A stretch of 64,000 nucleotides of DNA from Bacteroidales bacterium (GCA_012521995.1 JAAYLH010000088.1:565-64564); one strand, 5' to 3'. Counted from the stretch's first letter, positions 1 to 64,000 are shown. The notes: generated by a model from the letters alone, not told the origin. A program made the numbers and translations.

Positions 1-889
1 AATAGTTTATGCCTTCCAGCACATGGTGCTGAAGGTAATCCCTGAAGTCCTGTTCAAATTCAAAGGACTTGGAGTACTGGTGGTTTATTTTGGTTCCGGG
101 GATGCTTGCCTCATTGGCACTGGCTTCGTTTGACAGTGCGATGTATTTCCTTCCCGTAAGGGCAGCCGCCAGTGTAGTCATAAAGGCCAGCAATGCCGAA
201 AAAGGGGTATGGCCATTGAGGAACCCCCGGGCATTGAGTTCGAAGAGCAGGGGGTCGAGGGTACGCTTCACTTCGAGGCTGTTTTGCAGGCTGAAGCCCC
301 CTGTCTCCAGCACCTGCCGGGTTGCGCCGCGGTGGTTCATCACCAGGGGCAGGTGATCGTGGCCGAGGGCTTTCAGCAATTCGAGCGTCACCACCGAGTC
401 CTTGCCTCCCCCAACGGGGATAATGATTCCATCACCGGGGAGATCAGGGATGTATTTTTTAAAAGGCAGGGCTTCGGGAGGGTAATCAAAGGCCAGCAGC
501 TCCTCACCGGGCATTTCAATGCCGTTTGTAAAGAAGAATTCGCCCAGCCCATATCGGAAAAGCTTCTTCCACCAATGTTCCTGCCGGGCATTGAGCCGGA
601 AAGGCCTGATCAGGATGAGGGGCGAACAGAAGGCTTTCCAGTAACTGATCATTTCCACCATCCCGATGTGAAAAGCGAGGGAATCCAGGAGGCCCTCGGG
701 CAATTCGCGGAAGCGGCCCCGGTCGGGAAAAAACATGGAGGGCCGAAAGACAAGCTCGGTGTTGACTGAGAACTCAAATACCAAACGCAGGCCATCCGCC
801 GTTTTCTCTGTAAGGAAGGACTCATATACAAATTGCGGGAAAGACGCCCGCAGTTGTTTGTACCTGGCAGAATTGTCAATTTGACTCAT
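1..889 (-). CDS. PP-loop-like ATPase superfamily protein (hypothetical), C-terminal end beyond window edge
   Basis: Absent from the ORF track because it runs off the window edge. The reverse-complement frame from ATG (comp. 887-889) stays open to position 1: MSQIDNSARYKQLRASFPQFVYESF...DLPGDGIIIPVGGGKDSVVTLELLKALGHDHLPLVMNHRGATRQVLE...NGHTPFSALLAF...YIALSNEASANE. GGGKDS resembles the SGGxDS PP-loop. Confidence 0.55.
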   Translation of the reverse strand, partial: MSQIDNSARYKQLRASFPQFVYESFLTEKTADGLRLVFEFSVNTELVFRPSMFFPDRGRFRELPEGLLDSLAFHIGMVEMISYWKAFCSPLILIRPFRLNARQEHWWKKLFRYGLGEFFFTNGIEMPGEELLAFDYPPEALPFKKYIPDLPGDGIIIPVGGGKDSVVTLELLKALGHDHLPLVMNHRGATRQVLETGGFSLQNSLEVKRTLDPLLFELNARGFLNGHTPFSALLAFMTTLAAALTGRKYIALSNEASANEASIPGTKINHQYSKSFEFEQDFRDYLQHHVLEGINY

Positions 890-998
890 TTGAACAATGG
901 CAAGAAATTTGTTGTTGTACTGGTGAATCCGGATCCAAAAGTAATAAAAACGTTTTAAGGGTCTGGTAATTCAGAATAAAAGTAATAACTTTCTACCC

Positions 999-1565
999 AT
1001 GAACACAAGCAAGGCTAATCCTGCACGGGGAAAGCTGCTGATCAGCGAACCAGCACTGCGCGACTTCTATTTCAGTCGCAGTGTAGTATTGTTGGCTGAA
1101 CACAGTGATGAAGAAGGCAGCGTAGGCCTGATCCTCAATAAGCCCATCAACCTGAAGTTAAAAGATGTGGTAAAGGAATTTCCCAACAACGAATACCCGC
1201 TATACCTGGGCGGCCCCGTTCATCCCGACCGTCTTTTTTATCTGCATACCCTTGGTGAGCGTATTCCCGGGAGCATGGAGCTCATTCCGGGTCTTTTTTG
1301 GGGAGGCGAGATTGAAAAGCTGATGGAGCTGGTTGACCTGAATCTGGTTAGCTCTGAAGAGGTGCGTTTCTTTATCGGCTATTCAGGCTGGGAGCCCAAA
1401 CAACTGGACCGTGAGCTCGAGGAAGATTCGTGGATCGTCACCCAGTGCTCACTCGATACCGTTATGAGGGACAGCCCGGAAAGGCTTTGGAGCAGCATCC
1501 TTAAGGAGCTGGGCGATGACTACGCCATCTGGGCCAATTACCCTGCAGACCCCATCCTCAACTGA
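999..1565 (+). CDS. YqgE/AlgH family protein (UPF0301)
   Basis: 188 aa. GKLLISEP...FSRSVVLLAEHSDEGSVGLILNKP...LYLGGPV...FIGYSGW matches the YqgE/AlgH signature as I recall it. Confidence 0.85.
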   Translation: MNTSKANPARGKLLISEPALRDFYFSRSVVLLAEHSDEEGSVGLILNKPINLKLKDVVKEFPNNEYPLYLGGPVHPDRLFYLHTLGERIPGSMELIPGLFWGGEIEKLMELVDLNLVSSEEVRFFIGYSGWEPKQLDRELEEDSWIVTQCSLDTVMRDSPERLWSSILKELGDDYAIWANYPADPILN

Positions 1566-1629
1566 GATCAGGAATAAAAAAGCGGGGGGCAAACAAAAAG
1601 CAGCAAAAAGTATAACCTGATTCTTTGCT

Positions 1630-2196
1630 ATGCTACGAATTTTCTTTGCCTTGCTGATCAGCGGCTTTATGCTTCCTCCCTTTTTTCACCCGGGGCAGGG
1701 GGGAGAAAATACTCCTGAATTCCCATTGGCAGACTCGACATACCTTTCGGTCATGGCACGTTTCTCAGGGCTGGGGGTTCCTGTCAGTTTCGAAAGCACG
1801 CCGGCCCTTTACATTGAGCTGGACCAATGGCTTGGCACCCCGCACCGTCGTGGAGGCAGGAGAGGCATTGACTGCTCGGGACTAGTAAAGATCGTTTACC
1901 GTAGTGTTTTTGGGATGGAACTTCAGGGCAGCTCACAGGACCTCTCGCGGAGGGCTGAGCCCATAGCTGTTGAGGAATTGCGGGAAGGCGACCTTGTATT
2001 TTTCCGGACGCGTCATCAAAGCCGTATTGATCATGTGGGGATATACCTGGCGGGCGGGAAGTTTATCCATACCTCATCAAGCCAGGGGGTAATTGTGAGT
2101 GGGCTTGAAGAACGCTATTATACAAGGACTTTTGTGCATGCAGGGAGACTGCCCCACCAGGCCCCAAGCCCTCCCTCAGAGGCCGAATACCAGTGA
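1630..2196 (+). CDS. NlpC/P60 (C40) family peptidoglycan peptidase
   Basis: N-terminal hydrophobic signal. Catalytic Cys context GIDCSGLV and His context IDHVGIYLAGGKFIH are typical of NlpC/P60. Confidence 0.85.
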   Translation: MLRIFFALLISGFMLPPFFHPGQGGENTPEFPLADSTYLSVMARFSGLGVPVSFESTPALYIELDQWLGTPHRRGGRRGIDCSGLVKIVYRSVFGMELQGSSQDLSRRAEPIAVEELREGDLVFFRTRHQSRIDHVGIYLAGGKFIHTSSSQGVIVSGLEERYYTRTFVHAGRLPHQAPSPPSEAEYQ

Positions 2197-2679
2197 GATC
2201 ACCTGCTCGGCTTTAACGGTTTCGCCTTTGATAATGCAACGGGCCTGCAAATACAAGGGCTCCCTCTCCTTAAGTTTTTCCTCAATGAAGCGCAGCAGGT
2301 CCTCGCCTTTGAGTTGTTCGATGAGGGGTCTTGGAATCTGTGCGTGTTTCAAACGATAAGCCAGGCTGACGGGGCTCATGCGCAGGTACACAGAGACGCC
2401 GTGCTCGTTGATAAACTGCATATTGTCGAAAAAGCAAGGGGTCCCTCCACCTGTTGCGATCACCGCTTTGTGGTGATTCACAGTCAGCCTCAAGGCCTGC
2501 TGTTCCAGTTCACGGAAGTGGCTTTCGCCAAAGCGAAGGAAGATGTCGGGAATGCTCATCCCCGAAAGGTTTTCGATCACCTGGTCAATATCCACAAAAG
2601 GGTAGCCGAGTTTTTTTGCCAGCCGCCTGCCCAGTGAGCTTTTGCCACTGCCCATGAAACCAATAAGGTAGATGCGCAT
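2176..2679 (-). CDS. aroK: shikimate kinase
   Basis: 167 aa. MRIYLIGFMGSGKSSLGRRLA Walker A motif, and ATGGG...F typical of AroK. The 3' end overlaps the convergent 1630-2196 gene by 21 bp. Confidence 0.9.
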   Translation of the reverse strand: MRIYLIGFMGSGKSSLGRRLAKKLGYPFVDIDQVIENLSGMSIPDIFLRFGESHFRELEQQALRLTVNHHKAVIATGGGTPCFFDNMQFINEHGVSVYLRMSPVSLAYRLKHAQIPRPLIEQLKGEDLLRFIEEKLKEREPLYLQARCIIKGETVKAEQVISLVFGL

Positions 2680-2773
2680 TGGTTTTTTTTATAAAATTAA
2701 GCCAAAAAGCTTAGAATTGAACATAAGGAAAATAAATTACCTTTGCATGTAAGCCTTAAAAAAGGCGTTTCCC

Positions 2774-4075
2774 ATGCGTTTTCAGCTCAACAAGTCGTTA
2801 TTTGGAGGGATCTTCACCTTATTTACGGGGACGGCAGCAGCCCAGCTGATTGCCATCCTGTTGCAGCCATTTTTGCGTCGGATGTTCCTGCCGGAAGATT
2901 TCGGGGCATATTCTGTTTACCTGAGCCTGGTGAGCATCCTGGTCACTTTATCCACCCTGAGGTATGAGCCAGCCATTGTTCAGCCAGAAAAGAAAGGCGA
3001 TGCGGTTAACCTGTTTTTTCTAGCCTTCTATTTCAATCTGATTTTCAGTTTTTTCCTTATGCTGATAATAGGTTTCTTCAGGAATCCCCTGGCGAGTTTT
3101 TTGAATATCAGCCGGGCACAAGCATGGTGGCTGGTTTTTCTCCCTGCGAGTGTTTTTATGCTGGGCACCTACCAGACGATGAATTATTACCTGATCCGCA
3201 AGAAGCGTTTTAAGGCCATTTCGCTGAACAAAGGAGCGCGAAGGCTGACGGAAGGGGGCGTACAGCTAGGCCTTGGTGCTTTGGGCCGGCCTGCAGGGCT
3301 GGTGCTTGGAGATGTAGCGGGGCATGTAGCCAATGTGACCAGCGGGCTATTCCAATTGAAGGAAGCGGGGTTTAAGGCAGGCCTGCATTCTTTTCCTCTT
3401 CAGAGAAGGCTCATGAGGCAATACTCCGATTATCCGCTGTACAGTATGTTGCCGATGGCGCTAAATACTTTCTGCCTGATGATCCCTGCTGTGTTCATCA
3501 ATAAGTTTTACAGCCAGGAGGTAGCCGGATATTTTGACTTGACACGCCTGGTCCTGGTGGTTCCCAGCGCCCTGCTCACCATGAGCGTAGGGCAGGTATT
3601 CCTGCAGGAAGTGTCGGAGAAAAAGCGGAAAGGCGCTTCGTTTTTTGGGGAGTACAAGCAATTGTTGGGTGTGTTAAGCCTGCTAGGCTTGATATTTGCT
3701 TTGGTAATGACATTGCTGGGTCCCTGGATGCTGGGCATTTATGCAGGTGCGCCCTACCAGGAGTCGGGCCGTTATGGGCAGATCCTTGTATGGGGTACCC
3801 TGGCGCGAGTGGCTGTTTCACCATTGACGATGGTGTATGTAGGGCTGCGTAAGCTCAAGGCACAAGCCGCCTGGCAAATCACCTATTTCGCACTGGTTTG
3901 CTCGCTTGTATTCTTCCGAAACCTGCCTGTCAGGCAATTCATCCTGATCCTAACGGGGGTGGAAGTGTTGGCCTATGGCATCAATCTGGTTCTGATCCAC
4001 GGGATCGTAAAGCAATATCACCAGGAGATTCCGAAAGGTGAAAGCGGGGAAGGGCAGGCAAGTCAAGAACAATAA
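2774..4075 (+). CDS. oligosaccharide/polysaccharide flippase (Wzx/MOP-type) family protein
   Basis: 433 aa and polytopic hydrophobic throughout. The N-terminus (GGIFTLFTGTAAAQLIAILLQPFLRRMF.PEDFG.YS) resembles polysaccharide biosynthesis flippases. It lies next to wecB. Confidence 0.7.
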   Translation: MRFQLNKSLFGGIFTLFTGTAAAQLIAILLQPFLRRMFLPEDFGAYSVYLSLVSILVTLSTLRYEPAIVQPEKKGDAVNLFFLAFYFNLIFSFFLMLIIGFFRNPLASFLNISRAQAWWLVFLPASVFMLGTYQTMNYYLIRKKRFKAISLNKGARRLTEGGVQLGLGALGRPAGLVLGDVAGHVANVTSGLFQLKEAGFKAGLHSFPLQRRLMRQYSDYPLYSMLPMALNTFCLMIPAVFINKFYSQEVAGYFDLTRLVLVVPSALLTMSVGQVFLQEVSEKKRKGASFFGEYKQLLGVLSLLGLIFALVMTLLGPWMLGIYAGAPYQESGRYGQILVWGTLARVAVSPLTMVYVGLRKLKAQAAWQITYFALVCSLVFFRNLPVRQFILILTGVEVLAYGINLVLIHGIVKQYHQEIPKGESGEGQASQEQ

Positions 4076-4118
4076 GACGCATATCGGGAGGCAAGAACAA
4101 TAAGGAAAGGAATAGAAA

Positions 4119-5198
4119 ATGAAGAAGATCCTCAGCATTATCGGGGCTCGTCCCCAGTTCATCAAGGCGGCGGCGGTAAGCCGTGAAATAGGCCGAAGGA
4201 AGGGTCTCACGGAAGTGATCATCCACACGGGACAGCATTTTGACCACAACATGAGCCAGGTGTTCTTCGAACAGATGCAGATACCTGAGCCTGTTTATAA
4301 CCTGGGGATCCACAGCCTTCCCCACGGGGCCATGACGGGCCGAATGCTGGAGCGGGCCGAGGAGGTGATGCTCAAGGAAGACCCGGATTGGGTCATGGTT
4401 TACGGGGATACCAATTCGACCCTTGCAGGCGCCCTGGCGGCCAAAAAGATCGGGCTTCCCGTTGCTCATGTAGAGGCAGGCCTGCGCTCGTTCAATATGA
4501 CGATGCCTGAGGAGATCAACCGGATCCTCACCGACCGGATTGCCGACCTGCTGTTCTGCCCCACACAGACAGCCCTTGATAACCTGGAGCGGGAAGGCTT
4601 CGATCACTTCGACAAGAGGGTATTGCTGACGGGTGATGTGATGTATGATGCTTACCTGCATTTTTCAGATCTACGAAAAGCCCCAACAGGCCTTAAGCTG
4701 CCAGATAAGTTTGGGTTGGTCACCTTGCACCGTGCAGAAAACACAGACCAACCCGAGACCCTGAAGCAAATAGTGGAAGCCCTGAATGAGATTGCTGAAG
4801 AGCTCCCCTTGGTGCTGCCCATCCACCCCCGTACTTTCAAGGTGATCAATCATTCGAAACTTCCTGCCATGAGCAACAAGATATTGGTGATTGAGCCCAT
4901 GAGCTATCTCGAAGTGCTTTACCTCCTTGAGAAATGCTTCCTGGTCCTTACCGACAGCGGCGGATTGCAAAAGGAAGCCTATTTTGCTGAGCGCCCCTGC
5001 ATCACCCTGCGCACTGAAACGGAATGGACAGAGCTGGCGGAGGCGGGATACAACCAGGTGGCAGGTACGCGCAAGGAAGCAATCATAAAGGCCTTCAGGG
5101 GATTTGTAAGAAAAAAGCCGGAGTTCACATCAGGGCTTTATGGCATAGGAAATGCCGCAAAAATGATTGCCGACGCCTTTCTTCAACCCGAATTATAA
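4119..5198 (+). CDS. wecB: UDP-N-acetylglucosamine 2-epimerase (non-hydrolysing)
   Basis: MKKILSIIGARPQFIKAAAV...HTGQHFD.NMS.VFF...VYGDTNSTLAGALAA...AHVEAGLRSFN..MPEEINR...TDSGGLQKEA are classic WecB/MnaA motifs. Confidence 0.9.
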   Translation: MKKILSIIGARPQFIKAAAVSREIGRRKGLTEVIIHTGQHFDHNMSQVFFEQMQIPEPVYNLGIHSLPHGAMTGRMLERAEEVMLKEDPDWVMVYGDTNSTLAGALAAKKIGLPVAHVEAGLRSFNMTMPEEINRILTDRIADLLFCPTQTALDNLEREGFDHFDKRVLLTGDVMYDAYLHFSDLRKAPTGLKLPDKFGLVTLHRAENTDQPETLKQIVEALNEIAEELPLVLPIHPRTFKVINHSKLPAMSNKILVIEPMSYLEVLYLLEKCFLVLTDSGGLQKEAYFAERPCITLRTETEWTELAEAGYNQVAGTRKEAIIKAFRGFVRKKPEFTSGLYGIGNAAKMIADAFLQPEL

Positions 5199-5242
5199 AA
5201 AAAGGGGACTGCAAGGCCCCCCTAATAAATCAAACGCAACAA

Positions 5243-6586
5243 TTAAACAAAACCCTGAGCCATCATGGCATCGGCTACTTTAACAAAGCCTCCGATGTTG
5301 GCTCCCTTGACGTAATTGACGAAGCCGTCCTCTTCCTTGCCAAACTGCAGGCAGGTTTTGTGGATGTTGATCATAATGTTGTGCAGACGTTGGTCTACTT
5401 CTTCACGTGTCCAGGAAAGGCGCAGGGCATTTTGGCTCATCTCAAGCCCTGAGGTGGACACTCCGCCGGCATTTGCGGCTTTTCCGGGGCCATAAAGGAT
5501 CTTGTTGTTCAGGAACACCTCCACGGCATCCGGGGTGGATGGCATATTGGCACCCTCAGAAACACAGATGCAGCCATTTTTCACCAGTGCTGTGGCTTCT
5601 TCATCATTCAGCTCATTTTCCGTTGCACAGGGAAAAGCAAGGTCTACAACCTCAAACCAGGGGCGGGAGGTTCCTTCCACATATTTGCAGCCGTACTGAT
5701 CGGCATATTCGCGGATGCGTCCACGCTTCACATTTTTAAGATGCTGGATGAAGGCCAGTTTTTCGGCATCAATGCCATCCTTGTCGAAGATGTAACCGTT
5801 GGAATCGGAAAGGGTGACGACTTTTGCACCGAGCTCAATGAGTTTCTGGGTTGCATACTGGGCCACATTGCCCGAACCGCTAACCGCAGCCACCTTTCCC
5901 TTCAGGCCTTCGTTGATTGTACCCAACATTTCCTGGGCAAAATAAACGCTGCCGTAGCCTGTTGCCTCGGGGCGGATGAGACTCCCGCCATATTCAATGC
6001 CCTTGCCGGTCAATACGCCAGAGAATTCGTTTCTCAGCCTTTTATACTGGCCAAACAGAAACCCGATCTCGCGTCCGCCCACGCCAATATCGCCTGCGGG
6101 AACGTCGGTGTCGGGACCGATGTGACGGAACAACTCGGTCATAAAACTCTGGCAGAAACGCATGACCTCATTGTCGGTTTTCCCTTTGGGGTCGAAGTCA
6201 CTGCCGCCTTTACCCCCACCCATGGGAAGGGAGGTAAGGCTGTTCTTGAAGACCTGCTCAAAGGCCAGGAACTTCAGGATTCCCAGGTTAACCGTAGGGT
6301 GGAATCTCAGGCCGCCCTTATAGGGGCCGATGGCGCTGTTCATCTCAATGCGGAAGCCACGGTTGATCTGCACCTCGCCTTTGTCGTCAATCCAGGGCAC
6401 CCGAAAGATAATGGTCCGTTCGGGTTCAATCATTCGTTCGAAAACCTTAGCTGCCCTGTATTTGGGGTTTTCATCAAGGAAGGGGAATATGGTTTCGGCC
6501 ACCTCCTGCACCGCCTGGTGGAATTCCGGCTCAGAAGGGTTCTTGGCAACCACATAATCCATGAATTTTTTCAGTTGTGCATCCAT
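5243..6586 (-). CDS. gdhA: glutamate dehydrogenase, NADP-type dinucleotide fingerprint
   Basis: 447 aa. GPYKGGLRFHP and PMGGGKGGSDFDPKGK are the hexameric GDH signature. The Rossmann region VSGSGNVAQYA...LSDSNGYI resembles E. coli GdhA. Confidence 0.93.
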   Translation of the reverse strand: MDAQLKKFMDYVVAKNPSEPEFHQAVQEVAETIFPFLDENPKYRAAKVFERMIEPERTIIFRVPWIDDKGEVQINRGFRIEMNSAIGPYKGGLRFHPTVNLGILKFLAFEQVFKNSLTSLPMGGGKGGSDFDPKGKTDNEVMRFCQSFMTELFRHIGPDTDVPAGDIGVGGREIGFLFGQYKRLRNEFSGVLTGKGIEYGGSLIRPEATGYGSVYFAQEMLGTINEGLKGKVAAVSGSGNVAQYATQKLIELGAKVVTLSDSNGYIFDKDGIDAEKLAFIQHLKNVKRGRIREYADQYGCKYVEGTSRPWFEVVDLAFPCATENELNDEEATALVKNGCICVSEGANMPSTPDAVEVFLNNKILYGPGKAANAGGVSTSGLEMSQNALRLSWTREEVDQRLHNIMINIHKTCLQFGKEEDGFVNYVKGANIGGFVKVADAMMAQGFV

Positions 6587-6899
6587 AATTGTAGGTTTTG
6601 GTGTGAAGAAATGGGGTGAATGGGTTTACAAAACAATTTTAGGAAGTTTCTGCCCCCATATGGATTTTTTTTAAAAACATATTTTTTTTATATTTTTCTT
6701 GCATATTTCAAAAAAAATCATATAACTCCTTTCAAATTGAAAAGAAACCGGTGCAAGTAGAAAAAATAAAGCCTATTATGTGTACCTTCATAAGGCTAAA
6801 AAAACAGTAGAAATAACTGGTTGTAACCATCATTATTATTATTTTCATAGTCATTTTTGGCGATTGGGAAAGGCAGGATCATAGCAGCCCGAAAGCACA

Positions 6900-9800
6900 A
6901 TGGTCACCCAGGAATGCGGCATGGAAAAAGGTGATGATTTGCGAAACGTGAATGAGCCCGGTTTCTTCAGCCAGGCAGGCAGTGAGCCACCCCTCCAGGT
7001 GAGTCATGAGGAGATTCTGCGCCTGCTTGCCGAAAAACGGGAGCGTTTAAAGGAGTTGGGAGCCATCAACCAGACGGTAAGCATCCTCAGAGAAGAGAAG
7101 TCCATTGGGGCGATACTGGCAGATATAGCAAAAATGCTCCCAACGGCCTGGCAGTATCCTGATGACGCTGTATCGCGCATCAAGTACGGCAAGGAGACCT
7201 ACATCAGCAGCAACCGTTTCAGGGAAAGCCGCTGGTGGCAGCGGAAAACCTTTGAAACCATTGACGGGCGTGAGGGATTGGTTGAGGTATTTTATCTGAG
7301 CGAGCATCCCCAGGCTGATGAAGGGCCTTTCCTGATGGAAGAGCGCCAACTGCTTGCCAACATCACCAACCTGATCACCGGCCACCTGAACACCAGCATT
7401 GGCAAAAGCCTCCTGAAAAAAAACATCAGGGAACAACAGAATGCCACTCAGACCAAGCAGGAACAAGAACACGCCGCCCAGAACAGGCACCTGTTGCAAA
7501 GGTTCCTGATAAAGCATAACTCTGACAGGGATATCTATCACGATCTGATGCAGTACAAAGTGCGGGAAATCCTGCTGGTAGCCAACCTGTACGATGCTTA
7601 CAACATTGAACAGGAAGGCCGCTTTTTCGAGCAGGTCACGGGGGAGTATTACCAGCTAAACCTCTCCTCTGCCCCCCGGATCACCGGGGTTAGCACCCCT
7701 GAAGAAGCCCTGGAAAAGCTGCAGGAAAAACACTTCGACCTGGTGATCGTCATGATGGGGGTTGAAAAATCCACGCCAATCCAGTTAAGCCGCATCATCA
7801 AACAAATATACCCGTCCGTACCCATCTTCCTGCTGCTGAACAACAACAGCGATATTGCCATGTTTGAGGATGGCAACAAGCAGATCGCTCCCATAGATAA
7901 GATCTTTGTCTGGAACGGTGATTCAAAGGTCTTTCTGGCGATGGTGAAATACAACGAGGACCGCTATAACGTAGAAAGCGACATCCGCATCGGTATGGTT
8001 CGGGTGATCTTGCTTGTTGAGGATTCTGCCAGGTATTATTCAAGGTACTTGCCTATTCTCTATTCCATAGTAATTGAACAAACCCAGCAACTCATTGAGG
8101 AAGTAAATACCGACGAGCTCTATAAATTGTTGAAGATGCGCGTCAGGCCCAAAATACTGCTGGCATCCAATTACAAGGAGGCCGTGCAGCTGTTCAACAA
8201 ATACCAGGACAACCTGCTGTGCATCATTTCGGATGCCAAGTTTGAAAAGGATGACCAGCTGGATGACTCGGCAGGGGTCAGCCTGATCAGATATGCCAGG
8301 GAGCGTATCCCTGACCTGCCAACGGTATTGCAGTCGTCGGACCCTGACAACGCCCAAAAAGCCTATGAGCTCAAATCGACCTTCATCAACAAGAACTCGG
8401 AAAACCTGAAGCAGGACCTTCAGAGTTTCATCAACTATTACCTGGGATTTGGAAACTTTGTCTATAAGGATGAGGAAGGCCGCAAGGATATTGCCATTGC
8501 CAGGTCGATGAAAGAATTCCAGAATCATTTGCGTACCATCCCCGAAAAGTCGCTGATCTACCATGCCCGTAAAAATCATTTCTCACACTGGCTGATGGCC
8601 CGCGGAGAGATACAGATCGCCAAGCGCATCAAACCTCTGCGCGTCGATGACTTTCAGTCGCCGGGAAGCCTGAGGGAGTTCTTGCTAAACATCATTGAAG
8701 AGTGTATCCGCGATAAGCAGAAGGGGAAAGTGATCAATTTTGAAGAATCAGCCCTCCTTGATGAGACCAACATTGTAAGCATGGCTTCGGGCTCCCTTGG
8801 GGGCAAGGGCCGGGGACTTGCTTTCATCAACATGATCATCAACAACTTCAATTTTTCGGAACTGGTGCCTGACATACGCATCCTTACCCCGCGTACTTCC
8901 ATCATCGGGACTGAAGAATTTGAGCGTTTTCTACAGAACAACCATATTTCAGAAAAAGTCAACGTCAACACGGAATATGAGACGCTAAAGGAAGTTTTTA
9001 TGTCGGGACGCCTAACTGACGCCCTGCAGCGGAGGCTCAGGACCTACCTGTCTATTATTCACCGCCCCCTTGCCATACGGTCTTCCAGCCTTTTTGAGGA
9101 TTCGCTGATGCAACCTTTCGCAGGCATTTTCGACACTTTCCTGTTGCCCAACAACCACCCTGACATTAAGGTACGGCTCGAGCAGGTGATGAACGCCATC
9201 AAGCTGGTATTCGCCTCCATCTATTCCCCCACGGCCTCTGCTTATTTCCAGGCTGTAAATTATAAGATAGAGGAAGAGAAAATGGGGGTTATCATACAGG
9301 AGGTGGTGGGCAATGAGTACAATGGTTGTTTCTACCCCCACATCAGCGGGGTGGCCCAATCGTATAACTTCTACCCTTTTTCGTATATGCAGCCTGATGA
9401 GGGATTTGCAGTGGCCGCTGTAGGATTGGGCAAATATGTCGTGGAAGGCGAAAAGACATACCGCTTCTCTCCGGTGCACCCCCAGCTTGAGATATACACC
9501 CCGCGCGACCTGTTCAAGAATTCACAGGTGCATTTTTATGCCATCGATATGAGGAAGCAGGACATCAACCTGTTGGAGGGGGAAGATGCAGGGCTGGTCA
9601 AGATCGAAATTGACAAGGCCGAAATGCACGGGACCCTGAAACACTGTGCCTCGGTATACGACATCTCGAATGAGCGCACCATCCCCGGAATCACCCAGCC
9701 GGGGCCCAGGGTGATCAATTTTGCCAACATTCTGAAATACGCCTATATCCCCCTTGCCAAAACCATACAGGTCATCCTCGACATCGTGTCTGAGTCTATG

Positions 9801-10481
9801 GGCACCCCGGTAGAGATAGAATTTGCCGTTGACCTGAACAAAGACAAGCAGGGTCGCGCGGCCTTCTTCCTGTTGCAGGTAAAGCCCCTGATCAAAAATA
9901 TTATCGACAGCGAAATCTCTATTGACAAGATAGAAAACGAAAGGCTCATGCTTTATTGCGAGAACGGCATGGGCAACGGGCGGATCAGCAGCATTTATGA
10001 TGTGATCTTCGTGGATGTGGAGCACTTCGACCGCCTGAAGACCGAGAAGATGCGCGATGAAATTGAACGTCTCAACAAGAAAATGGTGGAGGAGAACCGG
10101 AAATATATCCTGATAGGCCCCGGCCGCTGGGGAACCCGCGACCGCTTCATCGGCATTCCCGTTGTATGGTCCCAGATCTCCAATGCGCGGATCATCGTGG
10201 AAGTCAGCCTCGAGCATTTCCCGCTGGATGCCTCCCTGGGCTCCCACTTCTTCCACAATGTGATCTCAATGAACGTAGGTTATTTCTCGGTGAAGCACAA
10301 CGACCTGATAGACTACATCAACTGGGAGGCTCTGAAAAGCGCCCCGCTGAAAGAAGCGACACGTTTCTTCAGGCATGTGCGTTTTGATAAGCCCCTGGAG
10401 ATCATCATGGATGGGAAGAAGCGAACCTCACTGATCTATTTCCCAAAGGAAAAAAACGATACTGAAAACAAAAATGTATGA
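6900..10481 (+). CDS. multidomain signalling protein: N-terminal sensor-like domain, degenerate receiver, intact receiver, PPDK_N/PEP-synthase-type ATP-grasp (PEP/pyruvate-binding domain family) and a conserved C-terminal module
   Basis: 1193 aa. Receiver-like 1: EILLVANLYD...FDLVIVMMG. Receiver 2: ILLVEDS...IISDAKF...VLQSSD...FINKNS. ATP-grasp: GSLGGKGRGLAF, LAIRSSSLFEDS..QPFAG, GVIIQEVVG, VEIEFAVD...FLLQVKPL. C-terminus: ILIGPGRWGTRDRFIGIPVVW...LGSHFFHN. No TIM-barrel PEP-utiliser domain is recognisable. Confidence 0.75.
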   Translation: MVTQECGMEKGDDLRNVNEPGFFSQAGSEPPLQVSHEEILRLLAEKRERLKELGAINQTVSILREEKSIGAILADIAKMLPTAWQYPDDAVSRIKYGKETYISSNRFRESRWWQRKTFETIDGREGLVEVFYLSEHPQADEGPFLMEERQLLANITNLITGHLNTSIGKSLLKKNIREQQNATQTKQEQEHAAQNRHLLQRFLIKHNSDRDIYHDLMQYKVREILLVANLYDAYNIEQEGRFFEQVTGEYYQLNLSSAPRITGVSTPEEALEKLQEKHFDLVIVMMGVEKSTPIQLSRIIKQIYPSVPIFLLLNNNSDIAMFEDGNKQIAPIDKIFVWNGDSKVFLAMVKYNEDRYNVESDIRIGMVRVILLVEDSARYYSRYLPILYSIVIEQTQQLIEEVNTDELYKLLKMRVRPKILLASNYKEAVQLFNKYQDNLLCIISDAKFEKDDQLDDSAGVSLIRYARERIPDLPTVLQSSDPDNAQKAYELKSTFINKNSENLKQDLQSFINYYLGFGNFVYKDEEGRKDIAIARSMKEFQNHLRTIPEKSLIYHARKNHFSHWLMARGEIQIAKRIKPLRVDDFQSPGSLREFLLNIIEECIRDKQKGKVINFEESALLDETNIVSMASGSLGGKGRGLAFINMIINNFNFSELVPDIRILTPRTSIIGTEEFERFLQNNHISEKVNVNTEYETLKEVFMSGRLTDALQRRLRTYLSIIHRPLAIRSSSLFEDSLMQPFAGIFDTFLLPNNHPDIKVRLEQVMNAIKLVFASIYSPTASAYFQAVNYKIEEEKMGVIIQEVVGNEYNGCFYPHISGVAQSYNFYPFSYMQPDEGFAVAAVGLGKYVVEGEKTYRFSPVHPQLEIYTPRDLFKNSQVHFYAIDMRKQDINLLEGEDAGLVKIEIDKAEMHGTLKHCASVYDISNERTIPGITQPGPRVINFANILKYAYIPLAKTIQVILDIVSESMGTPVEIEFAVDLNKDKQGRAAFFLLQVKPLIKNIIDSEISIDKIENERLMLYCENGMGNGRISSIYDVIFVDVEHFDRLKTEKMRDEIERLNKKMVEENRKYILIGPGRWGTRDRFIGIPVVWSQISNARIIVEVSLEHFPLDASLGSHFFHNVISMNVGYFSVKHNDLIDYINWEALKSAPLKEATRFFRHVRFDKPLEIIMDGKKRTSLIYFPKEKNDTENKNV

Positions 10482-13456
10482 CCCTGAAATCAAAATACAA
10501 GTACAACGAACAGTATGCCACTGATCATTATGAGTTTGCAGAGATCGCTTACGAGGACCTCATGCAAAAACGCATCATCAATGTGTTGTTGATCTGCAGC
10601 AACTATGATGCGTTCATGCTTGAAGAAGACGGGCGTATCAACGAGAAGATCTTTCTGGAATATACCTCAAAGAACCTGCGTTACCCTCCGCAGTTCACCA
10701 AGGCCAGTTCGTCAGAAGAAGCATTTGAACTCCTGGAGGAAAAAGATTTCGACCTGGTGATCACCATGCTGAATGTAGGGAAGATTGATGCCTTTGAGAT
10801 GGCCAAAAAGGTCAAGAAGCGTTACCCGAGGATTCCGATAGTGGTGCTGACCCATTTCTCGCGAGAGGTATCCATGAAGCTGGCCCACGAGGACATGAGC
10901 GGTATCGATTACGTCTTTTCATGGCTGGGCAATTCAAGCCTTCTGCTGGCCATCATCAAGCTCCTTGAAGACCGTATGAATGCCGAATTCGATATAGACG
11001 TGATCGGGGTTCAGGCCATTCTGTTGGTGGAAGACTCAGTGCGCTATTATTCATCCTACCTCCCAACCATTTACAAGGTTATTTTTGATCAGACCAACGA
11101 ACTGATGACCGAGGGCCTGAACGAGCACCGAAAAACCATGCGTATGCGTGCAAGGCCCAAGATCCTCCTAGCAAAGACCTATGAAGATGCGGTGAGCCTG
11201 TTTGAGAAGTATCACCAGAACCTGCTGGGGGTCATTTCCGACATCAGCTATTCCAGGAAAGGAAAGAATGACAAGGAAGCCGGGATCAAGTTTGCCGGGC
11301 ACATCCGCAAGGTCGACAGCCAGTTGCCCATCATGCTGCAGTCGTCTGATGACTGGGATGAGCTCATCATGCAGGAGCTCAAGGTGAATTTTATCAACAA
11401 GTATTCCAAGACCCTGCTTGTTGAGCTCAAGCAATACATCAGGGAAAACTATGGCTTCGGTGATTTTGTATTCAAGGACCCGGGCAGCGGCAGGGAAGAA
11501 GACCGCGCCAACAACCTGCATTCCCTCCAGGTGAAAATTGCCAAAGTGCCCCCAAAGAGCCTGGAATATCACGTTTCCAACAACCATTTTTCCCGTTGGC
11601 TAAAAGCACGTGCCCTGTTTTCAATTGCCAATGTATTTGCCGAGAAGAGCCGTGAAGACTTTGGCAACATCGAGGAGATCCGCAATTACCTCATTGACAC
11701 CATCGCCAACTACCGCCGCACCAAGGGCCGCGGGATCATCGCCAGTTATTTTGATGAGTATGCAGTATTCACCCGCCTGGGCGACGGCCAGCTGGGGGGC
11801 AAGGCGCGCGGGCTTGCCTTTATCGACTCGGTGATCAACAAGTACAAAATTATGTACAAGTGGGAAGGCGTCACCGTAGCCATCCCCAGGACGGTGGTGA
11901 TCACCACCGATATGTTCGATGAATTCATGGAGGAAAATGACCTGTATGATTTTGCCCTGTCCAATGCCGGCGATGAGGAGATCCTCGAACGATTTGTGCA
12001 ATCCCGAACGCCCTCCCGCCTGAAATCCTACGTGAAGGACATTATAGGGTTCTTCAATGCCCCGCTGGCCATCCGCTCAAGCAGCCTGCTTGAGGACAGC
12101 CACTACCAGCCCTTTGCAGGGGTGTATAGCACGTATATGATCCCCAACAACCATTCGGAACGGCAGGTAAGGATGCAACAGCTGGAGCAGGCCATAAAGA
12201 GCGTATATGCATCGGTATTTTTTCGCGAAAGCAAAGCCTATATTGCAGCCACATCGAACGTTATAGACGAGGAGAAAATGGCCGTGGTGATCCAGGAGGT
12301 AGCCGGGCGCTCGTATGGCAACAAGTTCTACCCCACCCTGTCCGGCGTTGCCCGGTCGGTGAACTTTTACCCCATCGAGCCGGAGCGCTATGAAGACGGC
12401 GTCTCAAACATCGCCTTTGGCCTGGGACGCACCATTGTGGAAGGAGGTATTTCCCTGCGCTTTTCCCCAAAATATCCTGAGAAATCGCTGCAGCTCTCCA
12501 ACCCTGAGTTTGCCCTGCGCGACAGCCAGAAGGAGTTCTTCAGCCTGAGCATGGACCCTGAAAAATTCCGGCCGAGCACCAATGATGCTGAAAACCTCTA
12601 TAAACTCAGGATCAAGGATGCCCTTTCCGATTCTTCGTTGAAATACGTGGCTTCCACCTTCGACTATGAGGATCACATGGTCCGCGATGGCATTTATGAC
12701 AGTGGAAAGGTAATAATAACCTTCTCCAATATATTGAGGAACAATGCCTTTCCCCTGGCCAACATCCTCAAGACCCTGCTGGAAATCGGGCAGAGGGAGA
12801 TGAACAACCAGGTAGAAATTGAATTTGCTGCAAGCCTCGATGTCCCCCAGGGCCAAAATATGGGGTTTAACTTTTTGCAGATCAGACCCATTGTTGAAAC
12901 CCAGGAGCGCCATCGCGTCAAGGTGAACACCGGTTTCCCCGAGAAATCCATCATCATCAGCCACCAGGCCCTGGGCAACGGAGTCATCGACAACATCCGC
13001 GACTTAATATACGTGAAGCCTGATTCATTCAACCCCGTCAACACCAAAGACATAGCGGAGATCATTGACCGGCTGAACAGCCAGTTTGTTGCCAGGCAGG
13101 GCAATTATATCCTGGTTGGGCCCGGGCGGTGGGGATCGGCGGATCCATGGCTTGGAATCCCGGTGAAATGGGCGCAGATCTCGGGGGCAAGGCTTATCGT
13201 CGAAGCAGGGATGAAAAACTTCCATATCGACCCCAGCCAGGGCACTCATTTCTTCCAGAACCTCACATCTTTCAATGTCGGTTACTTCACAATAAACCCT
13301 TTTATTGGTGAAGGATACTACGACCTGGATTTCCTCAACAAGCACAAAGCGGCCTACGAGGACCAATTCGTCAGGCACCTGAAATTCACCGACCCTGTGA
13401 TCATTAAAATAGATGGAAGCAAAAAGGCCGGAATTGTTTTAAAACCAGAAAAATAA
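10478..13456 (+). CDS. paralogue of the preceding gene: degenerate receiver, intact receiver, PPDK_N-type ATP-grasp and conserved C-terminal module
   Basis: 992 aa. Its ATG overlaps the upstream TGA (ATGA at 10478-10481). INVLLICSNYD...FDLVITMLN; ILLVEDS...VISDISY...MLQSSD...FINKYS; GQLGGKARGLAF, LAIRSSSLLEDS..QPFAG, AVVIQEVAG, VEIEFAAS...FLQIRPI; ILVGPGRWGSADPWLGIPVKW...QGTHFFQN. Confidence 0.75.
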   Translation: MTLKSKYKYNEQYATDHYEFAEIAYEDLMQKRIINVLLICSNYDAFMLEEDGRINEKIFLEYTSKNLRYPPQFTKASSSEEAFELLEEKDFDLVITMLNVGKIDAFEMAKKVKKRYPRIPIVVLTHFSREVSMKLAHEDMSGIDYVFSWLGNSSLLLAIIKLLEDRMNAEFDIDVIGVQAILLVEDSVRYYSSYLPTIYKVIFDQTNELMTEGLNEHRKTMRMRARPKILLAKTYEDAVSLFEKYHQNLLGVISDISYSRKGKNDKEAGIKFAGHIRKVDSQLPIMLQSSDDWDELIMQELKVNFINKYSKTLLVELKQYIRENYGFGDFVFKDPGSGREEDRANNLHSLQVKIAKVPPKSLEYHVSNNHFSRWLKARALFSIANVFAEKSREDFGNIEEIRNYLIDTIANYRRTKGRGIIASYFDEYAVFTRLGDGQLGGKARGLAFIDSVINKYKIMYKWEGVTVAIPRTVVITTDMFDEFMEENDLYDFALSNAGDEEILERFVQSRTPSRLKSYVKDIIGFFNAPLAIRSSSLLEDSHYQPFAGVYSTYMIPNNHSERQVRMQQLEQAIKSVYASVFFRESKAYIAATSNVIDEEKMAVVIQEVAGRSYGNKFYPTLSGVARSVNFYPIEPERYEDGVSNIAFGLGRTIVEGGISLRFSPKYPEKSLQLSNPEFALRDSQKEFFSLSMDPEKFRPSTNDAENLYKLRIKDALSDSSLKYVASTFDYEDHMVRDGIYDSGKVIITFSNILRNNAFPLANILKTLLEIGQREMNNQVEIEFAASLDVPQGQNMGFNFLQIRPIVETQERHRVKVNTGFPEKSIIISHQALGNGVIDNIRDLIYVKPDSFNPVNTKDIAEIIDRLNSQFVARQGNYILVGPGRWGSADPWLGIPVKWAQISGARLIVEAGMKNFHIDPSQGTHFFQNLTSFNVGYFTINPFIGEGYYDLDFLNKHKAAYEDQFVRHLKFTDPVIIKIDGSKKAGIVLKPEK

Positions 13457-13567
13457 ATTTAGAGGCTTTCCTTTGTTATCAATAAAATAAGGCCTAATTT
13501 CGTGCCGGAAAACAACGTTAATTTTTTAACATCACCCCTATTATCAACTTTTTAAATCTGTTAAGTT

Positions 13568-14905
13568 ATGGACTTAGAAAAGATCATGGCAGACCTGGAA
13601 AAGAAAAACCCGGGGCAACCCGAATTTCTCCAGGCAGTAAAGGAAGTACTTGAAACCATTGAAGACGTTATCAAGGAAAATCCCAAGTATGAAGCCAACA
13701 ACGTCATTGAAAGAATCATTGAACCCGACAGAGTTATCTCCTTCAAGGTAGAATGGCTTGACGACAAGGGCAATGTAAACGTGAACCGTGCATACCGCGT
13801 TCAGTTTAACAACGCCATTGGTCCATACAAGGGCGGGATGCGCTTCCACCCCAGTGTAACACTTGGTGGCCTGAAGTTCCTTGGTTTTGAGCAGACTTTC
13901 AAAAACGCACTTACCACCCTTCCGATGGGAGGTGCCAAAGGGGGTAGCGATTTCAATCCCAAAGGTAAATCCAATGCTGAGATCATGCGTTTCTGCCAGG
14001 CACTTATGGCTGAACTCTATCGTTACATCGGGCCGGACACCGATATCCCGGCAGGAGACATCGGCGTAGGTGGACGCGAAATTGGTTATATGTACGGCAT
14101 GTACAAGAAGCTTGTCAACACCCACAACGGTGTATTCACAGGCAAGGGTCGTAACTGGGGCGGAAGCCTTGTTCGTCCCGAAGCTACCGGTTTCGGTAAC
14201 GTATATTTTGCACAGGAAATGCTGAAGACCCGCGGTGAAACCCTCAAGGGAAAAACCGTTGTGGTATCCGGTTTCGGTAACGTTGCCTGGGGCTCAGTAA
14301 CCAAGGCCACCCAGCTTGGCGCCAAGGTTGTAGCCATCAGCGGCCCCGATGGATACGTATACGATCCCGATGGCATCAGCGGCGAAAAAATCGACTATAT
14401 GCTTGAGCTGCGTGCCTCCAACCAGGATATCGTGAAGCCCTACACCTATGAATTCCCCAACGCTCAGTTCTTTGAAGGCAAGCGACCCTGGGAGGTAAAA
14501 TGCGATGTAGCGCTCCCCTGCGCCATCCAGAACGAGCTCAATGGCGAAGATGCTCAAAGACTTATTGACAATGGCGTTATTTGCGTCTCCGAAGGAGCAA
14601 ACATGCCCTGTACCCCTGAAGCAATGGAGATATTCCTGAAAGCGAAAATTCTGTACGCCCCCGGAAAAGCTTCCAACGCTGGTGGTGTGTCCACTTCAGG
14701 TCTGGAGCAAACCCAGAATGCTATGAAACTGAACTGGAACGCCAAAGAAGTGGAAGAAAAACTCCACAGCATCATGGTCAACATCCACGAGGCTTGCGTG
14801 AAATACGGCAAGGAAGCCGATGGATATGTTAACTATGTAAAAGGCGCCAACGTGGCCGGCTTCATTAAAGTGGCCGACGCCATGATAGACCAGGGCGTAA
14901 TTTAA
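13568..14905 (+). CDS. glutamate dehydrogenase, NAD-type dinucleotide fingerprint (second paralogue)
   Basis: 445 aa. GPYKGGMRFHP and PMGGAKGGSDFNPKGK. The Rossmann region VSGFGNVAWGS...ISGPDGYVYDPDGI resembles Clostridium symbiosum NAD-GDH as I recall it. The cofactor call is less certain than the GDH call. Confidence 0.9.
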   Translation: MDLEKIMADLEKKNPGQPEFLQAVKEVLETIEDVIKENPKYEANNVIERIIEPDRVISFKVEWLDDKGNVNVNRAYRVQFNNAIGPYKGGMRFHPSVTLGGLKFLGFEQTFKNALTTLPMGGAKGGSDFNPKGKSNAEIMRFCQALMAELYRYIGPDTDIPAGDIGVGGREIGYMYGMYKKLVNTHNGVFTGKGRNWGGSLVRPEATGFGNVYFAQEMLKTRGETLKGKTVVVSGFGNVAWGSVTKATQLGAKVVAISGPDGYVYDPDGISGEKIDYMLELRASNQDIVKPYTYEFPNAQFFEGKRPWEVKCDVALPCAIQNELNGEDAQRLIDNGVICVSEGANMPCTPEAMEIFLKAKILYAPGKASNAGGVSTSGLEQTQNAMKLNWNAKEVEEKLHSIMVNIHEACVKYGKEADGYVNYVKGANVAGFIKVADAMIDQGVI

Positions 14906-14925
14906 AAAGGGGTCATTCCTCAGAA

Positions 14926-14960
14926 AAGGGCTGTGCGGAATACTGCACGGCCCTTTTTAT
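14926..14960 (+). terminator. rho-independent terminator after the second gdh gene
   Basis: GGGCTGTGC-ggaatact-GCACGGCCC hairpin (one G-U pair) followed by TTTTTATT. Confidence 0.55.
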
Positions 14961-15072
14961 TAAAAATTCTTCACATACGCAAGAATTCTTCCAAAAAAAA
15001 ATATTTATTTCTTTCCCTTCAGTTACTTCAATTTTATTTAATTTTCCTGCAGAAACCAAAAACAGAGGATAT

Positions 15073-15594
15073 ATGCGCATAAAAAGAATAGTCCCTGCCC
15101 CCCCTCTTCAGGATGTGTTCCCTTCGGTCGACCTCTCGCAAATGGATGCCCTCATTGCCCGCTACAAAGGCAAAAAAGGCAAGCTCATCCCTCTGCTCCA
15201 GGGGACACAGGCCCTCTTCGGCTATATTCCAAGAGAGGCTTTTTTGAAGCTAAACCGGGAAACGGGACTGAGCCTCAGCGAGCTTTACGGAGTGGCCACT
15301 TTCTATGCTCAATTCAGGCTTACCCCTTCGGGAAAGCACATCATCAAAATGTGTCACGGAACCGCTTGTCACGTCCAGAATGTTACGGCTATCACGGATG
15401 AGCTGCTTGACTTTCTGGAAGTAAAAGACGGTGGGACAACCGCTGATGGTCTTTTCACAGTCGAGACGGTGGCTTGCCTGGGGTGCTGTTCCCTCGCCCC
15501 TGTGATGATGGTGGACGAGGAGACCCACGGAAAATTGACACCAAAAGAAGCCGTGAAGATCATCAAAGAGATCCGCCGCAACGAGATCCAGTAA
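15073..15594 (+). CDS. NuoE/HydC/FdsG-like [2Fe-2S] thioredoxin-fold subunit
   Basis: 173 aa. Cys pattern MCHGTACH...VACLGCCSLAPVM is typical of NuoE (24-kDa subunit) homologues. Confidence 0.85.
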   Translation: MRIKRIVPAPPLQDVFPSVDLSQMDALIARYKGKKGKLIPLLQGTQALFGYIPREAFLKLNRETGLSLSELYGVATFYAQFRLTPSGKHIIKMCHGTACHVQNVTAITDELLDFLEVKDGGTTADGLFTVETVACLGCCSLAPVMMVDEETHGKLTPKEAVKIIKEIRRNEIQ

Positions 15595-15612
15595 ACCCAA
15601 AAGGACAGGCAA

Positions 15613-17391
15613 ATGAAAAAGACAAAGGTAATTGTAGGCTTGGGAAGTTGTGGCATTGCTGCAGGTGCCGGAAAGACCTATCAGGAATTTGACCGCATCA
15701 GGAAAGCTGATCGGCTGGACTTCGAACTAAGAAAAACAAGCTGTGTGGGCATGTGCTTCCGCGAACCCCTGGTTGAGATCATAGACGATTCGGGCAGCTA
15801 CCTCTATGGCCAGGTGGATCCTTCCAAAGCTGATGAGATCATTGAAAAGCACATCAAGAACTTTTCCCCCATTCCCGAATATATTGTTCAGAGCGAAAAA
15901 TATCCCTCTGCCGATGAGTCGTTCTTCGAGGGACAGGTCAAAATTGCCCTCAGGAACTGCGGGTACATGGACCCGGAAAACATTGAAGAATACGAGGCGC
16001 GTAGCGGTTATGCTGCCATCCGTAAAATTGCCGGCAATCATCTTAGTCCTGAAACGGTGATCCAAATGGTGATCGACTCAGGTCTTCGCGGACGTGGCGG
16101 CGGAGGATTCCAGACAGGCTTGAAATGGAAATTTGCCCGCAATTACGACGCCCCCCAGAAATACGTGATATGCAATGCCGACGAAGGCGACCCTGGGGCT
16201 TTCATGGACCGCTCCATCCTGGAGGGCGACCCCCACAGTGTACTGGAAGGCATGATCCTATGCGGATACTCCATTGGGGCCTCTGAAGGCTACATTTATT
16301 GCAGGGCCGAATACCCCCTGGCCATCAAACGCCTCAACATTGCTCTGGACCAAGCACGGACAAAAGGATACCTTGGTAAGGACCTGTTTGGCATCCGGGG
16401 CTTTCATTTTGATATCAGGATAAAAGAAGGAGCCGGTGCTTTTGTTTGTGGTGAAGAGACCGCCCTCATCGCTTCCATCGAAGGGCGCCGCGGAATGCCC
16501 CGCCGCAGGCCACCCTTCCCGGCCCAAAGCGGCCTATGGAAAAGCCCCACCAACATCAACAATGTCGAGACCCTTGTCAACATCCCCTGGATCATTTTCA
16601 ACGGGCCTGAAGCCTATGCCCGCCTCGGCACCGAGAAAAGCAAGGGCACCAAGGTTTTTGCCCTTACGGGTAAAATAAAACACGGAGGCCTGGTGGAAGT
16701 CCCAATGGGCATAACCATCAAGGATATCATTTACAAGCTTGGAGGAGGCATACAGGGAGACAAGAAATTCAAAGCCGTTCAGCTGGGCGGCCCTTCGGGA
16801 GGCTGTGTGCCCGAATACCTCTCACATACAATTGTCGATTACGACTCAGTTACCGCCACAGGTGCCATTATGGGCTCAGGCGGGATGGTCGTTATGGACG
16901 AAACCACCTGCGTGGTGGATATCGCACGTTTTTTCCTTGATTTCACCCAAAAGGAGTCCTGCGGCAAATGTACCTTTTGCCGCATAGGGACCAAACGCAT
17001 GCTGGAGATCCTGACCCGTATCACTGAAGGCGAAGGTCAGGAGGGCGATATTGAATTGTTGGAAGAACTGGCACAAAACATAAAAGACAGCTCCCTTTGC
17101 GGGCTGGGGCAAACTGCACCCAACCCCGTGCTTACCACCTTGAAATATTTCAGGGATGAATATGAGGCCCACATACGCGACAAGAAGTGCCCGGCGCTAA
17201 GCTGTAAGAAACTGCTGACCTACCAGGTTGACCCCGAAAAATGCACGGGCTGCATGTCGTGCACTAAGGGCTGCCCTGTGGATGCCATCGAAGGCGGCAA
17301 ACGCGAGACGCATTTCATCCACCAGGACATCTGCATTCAATGCGGGGTCTGCTTCACCCGCTGTAAATTCGGGGCTATTCAAATCAGTTAG
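15613..17391 (+). CDS. NuoF/HydB/FdsB-like NADH- and FMN-binding subunit with N-terminal [2Fe-2S]-like domain and C-terminal 2x[4Fe-4S] ferredoxin domain
   Basis: 592 aa. GLRGRGGGGFQTG.KW, CNADEGDPGAFMDR, GAGAFVCGEETALI, ESCGKCTFCR (N3 cluster), and C-terminal CTGCMSCTKGCP...CIQCGVCFTRC. Confidence 0.9.
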   Translation: MKKTKVIVGLGSCGIAAGAGKTYQEFDRIRKADRLDFELRKTSCVGMCFREPLVEIIDDSGSYLYGQVDPSKADEIIEKHIKNFSPIPEYIVQSEKYPSADESFFEGQVKIALRNCGYMDPENIEEYEARSGYAAIRKIAGNHLSPETVIQMVIDSGLRGRGGGGFQTGLKWKFARNYDAPQKYVICNADEGDPGAFMDRSILEGDPHSVLEGMILCGYSIGASEGYIYCRAEYPLAIKRLNIALDQARTKGYLGKDLFGIRGFHFDIRIKEGAGAFVCGEETALIASIEGRRGMPRRRPPFPAQSGLWKSPTNINNVETLVNIPWIIFNGPEAYARLGTEKSKGTKVFALTGKIKHGGLVEVPMGITIKDIIYKLGGGIQGDKKFKAVQLGGPSGGCVPEYLSHTIVDYDSVTATGAIMGSGGMVVMDETTCVVDIARFFLDFTQKESCGKCTFCRIGTKRMLEILTRITEGEGQEGDIELLEELAQNIKDSSLCGLGQTAPNPVLTTLKYFRDEYEAHIRDKKCPALSCKKLLTYQVDPEKCTGCMSCTKGCPVDAIEGGKRETHFIHQDICIQCGVCFTRCKFGAIQIS

Positions 17392-17419
17392 GTAATTTCC
17401 AACAAGAAAACACTCATCT

Positions 17420-20400
17420 ATGAGCCATCTGAATATTATCCTGAACAAGCGAATTGTCAAAGGCCTTGCAGGAGAAAGTATCCTCGACCTTGCCCGCAGG
17501 CATGGCATAGAGATACCTACCCTTTGTCACGACGACCGTCTGGAGCCCTATTCTTCCTGTTACCTCTGTGTAGTGGAGGTTGAAGGTATGCGTGGTTTAC
17601 AGCCCGCCTGCTCCACCAAGATCACTGAAGGGATGAGGATTGAGACCGAGAATGAACGGGTCATAAAATCCCGCAAAATGGCCCTTGAGCTGCTGCTCAG
17701 CAATCACTATGCTGACTGCATCGCGCCCTGCAGAGAGACCTGCCCCGCGGGGGTGGATGTACAGGGCTACATCGCGATGATCAACAAGGGAATGCACCAC
17801 GAAGCTGTTGAGATCATCAAGAATACAAACCCCCTCCCTGCCATATGCGGGAGGGTCTGCGTACGTCCCTGCGAGCTTGCCTGCCGCCGTAACCTTGTAG
17901 AAGGGCTTGGCGTGGGGATCGATTACCTGAAACGATACACTTCTGATATTGACCTCCTTGCATCCGATCGTTTCACTCCTGTTAAGAAACCCACAAGCGG
18001 CAAAAGGGTGGCCATCATCGGGGCAGGTCCGGGCGGCTTAAGCGCTGCCTTCTTCCTGGCAAAGGAAGGACACGAAGTGGAGATCTTCGAGGGGAATGCC
18101 CATGCAGGAGGAATGTTGCGGTATGGGATCCCCCCCTACCGCCTGCCCAACGACATCATCGATAAAGAAGTGGAAGGCATCACCGGCCTGGGCGTGCAGA
18201 TCCACTACAACCTGAAACTGGGTGAAAACCTGAGCTATGCCGAATTAAAGAACAACTTCCACGCCGTCATTCTGGCCATTGGTTCACAAAACGGAACCCG
18301 CATAGGTTGTGAAAACGATGATGCCGGCAATATCTTCTCAGGCATTGACTTCCTGAGAAATATGGAAGCGACGGGCCAGAAATACAACCTCAGCGGGAAA
18401 AAGGTAGGCGTCATCGGGGGCGGAAATACCGCCATGGATTGCTGCCGCACAGCCATGCGGTGCGGGGCCGAAGAGGTCACCGTGATCTACCGCAGGACTG
18501 AAATGGAAATGCCCGCAAACCCCATTGAAATACACGAATCAAAACTGGAGGGCATTCATTACCTCTTCCTAACAGCTCCCGCAAGGGTAAACCCCGATGA
18601 GCAAGGCAACATCAGCACGCTGACCTGCTTCAAGATGGAGCTGGGTGAACCCGATGCTTCGGGGAGGCGCCGTCCCGTAAAAATCGACGGATCAGAATTT
18701 GATATTGAACTCGACATTGTCCTGGCCGCTATTGGACAAAAAACCCACGTGAACTTTATTGAGGACATCAACCGCCATGCCGGAAAAGAACTGCTCATCA
18801 ACAAGTGGGGCGACATCGCCGCCGATAGCAAGACCCTGCGTACGTCCATCGACAATGTCTTTGCCTGTGGCGATGGGGTAACAGGACCTGCCACCCTCAT
18901 TGAAGCCATTGCCCAGGGTCGTCTGGCAGCCCAGGGCTGCCACAAATTCCTGTTGGGACAGGAAGTCACCCCTCCCCCTTACGAGTTCCTGAGCCGGCGC
19001 GACAACTTCCGGGAGCAACTGAAAGCCGACTATGAGGCCTGGTTCGAAAAACAGGAACGCCAGGAGATGCCTACCCTGAACCCCGCTAAAAGAAATAATT
19101 TTGAAGAGGTCGAACTGGGATATGATGATCAGGCCGCTTTTAAAGAAACCCTGCGTTGCCTTGAATGCGGCTGCACAGAGCTCTACACCTGCGAGCTGAA
19201 AAAGCATGCCACTAAATACGAGGCAAGACAAAATCATTACAAAGGAGACTTCAAAAACTACAGGCTGCGCTATGACCACCCCTTTGTGGAAATCGACAAC
19301 AACAAATGCATCCTCTGCAGCCGCTGTGTGAGGATTTGCTCGGAAGTGGTGGGAGCCAATGCCCTCGGGCTCATCAACAGGGGATTTGAGACCTATGTAG
19401 CTCCCAGTATGAGCGACTCATTGCTCCACACGCAATGCGAATCCTGCGGGATGTGTATCGAGACCTGCCCCACGGGCGCCATTACCGAAAACGTCCCCTT
19501 TAAACCGGGCCCAGTGCCCCTTGACCAATTCAACACCCTGTGCAATTACTGCTCGGTTGGTTGCCAGATCACCCTGCACCATAAGTCGCGCTTCTTTGGA
19601 AAAGCCGGGGGCAGCCACGGGCTGATCAACAAGGACGCAAGCATTTGCCGCTATGGCAAGTTTGGCTACCGCTACCTCAACAGGCCCGACAGGATTACAA
19701 AACCCCTATTAAAAGGCAATGGAGGCTTCAGGGAGATCTCCTTTGAAGAAGCCTTTAAGATCATTGCTGAAAAGATAAAAACCGTCACGCCCGATGAAAA
19801 TGCCTTCTATGCGGGCGCAAGGCTTAGCAATGAAGAGATCTATTTGATACAGAAACTGGCCCGAATGGCGGTCCATACAAACAATGTCACCAGCTTTCAT
19901 TACCTGGGCAGGGGTTCGGGCTTTTTTGAGAACAGCCGCAATAACGTACCCTTTGAACAAATCCATTCGGCCCGCCGTATCTTCCTCATAGGCAGTGAGA
20001 TCAACCTGGAAAATGCAGTACCAGGCTATTACATCAACAACCTGAGGGAAAAACAACACATTCCGCTGGAGGTGATCACTACAGAGAGTCAGAGCGCCAT
20101 GGCCCAAAAAGCCGACAGCGTGCTGGCGATTAAGTCCTATGAGCACTTTCTAAGGGCTGCCAACCATTACCTCCTTTCCTGCAAACAGCAAAACGACCTA
20201 TTCATTGAAGACCATTGCAATGGATTTGACCCCTATCGTTTGAACCTCATGCAGGAAGACTTCAACGAGATGCTCACCAAGGCCGGCTGCAGTAAGGAAG
20301 CCCTTGCTGCATTTATTGAAAGCTACAACAACGAACACCGGTCCATCATCCTGTATTCGGAAAAACACCTGAACGCTGCGGCCTGCCATGAGGTCCACAA

Positions 20401-21124
20401 CCTGGCATATCTTTGCGGGAAACCGGGCAAAAACGCCAGTGGGCTCATCAGCCTTAAGGAGAAGAACAATGCCGAAGGCCTGTTCGATATGGGCGCCTCG
20501 GCAGCCCTGGCCCCCGGAGGGAAGGACCTGCATGATGAAGGGGTCCGCATGCAACTGGCAAAGCATTGGCAAACATCAGGTCTGCCCGAAGGTATTGAAG
20601 AAGATCAGTGGGGTTTGTTTCGCTCAGGAAAGCTCAGGAATCTGTTTGTTTTTGGGGAAGACCCCATGGGATGCGCCATCGACAAAGGAGCCATTCGTGA
20701 AGCCCTTCAAAAGGCCGACTTCCTGGTGGTACAGGATCTGTTTATGACCGAAACTGCCGGCCTTGCCGACCTGATCCTCCCTGCCTCCCTGCATTTCGAA
20801 ACGGGTGGCAGCTTCACCAACACCCAGAAGTTCATCCAGCAGTTTGAGGCCGCTTACCCCGGGCTACTGCCCCTGGATAACCTCGGCCAGATAAAGCATA
20901 TGGCAAAAGCCCTGGGCGTGGAGTGGGCCTTCGAAGGCCCCGCCGATGTATTGCTGGAGGCTGCAGGCCTTATCAGGCAAATGCCTGAAAACGGCTGGGT
21001 GCCCTTCAGCTTTCATACCCCCGAAAACCAGCCGGAAACCCGTCATTTTAACCATGGCTGCGACTACCTTGTCAAGTATTTTGACGATGAATGGGATCAT
21101 GCGTTTAACCAAAACCAAGCATAA
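17420..21124 (+). CDS. fusion subunit: [2Fe-2S] ferredoxin, GltD-like NAD(P)H-FAD oxidoreductase, NuoG/FdsA-like Fe-S region, and a degenerate truncated molybdopterin-oxidoreductase (MopB) domain
   Basis: 1234 aa. N-terminus: IEIPTLCHDDRLEPYSSCYLCVVEV. GltD-like: CPAGVDVQGY...NPLPAICGRVCVRPCE, KRVAIIGAGPGGLSAAFFL...GGMLRYGIPPYRLP, VGVIGGGNTAMDC, VFACGDG. Fe-S: CILCSRCVRIC, CESCGMCIETCPTGA. MopB 4Fe-4S: CNYCSVGCQI. The FdhF-type CxxV[U/C]HGPS site reads SFHYLGRGSG. Confidence 0.8.
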   Translation: MSHLNIILNKRIVKGLAGESILDLARRHGIEIPTLCHDDRLEPYSSCYLCVVEVEGMRGLQPACSTKITEGMRIETENERVIKSRKMALELLLSNHYADCIAPCRETCPAGVDVQGYIAMINKGMHHEAVEIIKNTNPLPAICGRVCVRPCELACRRNLVEGLGVGIDYLKRYTSDIDLLASDRFTPVKKPTSGKRVAIIGAGPGGLSAAFFLAKEGHEVEIFEGNAHAGGMLRYGIPPYRLPNDIIDKEVEGITGLGVQIHYNLKLGENLSYAELKNNFHAVILAIGSQNGTRIGCENDDAGNIFSGIDFLRNMEATGQKYNLSGKKVGVIGGGNTAMDCCRTAMRCGAEEVTVIYRRTEMEMPANPIEIHESKLEGIHYLFLTAPARVNPDEQGNISTLTCFKMELGEPDASGRRRPVKIDGSEFDIELDIVLAAIGQKTHVNFIEDINRHAGKELLINKWGDIAADSKTLRTSIDNVFACGDGVTGPATLIEAIAQGRLAAQGCHKFLLGQEVTPPPYEFLSRRDNFREQLKADYEAWFEKQERQEMPTLNPAKRNNFEEVELGYDDQAAFKETLRCLECGCTELYTCELKKHATKYEARQNHYKGDFKNYRLRYDHPFVEIDNNKCILCSRCVRICSEVVGANALGLINRGFETYVAPSMSDSLLHTQCESCGMCIETCPTGAITENVPFKPGPVPLDQFNTLCNYCSVGCQITLHHKSRFFGKAGGSHGLINKDASICRYGKFGYRYLNRPDRITKPLLKGNGGFREISFEEAFKIIAEKIKTVTPDENAFYAGARLSNEEIYLIQKLARMAVHTNNVTSFHYLGRGSGFFENSRNNVPFEQIHSARRIFLIGSEINLENAVPGYYINNLREKQHIPLEVITTESQSAMAQKADSVLAIKSYEHFLRAANHYLLSCKQQNDLFIEDHCNGFDPYRLNLMQEDFNEMLTKAGCSKEALAAFIESYNNEHRSIILYSEKHLNAAACHEVHNLAYLCGKPGKNASGLISLKEKNNAEGLFDMGASAALAPGGKDLHDEGVRMQLAKHWQTSGLPEGIEEDQWGLFRSGKLRNLFVFGEDPMGCAIDKGAIREALQKADFLVVQDLFMTETAGLADLILPASLHFETGGSFTNTQKFIQQFEAAYPGLLPLDNLGQIKHMAKALGVEWAFEGPADVLLEAAGLIRQMPENGWVPFSFHTPENQPETRHFNHGCDYLVKYFDDEWDHAFNQNQA

Positions 21125-21125
21125 A

Positions 21126-21581
21126 ATGAAAACCTTTGATTCACTGGATGAGATCCTCGATTTTGCCATGAACTCCGAACAGGAAGCGGTGGACTTCTAT
21201 ACCGAACTTGCCGACAAGCAAAGAAACCGGCAGATCAGGGAGCTGTTCCTCGAGTTTGCGCAGGAAGAAGTAAGCCATAAGGCAAGGCTTCAGAAAATCA
21301 AAGAAGAGCAGCTTTTCGACCTCCAGACCGAACCCGTAACCGACCTGAAGATATCCGACTATGTGGTTAGCCGCAAACCCTCCCCTGAACTGAGTTATGC
21401 CGATGCCCTGGTGCTGGCCATGAAAAAGGAAAAAGCTGCCTTTAAGCTTTATACAGCCCTGGCCGAACGAACCGGAAACACCGGGCTGAGCAAGGTATTC
21501 CAGGCCCTTGCCCTTGAGGAATCGAGACACAAGCTACGCTTCGAAATAGAATATGACGAATACGTCATGCGTGAAAACTAA
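21126..21581 (+). CDS. rubrerythrin/erythrin-like diiron four-helix-bundle protein
   Basis: I chose the internal ATG at 21126, one nt after the upstream TAA, over the track start 20946, which lies inside the upstream gene. The 151-aa product has paired E...ExxH motifs (EQEAVDFY, QEEVSHK, KKEKAAFKLY, LEESRHK). Confidence 0.75.
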   Translation: MKTFDSLDEILDFAMNSEQEAVDFYTELADKQRNRQIRELFLEFAQEEVSHKARLQKIKEEQLFDLQTEPVTDLKISDYVVSRKPSPELSYADALVLAMKKEKAAFKLYTALAERTGNTGLSKVFQALALEESRHKLRFEIEYDEYVMREN

Positions 21582-21594
21582 GCTGCCTTAAATA

Positions 21595-21625
21595 CAAAAA
21601 GCCGGGAATCCCCGGCTTTATTATT
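21595..21625. terminator. bidirectional terminator between convergent genes
   Basis: AAAAA-GCCGGG-aatc-CCCGGC-TTTATTATT. The hairpin is flanked by an A-run and a T-run. Confidence 0.55.
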
Positions 21626-21655
21626 GTTGGAATTAACCTAAAGACAAAATTGGCC

Positions 21656-22255
21656 TTAGCTTTTTTTCTTGATGGTGCAGCCGATGGCCCTTGTAAAATC
21701 AGGCTCGGGACGCTTGCCTTTTATCAATGCTTCAATGGCATTGGCAAGGTATTTTTCCTTCACCTGTGAGGCATCCTGGTAGTTGTCGTCAATAGCGCCT
21801 ATGTAAGCTACTTTCAGCTCATCGCCAACGCGCTCAAGCAGGAAAACGTGGGGGGTGCGGGTAGCGCCATACAGCGGCAGCACCTTCTGGCCTTCATCAA
21901 AAACATAGGGGAACGGGAAGCCTTTTTCCCTGGCCCTTTCCTGCATCAGCTCATACGAATCCTGCGGCTGAACTTCAGGGTCGTTTGCGTTGATGGCGAT
22001 CACAGGGAATCCCTTGGCCGCATATTCCTGGTGCAGCGCGATCATGCGATCCTCGTATGCCACCACATAAGGACAGTGGTTACACGAAAAAATTACGATA
22101 AACCCTTTTGCATCAGGATAATCAGACATTGATACATATTTGCCGTCTACATTCTTCAGACGAAAATCACCAGCTACGTCACCTACCTGGTAGCCCTGGG
22201 TAAAACCGGCAGCTGCCAGGAAAAGGATGCCTAAGAAAATACTTGCACGCTTCAT
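21656..22255 (-). CDS. thioredoxin-fold redoxin (AhpC/TSA-TlpA family) with signal peptide
   Basis: 199 aa. Signal-like N-terminus, active-site context FSCNHCPYV, and a redoxin-like FPFPYVFD. Confidence 0.8.
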   Translation of the reverse strand: MKRASIFLGILFLAAAGFTQGYQVGDVAGDFRLKNVDGKYVSMSDYPDAKGFIVIFSCNHCPYVVAYEDRMIALHQEYAAKGFPVIAINANDPEVQPQDSYELMQERAREKGFPFPYVFDEGQKVLPLYGATRTPHVFLLERVGDELKVAYIGAIDDNYQDASQVKEKYLANAIEALIKGKRPEPDFTRAIGCTIKKKS

Positions 22256-22266
22256 TGTTTCTCAAT

Positions 22267-22767
22267 TTAGTTTAATAATGGTTTAATGATTGATTCCAAT
22301 TCTTCCAGGTGAAACTCCTGCTCATAAAAGCCACGGAAACCCCTGGCGAAAATCACCGTTGCCGGAATGGCACCTGTCCATTCCTCGCTGACCAGTGGAA
22401 TCCATCGGTTTGAGTCGGTATCGTCAAGCAGGACCACCTCGCTTTTCATTCCCATACGGTCAACAAAGGGAATCACCCTGCTTTCCAGTTGATTGGGAAA
22501 GTCGAGGCTCACCAGCAACACCTTCACTTTCTGATCCTTGTATTGTTCCTGGATGGTCTCAAACACAGGAATTTCCCTTACACAGGGAGCACACCAGGTG
22601 GCCCAGAAATTTACCACGTAAATCGTGTCATTCTCCAGGTGGAGCCTGGGTTCAAACTCATCAAAGCTGACCTTCCTGATGGCCCTGCCATCAACAGCAT
22701 AGACCTTGTTGATCATGGTCAAAAGACTAACAACCAGTGAAAAACCTAACAATATTTTTTTTGTCAT
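22267..22767 (-). CDS. TlpA-family thiol:disulfide oxidoreductase
   Basis: 166 aa. Signal or TM N-terminus and the WATWCAPCVREIP CxxC motif. Confidence 0.85.
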   Translation of the reverse strand: MTKKILLGFSLVVSLLTMINKVYAVDGRAIRKVSFDEFEPRLHLENDTIYVVNFWATWCAPCVREIPVFETIQEQYKDQKVKVLLVSLDFPNQLESRVIPFVDRMGMKSEVVLLDDTDSNRWIPLVSEEWTGAIPATVIFARGFRGFYEQEFHLEELESIIKPLLN

Positions 22768-23010
22768 TTTTTAATTATTCCAAATTAGCTCATATGGGCT
22801 TTTGCCAACGGTAATTGAATAAACAACGGAGTTAAATGATTGTTTGATTGTATCCGGCAGTTTTTAAGAAAAAATCCAAACCTTTTCTTTGAAAAGATGG
22901 TTTCCATCCTTTTTCAAACAAGCTAAGCCATGCGAGAACAAATTTTTTTAACACCTCCCAGTCCAGGGCCGTCTTTGACCAGGCAAGATCAAAAGCCCTG
23001 TTTTAGTCAT

Positions 23011-23060
23011 AGTTAATACGGAGTTAATACGGTTTAAACCGTATTAACTCCGTATTAACT
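23011..23060. repeat. 50-bp perfect palindrome built from 11-bp units around TTTAAA
   Basis: AGTTAATACGG AGTTAATACGG TTT|AAA CCGTATTAACT CCGTATTAACT. The reverse complement of the first 25 nt equals the last 25 nt. There is no flanking T-run. Confidence 0.9.
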
Positions 23061-23142
23061 CCGAATATGGTTTGAAGCTAGCATTGATTTACAAAGACTT
23101 ACAAAAACCATTATAAGTTCGTTTTTGTCAAAACAAACCTGT

Positions 23143-23180
23143 AAAAAAACGCCGTCTCAGGGAGGTTCACTGAGGCGGCG
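23143..23180 (-). terminator. rho-independent terminator of rny
   Basis: Minus strand: CGCCGCCTCAG-tgaacctcc-CTGAGACGGCG (one mismatch) followed by TTTTTTT, about 25 nt after the rny stop. Confidence 0.6.
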
Positions 23181-23203
23181 TAAAAAAGGCATCTTACATT
23201 TTA

Positions 23204-24745
23204 TTACTTGGCGTAGGCCACGGCGCGGGTTTCCCTGATGACCGTGATCTTGATCTGACCGGGGTAGGTCATCTCCGTCTGGATCTTCTTGCTCAGGTCA
23301 TAGGAGATCTGCTCGGCATCCTTATCAGAGACCTTATCACTTCCCACGATTACGCGCAGTTCACGACCCGCCTGGATGGCATAGGTCTTCACCACGCCGG
23401 GATAAGATAAAGCCAGCTCTTCCAAGTCGTTCAATCGTTTGATATACGACTCGACCACTTCGCGCCTTGCCCCGGGTCTGGCGCCCGAAATGGCGTCGCA
23501 CACCTGGATAATGGGCGAGATGAGGCTGGTCATTTCCACCTCATCGTGGTGAGAGCCAATGGCGTTCACCACTTCGGGATGCTCCTTGAACTTCTCCGCC
23601 AGCTTCATACCCAGCATGGCATGGGGCAGGTCGGGCTCGTTGTCGGGAACCTTCCCGATATCGTGAAGCAGTCCTGCCCGCTTGGCCAGTTTGGGGTTCA
23701 GTCCCAGCTCGGAGGCCATTGTGGCTGCCAGATTGGCCACTTCCTTAGAGTGTTGCAGCAGGTTCTGCCCATACGATGAGCGGTATTTCATTTTGCCGAT
23801 CAGGCGGATCAGCTCGTGATGCAGGTTGTGGATGCCCAGGTCAATGGCGGTGCGTTTGCCCACCTCAATGATTTCCTGGTCAATTTGTTTCTTCACCTTG
23901 GCCACGACTTCCTCAATGCGGGCAGGGTGAATGCGGCCGTCGGTCACCAGTTTATGGAGCGACAGGCGTGCAATTTCGCGGCGCACGGGGTCAAAGCCGC
24001 TGAGGATGATGGCTTCGGGGGTGTCGTCTACAATGATCTCTATGCCTGTTGCGGCTTCCAGGGCGCGAATGTTACGGCCTTCCCTGCCTATGATGCGGCC
24101 CTTGACCTCATCATTTTCGATGGGAAACACAGACACGGAGTTTTCAATGGCCACTTCGGTGGCGGTGCGTTGCAGGGAGTGGATCACCAGCTTGCGTGCT
24201 TCGTTGTGGGCGGTGATCTTGGCTTCATCCATCATATCTTTTATAAAGATCTGGGCGTCAGCCTGGGCTTCCAGTTTAAGGGTTTCAACGAGTTCAGCCT
24301 TGGCTTCATGAGCCGAAAGGCCGCTGATGGATTCCAGTTTTTCAAGCTGCTGCTTGTAGGATTTCTCCAGTTCGTTCTGTTTGCGTGCAACGATTTCGAT
24401 CTGGTTGCTGAGGTTTTCCTGGAGTTGGTTCAGTTCTTTCTGTTTGCGCTGGTAATCCTCCATACGCTGGGAGAAGGCCTGTTCTTTCTGCCTTAATTTA
24501 CTTTCGGCAGTGTTGATCTCCTGGTTTTTTTCAAAAACAAATTTCTCGTGCTCGGCCTTGAGCTGAAGGTATTTTTCCTTCGCCTGCAGCATCTTCTCCT
24601 TCTTGACAACTTCTGCTTCGGAGGTTGCTTCTTTCAGGATGTGCTGACTTTTCTTGACGATCGCCTTGCGCAAGATGGTGCTTGCGATCAATCCGCCCAA
24701 GCCGAGCGATACCACTGCAATAATGGCACAGATTAATATATTCAT
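23204..24745 (-). CDS. rny: ribonuclease Y
   Basis: 513 aa. N-terminal TM helix, long coiled coil, KH region ([16 protein letters not shown]) and HD domain (LLHDIGK...HH). Confidence 0.95.
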
Positions 24746-24771
24746 GTTTGGTTAAAAGTTTGTTAAATAAA

Positions 24772-24977
24772 TAAAAAACCCGCAATTAATTCAAGGAGGT
24801 TTATAGAAACCCCAGTAATACAGGCTTAGGGGGTTAGCGTTTTTCGAACGTCCACTGTCCCAAAGGGAACATCCGCGGCGAACCGTGGATGGGGAGGCCT
24901 GTTCTAGAAACACCAAACGGGTCCCTAAAGTTTAATTGTGTTGAGTTTCACAAACGTATTCTTGAATTAATGCGGGT
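24772..24977 (-). ncRNA. candidate 6S-like (SsrS-like) structured RNA
   Basis: In the 257-bp gap between zapA and rny. The ends form a ~17-bp closing helix (ACCCGCAUUAAUUCAAG with CUUGAAUUAAUUGCGGGU). Further internal helices follow (UUAGGG/CCCUAA, GAAAC/GUUUC) and an apical CAUCCACGG-UUCG-CCGCGGAUG hairpin. The 3' arm is followed by UUUUUU on the minus strand. The position matches E. coli zapA-ssrS synteny. Confidence 0.45.
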
Positions 24978-25002
24978 ATACCAAGAATATTTTCAAAGAG
25001 CG

Positions 25003-25305
25003 TTAGCTTTCATTCAGATGTTCATCCAGTATCCGTTCAAGTTTTTGCAACTTATCCTTCAGCACAATTTGGCTGCCTGCTACCTGTTTAACTCCAAGGC
25101 TTTCCACGGCAAACTGCAGGGTCACCATCGCCAGCAGGTCCTGTTTGTCGCGGAAGGCATATGCACTGCCATAGTCTGTCATTTTATCCCGAATCAGCTT
25201 TGCGGCTTCACGGAATACTTGCTCCTCCTCTTCACTTTTTACGCTGAGCCTGTAAGGGCGTTCAGCAATTATCACGGATATTAACTGTTCCTTCATAAAT
25301 CCCAA
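25003..25305 (-). CDS. zapA: cell division protein ZapA
   Basis: 100 aa. ISVIIAERPYRLSV...EEEQVFREAAKLI matches the ZapA pattern. Confidence 0.85.
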   Translation of the reverse strand: MGFMKEQLISVIIAERPYRLSVKSEEEEQVFREAAKLIRDKMTDYGSAYAFRDKQDLLAMVTLQFAVESLGVKQVAGSQIVLKDKLQKLERILDEHLNES

Positions 25306-25311
25306 CAGGGC

Positions 25312-25596
25312 TTATCTGTTTAAAAGCGCGTAACACTTCTCGATTTCCCGCAAAAGTTCGTTCACTTTTTGCCTGGCCTGGCCTGAATCATCCGTCTCAA
25401 GAACCGAGCCGATGTGGCTGCTCGACAAACGCGTTTCCAAGTCCCTGATTTGATTGGCCTGCTCGTTGAGTTGCTCCAATAACTTTTGCTGATCGGTTTC
25501 AAGCTGGGATACCCTCTCCTTCAATTGCTTGTTACGTAATATCAGCCTTTGTGTTTTGTTTATAATGCCCTCAACGGTCAGCCCCAATTCGTCCAT
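25312..25596 (-). CDS. small coiled-coil protein (hypothetical), upstream of and co-directional with zapA
   Basis: 94 aa, heptad-rich (LKERVSQLETDQQKLLEQLNEQANQIRDLETRL), with a 6-bp gap to zapA. Confidence 0.5.
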   Translation of the reverse strand: MDELGLTVEGIINKTQRLILRNKQLKERVSQLETDQQKLLEQLNEQANQIRDLETRLSSSHIGSVLETDDSGQARQKVNELLREIEKCYALLNR

Positions 25597-25766
25597 TCCT
25601 GTTTGGCATTAAGCGTGCCACAAATGTATAATATTTCCACTAATTTAGGAAGAATTTTTGACTTGCCCAAAAATTTTAATGCAATCACCGAACCAATATT
25701 TTGGATTTTTGTAAATTTATTTCAAACTTTAGTCTTTGAATTCTGATCGGGTGCTTCCCGGGCAAG

Positions 25767-27041
25767 ATGAAAGAAGAATTTATATCGTATCTGTGGAAAA
25801 ACAGGCTGTTGTTTGCCGAGCGGCTTTATACCCAAACGGGGGAGCCACTCTATATTCAGCACCCCGGTCAGGAAAACCACGACGCAGGTCCTGATTATTT
25901 TGCTGCCAGGATCCGAATAGGCACTACGCTATGGGTGGGCAACGTGGAGATTCATACGCGCAGCTCCCATTGGCTGTTGCATGGCCATCAGAACGACCCG
26001 GCATACGACAATATCATCCTTCATGTGGTGTATGAACACGACCAGGAGATCAGCAATTCAAGGGGTGAGGTCTTCCAGGTCCTTGAGGTGAAAGACAACT
26101 TTGACTCAGGGCTGCTCCTGAATTACGAAAAGCTGCAGTCGTCGCGGGCCTGGGTTCCGTGCGAAAGGCAGGTTGCAAGTGTTGCAGGACTTGTATGGAA
26201 TAACTGGCTGAACCGCTTGCTGGTGGAGCGTCTGGAAAGGAAATCGGAAGAAGTGCTGCATTTCCTGGAATATTTTGGGAATGACTGGGATCAGACATTC
26301 TTTTTTTTGCTGGCCCGCAACTTCGGCTTTAAAGTCAATGCCAGTCCCTTTGGTTTGCTGGCCCAGCGCACGCCCTTCACCCTGCTGGCCCGCAACCGCG
26401 ACAATCTGACGATCGTTGAAGCGCTGCTGTTCGGGCAAGCCGCCTTGCTGGGCGAAGACCTTGAAGACCTTTATCCAAGAACCTTGTTGAAGGAGTATCG
26501 CCACCAGGCGGCCAAACACAATCTAAATCCCGTTGACAGGGGCTTATGGAAGTTTGCTCGCCTGAGGCCGCTCAACTTCCCAAGCATTCGCATTGCCCAG
26601 TTTGCCATGCTGATCCACCAGTCGGGTCACCTGTTCAGAAACCTGCTGGAGACCAGAAAGCCTGATGACATCCAGCGCCAGCTCAGGGTGAAAGCCTCGC
26701 CCTACTGGGATGAACATTATGTGTTTGACAGGAAAACGGCCCCAAGGGAGAAGCCCCTGGGCAAGGATGCCATCAACAATATCATCATCAATAGCCTGGC
26801 GCCCGTACTGTTTATTTACGGAAGGCAAAACATGCGGCAGGTGTTGTGCGACAAGGCCATCGACCTGCTGCAAACCACTCCTGCGGAAAACAATGAAATT
26901 ATAAGGAAATGGAACAGCATTGGAGTGCGGGCTCAGCATGCTGCAGATTCACAGGCCCTGATCGAATGCAAGAAGTATTATTGCAACCCGAAACATTGCC
27001 TTCACTGCCCCATCGGGCATTTGATCCTTAAGGGCGGCTGA
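25767..27041 (+). CDS. DUF2851 family protein
   Basis: 424 aa. The N-terminus MKEEFISYLWKNRLL...PGQENHDAGPDYF.ARIRIG...W.GNVEIH.RSS.W..HGH recalls the Bacteroidota DUF2851 family. Confidence 0.7.
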   Translation: MKEEFISYLWKNRLLFAERLYTQTGEPLYIQHPGQENHDAGPDYFAARIRIGTTLWVGNVEIHTRSSHWLLHGHQNDPAYDNIILHVVYEHDQEISNSRGEVFQVLEVKDNFDSGLLLNYEKLQSSRAWVPCERQVASVAGLVWNNWLNRLLVERLERKSEEVLHFLEYFGNDWDQTFFFLLARNFGFKVNASPFGLLAQRTPFTLLARNRDNLTIVEALLFGQAALLGEDLEDLYPRTLLKEYRHQAAKHNLNPVDRGLWKFARLRPLNFPSIRIAQFAMLIHQSGHLFRNLLETRKPDDIQRQLRVKASPYWDEHYVFDRKTAPREKPLGKDAINNIIINSLAPVLFIYGRQNMRQVLCDKAIDLLQTTPAENNEIIRKWNSIGVRAQHAADSQALIECKKYYCNPKHCLHCPIGHLILKGG

Positions 27042-27462
27042 GGGGCTGCTCCTCTATCTTGATCTCGTAAGTCAGCTCAATGGCCCTGACCAGGGTCGCG
27101 CTCACCCCGCAATACTTCTCCTTCGACAATTCAACGGCACGTTCCAGTTTTTCGCGGGAGAGGTCTTTCCCCCTGAACACGTAAGTGACGTGCATGGAGC
27201 GGTAATCCTTGGGCAGTTCATCCCTCAGCTTGCCATCCACCGAAATGCTCAGGCCTTCGATGGGCACGCGCATCTTGTTCAGGATATCGATCACGTCAAT
27301 GGCTGTACAGCCGGCCAGTGAAACCATCATCAGGGCTTTGGGGCGAAAGCCCCGCGGTTTGTCTGACTGCTCCATATTGGCATCAATCATCATCTTTTGT
27401 CCATCAGTATCCACCTCAAAAACAAGATCCTCAACCCAATTCAACTCCACTGATCTTTTCAT
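27028..27462 (-). CDS. OsmC family peroxiredoxin-like protein
   Basis: 144 aa. SLAGCTAIDVIDIL and KEKYCGVSATL are the two conserved Cys contexts of OsmC/Ohr-like proteins. Confidence 0.85.
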   Translation of the reverse strand: MKRSVELNWVEDLVFEVDTDGQKMMIDANMEQSDKPRGFRPKALMMVSLAGCTAIDVIDILNKMRVPIEGLSISVDGKLRDELPKDYRSMHVTYVFRGKDLSREKLERAVELSKEKYCGVSATLVRAIELTYEIKIEEQPLSRP

Positions 27463-27488
27463 CGCTCGTAAAAATCGTTTATATGCAA

Positions 27489-29360
27489 CTATTCTTCAAA
27501 CCGACTGCTTTCGGCCAGCGGGAAAGAGATCTTCACCAGGGTACCATCACCGGTAAGAATATCCAGGCTGCCGTTTACCTGGTCATTGACCAGGACTTCC
27601 ACCAGTGAGAGGCCATTTGTATGGCCATTGTGAAGGTTAAATCTTTTGGGCATGCCTTTGCCATTGTCCTTGACATGGAGATGACAAACACCATCATCCT
27701 GGAAAAATTCGATGGCCAGGGAGGGCGTCTTAAGTTCTTTCGTTTTCCTGCGGCGGTTTGTATAGGCGTGTGCCAGGGCATTGCTGATCACCTCGTTGAC
27801 AATAATTCCCAGCGGAATGGCATGGTCAATATCAAGGAATATTTCCGAAAGGTTCAGCTCCAGCTGCAGCGCATCCTCCCATTCATAAAACGCTGTCAGT
27901 TGACTCACCAACAACCTCAAAAACCCAGAAAAATCCACTTCTGAATAATTCAGAGAAAGGTACAAGTGGTGATGAACCAGCAAAATGGCCCGCACCCGCT
28001 GGGCCAGTTCCCTGAATTTTTGGTTCACTTTTTTGGGATTATCCTTGCTGATCTGGGCATTGACAAGGGCTATGATGAGGTTCATATTGTTTTTGACCCT
28101 GTTGTGAATCTCATTGATCAGGACTTCCTTTTCAGCGATGTCCGAATTGATCTTTTCTTCCACCTTAAGGCGTTCAGTCATCTTCACCTGGAGCTCCCTA
28201 TAGGAATTAGAGAGCTGGTCTGTCCGTTCCTTCACCCTGGCTTCAAGCACTTCGCTAAGGCTTCTGAGTTTATTTTCGATCTGCTGGCGTATCAGGATCT
28301 CGTTGCGCAATTTGATTGCTTCGCGGTTATCCTGGCCATAGACCATCAGGCCAAGGACATCATCGAAGGCATCCTTGACAAGGACAAGTGAAACATTCAC
28401 GGCAATGTATTCGCCCCTTGAAGAGCGTATGCTAACCTCGGCAGGTCCAGAATAGCCATTGGAAAGGGCCCATTCGATGAATTTTTCCATCTCCTGGTCT
28501 TCTGCAAAAAAAGATGTAACCATTTTGCCTTCAATTTCCTTGTTGCGCATTTGCAGCAAATCAGCGGTGAAGGCATTGGTGCGGTCCACCTTCCCTTCCA
28601 GATCACAAAAGAACAGGACCTGACGGGTCTGCCCTATAACCTGTTCAGCGGCAAGGGCAGGAGTCAGGGCAAAAAAGCGCAGGCGCATCACTCCGAAGGC
28701 CACGCCTCCCAACCAAAACACGGAATAAATATGCGAAAGATGGTTTATCCCTACGATGCCACCCACAGGAAGGAGTAAATCGGAGAGGAAGGCAAACAAA
28801 AGGGTCACGACCAAAGGGAAAAAGATAAACTTAAACTGGGCAATCTCTTCGGGATGATTCATGCTCTTTCTCCATTTTGCAAGAAGGAGGATGATGAGCA
28901 GGTGACTCCCCACAAAATAGATAAAGGCAGCAAAGGTAAGCCAGCTGCGTTGAGGCTCTGCATCAAACCAGCCCAAAAAAAAGGATGAGTGAATTTCTTC
29001 AGGGTTAAGCAAAAGATGAACCACCAGCAGCAAGCCAAAAATTAAAATAATCCTTGCCAACCAAACCTTAACTCTGTTGTTTCTTGGATAATTGGTGAGG
29101 CTTGAAACAAAGCGCAAAAGAAAGGGCACGTAAAGAAAGGCACCTGCCACCGAAAACCGGAACAAATAATACCCGCCAAACAGTTTGGTGGAAGAATCGT
29201 GAAAAACATGTCCGAATGACCAAACTGCAAGCCACATAGCCACAAAGAAAAACCAGCGGTTTAAGGAGGCAGAAGGGTTTTTCCACAGCACAAAGACCCC
29301 CATTTCCAGGTATAGCACCAGGACAACAATGGACAATATGGAGATCAGGTTTAAGGTCAT
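27489..29360 (-). CDS. membrane sensor histidine kinase (polytopic N-terminus, PAS-like, HisKA_2/HWE-type, HATPase)
   Basis: 623 aa. About 6-7 N-terminal TM helices, a coiled coil, H-box EIHNRVKNNMNLIIALVN, N-box VNEVISNALAHAY and G-box DNGKGMP. Confidence 0.85.
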   Translation of the reverse strand: MTLNLISILSIVVLVLYLEMGVFVLWKNPSASLNRWFFFVAMWLAVWSFGHVFHDSSTKLFGGYYLFRFSVAGAFLYVPFLLRFVSSLTNYPRNNRVKVWLARIILIFGLLLVVHLLLNPEEIHSSFFLGWFDAEPQRSWLTFAAFIYFVGSHLLIILLLAKWRKSMNHPEEIAQFKFIFFPLVVTLLFAFLSDLLLPVGGIVGINHLSHIYSVFWLGGVAFGVMRLRFFALTPALAAEQVIGQTRQVLFFCDLEGKVDRTNAFTADLLQMRNKEIEGKMVTSFFAEDQEMEKFIEWALSNGYSGPAEVSIRSSRGEYIAVNVSLVLVKDAFDDVLGLMVYGQDNREAIKLRNEILIRQQIENKLRSLSEVLEARVKERTDQLSNSYRELQVKMTERLKVEEKINSDIAEKEVLINEIHNRVKNNMNLIIALVNAQISKDNPKKVNQKFRELAQRVRAILLVHHHLYLSLNYSEVDFSGFLRLLVSQLTAFYEWEDALQLELNLSEIFLDIDHAIPLGIIVNEVISNALAHAYTNRRRKTKELKTPSLAIEFFQDDGVCHLHVKDNGKGMPKRFNLHNGHTNGLSLVEVLVNDQVNGSLDILTGDGTLVKISFPLAESSRFEE

Positions 29361-29376
29361 TGGATAATAAATTCCT

Positions 29377-31227
29377 TTAATTATTAAACTTCAAAATGTA
29401 ACTCGTCCCGAAGGTAACCCGCCTGGTCAGACTGCCTTTTAAATGCTCCTTAACAAGGATTTCAACCAATCCCAGGCCTGTAATTCCATCCTTTCCATTC
29501 TGGCTGCGTCCGTCCAAACCGATCCCATTGTCGCTGATCAGCAGTGTAAATTCGTCCTGCCTTTTGTAGAATTCAACATTGATGGTACCCACATAGCCGG
29601 GTTTCCCATCGGTATCATCTTTCGGGGGAAATGCATGCCTGAGGGCATTGGTAAGCAGTTCACTGTAAATGATCCCGCAAGGTATTGCCTGGTCAATTTC
29701 AAGGAATTCACTGCCCACGTTCAGGCGGAAGATGATATTCTTACCTGCGCCCTGGTTGGCATAAATCTCCCCGGTAATATTTTTGATGAAATCGCTGAAG
29801 TTGATCCTTGAGAGGTTGGGCGAGGCATAAAATTCCTCGTGAATGGACGAGATACTGCGGATGCGCTCGGCAATTCTACGCACTTTTTCACGGGCTTCAA
29901 TATCCATATCCTTGTGGGTGCCCATCATATTGGTCAGCGAGATGATGATCTGAATATTGTTTTTGACCCTGTGGTGGATTTCTTTAACCAATTGGACCTT
30001 TTCCTCCAGGTCGGAAGAGATTTGTTGCTCGGCCCGCTTCCTTTCGAGGATCTCTTTTTTGAGGCGTTCATTGGCCTCCATCAATTCACGGGTACGCTTC
30101 TCGACCAGTACCTCCAAGTCCTGCCTGATCTGCATCAGTTTTTTCTCATTGCGCGAGCGTTGAGCCACTTCTTCCTGCAGTCTCTCTTTTTGCCGCAGAT
30201 CGAGTCCCAGCAACACAAAGCCAAGATAGTTGCCCAGATAATCATCAATGCGCACCATGGATAAAATCACAGGAATGGGGTCACCCGTCCGGGGAAACAA
30301 TTTGCATGAAATGTCGGGGACCACCTTGTTTGAGCGCAACTTCCGGCTATGCTCCTGAATAACCTGGAAGTCCCAGAAAATTTTCTTGGGTGACATCCGC
30401 ATCAATTCATAACTGTTAAACCTCAGGTTCTCCAAGCAATAGCGATTGGCGGAATATATGCCCTCTTGCTGGTCGAAATAAAACACAAACTCACGCAAAT
30501 GATTGGTAATGAGCCTGGATACAACATCAGAACTGAAGCTTTGGGGGCGCAAGTTCACAACCGACAGGTACAGGCCCACTCCCATAGGCAGAGCCGTGAC
30601 CTGGGCAAGCGAAGGGATTATTGTATTCCCCAGAAAGGGGAAAAGGAGGTTGGTAATAATGCTGGCAAGAACAAACACCCCAGTGCCTATTAGGATAGCA
30701 TTGACTTGCCTGCGCTCTCGGTTCTTTGTAAGGTTCCTTTGCCATTTTACCAGCAGCCTCACACTTATGAACACAGCAGAAAACAGATAAAAAACAAAAA
30801 TATAAAACCAGGGGTTTTGACGGTTTATTGAATTGAAGACTACCTCATCCCTGAAGAAAAACTGCTTGATGCTTTCAGGATCAATGTTGTACCTAATAAA
30901 TGACAGGACTGCAAGGGGGAATAAAAGGTACCAGATGCCTTTCCACATCCCTTTGTCCCTGGAATTTGAAAGAAGGTAAAGCAACCAGGCGGTCCAAACG
31001 GGGAAAGTAGTCCAACCTGCTGATGCTAAGCGATCGAACAGATAAACCTGGTCGATTGTAATGGAAACCTGGATCAGGAACGAAAAGAAAGAATAAATGG
31101 AGAAAGAAAGAGAAAACAATACAATGCCTGTCCTTTCCTTTGACTTTTTTAATAAGAAAAAGGACAGGTAAAAAGCCTGGAAAAATAGCAAAAAACTCAC
31201 AAAGGAGAGTAATGCATAGAGGTTCAT
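29377..31227 (-). CDS. membrane sensor histidine kinase, paralogue of the downstream gene
   Basis: 616 aa with the same architecture. H-box EIHHRVKNNIQIIISLTN, N-box YSELLTNALRHAF, G-box DNGIGL. A 16-bp gap separates it from the next kinase. Confidence 0.85.
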   Translation of the reverse strand: MNLYALLSFVSFLLFFQAFYLSFFLLKKSKERTGIVLFSLSFSIYSFFSFLIQVSITIDQVYLFDRLASAGWTTFPVWTAWLLYLLSNSRDKGMWKGIWYLLFPLAVLSFIRYNIDPESIKQFFFRDEVVFNSINRQNPWFYIFVFYLFSAVFISVRLLVKWQRNLTKNRERRQVNAILIGTGVFVLASIITNLLFPFLGNTIIPSLAQVTALPMGVGLYLSVVNLRPQSFSSDVVSRLITNHLREFVFYFDQQEGIYSANRYCLENLRFNSYELMRMSPKKIFWDFQVIQEHSRKLRSNKVVPDISCKLFPRTGDPIPVILSMVRIDDYLGNYLGFVLLGLDLRQKERLQEEVAQRSRNEKKLMQIRQDLEVLVEKRTRELMEANERLKKEILERKRAEQQISSDLEEKVQLVKEIHHRVKNNIQIIISLTNMMGTHKDMDIEAREKVRRIAERIRSISSIHEEFYASPNLSRINFSDFIKNITGEIYANQGAGKNIIFRLNVGSEFLEIDQAIPCGIIYSELLTNALRHAFPPKDDTDGKPGYVGTINVEFYKRQDEFTLLISDNGIGLDGRSQNGKDGITGLGLVEILVKEHLKGSLTRRVTFGTSYILKFNN

Positions 31228-31322
31228 AGACCAGGCGGATTATTTGATTACCCTTGAAAAAAGCAACATCAAATATCAGATTATTTTTCGAGTTGTGGAA
31301 ATTAAACGCGCAGTATAGAGAC

Positions 31323-31352
31323 AAAAAACCCCGAGTGAGCAATCATTCGGGG
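31323..31352 (-). terminator. rho-independent terminator of trxB
   Basis: Minus strand: CCCCGA-atgattgctcac-TCGGGG followed by TTTTTT, about 25 nt after the trxB stop. Confidence 0.6.
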
Positions 31353-31375
31353 CGCTAAGATCCATAAGCATGGAA

Positions 31376-32317
31376 TTAGTCTTCCAGGCTCGACAGATAG
31401 CGTTCGGCTTCGATGGCTGCCATGCACCCAGAGCCTGCAGCGGTCACTGCCTGACGGAACACATGGTCCTGAATATCGCCAGCAGCAAATACCCCGGGAA
31501 TATTGGTCTGGGTGCTGTCGGGTTTTGTGATCAGGTACCCAGTTTCATCCATCTCGAGCTGTCCCTTGAAGAGATCACTATTGGGCTTGTGGCCAATGGC
31601 AACGAAGAACCCTTCAATATCCAGTTTGCTTTCCTGGCCTGTCTTGACGTTTTTGAGGATTGCCCCTGTTACGGTTTTATCACCCACGACCTCCAGGGGA
31701 ACGGAATCCCAAATGATTTCAATGTTGGGTGTTTTCATCACGCGGTGTTGCATGGCCTTGGATGCACGCAACTCATCGCGGCGGTGGATGAGATATACCT
31801 TCTTGGCAAGTTTTGAAAGGTAATGTGCTTCTTCGCAGGCAGTATCTCCGCCCCCGACAACAGCCACGTTCATCCCCCTGTAAAAGAAACCATCACACGT
31901 AGCGCAAGCCGACACGCCAAAACCATTGAATTTTTTTTCCGATTCAAGGCCCAGCCATCTTGCGCTAGCCCCTGTGGCAATGATCAACGACTCGGCAAAC
32001 ACTTCATTGGATTCATCGACGGTCACTTTAAAAGGGCGCTGCGATAGGTCAACAGCGGTAACCAGGCCCCAGCGGATATCCGTTCCAAAACGTTCTGCCT
32101 GTTTGCGAAAATCTTCCATCATTTGGGGTCCCTGAATCCCTTCGGGATAACCGGGATAGTTCTCGACCTCGGTGGTGATTGTCAACTGTCCACCGGGTTG
32201 CAATCCCTGGTAAATGACGGGATGAAGATCGGCACGGGCAGCATAGATGGCAGCAGTATACCCTGCAGGCCCGCTGCCTATGATCAGACATTTGATCCGT
32301 TCTTTGTTCTCGCTCAT
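31376..32317 (-). CDS. trxB: thioredoxin-disulfide reductase
   Basis: 313 aa. [17 protein letters not shown], redox-active [16 protein letters not shown] and AAGD. Confidence 0.95.
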
Positions 32318-32410
32318 GCTTTTAAAATTTCTTAATGATTAAAATTTTTTGCAAAATTAAAATAATTATCCCACAAAAATATATTAATATATGTTAAAGG
32401 CCTGAAGGCC

Positions 32411-33433
32411 TTATCTTCCGCTTGGTTTCAGGATAAAGCCCACTTTCAGAGTATTGAATAAATAGGCATCATAAGGTGTATCGGCGGGGGCAACGCCATC
32501 CAGGTTATTAAAGGCGGAATAGCGATAGCCAATTTCATAACCGATCACCATACGGGTTCCTACCAACCACGATAAACCGAGGCCAAAAGGAAGCGCCGGC
32601 TGAAGTTTTCCATATTCCTCCTGGGGTTTGTAGGCTGCCCCATCCTGGTCATACAGTTTGAGGTTGTGGCTGAATAAAGCAAGCCCTGCAAAGGCATAGA
32701 TATCAAAAACCGTCATGGATGATAGCGGAGCATAAAAAGCAATGCGGGCGTTAAATTCCACGAGGTTGTTTCCGAAGGAGAAGCCCTCGAAATCTGCAAG
32801 TTTTCCATCGTCCTCACCGGTTATCCTGGCGTAGTCGAGGCCGAGGCTGAGGCCAAACCACTCAACCATACGGAGTTTTGTATAAACCCCGAAGTTCAGG
32901 CCGGGGTTTTGCAACTGGAACTGCAGGGATTCGCCAAAGCCAAGGCCTTTGTTGCCCTGGACATCGGTAAAGCCGTGGGCTGTCCCGATATTAAAACCAA
33001 TCTCACGGCTTCCAACGCCAAAATAACGGTCACGCATAGACATGCGAAGCGGTGGGTTGCCCTGCCCCCCGGTATGGGAAATGCTGCTGGGGGTTGGGGT
33101 TCCGCGGCTCCCCCCCAGGTTGCCTGCACGGACACTGTTTGAGTTCGGAGCGCTATACGAATGGCTGCGCTCACCGCTGTGCCTGCGCGACTGGCTTTTT
33201 CTGCTTGCCTTGGAAGGTTTCGGCTTCTCCCTTGAATCTCTGGGGGCGTATTCAGGGCCGTCAGCATTTAGAGCAAGGGCTTCCCCTATACGCATCTCAG
33301 AATGCTCTTCATGAGACCAAACGCCCAAAGCAGAAGCGTTTACGGACCCTGCAACAGAGTATGCTAAGGTCATTAAAAACAGGGACAGAACCAGGGAAAC
33401 CTGAACAAAGCCTTTCTTCATAACAGAGATCAT
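32411..33433 (-). CDS. outer-membrane beta-barrel protein with a basic Ser/Arg/Pro-rich low-complexity N-terminal region
   Basis: 340 aa. Signal peptide, then REKPKPSKASRKSQSRRHSGERSHSYSAPNSNS...GGSRGTPTPSS, then alternating amphipathic beta-strand sequence ending in an aromatic-rich C-terminus. Confidence 0.6.
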   Translation of the reverse strand: MISVMKKGFVQVSLVLSLFLMTLAYSVAGSVNASALGVWSHEEHSEMRIGEALALNADGPEYAPRDSREKPKPSKASRKSQSRRHSGERSHSYSAPNSNSVRAGNLGGSRGTPTPSSISHTGGQGNPPLRMSMRDRYFGVGSREIGFNIGTAHGFTDVQGNKGLGFGESLQFQLQNPGLNFGVYTKLRMVEWFGLSLGLDYARITGEDDGKLADFEGFSFGNNLVEFNARIAFYAPLSSMTVFDIYAFAGLALFSHNLKLYDQDGAAYKPQEEYGKLQPALPFGLGLSWLVGTRMVIGYEIGYRYSAFNNLDGVAPADTPYDAYLFNTLKVGFILKPSGR

Positions 33434-33439
33434 TAGGGT

Positions 33440-34204
33440 TTACTTTCCCAATTTGGGGCTAAAATAATAGCCCAGGTTAATGGCATTATAGAAATAAGAA
33501 TCCTTGGCAGGGCCGGGCGTGGGTGCCGTGCCATCCAGATGATCGGTAAAGGTTTTACGCCAGCCCACATTGAATCCTATTTTGAAGTTGTTTTCGGATG
33601 TGTAATGAAAGCCAACCCCAATGGGGATCACAAACTGAACGGGCACATAATTGTCGGAAATATCGATCGGGCCATCAGGGCCTGCAAGGCTGGGATCGTG
33701 GTAAAGCGCAGCAATCCCGGCAAAGGCATAAAAATCGATCGGAATATTCAGGAAACGCTGCGGGAGGTAAAGTTCATTCTTCAGAGAGATCTCATACAGG
33801 TCATTCTCGAAATAATACCCCCTTTCATATCGCGATGAAGTCACGGGCGAGAGGCTGTCGGCTCCCCCGATACGGCCATAGCTGATGCCGCCGTTCAGGG
33901 CAAACAATTCAGAAAAACGATAACGGGCAAAGGCTCCCAAATGCACCCCGGTGGCCTGCCATTGCAAATCGAGGAAAAGGATACGCGAGGCGTTTCGGTT
34001 GCCCCCGATATCGGCCAGCGAATGAGCAGAGCCAATCATGATTCCGGCGTCCCAGCCCCGTTTTTTGCTCAGCATCACCTCGCGCAAGGAGGTGAACGGC
34101 TGTCCGGGAACCCCGGTTATGGGGATATTTGGACGTGTCTGACCAAACAGGCTGGAATTAGTGAAAAGAAAAATTATTGCAGCGAAAAATAATATTTTCT
34201 TCAT
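33440..34204 (-). CDS. outer-membrane beta-barrel protein (porin-fold, DUF6089-like)
   Basis: 254 aa. Signal peptide MKKILFFAAIIFLFTNSSLFGQ. The C-terminal half aligns with the upstream paralogue (FYAFAGIA.L / IYAFAGLALF, LGYYF). Confidence 0.6.
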   Translation of the reverse strand: MKKILFFAAIIFLFTNSSLFGQTRPNIPITGVPGQPFTSLREVMLSKKRGWDAGIMIGSAHSLADIGGNRNASRILFLDLQWQATGVHLGAFARYRFSELFALNGGISYGRIGGADSLSPVTSSRYERGYYFENDLYEISLKNELYLPQRFLNIPIDFYAFAGIAALYHDPSLAGPDGPIDISDNYVPVQFVIPIGVGFHYTSENNFKIGFNVGWRKTFTDHLDGTAPTPGPAKDSYFYNAINLGYYFSPKLGK

Positions 34205-34463
34205 TGGATCTTATTATGGATCATTTTCTTCTTCAGCCCTAAAACAGGGCGTTTTTCAATTTTATTTCATTCAAGGGTCATTCATGACCAAAGCCCGGAT
34301 AAATTTTCCGTAAAGTTATAAAAAAAGCTATGGCTTGAAAATGCATTATTGTAATACAACGAATAAGAAGGCAGAATATTTGGTACGGTTTTGGATATAT
34401 TCATCCTGTGATCTGCGCTTTAATCGTAATTTTGCAATGAAAATCCATCAAAAAAGAATAAAA

Positions 34464-35723
34464 ATGAAAAAAATCTCAATCTATCTTTTATTGGCTGTCT
34501 TTGGAACCTCACTGATTCTTATGGGCTCATGCAATAAAAAGAACAAATTACTTGTAAACACTGCCTCAGGCAAAAACATGGAAGAAGTCATGGAACTCCC
34601 CCTCCCCCAGCGCAACAATCTTTTTGCAATCGATTTGCTGAAAGCCATTCCCGAATACAAGGAAAACTTTATCATTTCGCCATTCAGCATCTCATCGGCC
34701 CTGGCCATGACGTATGCAGGAGCTGAAGGCCTCACCCGGGATGAGATGATGGCCACCCTGTATTTTGATCCCGAACAAGAGCAGTTTCACCCTGAATTCA
34801 GCGCCTATATGATGCGCCTGCGTGAGCTGGCCGGCGACAAGGTTCAGCTGAATATTGCCAATAACCTGTGGGCGCAGCAGGGCTATCATTTCCTGCCCGG
34901 ATATTTCGACCTGCTGCAGCGCAACTACGGCACCACACTTAATGAAGTGGATTTCTACCGGGGCGACCGCGAAAGGATCCGCCAGGACATCAACCAATGG
35001 GTTTACAAAGAAACCCGCGAGAAGATCAGTGACCTGATCCCGCAGGGAGTCCTTACCGAGGACACCCGCCTGGTGCTGGCCAATGCCATTCATTTCTATG
35101 GACCCTGGGCCGTTGAGTTTGACAAGGACATGACCCGCCAGGACTATTTCACCAGCATCAGCGGCGAACGCCAGCTGACCGACTTTATGTTCCGCACCGA
35201 CAAGCTGCCCTATTTTGCCAACGAAAAAATGGAGGCCATTGAACTCGCTTACGACGGGAGTGACTTCAGTATGGTGATTTTCCTCCCCAGGCGTGACATC
35301 AGCCTGCAAGAGCTGGAAGAAACCCTCACAGGAGAAGAATTTGTCGCCGCCCTTGCAGGCTTGCAGGAAAAGGAAGCCGATGTGATCATCCCCAAATTCA
35401 AGGCCGAGACCAAAACCGACCTTGAAGACCTGCTTGCCCTGATGGGAATGCCCCTTGCCTTTTCAAACAGGGCCGACTTCAGCGGCATGACGGGCAAAAC
35501 AGATCTGAAAATTGACAAGGTCATCCACAAGGCCATGATCGAAGTGGCGGAGGAAGGCACCGAAGCAGCGGCAGCAACTGCGGTGGTCATCGTTCGCAAA
35601 ACCGCCATCATGCCAGGGCAAGAACCCAAGATACAGTTTAAAGCCGACAGGCCTTTCCTTTATTTCATCAAGGACAACCGCTTTAACAGCATCCTGTTTA
35701 TGGGCCGCCAGCTGAAATTCTAA
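34464..35723 (+). CDS. serpin family protease inhibitor, lipoprotein
   Basis: I chose the ATG at 34464, which gives MKKISIYLLLAVFGTSLILMGSC (lipobox). Serpin motifs: SPFSISSALAMTYAGA, NAIHFYGPW, hinge/RCL EEGTEAAAATAVV, and FKADRPFLYFI. Confidence 0.85.
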   Translation: MKKISIYLLLAVFGTSLILMGSCNKKNKLLVNTASGKNMEEVMELPLPQRNNLFAIDLLKAIPEYKENFIISPFSISSALAMTYAGAEGLTRDEMMATLYFDPEQEQFHPEFSAYMMRLRELAGDKVQLNIANNLWAQQGYHFLPGYFDLLQRNYGTTLNEVDFYRGDRERIRQDINQWVYKETREKISDLIPQGVLTEDTRLVLANAIHFYGPWAVEFDKDMTRQDYFTSISGERQLTDFMFRTDKLPYFANEKMEAIELAYDGSDFSMVIFLPRRDISLQELEETLTGEEFVAALAGLQEKEADVIIPKFKAETKTDLEDLLALMGMPLAFSNRADFSGMTGKTDLKIDKVIHKAMIEVAEEGTEAAAATAVVIVRKTAIMPGQEPKIQFKADRPFLYFIKDNRFNSILFMGRQLKF

Positions 35724-35777
35724 TACAGCCCGGGGCAGATTAAGCACAATACCCATTCCATACAACGGAAAAAACTT

Positions 35778-35833
35778 GCGGGACTCGGTGAAACCTTCAG
35801 AATGAGGGTTCACCGGGTCCCGCATATTTATTT
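35778..35833 (+). terminator. long imperfect hairpin plus T-rich tail after the serpin gene
   Basis: GCGGGACTCGGTGAAACC-ttcagaatga-GGGTTCACCGGGTCCCGC (16 of 18 positions paired) followed by ATATTTATTT. Confidence 0.45.
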
Positions 35834-35896
35834 CGGGCTGAGAAAACTTTTGTTATCCAATTAAGCATCCCGATAAAAATCGGGCGCTTCAAATGG

Positions 35897-37375
35897 TCAG
35901 TTACAAACCATCACCGAAAGGTGGATCACATAATAGGGGTAGTAATCCAGTTCAATTACCAGGTCATTGCCCTTATAAGTTGTAAACAAACCAGCTGCGG
36001 GTCTTTCGGTGGGCAATTCGCCTTCGTTGTACCCCTGAATTTTAACCGCTTCAGCCACATCCTGCATTGCCATATTGGGGCCGGGAACAATGGTCAGCAC
36101 CCCGTCAGCATACTGGGCATAAGCCCCTTCAATGAGTTGCTGGCCGGCGTAAATGGGATGGGTCCCATCGCCGGTATTGTCGAAATAATACCACCAGGCT
36201 GCGCCACCCCCGGCATCAGATCCTGCGAAAGCCGTTTCAAAGGTCCAGTTGCATTCTTCTTCCTCAATGGTAAGGATCTTCAAGCCACCCAGCCCGGTGG
36301 CGACAAAGACAAAGTTGCCCTGAGACATCACGAAATTGGTGGATAAGGGGCCGCCGAAATCAAAATATCCGTATTCGATGAAAGGGGGTTGTTCCTCCAG
36401 GGGAACATCCACATGTTTGCTAACCGCAATGCCGGCCGCGCCATTACCCAAAAAGAACAGCGGGGGATTGAATGACACACTGTTGGTGACATAATCTTCA
36501 GGTTCTTTTCCGGCGGGGACAGCAGGCCTGGAGAACATCTGGGCCAGGGAAAGGTCGGCCGTATGGTACACATGGGCCCCGCCCCTGTTGAGGGCTGCAA
36601 AAAGGTATTCATCCGAAACATCGAGTTCAGCTTTCGAGAAGTCCTGGATAAAAGCAGGGTCAATGTCAATGGAGCTGCCATCCAGCACAAAAATGTTTTC
36701 CTTGCTCAAGGTATATACTTCCTGTCCGGCGGCAACCGAGCGGGCATCAGGATATTCTGTAAAAGTCTCCTGTCCCTCCCCATCCACGATGGTAAGGCCT
36801 CCCCCGCTCCTTCCACTGGCAAAATAAGTCAGGTCATCCTGAACCACAAGGCTGATCCCCGAATGCGAAGGCAGGCGGTGCAGTTCCAACACAGGCTCCT
36901 CAAGGGCGGGGTCGAGATAACCATAAAAAGCACCATCGACATCCTGGCCTGCAATGACGATCATCCCATCCTTCCATCCTACGGTATTCACATCCCGCCC
37001 GGGGAATTCAATGGTTTTAACAATGACGGGATCGTAGGGATCGGAAACGTCGATGATGTCGAGGGCGCCAATCTGCTCAGCCCCGCGCATATTGTAGGAA
37101 ACCAGGGCCAGCTCGCCCGCCAGTTCCACGTGGGTAGCCTGAACGGTCTGTTCAGAAACCACCGGTGCATCCACCTCAGCAATTAAGGTGAAAACATAAC
37201 CGATGGATTTGTCCAGGTTAATTTTCAAGGGGTCGGATGAAACCAACGGGATTACCTGGTTCTTCTTGGTTATCCTTCCTTTCGGAAAGCTTGCAGGTTC
37301 ATTGGGTTCTAAATCCTTCTGGCACGAAAACACCAATACCAGGAAAAGCACCATTAAAGTACCGATCTTCTTCAT
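35897..37375 (-). CDS. LVIVD-repeat / beta-propeller-like lipoprotein (hypothetical)
   Basis: 492 aa. Lipobox LVLVFSCQKD and repeated motifs of the type ALDIIDVSDPYDPV and GGLKILTI. Confidence 0.55.
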   Translation of the reverse strand: MKKIGTLMVLFLVLVFSCQKDLEPNEPASFPKGRITKKNQVIPLVSSDPLKINLDKSIGYVFTLIAEVDAPVVSEQTVQATHVELAGELALVSYNMRGAEQIGALDIIDVSDPYDPVIVKTIEFPGRDVNTVGWKDGMIVIAGQDVDGAFYGYLDPALEEPVLELHRLPSHSGISLVVQDDLTYFASGRSGGGLTIVDGEGQETFTEYPDARSVAAGQEVYTLSKENIFVLDGSSIDIDPAFIQDFSKAELDVSDEYLFAALNRGGAHVYHTADLSLAQMFSRPAVPAGKEPEDYVTNSVSFNPPLFFLGNGAAGIAVSKHVDVPLEEQPPFIEYGYFDFGGPLSTNFVMSQGNFVFVATGLGGLKILTIEEEECNWTFETAFAGSDAGGGAAWWYYFDNTGDGTHPIYAGQQLIEGAYAQYADGVLTIVPGPNMAMQDVAEAVKIQGYNEGELPTERPAAGLFTTYKGNDLVIELDYYPYYVIHLSVMVCN

Positions 37376-37828
37376 AGCAAAAAATATTTAAATGCAGGAA
37401 AAGCTTCCGATCTATCCCCCTGGAAACTCATCCGACAAGACTTTAAAATTATTGATAATACCTTTCAAAGGTATGAAATCTGCCGGATTAAAACCAGCGT
37501 TCAATAGAATCAATTAGCTTTAAACCAAAATAAAAAAGAAGAAAACATTTCCCAGAATCTTTTTCCGTAAAGAAAAGAGAATCAAGCAATAGCCCTGCCA
37601 AATACCTTATATCTTCGAGTCCACACGGTTCAGGCACAGACAGGGTATGAGGCTCATTCGAAGATGGTACGACCATGGTCTCACCCATGCAGGGAAAGTT
37701 AAAATGAACAAGCACTCTTTTATGATAAGTTACGGTATCGAAATTTTAATATAACAAATTAATTACCAGAAGAATACCCGAAACAAAACAAAAAACCCCT
37801 TGTTTGACAAGGGGTTTAAGGGGGGTTG

Positions 37829-37899
37829 AGGTCTCGAGCGGATTCGAACCGCTGTACGAGGTTTTGCAGACCTCTGCCTAGCCACTCGGCCACGAGACC
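37829..37899 (-). tRNA. tRNA-Cys (GCA)
   Basis: 71-nt cloverleaf folded by hand: acceptor GGUCUCG/CGAGACC, anticodon arm GAGGU-CUGCAAA-ACCUC, T arm AGCGG-UUCGAAU-CCGCU. Confidence 0.9.
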
Positions 37900-37950
37900 C
37901 AAAGGGTTTTTAACGCGGCAAAATTAAGGTAAAAAATGCTATTTACAAAA

Positions 37951-38160
37951 TTATTTTATCGATTTTGGCAAGGCGAGCATCGACAGGCAATCCTCGCACA
38001 GGCAATCGGGGTATTTCTCACTGATCCACAGCAACTTCTCGGGGCTGAGCGTGTATTTGGTACACCAGCAACCGGCCTTGTAGAGGCAGACGAAAGCCTT
38101 GCCACAGGCGGGACAAATCTTAAGACTGCCTTCGGGCTTCATCTCAGCGGGCCAGTTCAA
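37951..38160 (-). CDS. cysteine-rich CWC family small protein
   Basis: 69 aa. CPACG...C...GCWC...CLCEDC pattern. Overlaps the folB stop by 17 bp. Confidence 0.6.
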   Translation of the reverse strand: MNWPAEMKPEGSLKICPACGKAFVCLYKAGCWCTKYTLSPEKLLWISEKYPDCLCEDCLSMLALPKSIK

Positions 38161-38494
38161 CGCTCACGGCTTGCATCTTCCCGCCCAGGGGAGGATTCAT
38201 TTTCGAGATTCGCACCTTCATGCTGATGATGGTGGGAAAGGTATCGCTGATGGCATCGAGGATCCTACGGGCTACGTGTTCGAGCAGGTGGCTTTTGAGG
38301 TCCATCTGGGCCCTTACCAAATTGTAAACTTGCTGGTAGTTCACTGTATCGAGCAGTTTATCAGAGGTTTCGGCAGCCGTAGTGTTGGTTTCCAGTTCGA
38401 GCTGGACGACAAAACGGTTGCCAATTATTTGTTCTTCCTGGAAACAGCCGTGATAGGCATAAAATTCCATTTGCTCCAGAATAATCTTTCCCAT
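38144..38494 (-). CDS. folB: dihydroneopterin aldolase
   Basis: 116 aa. MEFYAYHGCFQEEQIIGNRFVV...DTVNY FolB pattern. Confidence 0.85.
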   Translation of the reverse strand: MGKIILEQMEFYAYHGCFQEEQIIGNRFVVQLELETNTTAAETSDKLLDTVNYQQVYNLVRAQMDLKSHLLEHVARRILDAISDTFPTIISMKVRISKMNPPLGGKMQAVSVELAR

Positions 38495-38558
38495 AAAGAT
38501 TGTTGATTAGGGTTTTTACAAAAGTATAAAAACCTCCCCTTAAGTTGACGCTTATTTA

Positions 38559-38566
38559 TAATTTTG
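38559..38566 (+). promoter_or_regulatory. Bacteroidota-type -7 box (TAnnTTTG) upstream of glnS
   Basis: TAATTTTG lies 36 nt upstream of the ATG at 38602. Its position argues against the longer track start at 38545. Confidence 0.4.
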
Positions 38567-38601
38567 CATCTTATTCAAATAATTTTGAAAAAACATTTCC
38601 C

Positions 38602-40296
38602 ATGAAGGAAAATACGCCCACAGAACCCAAAGCCTCTTTGAACTTCCTGGAGCAGATCATCACCAACGACCTTGCGAGCAAGTCCACCGGCGGCAAGGTG
38701 CATACGCGCTTTCCCCCTGAGCCCAACGGTTACCTGCATATTGGCCATGCCAAGAGCATCTGCCTGAACTTTGGGCTGGCCCAGAAATTCAACGGCAAAT
38801 GCAATCTCCGTTTTGATGACACCAATCCCACCAGGGAGGAGCAGGAATATGTGGACAGCATCAAGGAGGATGTCCGCTGGCTGGGTTTCGACTGGGAAGA
38901 CAGGGAATATTTTGCCTCGGATTATTTTGAGCAGCTTTATGAATTTGCCGTTTATCTGGTAAAGAAGGGCAAGGCCTATGTCTGCGCGATGACCGCCGAG
39001 GAGATCAGCGCCCATCGCGGCACGCCTGCCATCCCCGGCAAGGAGAGCCCCTGGCGCAACCGGGGCGTTGAAGAGAACCTGGATCTGCTTGACAGGATGC
39101 GCAAGGGCGAGTTCCCGGACGGGAGCCACGTATTGCGCGCAAAAATAGACATGGGCTCGCCGAATATGCATATGCGCGATCCTGTGATGTATCGGATCAT
39201 GCATGCCCATCACCACCGGACGGGCGACAATTGGTGCATCTACCCGATGTACGATTGGGCGCATGGGCAGAGCGACTACATTGAAGGCATCACCCACAGC
39301 ATCTGCACCCTTGAGTTTGAGGTGCACCGCCCCTTGTATGAATGGTTTCTGAACGCGCTTGACCTGCCCCATCTGAAGCCCCGCCAGATAGAGTTTGCAC
39401 GCTTAAATCTGACCTATACCGTGATGAGTAAACGAAAGCTGTTGTCGCTGGTTCAGGATAAGCAGGTAAAAGGCTGGGACGATCCGCGTATGCCCACCAT
39501 CAGCGGTTTGCGGCGCCGTGGCTACACCCCTGCCAGCATCCGAATGTTTGCCGACCGCGTGGGGGTTGCCAAACGCGAAAACGTCATCGAGGTAGGATTG
39601 CTTGAGCACTGCATCCGCGAGGATCTCAACAAGAATGCCCCTCGGGCCATGGCTGTGCTCAACCCGGTGAAGCTGATCATTGACAACTACCCTGAAGGGC
39701 AGGTGGAAGAGATGCCTGCCGTGATCAACCCCGAGCTTCCTGAAAACGGGACACGGATGGTGCCCTTCAGCAGAACGCTGTATATTGAGCGTGAAGACTT
39801 TATGGAAAACCCGCCCAAGAAATTCTTCCGACTGGCCCCCGGCGCCGAGGTAAGGCTTAAATATGCCTACATCATCCGCTGCGAGCACGTGGTAAAGGAT
39901 GCTGACGGCGAGATCAGCGAGATCCACTGCACCTATTTCCCCGAGACAAGAAGTGGCCTGCCCAGCGACAAAAAAGTTAAAGGCACCTTGCACTGGGTTT
40001 GCCCCGAACACGCCCTTGAAGCCGAGGTAAGGATTTACGACAGGCTGTTCAGCGTACCCGAGCCCGAAGAAGTGGAAGACGGACAGGACTTCAGAATGCA
40101 CCTGAACCCTGATTCGCTGAAAGTAGTCAAGGCCTGGGTAGAACCCTATGTTGGGGATGCCACAGCCGGCCAGCATTACCAGTTTGAACGCAATGGATAT
40201 TATGTGATTGACCCCGACAGCAAGACCGGACACCTGGTATTTAACCGCACGGTGCCCCTGAGGGATTCGTGGACTAAGGTGGAAAAAAACAAATAG
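38602..40296 (+). CDS. glnS: glutamine--tRNA ligase
   Basis: Start taken at [25 protein letters not shown] (HIGH) and [11 protein letters not shown] (KMSKS-like). The length and C-terminal anticodon-binding region fit GlnRS. Confidence 0.95.
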
Positions 40297-40342
40297 TGGG
40301 GTTTCAATTTTTTTCGAATTATTGTTACTTTTGCACCAAGAT

Positions 40343-40415
40343 TGTCCTGTGGTGTAATTGGCAACACGTCTGACTCTGAATCAGAAAAGTCCAGGTTCGA
40401 CCCCTGGCAGGACAA
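40343..40415 (+). tRNA. tRNA-Gln (CTG)
   Basis: 73-nt cloverleaf: acceptor UGUCCUG/CAGGACA, anticodon arm UCUGA-CUCUGAA-UCAGA, T arm CCAGG-UUCGACC-CCUGG. Lies 46 nt after the glnS stop. Confidence 0.9.
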
Positions 40416-40424
40416 CTGAAAAAG

Positions 40425-40468
40425 GAGAAACCGCTTGTGATGCACGATCACAGGCGGTTTCTCTTTGC
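40425..40468 (+). terminator. hairpin terminator after tRNA-Gln
   Basis: GAGAAACCGC...TGTGAT-gcacg-ATCACA...GCGGTTTCTC followed by TTTG. The T-run is short. Confidence 0.5.
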
Positions 40469-40765
40469 CGGCAGGGGGCTTCTTGCATTCGAACAGAATT
40501 GCAATAAACACTTCTCCTAAAAAATACCTCTATCCTGAATCCCTGCCACTTAAAAACGGCCCTGTGCTTAAACAAGGCACAGAAAACACAGCTGGCCATT
40601 TTTAACGGAATAAATCTTTTGTTTTATGTTTATCTGCCATTTTTGCCGGTTAAAACGACATTTTTACATTCGTTGTTTGAATGAAAAGATCTTAGTTTGC
40701 AACTACATTCTTATTTGGAATGAGTCTAAATAAACATTTTGTTCAATCATTTAAAAACTGAAGAC

Positions 40766-41389
40766 ATGAGATCAAGGAATTTTATTGCAAGACAATTTTC
40801 ATTTTTTGTTTTTGCAGGCTTTTTCTTTCTGGCGGCTTGCACAAAGGAATCCGCACAGGATCAGGAAGCCTTTTGGGCCTCTCAGTCGGGTCCTGAAATG
40901 ATAACCGAAAAAACAGGGAAGCCTGAGGGTGCGGCACAGAATCAATTGCTGGCACAGATCAGGCGTGCAACGGCCAGGTATCATAACATTGAAGTTGCCC
41001 TGGCTGATGGCTATGAACTGGGGTCGGAATGTGTATCTGCTCCCGGATTAGGAGCCATGGGCCATCATTTTATAAAGAACAGCCTGGTGGATGGAGAAGT
41101 GGACCCTCTGCAGCCTGAGGCCTTGCTTTACGAGCCGACCAAAAACGGTGGATTCAAGCTCATCGGCGTTGAATATATCGTTGTTGCGGCCCCTTGGGAT
41201 GCCCTGCATGACAATCCACCCATGCTGGGAAACAAGGTATTTGACGACCACCGCCCCGAGGGATCGAGCGGACCTCCCTTCCCTCATTACCAGCTTCACG
41301 CCTGGATATGGAAGGATAACCCTAATGGAATCTATTTCCCGTTTAACCCAAAGGTCAGTTGTGCGTTTGAATTGGAACCCGAGATTTAA
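40766..41389 (+). CDS. hypothetical lipoprotein
   Basis: I chose the ATG at 40766 (MRSRNFIARQFSFFVFAGFFFLAACTKE lipobox); the track start at 40739 is a TTG. A conserved-looking core is GAMGHHF...PEALLYEP...LIGVEY. Confidence 0.55.
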   Translation: MRSRNFIARQFSFFVFAGFFFLAACTKESAQDQEAFWASQSGPEMITEKTGKPEGAAQNQLLAQIRRATARYHNIEVALADGYELGSECVSAPGLGAMGHHFIKNSLVDGEVDPLQPEALLYEPTKNGGFKLIGVEYIVVAAPWDALHDNPPMLGNKVFDDHRPEGSSGPPFPHYQLHAWIWKDNPNGIYFPFNPKVSCAFELEPEI

Positions 41390-41593
41390 GGCATAGAAAA
41401 TCGCTTAATGCAATTTATTAAAGCGCCTCAAAAGCCGGGAAAACACAAGGTTTTTGTTTTTTGCAATGAGCTGTTAAGCTTTTAGAAAAACAAAAATCTT
41501 TACCTCTGGCTTTTGAGGCTTCTTTTCTGTTGATCATTAAGGTCCAATTAACTTCCTGCGGCAAAGAAATAAAACCCAGTCTTTTAAATAAAA

Positions 41594-41628
41594 GGGACAG
41601 AAAAAAGCCTTTTCTGTCCCTTATTTTG
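41594..41628 (+). terminator. orphan rho-independent terminator in a 340-bp intergenic region
   Basis: GGGACAGAAAA-aagcc-TTTTCTGTCCC followed by TTATTTTG, about 200 nt downstream of the nearest upstream stop codon. Confidence 0.6.
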
Positions 41629-41731
41629 TTATATTTAATGCTCTCTTGTTCCAACCTTTTGTGCAATGAAAACGTCTTTCAATAAATCAGCATTGTACAG
41701 GATCCTGATTTGTTTACAAAACCCAGTCCGT

Positions 41732-42451
41732 ATGAGGATAAACTTACTTTTTCTATACCTTCCCCTTTTATTCTTTTTGTCCTGTGGGAAAGATCCCAGC
41801 ACATTACCTGCCAAGGTGAATATGAATTTTGGGATGATCCCGCTGGGCCAGGAAGAGAGCCTGAAAGAGGCCTCCCTTGACAACAACGGAGAGAATGGGG
41901 TTTACCTGAGCATCACCGATGGCACCCTGGTGATTAACCGTATTGATTTTGAAGGCCGTCGGGAGAGTGCAGAGGATGTTTTCTTCACCGCTCATTTCGA
42001 TCCCCCCATAATTGTTGATCTTGGCGAAGGGAGTTCGAGCCGTTATGTACAGTTCGACATTCCCCAGGGAGTCTTCGAGCGCATGGAATTCATTTTTCAC
42101 CTTGGAGCGCCAGGACACTTGCCCCTGGTGATGACCGGCGTGGCCAACCTGCCCCAGTTCGGAGAGAAACTGATACGTTTCGAATACCAGTACCCTGAGC
42201 CCATCAGCACAATAGCCCAAAGCCCCGAAGGAAATACAATTGTTTTGAAAAAGGATGTAGTATCGACAGCCAGCGTGCTTATCGATGCTGAAAAACTATT
42301 CCGGCTTGTCAATATTGGCCTGCTGGTGTCTTCAGAAGTCTCCAACCCCACTCAAGGAGAAACCATTGTTATTAACCAGGACATGAACAGTCCGATATTT
42401 AATGTAGTTGCAAACCGATTGAGCCAGTCGCTGGAAGTGATAATTGAATAG
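41732..42451 (+). CDS. hypothetical lipoprotein (possibly distantly DUF4382-like)
   Basis: Internal ATG gives MRINLLFLYLPLLFFLSCGKD (lipobox). A 6-bp gap separates it from the ECF sigma gene. Confidence 0.5.
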   Translation: MRINLLFLYLPLLFFLSCGKDPSTLPAKVNMNFGMIPLGQEESLKEASLDNNGENGVYLSITDGTLVINRIDFEGRRESAEDVFFTAHFDPPIIVDLGEGSSSRYVQFDIPQGVFERMEFIFHLGAPGHLPLVMTGVANLPQFGEKLIRFEYQYPEPISTIAQSPEGNTIVLKKDVVSTASVLIDAEKLFRLVNIGLLVSSEVSNPTQGETIVINQDMNSPIFNVVANRLSQSLEVIIE

Positions 42452-42457
42452 GACGTA

Positions 42458-43015
42458 ATGCAGGTTGACCTTTATAAAGAGGAGGAGATTGTAAAGGGTT
42501 GCCAGCGTAATGAGCGTAAATACCAGGAGATTATGTACCGCAGGTATTCGCGCAAGATGTATGGCATTTGCCTGAGCTATGCGGGTGACCGAGCACTTGC
42601 CCAGGATATGCTGCACGATGCATTTCTGAAGATTTTCAATACCATCGGGCAGTTTAAGCTGGAAGGTTCTCTGGAGGGATGGATCAGAAAGGTGGTCACA
42701 CGCACTGCGATAGACCTGCTTAGGAAGAGACAGCGACTGAATCATTATATAACTGAGGAAATGGAAGAATCACAAACAGGAAAAGCGCCCCTGGTACAAA
42801 GTTACCTTGCCACCAAGGAGATCCTGGAACTTGTAAGGCAGCTGCCCAATGGGGCCAGGGCCATTTTCAACCTGTTTGCCCTTGAAGGCTTTACCCACAA
42901 GGAGATTGCCGAGCAACTCCAAATCAGTGAAGGAACTTCCAAATCGCAGTACAACAGGGCCAGGGTTCTATTGAAATCCTGGGTACAGAGCCAAAACGGC
43001 GAAAGCTCCTCTTAA
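42458..43015 (+). CDS. RNA polymerase ECF-type sigma-70 factor
   Basis: 185 aa. Region 2 (YGICLSYAGDRALAQDMLHDAFLKIF) and region 4 HTH (FNLFALEGFTHKEIAEQLQISEGTSKSQYNRAR). Confidence 0.9.
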   Translation: MQVDLYKEEEIVKGCQRNERKYQEIMYRRYSRKMYGICLSYAGDRALAQDMLHDAFLKIFNTIGQFKLEGSLEGWIRKVVTRTAIDLLRKRQRLNHYITEEMEESQTGKAPLVQSYLATKEILELVRQLPNGARAIFNLFALEGFTHKEIAEQLQISEGTSKSQYNRARVLLKSWVQSQNGESSS

Positions 43016-43043
43016 ATTATTAACGACTAAAAAGCGAATTGAA

Positions 43044-43241
43044 ATGTTGACCGATAAAGAATTAAAATGCCTTGAGAGCCTGGAGCGAAACCAGGAAGTG
43101 ATATATCTGCTCAATTCAGAAGAATGCCAGTTTGTCTCACGATTGATACGAAGCTACAAGGAAATGAAACGGCAAATAAAGGCCATAGAAATCAATGAAA
43201 AGGAATCCTGGAAGAACTTCGGGGACAGCATTGAAGAATAA
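43044..43241 (+). CDS. small hypothetical protein between sigma and anti-sigma-like genes
   Basis: 65-aa ORF with short gaps on both sides. No motif recognised. Confidence 0.35.
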   Translation: MLTDKELKCLESLERNQEVIYLLNSEECQFVSRLIRSYKEMKRQIKAIEINEKESWKNFGDSIEE

Positions 43242-43257
43242 AACCACAGGGTAAAGC

Positions 43258-44430
43258 ATGGACATCGAAAAATGGTATAAGCACGCTGTTGAGTCGAACC
43301 ACGAAGATCCGCCTGAAGCGCTATGGGATTCCATTCAGGATGACCTGGACGTGAGTGATGTCTGGACAAGGCTTGAGGGTTCGCTGTCGCAGACCCGTAA
43401 GATCCCCCTTTGGGTCTTCAGGGCTGCTGCCGCTTCGATTGCCTTGTTGATTGGATTCTCCGCCTGGTTCTTGTGGTTCGGCAAGGATGACAGCGTTCAC
43501 CAGGCTCCTCCCATCCTTGTTCAGCAAAAGGTGGAGGAAGAAAATTCAGAAGCCCCTGCCGTTGCCTCCCTCGGGAAGCGCCCCGGGCTTACCCATTCAG
43601 AACCCAAAGTCATTGCTCATTTGGGGAAGAGAGAAAGGGAGTTGACCATTGACCTTGCTTCGGCTGGGAGCAAAACAGAAAAAAGCCGGGAAACGGAAGA
43701 AATGGCCGAATTTAAGCGTATTGAAAAACAAGAGCTTCCTGCTCTGCCCGAGCAGCCATCCGGTCTTAAGGAATCCCCAAAAACCCTTGCGGATGAGTTC
43801 CTGGCATCACTGGATCCTGAACCTTTAAACACGCGCTTCAGCATCGGTATCCTGGGGCAATTTGCCAACACCTGGTTATTGAATCCAAAGACCTTTCAGG
43901 GCCTTCAGAGCCAGGAGCTGACCGCGACAAACGCCACTTTTGGAAAAAACTTCGGCCTTTCGTTTATGAAACCCCTGGGGATAAGAACCAGCCTGAAAGG
44001 CGAGCTGATGATCCTTTCGCAAAGCAGGCAAAACTATATGGAATACCTCTCAGGACAGTACACCCCCACCAGCCTCCGCTTAGATTACCGCAGCCTCTCG
44101 ATGATGCTAAGTCTAAGCCCACTAGAGCCCGGGTCACCTCACTCGTTGCAGCTAGGTGCCTACGTGGGGACCCTGATCCAGGCACGCGAAGTGAGCGGAC
44201 AAAACAACCTTATCGTTAGGGATGAATACGCAAAAACCGATTTTGGTTTAATTGGCGGATACGAATATTTCATTCCTGTCTCGTCCAATGTTTTCATTGG
44301 CACAGGTTTTTTTGCAAAATATGGATTGACTAATGTCTTCTATGGAAATCAGCAAATCCCTGATTATTTGAATCGTACACACAATGCTGCCTTTATTTTT
44401 TCCCTTTCGGTAAATTATTCAATAAAATAA
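43258..44430 (+). CDS. anti-sigma-factor-like membrane protein with C-terminal PorT-like beta-barrel region
   Basis: 390 aa. Short cytoplasmic N-terminus, one TM helix (LWVFRAAAASIALLIGFSAWFLWF), a charged linker, and a C-terminal beta-strand-rich region ending FIFSLSVNYSIK. Confidence 0.55.
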   Translation: MDIEKWYKHAVESNHEDPPEALWDSIQDDLDVSDVWTRLEGSLSQTRKIPLWVFRAAAASIALLIGFSAWFLWFGKDDSVHQAPPILVQQKVEEENSEAPAVASLGKRPGLTHSEPKVIAHLGKRERELTIDLASAGSKTEKSRETEEMAEFKRIEKQELPALPEQPSGLKESPKTLADEFLASLDPEPLNTRFSIGILGQFANTWLLNPKTFQGLQSQELTATNATFGKNFGLSFMKPLGIRTSLKGELMILSQSRQNYMEYLSGQYTPTSLRLDYRSLSMMLSLSPLEPGSPHSLQLGAYVGTLIQAREVSGQNNLIVRDEYAKTDFGLIGGYEYFIPVSSNVFIGTGFFAKYGLTNVFYGNQQIPDYLNRTHNAAFIFSLSVNYSIK

Positions 44431-44517
44431 TGGCAACTTTCCAACCTTTTGAAAGGAACGAACGTCTTTAAATTAAACCTCCCCTTTTTTGATGAACTTT
44501 TAGAAGAAGAATAATTT

Positions 44518-45432
44518 ATGAGAAAGTACGGTTTCATTCTACTTATTTCTATTCTGACCTTTTCAGCCTTCATAATTTCATCCTGTCAAAAGGATACTGC
44601 ATCCACAAAGGGCATGCTCCATTTGTCGCTTACCGATGCACCCATTGATGAATATGACATTACCGGAGTGTATATCACCATCACTGGCCTGCAATACAAC
44701 CAGGGTGACGAATGGCAGGTGTTTGAAGAATTTGAAGGCCCACAAACCTTTAACCTGCTTAACCTTACCGATGGTGTTTCTTCGCCCCTGGGCATTTTTG
44801 AGCTGGAACCCGGGGTCTACAAACAGATTCGCTTTATGCTTGACGCCCCCGCCCAAGGCAGTGGCAATCACGCCAATCCCGGTTGCTATCTTGAATTTGG
44901 AGGAGATCCCGAAAACACCCAGCCATTATTCGTACCCAGTGGTGCCCAGACCGGGTATAAAGCCATTGGTGAGTTTACAATCCCTGAAAATGGCGATCTT
45001 TTTGTGATGGCCGATTTCGATGTCAGGAAATCTGTGGTGGCAGCAGGAAATTCCGGAAAATTCCTCCTGAAGCCTACCATCAGGCTGATTGTTGAAGACC
45101 GTTCAGGAAATATTGCCGGGACCCTTTTCAATACAGAGGAAGGGATAGATTACCTGGTTTATGCCTATGGCGCCGGCAGCTACGAAGAAGCGGAAGCCGC
45201 TGATCCCGTGGATGACAATCCAAGGTTTCCCAACGCCATCACCAGTGACAATGTAGAATTGGAAGAGGATGAATATGTGTTTTTCCTGGGCTTTTTGCCC
45301 GCAGGTATTTATGACTTGGTTTTGGTTAGCCAGACAGAAGGAGTCTATGGGGATGTGTTAGGAATTGTTGAAGGAGTTGATGTGATGGGAAGAGAAACAA
45401 TTGAAGTGGAAATTGATTTGGATACCCTATAA
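44518..45432 (+). CDS. DUF4382 domain lipoprotein
   Basis: 304 aa. Lipobox FIISSCQKD. LHLSLTDAPIDEYDITGVYITITGLQYN...FNLLNLT...YKQIRFML resembles DUF4382. Confidence 0.7.
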   Translation: MRKYGFILLISILTFSAFIISSCQKDTASTKGMLHLSLTDAPIDEYDITGVYITITGLQYNQGDEWQVFEEFEGPQTFNLLNLTDGVSSPLGIFELEPGVYKQIRFMLDAPAQGSGNHANPGCYLEFGGDPENTQPLFVPSGAQTGYKAIGEFTIPENGDLFVMADFDVRKSVVAAGNSGKFLLKPTIRLIVEDRSGNIAGTLFNTEEGIDYLVYAYGAGSYEEAEAADPVDDNPRFPNAITSDNVELEEDEYVFFLGFLPAGIYDLVLVSQTEGVYGDVLGIVEGVDVMGRETIEVEIDLDTL

Positions 45433-45459
45433 TTACCCTCCTCTTTGCCTGTTAACCTT

Positions 45460-45492
45460 GAGGGGGCAGCTTCGGTTGCTCCCTCATTTTTT
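45460..45492 (+). terminator. rho-independent terminator after the DUF4382 gene
   Basis: GAGGGGGCAGC-ttcg-GTTGCTCCCTC (two G-U pairs) followed by ATTTTTT. It abuts the stop of the convergent tag gene. Confidence 0.55.
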
Positions 45493-46054
45493 ATTCCTGC
45501 ACCTGCTCCCAGCGGAAACAGCCCGTCAGGTGATCGTTGATCATCCCGATGGCCTGCATATGCGCATACATAACGGTGGTGCCCAGGAATTTAAATCCGC
45601 GCTGTTTCATATCCTTGCTCACCTGATCAGATAATGGCGTGCTGGCGGGAATCTGCGATAGCTCATTCCAGTGATTGATAAGAGGTCGATGGCCCACGAA
45701 GCCCCAGATGTACTCATTGAATGAACCAAACTCTTCCTGAACTTCAAGGAACCGCCCGGCATTGTTGACGGCAGCCATGATCTTAGCGCGGTTACGTATG
45801 ATCCCTGCATCCTGCACCAGGGATTCTATTTTCAGATGATCAAAAACAGCAACCTGCTCAGGCTTGAAGCCGGCAAAAGCCTTACGGAAGTTTTCACGTT
45901 TCTTCAGCACAATATACCAGCTAAGGCCTGCTTGCATCGACTCAAGCACAAGGAATTCAAAATGGCGGTTATCATCCTGAACAGGCACACCCCATTCCTC
46001 ATCATGGTATTTTACGTACAGGGGATCTGTTCCACACCAGGGGCAGCGATTCAT
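45491..46054 (-). CDS. tag: DNA-3-methyladenine glycosylase I
   Basis: 187 aa. RCPWCGTDPLYVKYHDEEWGVP...FEFLVLE..QAGLSW...HLTGCF Tag signature including zinc ligands. Confidence 0.9.
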   Translation of the reverse strand: MNRCPWCGTDPLYVKYHDEEWGVPVQDDNRHFEFLVLESMQAGLSWYIVLKKRENFRKAFAGFKPEQVAVFDHLKIESLVQDAGIIRNRAKIMAAVNNAGRFLEVQEEFGSFNEYIWGFVGHRPLINHWNELSQIPASTPLSDQVSKDMKQRGFKFLGTTVMYAHMQAIGMINDHLTGCFRWEQVQE

Positions 46055-46151
46055 AGAAACTTCTGAATTGTATATGGATAATAAAAAATCGGCATTAATG
46101 GGTTTTAACCCGGCTTAAGGTTTTGATAAGTCAGCCCGGGGTTCAATTATT

Positions 46152-46700
46152 TCACTGCTTGTCAATCCAGTCAGGTCTGAGCAAAGCATACATTTCAATA
46201 TCTGTAAAGCCAATGGAGAGCAATTCAGCATCGCGGGCTATTCCCTCAAGCGAAAAGCCCAGTCTCCTGGGGATACGTTTGCTGCGCTTGTTACCAACGG
46301 CCACATTGATCTGGATGCGGTGAAAGCCCCATTGGTCAAAGGCCTGGTCGATCATGGCCCTAACCGAACGGGTGATAATGCCCTTACCCTGGTAGCGCTC
46401 TGATATCCAGTATCCGATCTCGGTTTTTCGGTTGGCCCGGTCGGTAAACTTATAGCCAATCAGCCCGGCAAACAGTCCCTGGTAGCGGATCGCATAAATG
46501 ATGTCACCAGGCCCGTTCTCGACAACCATTACGGCTTTTACAAATGCAAGAGAGTCATCCCTGGCAGTTGTATACTCGACAAAGGGAAGCCAACGACCAA
46601 GGTGTTTCCGCTCGCGGTCAATTGTAAAAAAGATGTCGTCAACATCCTTCAGGCTTACGGGACACAATTCTATTTCATCTGAGACAAAGAGATTCTTCAT
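46152..46700 (-). CDS. GNAT family N-acetyltransferase (RimJ/RimL-like)
   Basis: 182 aa. EIGYWISERYQGKGIITRSVRAMIDQAF...HRIQINVAVGNKRS..IPRRLGF acetyl-CoA binding motif. Confidence 0.8.
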   Translation of the reverse strand: MKNLFVSDEIELCPVSLKDVDDIFFTIDRERKHLGRWLPFVEYTTARDDSLAFVKAVMVVENGPGDIIYAIRYQGLFAGLIGYKFTDRANRKTEIGYWISERYQGKGIITRSVRAMIDQAFDQWGFHRIQINVAVGNKRSKRIPRRLGFSLEGIARDAELLSIGFTDIEMYALLRPDWIDKQ

Positions 46701-46724
46701 CGACCCGGATTTTCAAAAAAGACA

Positions 46725-47177
46725 TTATTTGGGCAAGCGGCCAAAGAGTCCCGCCAGCCAGCGATGAAAGCTATGAAAGCCCGCAGGATTGGCATGCATA
46801 AAGATACAACGTTTTGAAACAGCAAGCATTTCACTTTCATTCAGCAGCTTTAGGGTTTCCTTGTTGCCTGCCATCTGCTGCACCCATACATGGGTCATGC
46901 CCCTTTTCCCGGCTTCAATGATCAGCCGGTTTGTAAGCTCAGGTTTAAGGCCAATCCACAAAGCCTTGACATGGTCGGGCAATTCGGCAATGCTGCCGTA
47001 GATGGGTTCCTTGCCGGGGGTCTCCCCGCCTGCGGGGTTAACGGCATACACCCGGTAATCCCGGGTTTTCAGCATTTCAAAAACCTGTGCGCCAAACTTC
47101 CTGGGGTCGCGTGAAAATCCTGCAACGGCAATGTGCTTTTGCGACAGGAAGGCATCAATTATTTCTTTTTCGGTCAT
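46725..47177 (-). CDS. CoA-binding domain protein
   Basis: 150 aa. IAVAGFSRDPRKFG...GYRVYAVNP...Y.S..ELP pattern of CoA_binding_2-type proteins. Confidence 0.75.
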   Translation of the reverse strand: MTEKEIIDAFLSQKHIAVAGFSRDPRKFGAQVFEMLKTRDYRVYAVNPAGGETPGKEPIYGSIAELPDHVKALWIGLKPELTNRLIIEAGKRGMTHVWVQQMAGNKETLKLLNESEMLAVSKRCIFMHANPAGFHSFHRWLAGLFGRLPK

Positions 47178-47273
47178 GGCTCTATGGTTTTCATGGTTTA
47201 TATAATCGAGCGAGCTGCCAGTCCCTTGAACAGAATATCTTCCCGGAGGCTCCGAGCATTCACCACTTTGAGC

Positions 47274-47780
47274 TTAATCATACATCTGCACATACTCGTA
47301 CGTATTCCCGCAATGGTGAAGAAACTTAAGGAAACCGTCATAAGGAATAACCAGGGAAGCAGTGTTTATGCAAGGATGAAAGCTAATGGTTTTGCTACTC
47401 GCCAGGTTCTTGTCGAGAAACAGGTGAACGTGCCTGGCCTGGTCGTTGATGAGCCCGAAGGGGGTAACAGAACCAGGCGTAAGGCCCAGGTGTTTTTTCA
47501 GTCGTTCAGGCGAGGCAAAGCTCAGTTTTCCCTGCTTCAGGCGCTGCTCAAGGTCGCGGATATTCAGTTCCTGGCGGTGCTCTAAGATGACCAGGTAATG
47601 CCTGTTCCCCTTATGGTTGCGAAAAAACAGGTTCTTACAGTGGGTGGCATCCAGGTCTTTCCAGTATTTCCTGGCTTCTTCCACCGTGGGCGCTGCAGGA
47701 TGCCCGTAATATTCAAAATCAATCTCAAGTTGCCTCAACAATTCATAAAGTTTTGGATCTCCATTCATAACAGCAGCCAT
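47274..47780 (-). CDS. prolyl-tRNA synthetase-associated (YbaK/ProX-like) editing domain protein
   Basis: Start at an internal Met (47780, or 47768 MNGDPKLYELL). CKNLFFRN.KGNRHYLV...LGLTPGSVTPFGL resembles the YbaK/ProX family. Confidence 0.75.
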   Translation of the reverse strand: MAAVMNGDPKLYELLRQLEIDFEYYGHPAAPTVEEARKYWKDLDATHCKNLFFRNHKGNRHYLVILEHRQELNIRDLEQRLKQGKLSFASPERLKKHLGLTPGSVTPFGLINDQARHVHLFLDKNLASSKTISFHPCINTASLVIPYDGFLKFLHHCGNTYEYVQMYD

Positions 47781-47976
47781 AAAAAACTTCAAATTTAGGA
47801 AAAGTTTAAGAACAAGAAAAGCAAGCCTTCCTATTTGAAATACTGCCGGGAAATAATAATATACCGAAAACAAATATCATGTAAAAAAACCCTCGGCCTT
47901 CCTTCCAGAACCAAAAAAGAAAGCTTCTCCGAAAAATCAATTTTATCAGGAATTAAACTATCCTGCCAATGGATTG

Positions 47977-48019
47977 TTGATAAGATAACCTTTGGTTATT
48001 TATTAACTTTGCTTATCAA
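47977..48019 (+). promoter_or_regulatory. nested inverted repeats plus a TAACTTTG -7-like box upstream of ferritin (candidate metalloregulator operator/promoter)
   Basis: TTGATAAG ATAACC-ttt-GGTTAT ttattaactttg CTTATCAA. TAACTTTG (48004-48011) fits TAnnTTTG and lies 47 nt before the ATG. Confidence 0.3.
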
Positions 48020-48057
48020 ATCACACAAAATAGTCATTAACCCAAAATTTTAAGATC

Positions 48058-48564
48058 ATGTTATCAAAGAAAATGGAAGAGATCCTGAATCTTCAGGTCG
48101 GAAAAGAAGCATACGCCTCAGCACTCTATCTGGCCATGGCATCCTGGGCCGAGAAAAAGGGATACGAAGGCATATCCGAGTGGTTTTATGCCCAGTCGGA
48201 AGAAGAACGTGAACATATGCTGAAATTCCTGCGCTATGTAAACGAGCGAGGCGGACACGGCATCGTCCCCCTGGTAGACCAACCCCCTGTTGAATTCAAG
48301 GATGTGAAGAATGTATTCGACGCTTCCCTTGAGCACGAACAAATGGTGACCCGCTCCATCAACGAAATCGTAGGCCTGGCCCTGGAGGAAAAAGACTTCA
48401 TCACCCACAATTGGATCCAGTGGTTTGTACAGGAACAGCTGGAAGAAGAATCCTCAGTTCAAGGCATCATTGACAAGCTGAACATGCTTGAAGGCAAGAG
48501 CCTTTATGTCTTCGATCGCGACATCATGAAAATCCGCGGAGCAGGCGAAGAAGGAGCAGAATAA
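48058..48564 (+). CDS. ftnA: non-haem ferritin
   Basis: 168 aa. LN.Q...E.YAS.LYL.MA.W...G..G...W...QS.EE.EH..K ferroxidase-centre pattern. Confidence 0.9.
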   Translation: MLSKKMEEILNLQVGKEAYASALYLAMASWAEKKGYEGISEWFYAQSEEEREHMLKFLRYVNERGGHGIVPLVDQPPVEFKDVKNVFDASLEHEQMVTRSINEIVGLALEEKDFITHNWIQWFVQEQLEEESSVQGIIDKLNMLEGKSLYVFDRDIMKIRGAGEEGAE

Positions 48565-48622
48565 AAAAAAACGGGGGATGGTTCATCCCCTGATTTTTTC
48601 TTATTAATTTCGCTGCCCCAAA

Positions 48623-48695
48623 GCCTCCTTAGCTCAGCTGGTAGAGCAACGCACTCGTAATGCGTAGGTCGCGGGTTCAAGTCCCGTGGGAGGCT
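48623..48695 (+). tRNA. tRNA-Thr (CGT)
   Basis: 73-nt cloverleaf: acceptor GCCUCCU/GGGAGGC, D arm GCUC-AGCUGGUA-GAGC, anticodon arm ACGCA-CUCGUAA-UGCGU, T arm GCGGG-UUCAAGU-CCCGU. Confidence 0.9.
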
Positions 48696-48724
48696 CTCCG
48701 AATTTCTTAAAATGAATATTTTAA

Positions 48725-48758
48725 GGGCAGGCTCAATTGGATGAGCCTGCCCTTTTTT
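48725..48758 (+). terminator. rho-independent terminator after tRNA-Thr
   Basis: GGGCAGGCTCA-attgga-TGAGCCTGCCC followed by TTTTTT. Confidence 0.75.
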
Positions 48759-48883
48759 ATTCTTCCACTGCCCGGGCAAACCCCTTCCCCATCGCTTATA
48801 CCACCTCTCCTTTATAAGAGAAAAAGAAAATAAATAAAGGCCATTCCCCAGGTTTTTCTCAGTTGTTCCCAAAAAGAAAATAA

Positions 48884-48989
48884 AACGTATTTAAAACGAG
48901 AATAACACGTAGTTTAAACGTGCGTGTACGTCTGAACTACGTGTTAACTACGTCTGAACTACGTCTGAACTACGTCTGAACTCTGAACG
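48884..48989. repeat. TTTAAA-centred motifs followed by an 11-bp tandem array (5 full units plus a partial)
   Basis: ACGTATTTAAAACG and ACGTAGTTTAAACG are followed by ACGTCTGAACT (48928), ACGTGTTAACT, then ACGTCTGAACT x3 and CTGAACG. The unit resembles the CCGTATTAACT unit at 23036-23060. Confidence 0.85.
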
Positions 48990-49181
48990 AAAAATGGCTC
49001 CGGAAACTCCCCGGAGGGATCCGGCCCAAGGCATCTTGTTTGAAGACCGATATACGAATATCCAATGGATCAGCCAGGGCAAAAAAGGGCTATGGGTGCC
49101 CGATGGCAAAAAACTAAAGCCCTTTTTCCTTCCCTTTCGGGGAGTATCCTCCTGACTTTCAATAAGATAATCCTTTTTCAT

Positions 49182-49232
49182 AAAAAAAGTACTTTTTTTC
49201 TTGTTTGATACAATCTTTTATTATTACATTTG
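49182..49232 (+). promoter_or_regulatory. candidate promoter (-33 TTTG, -7 TACATTTG) preceded by the A7-GTAC-T7 palindrome, upstream of the Rrf2/hcp cluster
   Basis: AAAAAAAGTACTTTTTTT (49182-49199) is a perfect 18-bp palindrome. TTTG lies at 49204-49207 and TACATTTG at 49225-49232, 17 nt apart. Confidence 0.4.
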
Positions 49233-49265
49233 CGCATTCAAATACCTGAATTCAACAAAAGCGTT

Positions 49266-49664
49266 TTGAGCAAGATTCTAAACATATCAGAAGCCGCTAC
49301 CATAGCCATCCACAGCATGGCCTTGATAGCCCGCAGCAAGGATTTGCTCAATGCGCATGAGATCGCTGAGCTGACAGGATTTTCGAAGAATCACATTTCA
49401 AAGGTGTTGCAGCAACTTGTAAAAAACAACCTGCTCAACTCGACACGGGGGCCCAAAGGCGGATTTGAAATCAGGAAGGACCCGCAAAGCATTTCCCTGA
49501 TGGAGATTTACAAGGTCATTGACGGGGAGATAGACACAGGCACAGGATGCAAGATGCATTGCGAAAACTGCCCCTTCAACAATTGCATCTTCGGGGGCTT
49601 ATCGGCCAAATTCAGCAGGGAGTTCAGTAATTATTTAAAGGAAAAAACCCTGGCCACGGTTTAA
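49266..49664 (+). CDS. Rrf2 family transcriptional regulator (NsrR/IscR-like, three C-terminal Cys)
   Basis: I prefer the TTG at 49266, since the track start at 49230 lies inside the putative -7 box. wHTH: AHEIAELTGFSKNHISKVLQQLVKNNLL.STRGPKGGF. Cys cluster: CKMHCENCPFNNC. Confidence 0.8.
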   Translation: MSKILNISEAATIAIHSMALIARSKDLLNAHEIAELTGFSKNHISKVLQQLVKNNLLNSTRGPKGGFEIRKDPQSISLMEIYKVIDGEIDTGTGCKMHCENCPFNNCIFGGLSAKFSREFSNYLKEKTLATV

Positions 49665-49696
49665 CGAAATTTGAATCAAAATACTTATTTATCACA

Positions 49697-50578
49697 ATGA
49701 AAAGAACGATCATTAAAATTGACGAAGACCTGTGCAACGGCTGCGGGCTGTGTGTGAGCGGGTGCCACGAGGGAGCGCTGCAGCTCATCGACGGCAAGGC
49801 CCGTATGATCAGCGACCTGTATTGCGATGGGCTGGGAGCCTGCATCGGCGACTGCCCCCTTGGAGCCATAACCCTTGAGGAGCGGGAAGCAGAGCCGTAC
49901 AATGAAATTGAGGTAATGAAACGCGTGGTGCCCAAAGGGGAAACGACCATCATCGCCCACCTGAACCACCTCATTGATCACGACCAGCGCGATTTCGTTC
50001 TGGAAGGCTTGGATTACCTGCGCGACAACGACATCAAGATTGACTTTACCAAGCTTCATAAATTCAAAAACGATAAAGAAATGAGCAGCTCCTGCAGTTC
50101 AAATGGCAACGGGGGCGGATGTCCCGGTTCGAAGACCATGACCTTTGACATTCCTGCTGCGGCACCCATCAGCGCCGCGCTAACAGAAGATCAGCCTTCA
50201 GAACTAAGGCAATGGCCTGTTCAGTTTCACCTGCTTAGCCCCCTGGCGCCTTATTTCCGGAATGCCGATGTACTGCTGGCTGCCGACTGTGTGGCCTTTT
50301 CTATGGGCAATTTTCACAGCAAGCACCTCAAGGGCAAAAGCCTTGCCATCGCCTGCCCCAAACTCGACTCGAACAAGGAAAGCTACATTGAAAAGCTTAC
50401 CGCAATGATTGACCAGGCTAAGATCAACACCCTCACGGTGATGATGATGGAAGTGCCCTGCTGCTCGGGCCTGATGCAGATTGCCAAACTCGCCACCCAA
50501 CAGGCCACGCGGAAAGTACCTATTAAAGCCCTGATTGTCAGCATGCAGGGAGAAATAATGAGTGAGGAGTGGGTCTAA
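49697..50578 (+). CDS. 4Fe-4S dicluster domain protein with a Cys-rich C-terminal domain (hcp-associated Fe-S protein)
   Basis: 293 aa. CNGCGLCVSGCHEGA...YCDGLGACIGDCPLGA, and a C-terminal ...IACPKLD...EVPCCSGL. Confidence 0.7.
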   Translation: MKRTIIKIDEDLCNGCGLCVSGCHEGALQLIDGKARMISDLYCDGLGACIGDCPLGAITLEEREAEPYNEIEVMKRVVPKGETTIIAHLNHLIDHDQRDFVLEGLDYLRDNDIKIDFTKLHKFKNDKEMSSSCSSNGNGGGCPGSKTMTFDIPAAAPISAALTEDQPSELRQWPVQFHLLSPLAPYFRNADVLLAADCVAFSMGNFHSKHLKGKSLAIACPKLDSNKESYIEKLTAMIDQAKINTLTVMMMEVPCCSGLMQIAKLATQQATRKVPIKALIVSMQGEIMSEEWV

Positions 50579-50687
50579 GAAAATGATTTCATATATTTGA
50601 AAAACCAAATCAATTTGCAACACGAAAAGATAATCGTTCAAATCAACGTTCATTTTTCATTAACCAAAAAATCAGGAGATTAAACTT

Positions 50688-52346
50688 ATGAGTATGTTTT
50701 GTTTTCAATGTCAGGAAGCAGCAAAAGGAACGGGTTGCACCATCAAGGGCGTTTGCGGGAAGACCCCTGAAGTAGCCGGTATCCAGGATGTTTTGATGTA
50801 TTTCATTCGTGGCCTTTCGGTTTATTCAGAAATGGGCCGGGAGAAAGGCATCGAGAATGAGAAGGTTAACCGTTTTGTGTTCGACAGCCTTTTCATGACC
50901 ATTACCAATGCCAACTTCGATCACCATCGCTTTGTTGAAAAAATCAGTGAAGGATTCCAGCTGCGCAAGGAATTCATCCTGCAACTGAAAGATGCAGGGA
51001 TTGCCATCGACAAGGCCCAACTGCCCGATGCGGCCACTTGGGAAGCCAGCACCCAAGCCGAATACGAAAGTAAAGCCGGCGAAGTCGGTGTCCTGAAGCT
51101 CAGCAAGAACGAAGACATCCGCTCGCTGCGCGAACTGATGGTTTACGGCATTAAAGGAATGGCAGCCTATGCTGAACACGCCTTCAACCTGGGATACAAG
51201 GATGAAGAAGTTTACCGCTTTATGCAGAAAGGCCTTGCCGCGACCCTTAACGACAAGCTTTCGGCAGACGAATTGGTAGCCCTGGTTCTGGAAACCGGTA
51301 AGTATGGCGTTCAGGTCATGGCCCTGCTGGACAAAGCCAACACTGCCACCTACGGCAACCCTGAGATCACAAAGGTGAATATCGGCGTACGCAATAACCC
51401 CGGCATCCTGATCAGCGGGCACGACCTGCGCGACATGGAAGACTTGCTCGAGCAAACCCAGGGTACCGGCGTTGACGTGTATACCCATAGTGAAATGCTC
51501 CCCGCCAATTATTACCCTGCTTTCAAAAAGTATGAGCACTTTGTTGGCAACTACGGCAATGCCTGGTGGAAGCAACGTGAAGAGTTTGAGACTTTCAACG
51601 GCCCCATCCTGTTCACGACCAACTGCATCGTTCCTCCGCTGAAAAGCGCTACCTACACCGACCGCATTTACACCACCGGATCATCAGGTCTGGAAGGCGC
51701 CATCCACATTTCTGAGCGCAAGGAAGGTGGTCGCAAGGACTTCTCTCAGGTCATTGAACATGCCAAGCGCTGCGCTGCTCCCCAGGAGATTGAAAACGGT
51801 GAAATCGTTGGCGGTTTTGCCCACAACCAGGTGATACAACTGGCCGACAAGGTAGTTGAGGCCGTGAAGTCGGGTGCAATCCGCAAGTTCTTTGTAATGG
51901 CAGGCTGCGACGGCCGCATGAAAGATCGTGAATACTACACTGAATTTGCTGCCGCACTTCCAAAGGACACCGTGATCCTTACTGCAGGTTGTGCAAAATA
52001 CCGCTACAACAAATTGCCCCTGGGTGATATTGGTGGTATTCCCCGCGTACTCGACGCCGGTCAGTGCAATGACAGTTACAGTCTCGCCGTGATTGCCCTC
52101 AAGCTCAAAGAAGTTTTCGAGCTCAACGACATCAACGATCTGCCCATTGCCTATAACATTGCATGGTATGAGCAAAAAGCCGTGATCGTTCTGCTGGCAC
52201 TGCTTTTCCTGGGCGTGAAGAACATTCACCTCGGGCCAACCCTCCCCGCTTTCCTCTCACCCAACGTGGCAAAGGTGCTTGTCGAAAACTTTGGCATCGC
52301 CCCCATCAACACAGTGGATGAGGATATGAAAGTGTTTCTGAACTAA
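50688..52346 (+). CDS. hcp: hydroxylamine reductase / hybrid cluster protein
   Basis: 552 aa. N-terminal [23 protein letters not shown], and GHDL.D...[28 protein letters not shown]. Confidence 0.95.
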
Positions 52347-52440
52347 TTGTTTTTCATTTCTCTTCATAACCAACCTGCCGGGCCTGAAAACCCGGCAGGT
52401 TTTCATTACTCCATAAAAACATCCTCAAAACCCTATTTAC

Positions 52441-53703
52441 ATGAAGGCAAACGTAAAGACCCTTACAGCGATACTATTACTGTTGCCCCTTGCTGCAGGG
52501 GCGCAGGCCCAGTTTTCCCTTACAGGCGAATTGCGCCCAAGGACCGAATATCGCCATGGATTCTCATCCCTTATTGGACAGGATGAGGATGAGGCCTTTT
52601 TCATCTCTCAGCGGGCGAGACTGAACTTCAGGTACGGAAAAGATGAGCTGACTTTCTTTGTCAGCCTTCAAGACATCAGGGTATGGGGAGAGGTGCCCCA
52701 ACTGAACCGTTCCGACATAAATTCTTCCATCCACGAGGCCTGGGGCGAGATTCGCTTCAACCCCACTCTTTCGCTAAAGCTGGGAAGACAGGAGCTGGTT
52801 TACGACAATGCCCGCATCCTGGGTAATGTAGACTGGGCGCAGCATGCACGAAGCCATGATCTCGCCCTGCTGAAGTGGAAAACAGGCGAAAGGTCACAAT
52901 TACACGCAGGCTTGGCCTTCAACCAGGAGAGCGAGCGAAGGGTCTTTACCACTTACACCCTAAATAATTACAAGACCATGCAATTCCTGTGGTTCAACCA
53001 CAAAACGGAAAACACCAACGCCAGCCTGTTATTCCTCAGCAACGGCATCCAGGCTACCCCCGCAAAAACGGTATTCAGCCAAACCACAGGAGGGCGAATC
53101 ACCCAAAAGGTATCGGGGCTTGACCTCAGCGCTTCAGCCTACATCCAAACGGGCAGGGACGGCAATGAACGGGACCTCTCAGCCTGGTACCTGGCAGCAG
53201 AAGGAGCTTATGCCTTCAGTAGCGCTTTCAGGGGCGCCCTGGGCTTTGAATACCTGTCGGGAACCGATCTGGCTGATGCGGGCAACCCAAATGCCACAAA
53301 CCGTTCATTTAACCCCCTGTATGGCACCAATCACGCTTTTAACGGCCATATGGACTATTTTTACGTGGGCAACCACATCAACAGTGTGGGACTTGTAAAC
53401 CCATACTTCTCAGCACAATACACAAAAAACAAGATTCAACTGCAGGGGTTCCTCCATCTCCTTTTTGCGGATGGGGCCCTATACGAATCAGGCAACCCCA
53501 CACAGGAGATGTCACCCTACCTTGGAACAGAAATAGACCTGGTGATGGCATATACATTCAGCCCTCAAACAAGCATCAGGACAGGTTACTCACAATTGTT
53601 GGCCACCGAAAGTATGCAGCGCATTAAAGGCGGCGACCACGAGGAATTGCAGAATTGGTTTTGGGTAATGGTTGTGCTTAAACCCAGCCTCTGGTTCAAT
53701 TAA
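52441..53703 (+). CDS. alginate-export-family outer-membrane porin
   Basis: 420 aa. Signal peptide ending AQAQ, then F.LTGELR.R.EYRHG...QRARLN..Y and beta-barrel periodicity as in Alginate_exp proteins. Confidence 0.65.
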   Translation: MKANVKTLTAILLLLPLAAGAQAQFSLTGELRPRTEYRHGFSSLIGQDEDEAFFISQRARLNFRYGKDELTFFVSLQDIRVWGEVPQLNRSDINSSIHEAWGEIRFNPTLSLKLGRQELVYDNARILGNVDWAQHARSHDLALLKWKTGERSQLHAGLAFNQESERRVFTTYTLNNYKTMQFLWFNHKTENTNASLLFLSNGIQATPAKTVFSQTTGGRITQKVSGLDLSASAYIQTGRDGNERDLSAWYLAAEGAYAFSSAFRGALGFEYLSGTDLADAGNPNATNRSFNPLYGTNHAFNGHMDYFYVGNHINSVGLVNPYFSAQYTKNKIQLQGFLHLLFADGALYESGNPTQEMSPYLGTEIDLVMAYTFSPQTSIRTGYSQLLATESMQRIKGGDHEELQNWFWVMVVLKPSLWFN

Positions 53704-53773
53704 TTTTTCAATAAACACTTGAAAAAAAATCATTAACTTGGATTTAAAATAATACCCAAATACTCAAAAACCC

Positions 53774-53965
53774 ATGGAAAACGATCCCATCATCTGCACT
53801 TGCAATGAAATCCGCCAAAGCGAAATAGAAAAAGCGATCAAGGGAAAAAACCTCAAAACCATTGAGGAAGTACAGGATGAAACCTCCGCCGGAACAGTTT
53901 GCGGCGCCTGTGTAGATGACATCTTCCTTATACTGGAGAAGATCAACGGTAAGGTAGAGCTTTAG
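53774..53965 (+). CDS. BFD-like [2Fe-2S]-binding small protein
   Basis: 63 aa. ICTCNEI...AGTVCGACV four-Cys pattern of the BFD-like domain. Confidence 0.75.
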   Translation: MENDPIICTCNEIRQSEIEKAIKGKNLKTIEEVQDETSAGTVCGACVDDIFLILEKINGKVEL

Positions 53966-54163
53966 GGTTCTGAAAAAACAAGCCTTTTGACTTCAGAATA
54001 TGGATTAAGGATTTTTGATGAATCTGAAATAAAAATCCCGACATCCAACAAGTATCACCTGAAACCTGACACCTTAACATTGAACCTTGAACAGAAAGCC
54101 CTTCCTGCAACTGGCAGTCTTAATCGCTAACCCAATAAACCCATAACTCTCAATAGTTTTAAC

Positions 54164-54490
54164 ATGAGCATATTTGATCCGGGAAAAACCATTGATTTCA
54201 AAAAAGCCGTTGACTATTCAACCGATGGCATCGTCAGCAAGCAAGTCCTGATAAAAAGTACGGGCAACGTCACCCTTTTTGCCTTCGATCAGGGACAGCG
54301 GCTCAGCGAGCACAGTGCCCCTTTCGATGCAATGGTGCAGGTCCTGGAGGGTAAAGGCGAAGTCATCATCAACAAGGAACCCTTCATCCTTGAGGAAGGC
54401 CAGACCATCATCATGCCTGCAAACATTCCCCATGCAGTTCATGCCATCGGGCGCTTCAAGATGTTGCTGACTATGATCAAGGGTTCGTAA
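54164..54490 (+). CDS. cupin domain protein
   Basis: 108 aa. LSEHSAPFDAMVQVLEGKGEV...G....MPANIPHAV cupin motifs. Confidence 0.75.
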   Translation: MSIFDPGKTIDFKKAVDYSTDGIVSKQVLIKSTGNVTLFAFDQGQRLSEHSAPFDAMVQVLEGKGEVIINKEPFILEEGQTIIMPANIPHAVHAIGRFKMLLTMIKGS

Positions 54491-54540
54491 AACAAACCAC
54501 CAGTCAAATATCTTTGAATTTCCCTGTTTATTAAGGGCCC

Positions 54541-56082
54541 ATGTTAAAGTTTATCCATCGGTGGTTCAGCGTGGTGGCAGCATTTTTTATCCTGATGTTC
54601 GCCATCTCAGGCATTGTCCTCAACCATCGCCATTTCTTTTCTCCCGTTTCTGTAGACCGTAACCGGCTGCCCGGGGATTACCGTTTTAACAACTGGAACC
54701 TGGCTGCCATAAAAGGGAGCACGCCCTTATCAACCGACAGCATGCTTGTGTATGGCAATATTGGGGTATGGCTTACCGACAGTGCATTCTCGGGATTTGA
54801 GCCATTTAACGATGGGTTCAGCAAAGGCATCGACAACCGTAAGACCTTTCATGTGTTCCACTCCCCTGCCGGCAACACCTATGCAGGCACCTTGTCGGGC
54901 TTGTATTACCTTGAGGAACAGCAGTGGATACCTTTAGCATTACCAGTAAAAGAGAAACAGGTTAGAGCCATAGAAATGCGAGGCGACAGCCTTTTAGTGC
55001 TCACCCGCTCAAGCCTTATCCTGGGCGCAGACAACCCTGCCCTGCCCGCCTTCACTGAACACCGCCTGCCCCACCCCAAAGGCTATGCAGGCCGCACCTC
55101 TGTTTTCCGGGCCCTGTGGGTGCTTCATTCAGGCGAGATCTTTGGCTTTGCAGGCAAGATCATTGTCGATTTCATGGGGCTGGTGATGATCTTCCTTACC
55201 CTTACGGGGATCATATGGTTTATTGCCCCTGACGTAATGAAATCGCTGAAAACGCGCCTGAAAGCCCGTAAAAATTTCGGAAGGCTCAACCGCTTTTCCA
55301 GGAAGTGGCATAACCTCATAGGCATCACCATGGTGTTTTTCCTGGCCATAAACACCATTGCAGGTTCTTTTCTGCGTCCGCCATTGCTCATCGCCATTGC
55401 CAAAAACGATATTGCCAACATCAAGGGAACCATCCTTGACCACGTAAACCCCTGGTACGACAAGCTTCGCGACATCCGTTATGATGGGGCCAGCGACCGC
55501 TTCCTGTTGTCCTCTTCCGATGGCTTTTTTGCCGTTTCCCCTGCCCTGGCCGACTCCCTTGAGCCCATCGGCAATCAGCCTCCGGTCAGCGTTATGGGCA
55601 TCAATGTATTTGAGCCCCAAGGGGAAGGTCAATTCATTATAGGTTCCTTTAGCGGGATCTTTAACTGGGACCCATCGCATGAGATCATTACCGACATGAT
55701 CACAGGCCTGCCGCCCGAAGCAGGCAAGCCTTTGTCCAGTCCTTTCGGTAGTCTCCCTGTTGCGGGCTACATTTCGACTCCAAACGGCAAAGAATTTATT
55801 TTCGATTACGATGCAGGGGTATTTTCCAAATCCCAGGGAATGCAGTTTCCCGAAATGCCTGAAAGCGTCAAGCGAGAGACCCCTTTCCCTCTTTGGAACC
55901 TAGCTCTTGAGGTTCATACAGGAAGAATTTATTCCACTATCTTTGGGAAGTTTTATATCTTATTTATCCCCCTAGCGGGAATCATGGTGCTCAGCATCCT
56001 GCTGTCAGGCATGGTACTGTGGATCAGGGACTACCGCCGCAAGAAAAGGATCAGGAAACACTGTCAACCCCCTTCAGTATGA
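54541..56082 (+). CDS. PepSY-associated TM helix domain protein
   Basis: 513 aa. N-terminus IHRWFSVVAAFFILMFAISGIVLNHRH, internal LHSGEIFG and KWHNLIG, and C-terminal EVHTGRIY, typical of PepSY_TM proteins. Confidence 0.7.
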   Translation: MLKFIHRWFSVVAAFFILMFAISGIVLNHRHFFSPVSVDRNRLPGDYRFNNWNLAAIKGSTPLSTDSMLVYGNIGVWLTDSAFSGFEPFNDGFSKGIDNRKTFHVFHSPAGNTYAGTLSGLYYLEEQQWIPLALPVKEKQVRAIEMRGDSLLVLTRSSLILGADNPALPAFTEHRLPHPKGYAGRTSVFRALWVLHSGEIFGFAGKIIVDFMGLVMIFLTLTGIIWFIAPDVMKSLKTRLKARKNFGRLNRFSRKWHNLIGITMVFFLAINTIAGSFLRPPLLIAIAKNDIANIKGTILDHVNPWYDKLRDIRYDGASDRFLLSSSDGFFAVSPALADSLEPIGNQPPVSVMGINVFEPQGEGQFIIGSFSGIFNWDPSHEIITDMITGLPPEAGKPLSSPFGSLPVAGYISTPNGKEFIFDYDAGVFSKSQGMQFPEMPESVKRETPFPLWNLALEVHTGRIYSTIFGKFYILFIPLAGIMVLSILLSGMVLWIRDYRRKKRIRKHCQPPSV

Positions 56083-56390
56083 TCAAAAAAGCCACACCGG
56101 CAACAGCCCCAAAAGTAACAGCATCGGTCGAAGGCCGCATTATGTATAGTGAGCCGCGCACTGAGGTTATTTTGCTAAATATACAGCCGGGAGAGGAAAT
56201 CCCCTTGCACAAGAATCCCTTTGATGTCCTGTTTGCAGGCATTGAAGGCAAGGCCAAACTTCTAACCCCTGCCACAACTGAAACCATTGAAGCAGGGGAA
56301 ACCATTTTTGTGACAGCCGAAGAAGAAAGGGCCTGGAGCAACACCGAAAGCACTCCCGCAAAAGTATTGGTGATCAAGATATTATTATAA
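56079..56390 (+). CDS. cupin domain protein (second)
   Basis: The internal ATG forms an ATGA overlap with the upstream stop (56079-56082). PGEEIPLHKNPFDVLFAGIEGKAKL...GETIFV cupin-like. Confidence 0.6.
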   Translation: MIKKATPATAPKVTASVEGRIMYSEPRTEVILLNIQPGEEIPLHKNPFDVLFAGIEGKAKLLTPATTETIEAGETIFVTAEEERAWSNTESTPAKVLVIKILL

Positions 56391-56499
56391 GGAGCATAAG
56401 AGCCCTGCGGGAAACCCTGAAAATAAATTGCTTGATTCATTTGGGTTTAGCGGTTCTTTTTTCAAATATTTATGCCTCGAATTCAATGCCCTGTACACC

Positions 56500-58389
56500 A
56501 TGAAACAAAACTTTACCCGCACGCTTTCGCTTTTCGCTTTATATTTTGGTTTTTCGCTGACATCCAGTGCTCAGCAGGCTGATTCACTAAAAAACATTGA
56601 GGCTTTTGCCGATGGTGTTTTCGAGACTGTCATGGCCGAAAAACACATCGCAGGAGCCACCTTTGCCCTTGTCAGACCTGGCCAGCCCATGATCAAAAAA
56701 GGTTATGGATTTGCCCGTGTTGATGAAGGCATATCCGTAAATCCCGAAGAAACCCTCTTCCGTATTGGCTCCATCAGCAAGCTCTTTGTCTGGTTTGGGG
56801 TCATGCAAATGGTCGAACAGGGAAAGCTGGAACTGGACCGCGATGTAAACGAATACCTTGTTGATTTCAAGATCCCCGACGAATACGATCGTCCCGTCAC
56901 CCTGCGCAGCCTGATGACCCATACGGCAGGGTTTGAAGACAAGCTGTATAAGCTCTTTGTTCGCGATCCTGAGGAAATGCAGCCCCTTGCTCAGGTCCTT
57001 GAGGAGCAAATGCCCCGGAGGGTAAGGCCGCCCCTGGCGCAGGCTTCCTATTCCAATCATGGAGCAGGCATTGCCCAATACCTGGTCGAGCTGGCAAGCG
57101 GGATGCCTTTTGTGGAGTACGCCGAGCAAAATATATTCGACCCCCTGGGCATGCAAAACACCACCATACGCCAGCCCCTGCCCGCCAGGTTTACAGCCAC
57201 CATATCGGGCGGATATGCCTTCAAAGATGGCAGATTTGTTGAGAAACCCTTCGAGCTGATTCCCCTGCAAAGCGTGGGCGGCGCCTCCACCACGGCCCAC
57301 GATATGGGTTTGTTTATGGAAGCCCTGCTTCACAACACCTGCCTCAACGGCCAGTGCCTGCTCGACTCGGCAAGCTGGGAATTGATGCGCAAGCCCGCTT
57401 TCTCACACCACCCTGACGTAAACCCTGCCCCACTGGGCATCATGAATATCAGCGGAAACGGAAGGACCATTTTTGGCCATGGAGGCAACACCTTTCTGTT
57501 CCATTCAATGCTAGCCATTTTCCCCGATGAGCAAACCGGCATTTTTTACTCATTTAACAGCGAAGGCGGCGCGGCACCCTCTTCCACAGTGCTCCAACAC
57601 CTGATCGATTATTTATTTCCTGACGAAAGGCCCCTGGCCGCAACCGTCACCTTGGGTGATGAAGCCCTGGAGGATTTTGCAGGCACCTACAGGATGAACC
57701 GTTACTCCCATTCCGGGTTTTTCAAAGTGCTTTCTTTAATGTCCATGGCCACCATTACTGCTGAGGACGGAAAACTTAAGATAAACGCAATGGGTGAAAC
57801 CAACTGGGCCTTGCCCGTCGACAGCCTGAAATTCAGGGATGAGCGGAGCAATGAGATCATTGTATTCTCGCGCGACGAAAAAGGAAGAATTAAGAGTCTT
57901 TTCATGGGGCAAAAGGCCTTCTTTGCCCTGGAAAAGAACAGGGGTTTATGGAATCCTGGCCTGCACACAATCCTGCTGGTGCTGTTACTGCTCGTGATGG
58001 GCTATATCCTGATTATCTGGCCCTGGATGTATTTCGTGCGCAGGAAATATGTCCGTGCGGACCGCGCCCCCGAGACCTTGCCCTTGCTGAGTAAGGTCAT
58101 TGCATGGGCTACTGCCGCTTGCTACGCAATATTCTTTATTGCACTGGCGGCAGGCCTCCCTCCGGGCAATGATATCGTATTTGGGATTACCCCCGCCATC
58201 AGATTCGGTCTGTTCTTCCCCCTGCTGGCCATCGTATTTACATTGCTTATGGTTTGGCAAAGCATTCGCCTGGTGGATGAAAACAAAACCCGGATACGCA
58301 GCAGAATGTTTTACTGGTTTTCAACCCTTATTTTCATCGTGGCAATATGGCAGTTTGCCTTCTGGAACCTGCTGGGATGGAATTTTTAA
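56500..58389 (+). CDS. serine hydrolase of the beta-lactamase/transpeptidase-like family with a C-terminal polytopic membrane domain
   Basis: Start at MKQNFTRTLSLFAL (signal). S-x-x-K motif FRIGSISKLF and YSNHG. The last ~150 aa contain 4 hydrophobic helices. Confidence 0.8.
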   Translation: MKQNFTRTLSLFALYFGFSLTSSAQQADSLKNIEAFADGVFETVMAEKHIAGATFALVRPGQPMIKKGYGFARVDEGISVNPEETLFRIGSISKLFVWFGVMQMVEQGKLELDRDVNEYLVDFKIPDEYDRPVTLRSLMTHTAGFEDKLYKLFVRDPEEMQPLAQVLEEQMPRRVRPPLAQASYSNHGAGIAQYLVELASGMPFVEYAEQNIFDPLGMQNTTIRQPLPARFTATISGGYAFKDGRFVEKPFELIPLQSVGGASTTAHDMGLFMEALLHNTCLNGQCLLDSASWELMRKPAFSHHPDVNPAPLGIMNISGNGRTIFGHGGNTFLFHSMLAIFPDEQTGIFYSFNSEGGAAPSSTVLQHLIDYLFPDERPLAATVTLGDEALEDFAGTYRMNRYSHSGFFKVLSLMSMATITAEDGKLKINAMGETNWALPVDSLKFRDERSNEIIVFSRDEKGRIKSLFMGQKAFFALEKNRGLWNPGLHTILLVLLLLVMGYILIIWPWMYFVRRKYVRADRAPETLPLLSKVIAWATAACYAIFFIALAAGLPPGNDIVFGITPAIRFGLFFPLLAIVFTLLMVWQSIRLVDENKTRIRSRMFYWFSTLIFIVAIWQFAFWNLLGWNF

Positions 58390-58552
58390 AAAAACGCCAA
58401 AACCAGCTGCCAGCCAACCAAGGGCAATAATTTTCCCCTGACAACCCCCAATTCCCCCATAATCGGGCAAAACCTGCCTTTTGGAAGAGTTTGGCCATTA
58501 CAAGGGATTTTATATTTTTGCAGGAAATTTTAAATTCCTCACCACCCCTTCT

Positions 58553-61033
58553 ATGTTTGTCAAGCCCAATATGCCAAAAGTTTTCCCGACCCTCATCCTG
58601 CTCCTGTTTCTGTCTCCTGCCCTGCAAGCCACGCAGGGCAATAAAACCATCCAGGCGGTGAGGGTTGAAACAGCCCCGCAGCTCGACGGAAGGCTTTCCG
58701 ATCCGCTCTGGCAACAAGCCCCGCCTGCCAGTGGGTTTATGCAGTATGAGCCCCACAACGACAGGCCGGCCTCCTTTGAATCGGAAGTCAGGGTGCTTTT
58801 CAACGACCAATCCGTGTTTATAGGAGCATTGCTCTATGATCCCAACCCCGACAGCATACTGACGGAACTGGGCCTGCGCGACGCCAACGACAAGCTTAAC
58901 GCCGACCAGTTTTACGTTGACATAAACCCCTTCAATGACGGCATTTACGGTTTCCGCTTCAAAGTCTCTGCTTCAGGCGTGGAAACCGACATCAATATGT
59001 CGGGCAGCGGCGGCGACCGGGGCGACCTGAACTGGGATGCCGTTTGGCGAAGCCAGGTAAGCATCACCGACAAGGGATGGATCGTGGAAATGGAAATTCC
59101 CTACGCTGCCCTGCGTTTCCCCAAGAGGAACGTGGAAGACTGGGGGATCAACTTCTGGCGCGAGGTAAGACGCACCCGTGAATCCTCAAGCTGGAACTTT
59201 GTCGACCGCAGGATTGGCAACGCCATGGGTTCCATGGGCCTGCTCAGGGGGATGGAAGACATCAATCCCCCCTTGCGCCTGGCATTTTTTCCTTATGTGG
59301 TGGGCTATATGGAAAAAAACGGGGGAGAACAAGGTTGGGGCAACACCTTCAATGGAGGCATGGACGTAAAACTGGGCCTGAGTGAAAGCTTTACCCTCGA
59401 CATGACCCTGGTGCCCGACTTCGGGCAGGTGCATTCCGATGCCCGGGTCCTAAACCTCTCCCCTTACGAGGTGCAATATGATGAGAAAAGGCAGTTCTTC
59501 ACAGAAGGCACTGAGCTGTTCAGCAAAGCCGAGCTGTTCTATTCCCGCCGGATCGGAGCGCAGCCCAAGGGCTACCGGGATGTGAGCAGCCAACTGGATG
59601 AAAATGAAATCGTCAAAGAGAATCCGCAGGAGACCCGCCTGATCAACGCCACCAAATTTTCGGGCCGTACCTCCGGAGGGCTTGGTATCGGCATTTTCAA
59701 CGCCATGACCGCCCCCAGCCACGCCATCCTGCGGGATACCCTCACCGGCGAAACCCGAAATGTTACCACCCAGCCCTTCACCAATTACAACCTGGTGGTC
59801 CTCGATCAAAGCCTGCCCAACAACTCTTATGTGAGCCTGGTCAACACCAATGTTTCAGGGGCCATACAGGGGTATATGGCCAATGTTACAGGTACCGACT
59901 TCCGCCTGCTCGACCGCAGCAATATGTTCCGCATCAGCGGGAAGGGAGCCATAAGCCAGCAATATTTTGAAACCCTGGATGACAACTTCGGATACAAGTA
60001 CGATCTCAGCCTGGGAAAATACGGCGGCACCTGGCAATACAGCTACGGGCGATCGGTCATCAGCGATACTTATGAACAAAACGACCTGGGTTACCTCCGG
60101 AGGAACAACGAAGTGGAGGACGAACTCTCACTGAGCTACAATGTCTTCAAACCTTTCTGGCGAATCCTGAACTATTCAACGGGATTCAGCATGGAATACG
60201 CGCGCCTGTTCAACCCAAACACTTTCACGGGCCTGGATATTGACTACAGCCTCAGGGTTTTGTTCGACACCAGGTTTTTCATCAACCTTGGCGCTTCCTA
60301 TGAGCCCAAAGGCCAACGCGACTATTTCGAACCACGCGTCCCCGGCAGGTTTTATGAAACCGGCGAAGCCTGGCGCTTTGACCTGATGTTCTCGACCGAC
60401 TACCGCAAAAGAGTATACCTTGACGGGAACATAGAATACAATAAAGTCAGTTCATATTACGATCAGCAGTCTTTCTCCTTTTACCTCAACCCCACCTTCC
60501 GCGCAAGCGACCGGTTAAATCTGTCGTACGGCCTGAACTTCGGTGAAAACCATAACGACCTGGGTTATGTTGACCACTGGAGCCCCGACTCGATCTTTTT
60601 CGGCCTCAGGCAAAGCCCTACCACCATCAATACCCTGAAGGCAACCTATATTTTCAACAATCGACTGTCGCTCGATTTCGACCTGCGCCATTACTGGTCG
60701 AGGGTGTTTTACGACGGCGATTATTTCCTGCTTAATGAAAACGGCCGTCTGGAGCTCTGGGCTGAAGACCTGCAAATCAACGATATCAACTATAACGCTT
60801 TCACAATCGACACAAAACTCACCTGGAACTTCGCCCCGGGGAGTCAACTCTCACTGGTGTGGAAAAACATCATCGACACCCAGGGAAGCCAGGTGTCGCA
60901 CAACTTCCTCGAAAATCTGGAGCGCACCCTCAACGAACCACAGGTCAACAGCTTCTCGCTCAAGATCCTGTATTATATCGATTACCCAATGATCAAACGA
61001 ACAGCCGGGAAAGTTTTTTCGAAACATTCCTGA
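58553..61033 (+). CDS. CBM9-like / DUF5916 domain outer-membrane-associated protein
   Basis: Start at 58553 or 58571 (MPKVFPTLILLLFLSPALQA). VETAPQLDGRLSDPLWQ...F.Q.EP...PA...EV.VL.ND..VFIGA resembles carbohydrate-binding family 9 plus the DUF5916 beta-rich C-terminus. Confidence 0.65.
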   Translation: MFVKPNMPKVFPTLILLLFLSPALQATQGNKTIQAVRVETAPQLDGRLSDPLWQQAPPASGFMQYEPHNDRPASFESEVRVLFNDQSVFIGALLYDPNPDSILTELGLRDANDKLNADQFYVDINPFNDGIYGFRFKVSASGVETDINMSGSGGDRGDLNWDAVWRSQVSITDKGWIVEMEIPYAALRFPKRNVEDWGINFWREVRRTRESSSWNFVDRRIGNAMGSMGLLRGMEDINPPLRLAFFPYVVGYMEKNGGEQGWGNTFNGGMDVKLGLSESFTLDMTLVPDFGQVHSDARVLNLSPYEVQYDEKRQFFTEGTELFSKAELFYSRRIGAQPKGYRDVSSQLDENEIVKENPQETRLINATKFSGRTSGGLGIGIFNAMTAPSHAILRDTLTGETRNVTTQPFTNYNLVVLDQSLPNNSYVSLVNTNVSGAIQGYMANVTGTDFRLLDRSNMFRISGKGAISQQYFETLDDNFGYKYDLSLGKYGGTWQYSYGRSVISDTYEQNDLGYLRRNNEVEDELSLSYNVFKPFWRILNYSTGFSMEYARLFNPNTFTGLDIDYSLRVLFDTRFFINLGASYEPKGQRDYFEPRVPGRFYETGEAWRFDLMFSTDYRKRVYLDGNIEYNKVSSYYDQQSFSFYLNPTFRASDRLNLSYGLNFGENHNDLGYVDHWSPDSIFFGLRQSPTTINTLKATYIFNNRLSLDFDLRHYWSRVFYDGDYFLLNENGRLELWAEDLQINDINYNAFTIDTKLTWNFAPGSQLSLVWKNIIDTQGSQVSHNFLENLERTLNEPQVNSFSLKILYYIDYPMIKRTAGKVFSKHS

Positions 61034-61075
61034 TGGGAAATTGTTAATATTGCAACATCCTAAAAGCCAATACTT

Positions 61076-62719
61076 ATGAGAATCAAAACCTGTTTGCTGA
61101 CCCTTATCGCCATGAGCCTGTTGTTTTCGTGCCAAAGCCCCAAACCCGCTGACCTGATTGTACACAACGCCACCATTTATACCGTTGACAACCGTTTCGG
61201 ACAGGTACAGGCCATGGCCATAAAAGGCGGGAAGATCATAGAGACAGGCTCAGGCGAAGAAATTCTGAAGAAATACCGGTCTGATGAAGTGATTGACCTT
61301 GACGGTGCTTATGTTTACCCCGGGCTTATCGACCCCCATTGTCATTTCTTTGGATATGGCCGCTCGCTCGAAAATGCTGACCTGATGGGCGTAAGCTCTT
61401 TTGAGGAGATCCTGGATATACTGACAAGCCACCGCGAGAAATTTCCCTCCGAATGGCTTCTGGGCAGAGGCTGGGATCAGAACTTATGGCCCGAGAAGGC
61501 GTTTCCGCACCGTAGCCAACTTGATGCCCTGTTTCCCGATGTGCCTGTGCTGCTTACCCGCGTGGATGGCCACGCTGCCATTGCCAACACCGAGGCCCTG
61601 CAACGGGCAGGAGTCACTGCTGCCACCCGCGTGGAGGGCGGTGAAGTCCTGCTCCATAATGGTGAACCCACGGGCATCCTGATCGACAATGCCATCGGCC
61701 TTGTGCGCCGCATGATTCCCCAAGCGGACAATCAGGCGGGGATCAACGCCCTGCTCAACGCCCAGGCCAACACCTTTGCCGTGGGCCTTACAAGCGTTAG
61801 CGACGCAGGCCTTGACAGCAGCGACATCCGGCTTATCGACTCCCTGCAGCAGGCAGGCGACCTGAAGATCAGGGTCTACGCCATGCTCAGCCCTACCGAA
61901 GAGAATTTTGAGACCTATCTGTACAAGGGCCCCTACAAAACCGATCACCTCAACATCCGCTCAGTGAAGCTATTTGCCGATGGCGCCCTGGGCTCGCGCG
62001 GGGCAAAACTGATCGCCCCCTATTCTGACGAACCCGCCAATAGCGGGCTGCTGGTCGAAACCCCCGAATATCTTGCCGAGATAGCCCAAAAAGCTTTCGA
62101 TAACGGCTTCCAAATCAACACCCACGCCATTGGTGATTCGGCAAACCGCTTGATGCTCACCATTTACGCTGACATCCTGAAGGAAAAGAACGACCTGCGC
62201 TGGCGCATCGAACACGCCCAGATCATCCATCCCGATGACTTTGAGCTGTTCGGGCAATACAGCATCATCCCCTCCATCCAGACCACCCACGCCACCAGCG
62301 ATATGATCTGGGCATTAGACCGCATAGGGGCCGAACGCCTGAAGGGAGCCTATGCCTACCAACAACTGTTGCAGCAAAACGGATGGCTGCCCAACGGCAG
62401 CGACTTCCCGGTTGAGCACATCAATCCGCTCTATGGCTTTTATGCAGCCTTTGCCCGTAAGAACCGCAACGGCCATCCCGAGGGCGGATTCCAGACGGAG
62501 AACGCCCTGACCCGTGAGCAGGCCATGCGTGGCATGACCATCTGGGCTGCCAGGGCACAATTCGAGGAAAATGAAAAAGGCAGCCTGGAGCCCGGCAAAT
62601 TCGCCGACTTCATCGTGGTGGAAAAGGACCTGATGACCATGCCCGCAGAAGAGATCCTTACCCTGCCCATAAAATTCACCTTTGTGAATGGTGAGCAGGT
62701 GTATGCTTCAACCAAATAA
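61076..62719 (+). CDS. amidohydrolase family (Amidohydro_3, YtcJ-like) lipoprotein
   Basis: 547 aa. Lipobox LLFSCQSP, metal-binding PGLIDPHCHF, NTHAIGD, RIEHAQ and GSDFPVE. Confidence 0.85.
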   Translation: MRIKTCLLTLIAMSLLFSCQSPKPADLIVHNATIYTVDNRFGQVQAMAIKGGKIIETGSGEEILKKYRSDEVIDLDGAYVYPGLIDPHCHFFGYGRSLENADLMGVSSFEEILDILTSHREKFPSEWLLGRGWDQNLWPEKAFPHRSQLDALFPDVPVLLTRVDGHAAIANTEALQRAGVTAATRVEGGEVLLHNGEPTGILIDNAIGLVRRMIPQADNQAGINALLNAQANTFAVGLTSVSDAGLDSSDIRLIDSLQQAGDLKIRVYAMLSPTEENFETYLYKGPYKTDHLNIRSVKLFADGALGSRGAKLIAPYSDEPANSGLLVETPEYLAEIAQKAFDNGFQINTHAIGDSANRLMLTIYADILKEKNDLRWRIEHAQIIHPDDFELFGQYSIIPSIQTTHATSDMIWALDRIGAERLKGAYAYQQLLQQNGWLPNGSDFPVEHINPLYGFYAAFARKNRNGHPEGGFQTENALTREQAMRGMTIWAARAQFEENEKGSLEPGKFADFIVVEKDLMTMPAEEILTLPIKFTFVNGEQVYASTK

Positions 62720-62756
62720 AGAGATTTTTTCCGCCTATCAGAAATGAGATTTTTTG

Positions 62757-62793
62757 CAGGAGCCGGGTAGTACCGACTCCTGTATTTTTTTTT
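62757..62793 (+). terminator. rho-independent terminator of the amidohydrolase gene
   Basis: CAGGAGCCGG-gtagta-CCGACTCCTG (one mismatch) followed by TA and T9. Confidence 0.65.
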
Positions 62794-62873
62794 GCCGGAG
62801 GAACGGTCATTCCGGCAAGGCGCTTTTCATTTTCACAGAGAAGAGGGCCGTACCATCCTCCTACCATGGTCGT

Positions 62874-62907
62874 GGTTTAGGCGGTTTAAACCGCCTAAAC
62901 CCTAAAC
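62874..62907. repeat. 28-bp perfect palindrome with CGGTTTAAACCG core plus an extra CCTAAAC direct repeat
   Basis: GGTTTAGGCGGTTT|AAACCGCCTAAACC (62874-62901) followed by CTAAAC. It shares its 12-bp core with the palindrome at 23011-23060. Confidence 0.9.
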
Positions 62908-63006
62908 TTACCCGGAGACAGGTGGCACTCTGTCCCCTGAACAGGCCCCCGATATTCCAGAAAAGAAATCAAAAAGGATCAACGGAATCGGCTATCTGCG
63001 CCCCTC

Positions 63007-63669
63007 CTACTCCTCCACATAAGGCTTGAGGATTTCTGCCCATTTAACATATCCTGCGCCCAGGAGGTGCAGGCCGTCGTTGGTGTAGAGAGTGTCGAGC
63101 TTGCCTTCGGCATTCTGGAAGCGGGGATAAAGATCGATGAATGTCAGGCCGTATTCAATGGCCAGTTGTGCGATGCCTGCATTCACGGCGCGAACCTTGT
63201 CGTCCTTGTTCTGGTGGCCCGAAAAGCGTGTGAAATTGTTGTTGGTTGGAAAGAGACTCTGCACGTAAATGGAAGTGGCAGGAGAATCCTTGATGATCCG
63301 AAGGATGATCTTCCGGTAGTTGTCGAGGATTATTTCCGGCGGGGTGTTAAGGCTGATGTCGTTGATGCCAATGAGAATAAATATCTTGGCGGGCTTTGAT
63401 GAAAGCACCTCATCCATACGAGCCAGGACTCCAAAGGTGTTGTCGCCCGAGATGCCGCGGTTTTTTATGCGGGGACTGCCCAGGAGTTCTTCCCAGGCGC
63501 CGCCATTGGTGATGCTGTTGCCCAGCATGATGATCTCAGCTTCCGTATCGGGGAGCTGCTCAAACATCGATTGGCGCTGCTCGTAGAATGTGCTGCGGTA
63601 TGTGGAATCTACTTGTGCCGACACTGAAAGGGCACAAAAAGCCAGAAGAAAAGCAATGGCAGATCTCAT
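63007..63669 (-). CDS. SGNH/GDSL hydrolase family protein (secreted)
   Basis: Internal ATG at 63669 gives MRSAIAFLLAFCALSVSAQ (signal). Block I IIMLGNSITNGG, and GINDI, DGLHL. The track start at 63945 adds 92 aa with no signal-like sequence. Confidence 0.8.
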   Translation of the reverse strand: MRSAIAFLLAFCALSVSAQVDSTYRSTFYEQRQSMFEQLPDTEAEIIMLGNSITNGGAWEELLGSPRIKNRGISGDNTFGVLARMDEVLSSKPAKIFILIGINDISLNTPPEIILDNYRKIILRIIKDSPATSIYVQSLFPTNNNFTRFSGHQNKDDKVRAVNAGIAQLAIEYGLTFIDLYPRFQNAEGKLDTLYTNDGLHLLGAGYVKWAEILKPYVEE

Positions 63670-63910
63670 AAGGATTTTTTTTTTCAAATTTCCGCAAAAT
63701 TCAGGATAATTTCGGGGAAAGCATGGACCAAAAATGTAAAAAACTTGCAAGTTATCAACAATGGTCGGCTCATATGTCCAATTTGATAACTTTACACAAT
63801 AATTTTGATCACTGATGACATTATCCATAAAAAGACCGGTATTTAGGTCTCCCATTTTGTTGCGATTATTTTTATTTGCCATAATACTGGCAATAAACAC
63901 CCCCAGCGTC

Positions 63911-64000
63911 ATGAGCCAGCCTGCCAATGAAACCCTGAAAACCATTCACGATCGGACCAGCATACGCAGCTATACGGAGGAAGCGGTCCCGGCATCCATG
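63911..64000 (+). CDS. nitroreductase-family-like protein, N-terminal fragment (continues beyond window)
   Basis: MSQPANETLKTIHDRTSIRSYTEEAVPASM... The R.SIR.Y motif is typical of nitroreductase N-termini. Only 30 codons are visible. Confidence 0.45.
   Translation, partial: MSQPANETLKTIHDRTSIRSYTEEAVPASM

Follow-up and report, generated by a model that had tools for sequence, protein, structure and literature searches.

A predicted Nfn-Bfu/StnABC-type NADPH-NADH-ferredoxin transhydrogenase locus in a Bacteroidales genome, with a di-iron protein gene directly behind it

Four genes in a probable transcription unit

Analysis of a 64,000-nucleotide stretch of Bacteroidales DNA (here called the window) revealed four genes running in one direction at positions 15073 to 21581, separated in the open reading frame (ORF) calls by gaps of 18, 28, and 1 nt. 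All are on the + strand. The first, here named A' (15073 to 15594; 173 aa), corresponds to BfuC/StnA/NfnC, the second, B' (15613 to 17391; 592 aa), to BfuB/StnB/NfnB, and the third, C' (17420 to 21124; 1234 aa), to BfuA/StnC/NfnA. The last, gene D (21126 to 21581; 151 aa), encodes a predicted ferritin/rubrerythrin-like di-iron protein. Its frame is open from 20946 to 21581, and in an identical public contig the gene caller chose ATG 21099 as the start (160 aa, 26-nt overlap). Since homologs of D are almost all 151 aa long, we placed the start at ATG 21126, which yields the gaps given above.

Two terminator-like hairpins bracket these genes. The first, on the + strand at 14923 to 14958 (16-bp stem followed by a U-run; -26.8 kcal/mol, z = -6.2), lies 3' of a GdhA-type glutamate dehydrogenase gene that adjoins the unit and would mark its upstream boundary; none of 200 shuffled sequences folded as well, and the site was absent from the output of the terminator pattern scan. 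The strongest site of that scan, a bidirectional hairpin at 21598 to 21619 (9 bp, 6 GC; -17.2 kcal/mol, z = -3.4), follows 17 nt past the stop of D as the predicted downstream boundary. Bracketed in this way, A', B', C', and D probably constitute one transcription unit, with D co-transcribed. A sigma-70 scan of the leader found no promoter, and no exact TAnnTTTG was seen there. No Wood-Ljungdahl gene context was seen within the 64-kb window.

Cofactor sites of the three core subunits

A' is NuoE-like (Pfam PF01257, E = 5e-46) and is predicted to hold one thioredoxin-like [2Fe-2S] cluster ligated by C94, C99, C135, and C139. Its best PDB matches were 9bov_C (NfnC, 1.2e-50), followed by 9n5u_C and 8oh5_A (StnA), over a range of 1e-50 to 3e-46.

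For B', Pfam assigned PF01512 (158 bits), PF10589 (126 bits), and two copies of PF00037 (Fer4, residues 537 to 591), with the SLBB domain PF10531 at 26.1 bits, slightly below the cutoff of 27. The N-terminal thioredoxin-like domain (15613 to 15897, + strand), in which residues 34 to 79 gave a weak thioredoxin-like [2Fe-2S] match, carries C13, C44, C48, and E51, the counterpart of the 3Cys+Glu site (B5) of Caldicellulosiruptor saccharolyticus NfnB. Further predicted sites are the FMN/NADH core with the B1 [4Fe-4S] cluster (C450, C453, C456, and C496), a Zn/B2 site (C433, T471, H520, C526, and C531), and a C-terminal 2x[4Fe-4S] domain (17206 to 17388, + strand) with eight cysteines (C544-C554 plus C574-C584). 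In the alignment, H520 corresponds to the BfuB-specific His of A. mobile HydB (H525), and C433, T471, C526, and C531 align with C438, C476 (replaced by Thr), C531, and C536 of the same protein.

In the Bfu family of Schut et al. (2022), whose enzymes bifurcate or confurcate electrons among NAD(H), ferredoxin, and a third substrate, BfuB is defined by its FMN-binding 51K, SLBB, NADH_4Fe-4S, and 4Fe-4S ferredoxin-type domains (IPR011538, IPR019554, IPR019575, and IPR017896) and BfuC by the NuoE-type thioredoxin-like [2Fe-2S] domain (IPR002023), while BfuA has ferredoxin-type domains of both the 2Fe-2S and the 4Fe-4S kind as a minimum. Non-bifurcating BfuB homologs lack the B2 site and its conserved His as well as the C-terminal clusters B3/B4 and the N-terminal B5 site. 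The locus encodes this set: B' harbors the FMN-binding 51K, NADH_4Fe-4S, and ferredoxin-type domains together with the Bfu-specific B2, B3/B4, and B5 sites, A' is of the NuoE type, C' contains Fer2_4 and Fer4_Nqo3, and the genes are clustered (18- and 28-nt gaps). In phmmer comparisons, B' scored 849 bits against each of StnB, the archaeal NfnB, and C. saccharolyticus NfnB (E ~1e-254, three times), versus 745 bits for NiFe-HydB, 605 to 717 bits for FeFe-HydB (717, 669, and 605), and 365 to 400 bits for the non-bifurcating FdsB/Nqo1. By these pairwise bit scores, B' would be nearer to Nfn-type than to hydrogenase-type BfuB by about 100 bits or more.

We also considered an NADPH oxidoreductase that shares this fold but does not bifurcate, such as an NADPH:sulfur reductase of the Nso type or an NADPH:Fe(III)/ferredoxin reductase like SfrAB, in which NuoEF would be an NADH port only. 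Such an enzyme is suggested by homologs annotated "NADPH-Fe(3+) oxidoreductase subunit beta" and by the high artificial-acceptor activities of Stn/Nfn. However, all Bfu-specific features of the bifurcation core appear to be under strong selection, with B' being 72 to 90% identical across the clade, and SfrAB is not known to have NuoE/NuoF partners. NsoC of Thermococcus litoralis has been named a close StnC homolog, but in the view of Kremp et al. it is likely that Nso, too, functions as an Stn. We thus regard a non-bifurcating enzyme as highly improbable.

C' is a fusion whose parts all lie on the + strand. The N-terminal [2Fe-2S] domain (17420 to 17713; Fer2_4, residues 4 to 78) is followed by a GltD/NfnL-like FAD and NADPH module with two [4Fe-4S] clusters (17714 to 19099; Fer4_20, 100 to 177, and Pyr_redox_2, 196 to 500), a Cx2CxCx5C motif plus 2x[4Fe-4S] (19142 to 19519; Fer4_Nqo3, 621 to 689), a MopB-type [4Fe-4S] region (19520 to 19690; Molybdop_Fe4S4, 705 to 754), a degenerate formate-dehydrogenase-like domain (19691 to 20860; Molybdopterin, 758 to 1147), and a poorly conserved tail (20861 to 21121). 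The GltD motifs are AIIGAGPGGLSAAFFL at residues 198 to 213 and GGGNTAMDC at residues 333 to 341. Along its full length, C' aligns co-linearly with both StnC and NfnA, and its best PDB matches were 9bov_A (E = 1.3e-228, residues 9 to 1172) and 8oh5_C (E = 4e-219). Over the aligned region (1-835/9-898), C' keeps all of the 26 cysteines common to StnC and NfnA except C114 (Val) and C671 (I688), and matches all 22 that lie in recognizable Fe-S motifs of StnC/NfnA.

The twelve key positions of C' that were compared are conserved across 77 Bacteroidales/Ignavibacteria sequences, and 11 of them are invariant, namely, H96, six Fe-S cysteines, K171 (K170 in StnC), R241 (R239), and the R358-R359 pair. 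In StnC, the first [4Fe-4S] cluster is ligated by K170, a Lys strictly conserved in StnC homologs, and R239 is the FAD-site Arg. Position 114 is Val in 76 of the 77 sequences and likewise in the archaeal NfnA; the StnC C114A mutant loses 50% of its activity.

The preliminary description of this DNA had reported the four co-directional genes with their gaps and domains, the extra N-terminal thioredoxin-like and C-terminal 2x[4Fe-4S] domains of B', and a GltD-like module placed between the [2Fe-2S] domain and the NuoG-like region of C'. The ORF calls and Pfam bear out this layout: C13/C44/C48/E51 and eight cysteines at 544 to 584 are found in B', the Pfam order and the quoted motifs are present in C', and the GltD-like insert keeps the FAD-site Arg (R241) and R358-R359 on alignment with StnC.

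The C-terminal domain of C' bears on another alternative, namely, that the locus encodes an FdsGBA-type NAD(P)+-linked Mo/W formate dehydrogenase (FDH) with an additional NADPH module. The gene order is fdsGBA-like, orthologs of C' are publicly annotated "formate dehydrogenase major subunit," there are matches to genuine FDHs across the C-terminal 539 aa (E = 1e-55 to 1e-33), and the NCBIfam model Fdh-alpha gives E = 8e-77, at 259 bits versus a cutoff of 666. In alignments to F420-FDH, HDCR FdhF, and W-FDH, however, G830, R831, and K1013 replace the Sec/Cys, His, and Arg of formate dehydrogenases, and the Mo-ligand motif RL[C/U]H reads YLGR, the ligand position being N, G, D, or E and never Cys in 77 orthologs. 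Pfam did not find the MGD-binding domain IV (PF01568) in C', which ends about 150 to 200 residues short of FDH alpha subunits, and lower identity in this domain than elsewhere in C' (52% versus 71 to 74%) shows it to be evolving more rapidly. B', moreover, carries the Bfu-specific sites that FdsB lacks. Judged by its sequence, the formate-dehydrogenase-like domain would be a remnant without catalytic function, predicted to be devoid of a pterin active site, and we give a formate dehydrogenase practically no credence. The MopB-like domain of C' is closer to true formate dehydrogenases than to its StnC/NfnA equivalents, so its role might differ; in the homologs, the FDH-like domain mediates tetramer assembly.

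The di-iron protein encoded by gene D

The product of gene D, which the preliminary description left uninterpreted, matches PF02915 (Rubrerythrin/Ferritin_2; E = 5e-19). Its AF2 model is a four-helix bundle (pLDDT 87.9) whose best fold match was TM1526 (1vjx, TM 0.78), followed by rubrerythrin (1ryt, 0.68). The predicted di-iron ligands E18, E48-x2-H51, E102, and E132-x2-H135, forming two E...ExxH motifs, are invariant in the homolog alignment. The sequence contains zero Cys and hence no rubredoxin-type Fe(Cys)4 domain, which makes D an "erythrin-only" ferritin-like protein rather than a canonical rubrerythrin and leaves it without an electron-entry center of its own. D is taken to be an accessory outside the known catalytic core, a predicted ferritin-like di-iron protein, and its position behind Nfn-Bfu genes is the sole part of the locus not described in the searchable literature.

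Of 70 Bacteroidales/Ignavibacteria loci, 59 have D on the same strand at a distance of <=700 nt 3' of C'; in 54 the distance is no more than 165 nt, and the modal gap is 11 nt, compared to 1 nt here. It is 3.6 to 4.9 kb away in two loci, and nine have no D nearby; behind the big subunit, none of five Firmicutes stn/nfn loci has a counterpart. D is 68 to 86% identical among its homologs, about as conserved as the redox modules. In relatives at ~40 to 43% identity, a desulforedoxin-like Fe(Cys)4 domain is fused to the protein, as in redox-active rubrerythrins. The gene of a relative with 48% identity shares 4 nt with the end of one for a short GltD+Fer4_Nqo3 protein, and other relatives adjoin unrelated genes. 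Both D and the GltD portion of C' are matched, in co-linear order, by the NCBIfam model PRK12775 (FNR-GltD-ferritin fusion), the match to D being weak (E = 4.5e-4).

It is conceivable, if rather unlikely, that in Nfn-Bfu of Bacteroidota/Ignavibacteriota D is a gained fourth component that would pass electrons from the GltD/Fe-S arm to H2O2 or O2 or otherwise service the ~11 Fe-S clusters. The tight synteny, the absence in all five Firmicutes loci, the GltD-Fe-S-coupled relative, and the desulforedoxin-fused relatives point in this direction, and such a hybrid enzyme would combine Nfn-Bfu with Rub-Bfu, which to date exists as a prediction only.

A four-component enzyme proper would require D to be a real subunit or dedicated acceptor, with electrons from NAD(P)H/ferredoxin running via the Fe-S chain to the di-iron site and reducing H2O2 or O2; this would place the hybrid in oxidative-stress defense of anaerobes. 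The tight synteny and the two kinds of relatives speak for it, as do the conservation of D, its invariant ligands in a protein without Cys, the two-part PRK12775 match, and the BfuBC-plus-rubrerythrin enzyme predicted by Schut et al. However, gene adjacency does not equal interaction, nine of the 70 loci lack D nearby and two have it 3.6 to 4.9 kb away, other relatives sit beside unrelated genes, and no GltD fusion was found among the top 150 representatives. Furthermore, the PRK12775 match of D is weak, the nearby "AhpC/TSA" genes are on the opposite strand and TlpA/ResA-like, not peroxiredoxins, and the characterized complexes are active as heterotrimers. D as a real subunit or dedicated acceptor appears quite improbable.

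Predicted reaction and comparison with known systems

Our preferred reading, to which we assign a probability of roughly 85%, is that A'B'C', with D as an accessory, constitute an Nfn-Bfu/StnABC-type NADPH-NADH-ferredoxin bifurcating transhydrogenase. The best matches of all three subunits among solved structures are Nfn/Stn subunits (9BOV/9BP5 and 8OH5), with E-values (down to 1e-254) that exclude chance as the origin of the predicted relationship, and the gene order NuoE-NuoF-fusion is the same as in stnABC and Caldicellulosiruptor nfnCBA. Against this reading stand the low identity of the big subunit (36 to 38%), the Val in place of C114, the resemblance of the MopB-like domain to true formate dehydrogenases, and a conserved D without a counterpart in characterized systems. 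For A'B'C', as for any Bacteroidota ortholog, StnABC-type activity is a prediction from sequences, as is assembly into the tetramer of heterotrimers typical of Nfn-Bfu/StnABC, in which NADPH reduces ferredoxin in an NAD+-dependent manner. Nfn-Bfu clade 53 has already been recorded in Bacteroidetes (PMC9304861).

[quoted passage not shown] Single electrons would then enter the [4Fe-4S]/[2Fe-2S] chain of C', with Lys171 ligating the first cluster, and reach cluster B1 and FMN of the NuoF-like B'. There, FMN together with B1 and the NuoE-like [2Fe-2S] cluster would split the electrons, half going to NAD+ as hydride and the other half, at low potential, via the C-terminal 2x[4Fe-4S] domain of B' to ferredoxin, the presumed partner. 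The overall, reversible reaction would be 2 NADPH + NAD+ + Fd(ox) <-> 2 NADP+ + NADH + Fd(red). In a fermenting Bacteroidales cell it would most likely run towards NADPH, e.g., feeding the adjacent GdhA-type glutamate dehydrogenase.

A Bfu/Stn-type transhydrogenase linked to NADH, NADPH, and ferredoxin had also been proposed in the preliminary description, and the matches (E = 1e-46 to 1e-254) and retained ligands strongly support this proposal, as does the comparison with Sporomusa StnABC, which revealed the same three-subunit architecture and gene order. One of its points needs correction. It contrasted a formate-dehydrogenase-like scaffold with a hydrogenase-like one in Stn, but StnC (1172 aa) and NfnA (1178 aa) already have the same fusion. 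To its question of whether this exact fusion has been characterized, the answer is yes: purification, assays, and cryo-EM structures are available for the type from two bacteria (StnABC and NfnABC; PMC7483475, PMC10482914, PMC11829005), in addition to a shorter archaeal form.

FdsABG/FdsGBA (Rhodobacter capsulatus, 6TG9; Cupriavidus necator) and the Methylorubrum W-FDH (7E5Z/7VW6) share the NuoE/NuoF/NuoG-like trio, its layout, the MopB fold, and the N-terminal Fe-S clusters. Unlike C', they carry Mo/W-bis-MGD, Cys/Sec-His-Arg, and domain IV and have no GltD module; they are non-bifurcating, and FdsB is without the B2-B5 sites. NfnAB/NfnSL (Thermotoga maritima, 4YLF; Pyrococcus furiosus, 5JCA) has a similar GltD/NfnL-like FAD and 2x[4Fe-4S] NADPH module (E = 2e-91 and 8e-82) and the same overall reaction but is unrelated, has two subunits, and bifurcates at the FAD of NfnB/L, whereas the corresponding FAD of Stn/NfnABC is non-bifurcating. 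The predicted Rub-Bfu (Type 4 Bfu; Schut 2022) resembles the locus in having a gene for a rubrerythrin-family di-iron four-helix bundle right behind the Bfu genes; there, however, BfuA is missing and the rubrerythrin gene follows BfuB, whereas the present locus has BfuA (C') with D behind it. Stand-alone ferritin-like di-iron proteins (TM1526, 1VJX; rubrerythrin, 1RYT) have the same kind of bundle; D has neither a rubredoxin-type domain nor Cys.

Archaeal Nfn-Bfu (NfnA/B/C chains of 9N5U; a structure of an archaeal Nfn-Bfu is reported in PMC12018979) shares the BfuBC core (849 bits with B'), the GltD insertion, and the Val at the C114 position, but its NfnA of 963 aa has a shortened C-terminal domain. 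The enzyme of Thermococcus sibiricus, which was assayed and bifurcates (PMC9304861), differs in lacking the A4 cluster cysteines.

StnABC of Sporomusa ovata (8OH5/8OH9; Kremp 2020, PMC7483475; Kumar 2023, PMC10482914) is 48%, 63%, and 36% identical to A', B', and C'. In StnC (1172 aa), the [2Fe-2S] domain spans residues 1 to 101, GltD 102 to 565, and the NuoG/FdhF-like part, with an inactive FdhF domain, 683 to 1172 (PMC10482914); the subunit holds one [2Fe-2S] and six [4Fe-4S] clusters. The two systems are alike in gene order, in the three subunits, in the [2Fe-2S]-GltD-NuoG/FdhF-like fusion with its inactive FdhF-like domain, in K170, R239, the YRR NADPH motif, and all cluster cysteines, and in the thioredoxin-like N-terminal domain, Zn site, and 2x[4Fe-4S] C-terminal domain of StnB. 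In contrast, C' has Val for C114, exceeds StnC in length by 62 aa, and retains ~35 aa of FDH-like sequence (~residues 1030 to 1066) with no equivalent in StnC; pabAB rather than a di-iron gene lies 3' of stnC, and the host here is a member of the Bacteroidales.

The best overall structure match of C' and A' is NfnABC (Nfn-Bfu, Type 1) of C. saccharolyticus (9BP5/9BOV; PMC11829005), with 52%, 62%, and 38% identity to A', B', and C' and an NfnA of 1178 aa with the same three domains; the MopB-like part of C' is ~27 to 29% identical to the characterized enzymes. B' conserves two metal sites of NfnB, 3Cys+Glu near the N terminus and 3Cys+His for Zn, and the A4/A5 cluster branch, a dead end within a pterin-less Fdh-like domain, is alike. 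NfnABC differs in its host, a thermophilic Firmicute, in the Fe-alcohol dehydrogenase gene downstream, and in a MopB-like domain further from FDHs than that of C'. The locus would thus be a Bacteroidales copy of an already solved enzyme type, with the di-iron gene D directly behind it as the new detail.

Organization and predicted transcription of the four-gene unit

The unit consists of four forward-strand genes. Gene 1 (15073-15594) encodes a NuoE-like protein of 173 amino acids with PF01257 (here named A'), and gene 2 (15613-17391) a NuoF-like protein of 592 amino acids with PF01512, PF10589, and SLBB domains (B'). Gene 3 (17420-21124) encodes a fusion protein of 1,234 amino acids (C'), and gene 4, located in an open frame at 20946-21581, a Rubrerythrin/Ferritin_2 protein (D). 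Since nearly all homologues of D have 151 amino acids, its start was placed at the ATG at 21126, one base past the stop of gene 3, and the intergenic gaps therefore are 18, 28, and 1 nt, in agreement with the layout given in the preliminary description. For an identical public contig, the gene caller had instead taken the ATG at 21099, yielding a D of 160 amino acids; an identical contig is present in run SRR29564169. Searches with Pfam and NCBIfam recovered every domain that had been named from the sequence. B' carries two C-terminal 4Fe-4S motifs and a weak N-terminal match to a thioredoxin-like [2Fe-2S] domain, and in C' the order is Fer2_4, GltD-like Fer4_20 plus Pyr_redox_2, Fer4_Nqo3, Molybdop_Fe4S4, and Molybdopterin. 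The C-terminal PF01568 domain is missing from C'.

A hairpin of 16 bp with a U-run on its 3' side occupies 14923-14958, immediately past the gene for glutamate dehydrogenase upstream of the unit (-26.8 kcal/mol, z = -6.2), and a GC-rich, bidirectional hairpin of 9 bp is located at 21598-21619, 17 nt past D (z = -3.4). No comparable hairpin was found within the four-gene unit, and cotranscription of all four genes is the simplest reading. Pattern scans for terminators and promoters gave counts no higher than those in shuffled sequences (12 versus 10.4 and 7 versus 5.7). The hairpin past D was the sole one standing out in the terminator scan; the strong hairpin past the glutamate dehydrogenase gene escaped it and was recognized on inspection and folding of the sequence. 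No promoter was identified for the unit, and Rfam detected three tRNAs only in the window, none of them at the operon.

The glutamate dehydrogenase gene directly upstream (13568-14905, forward strand) is of the GdhA type and passes the NCBIfam cutoff for NADP-specific glutamate dehydrogenase, as does a second gene of this type at 5243-6586 (reverse strand). Because the former adjoins the operon on its 5' side and this neighborhood is syntenic in the nearest Bacteroidales metagenome-assembled genomes (MAGs), the arrangement suggests that NADPH supply is linked to glutamate metabolism. Further upstream, two forward-strand genes overlapping by 4 nt encode PPDK_N (PEP-utilizing, ATP-grasp) proteins, one of 1,193 amino acids with PPDK_N as the sole recognizable domain (6900-10481) and one of 992 amino acids with an additional response-regulator receiver domain (10478-13456); this pair is kept 5' of the dehydrogenase gene and the operon in relatives. 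Elsewhere, the window encodes tandem paralogous HisKA_2 histidine kinases of about 620 amino acids each (27489-29360 and 29377-31227, reverse strand), a bacterial serpin of 462 amino acids (34335-35723, forward strand; Pfam Serpin, E = 2.5e-106), and an 850-amino-acid protein consisting largely of DUF5916 (58481-61033, forward strand; E = 9e-201), next to which follows an Amidohydro_3 protein (61076-62719).

Assignment of the core subunits

In searches of the PDB, the top match of C' was chain A of 9BOV/9BP5 (1,178 amino acids, E = 1.3e-228, residues 9 to 1172 aligned), the cryo-EM structure of NfnABC from Caldicellulosiruptor saccharolyticus (PMC11829005). It was followed by chain C of 8OH5/8OH9 (1,172 amino acids, E = 4e-219), the cryo-EM structure of StnABC from Sporomusa ovata (PMC10482914), and by NfnA of 9N5U (963 amino acids), an entry whose chains bear the names NfnA, NfnB, and NfnC; an archaeal Nfn-Bfu structure has been reported (PMC12018979), its tie to 9N5U being unconfirmed. 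B' matched 8OH5_B, 9N5U_B, and 9BOV_B with about E = 1e-254 and 849 bits each, compared with 745 bits for HydB of a bifurcating NiFe-hydrogenase, 605 to 717 bits for FeFe-hydrogenase HydB, and 365 to 400 bits for nonbifurcating FdsB/Nqo1. The matches of A' were 9BOV_C, 9N5U_C, and 8OH5_A. The genomic loci of two orthologues were retrieved, one from a Sporomusa (98% identity to StnC) and one from Caldicellulosiruptor. Identities to these two loci were 48 and 52% for A', 63 and 62% for B', and 36 and 38% for C', respectively, and the gene order is the same in all three. Together with the residue comparisons that follow, the matches of all three proteins indicate that the earlier assignment of the complex as an NADH/NADPH/ferredoxin transhydrogenase was very probably right.

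A true formate dehydrogenase was considered as an alternative; the last 539 amino acids of C' (19505-21121), searched alone, scored higher against formate dehydrogenase-type enzymes (YjgC, 190 bits; F420-dependent enzyme, 167; FdhF of HDCR, 163; W-dependent enzyme, 162) than against StnC (113 bits) or NfnA (105 bits). C' also retains a formate dehydrogenase-like segment of about 35 amino acids that was lost from StnC and NfnA. Nevertheless, alignment to four real formate dehydrogenases and inspection of columns in 77 orthologues exclude this identity at the sequence level. C' has YLGR in place of the RL(C/U)H motif, the Sec/Cys column of the orthologues holds N, G, D, or E and in no case Cys, Lys replaces the catalytic Arg in 76 of the 77, and domain IV was not found in C' by Pfam or in the formate dehydrogenase alignments. 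With the catalytic apparatus gone, the domain is probably a structural relic, like its equivalents in the solved enzymes. Among the folded parts of C', this MopB-like domain evolves fastest, with a mean identity of 52% compared with 71 to 74% for the redox modules.

HMMER alignments over the stretch 1-835/9-898 revealed that the cysteines common to StnC and NfnA are all kept in C' (C36, C47, C50, C64; C100, C104, C108; C147, C151, C155; C580, C583, C585, C591; C630-C640; C673-C683; C708, C711, C715, C743), with two exceptions, in which C114 is replaced by V114 and C671 by I688. K170 of StnC, a Lys that unusually ligates the first [4Fe-4S] cluster, corresponds to K171, and R239 to R241, and the YRR motif for NADPH is represented by R358-R359. 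All 12 key positions of C' that we checked are conserved across 77 sequences from Bacteroidales and Ignavibacteria, 11 of them invariantly (H96, six cluster cysteines within C100-C155, K171, R241, and R358-R359), and V114 is Val in 76 of the 77. A C114A mutant of StnC lost 50% of its activity; archaeal NfnA (9N5U) likewise has Val at this position, and Nfn-Bfu of Thermococcus sibiricus was shown to bifurcate (PMC9304861).

All features that separate bifurcating BfuB from nonbifurcating homologues were found in B'. The Zn/B2 site comprises H520 (corresponding to H525 in the enzyme from A. mobile), C433, T471, C526, and C531; eight C-terminal cysteines are present for B3/B4, and N-terminal C13, C44, C48, and E51 are the counterpart of the 3Cys+Glu site of C. 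saccharolyticus NfnB. Since this bifurcation core is conserved, a nonbifurcating NADPH oxidoreductase resembling Nso or Sfr is unlikely. By analogy with the solved enzymes, the transhydrogenase would operate as follows. NADPH would reduce the FAD of the GltD-like module, from which single electrons would pass via the Lys171-ligated cluster and the remaining chain in C' to cluster B1 and FMN in B'. Bifurcation would take place at the site formed by FMN, B1, and the [2Fe-2S] cluster of A', with a hydride going to NAD+ and low-potential electrons to ferredoxin, the latter branch probably using the mobile cluster of A' together with the clusters at the C terminus of B'. The predicted overall reaction is 2 NADPH + NAD+ + Fd(ox) <-> 2 NADP+ + NADH + Fd(red); a Bacteroidales cell living by fermentation would more likely use the reverse direction, which forms NADPH.

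The di-iron protein encoded downstream

D (151 amino acids) contains no cysteine. Its AlphaFold2 model is a four-helix bundle (pLDDT 87.9) whose nearest structural match is TM1526, a ferritin-like di-iron-carboxylate protein (1VJX, TM score 0.78), compared with 0.68 for rubrerythrin (1RYT), and E18, E48-x2-H51, E102, and E132-x2-H135 are invariant among 27 homologues. Among 70 related loci with enough downstream sequence, 59 have a same-strand D gene at a distance of up to 700 nt, 2 have it a few kilobases off, and 9 lack it; in 54 loci the gap to C' is at most 164 nt, with a modal gap of 11 nt. No D-like gene was found near any of five Firmicutes stn/nfn loci (Sporomusa, Caldicellulosiruptor, Oxobacter, a Peptococcaceae MAG, and Fervidicola).

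With 783 representatives at E <= 1e-10, the D family is large, and most of its members are stand-alone proteins. The best 150 of 1,958 representative matches comprised stand-alone proteins of about 150 amino acids, two tandem or extended forms, and fusions to Desulfoferrodoxin_N; a Rosetta-stone fusion of D with GltD was sought and not found among these 150. The NCBIfam model PRK12775, an FNR-GltD-ferritin fusion, matches C' in its GltD part and has a weak hit to D (E = 4.5e-4). Two relatives with about 40 to 43% identity to D (P0457 and P0426) carry an N-terminal desulforedoxin-like Fe(Cys)4 domain (Desulfoferrod_N), and part of the family is thus built like redox-active rubrerythrins. In a JGI metagenome (3300041075, locus L091, 9-1372), the gene for a 48%-identical relative overlaps by 4 nt with the end of a gene for a short GltD plus Fer4_Nqo3 protein without the MopB-like domain; the pairing of GltD-Fe-S and di-iron families may therefore extend past the 1,230-amino-acid form. 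Of four distant relatives, three had readable neighborhoods, the contig of the fourth being too short; one follows a GltD-Fe-S gene, one a GFO_IDH_MocA oxidoreductase gene, and one stands alone. Some members of the family thus have unrelated genes as neighbors, and the association is not general to it.

An oxidative-stress neighborhood was also considered. The two genes downstream that are assigned to the AhpC/TSA-Redoxin family (21656-22255 and 22267-22767, reverse strand) appear to encode TlpA/ResA-like proteins (thiol:disulfide oxidoreductases) according to NCBIfam and lie on the strand opposite to the operon, and for these reasons they were not counted as support. They are arranged in tandem, convergent with the operon, and adjoin D in the closest relatives, too.

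A part for D in the complex, whether as a true fourth subunit or as an acceptor of its electrons, is suggested by synteny but is considered improbable. Still, its gene is the only element of the operon worth follow-up, as a lead bearing on a hypothetical electron feed from Bfu enzymes to rubrerythrin-type peroxide reduction. The "Rub-Bfu" predicted by Schut et al. (PMC9304861) would have rubrerythrin in place of BfuA. Unlike in that description, BfuA is kept here and an erythrin-only protein is added, and our literature search found no paper mentioning such an arrangement.

Distribution and relation to Stn and Nfn enzymes

The protein search yielded over 100 clusters with at least 60% identity to C', all of them about full length (1,209 to 1,252 amino acids) except for one partial record of 1,088 amino acids. 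Public names of these relatives are "molybdopterin-dependent oxidoreductase," "FAD-dependent oxidoreductase," and "formate dehydrogenase major subunit." The proteins labeled as formate dehydrogenases or molybdopterin-dependent oxidoreductases are almost certainly NADPH/NADH/ferredoxin transhydrogenases, and the case corrects a tempting misreading of such labels. A species-level genome scan identified 80 loci, nearly all labeled Bacteroidales/Bacteroidota or Ignavibacteria, of which the closest is 77% identical, and the order NuoE-NuoF-fusion is retained in every complete locus. The window is therefore assigned to an uncultured lineage of Bacteroidales. Among its relatives, L071 and L075 are MAGs assigned to Marinifilum and Draconibacterium. 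As this single-query scan gave close relatives only (Bacteroidales and Ignavibacteria), the Firmicutes loci were reached using StnC residues 1 to 819, rebuilt from the PDB alignment, as the query. The enzyme seems to be frequent among anaerobic members of the Bacteroidales and Ignavibacteria, and models of redox balance and metabolism for these gut and sediment organisms should therefore take it into account.

The preliminary description had set a formate dehydrogenase-like scaffold here against a hydrogenase-like one in Stn. This contrast is mistaken, because the domain descriptions of StnC and NfnA and the full-length alignments show the same three-domain fusion in those proteins. StnC is a fusion of 1,172 amino acids in which an [Fe]-hydrogenase-like [2Fe-2S] N terminus (residues 1 to 101) is followed by a GltD/NfnB-like FAD/NADPH module (residues 102 to 565) and a NuoG/FdhF-like part (residues 683 to 1172) (Kumar et al., PMC10482914). 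Caldicellulosiruptor NfnA has the same three domains; its pterin site is incomplete, and its A4/A5 clusters form a dead-end branch (PMC11829005). Schut et al. classified such enzymes as Type 1 Nfn-Bfu (BfuB clade 53), with members in Bacteroidetes (PMC9304861). The window thus encodes the Stn/NfnABC architecture itself, and the enzyme is a new lineage-level member of a known, structurally solved kind.
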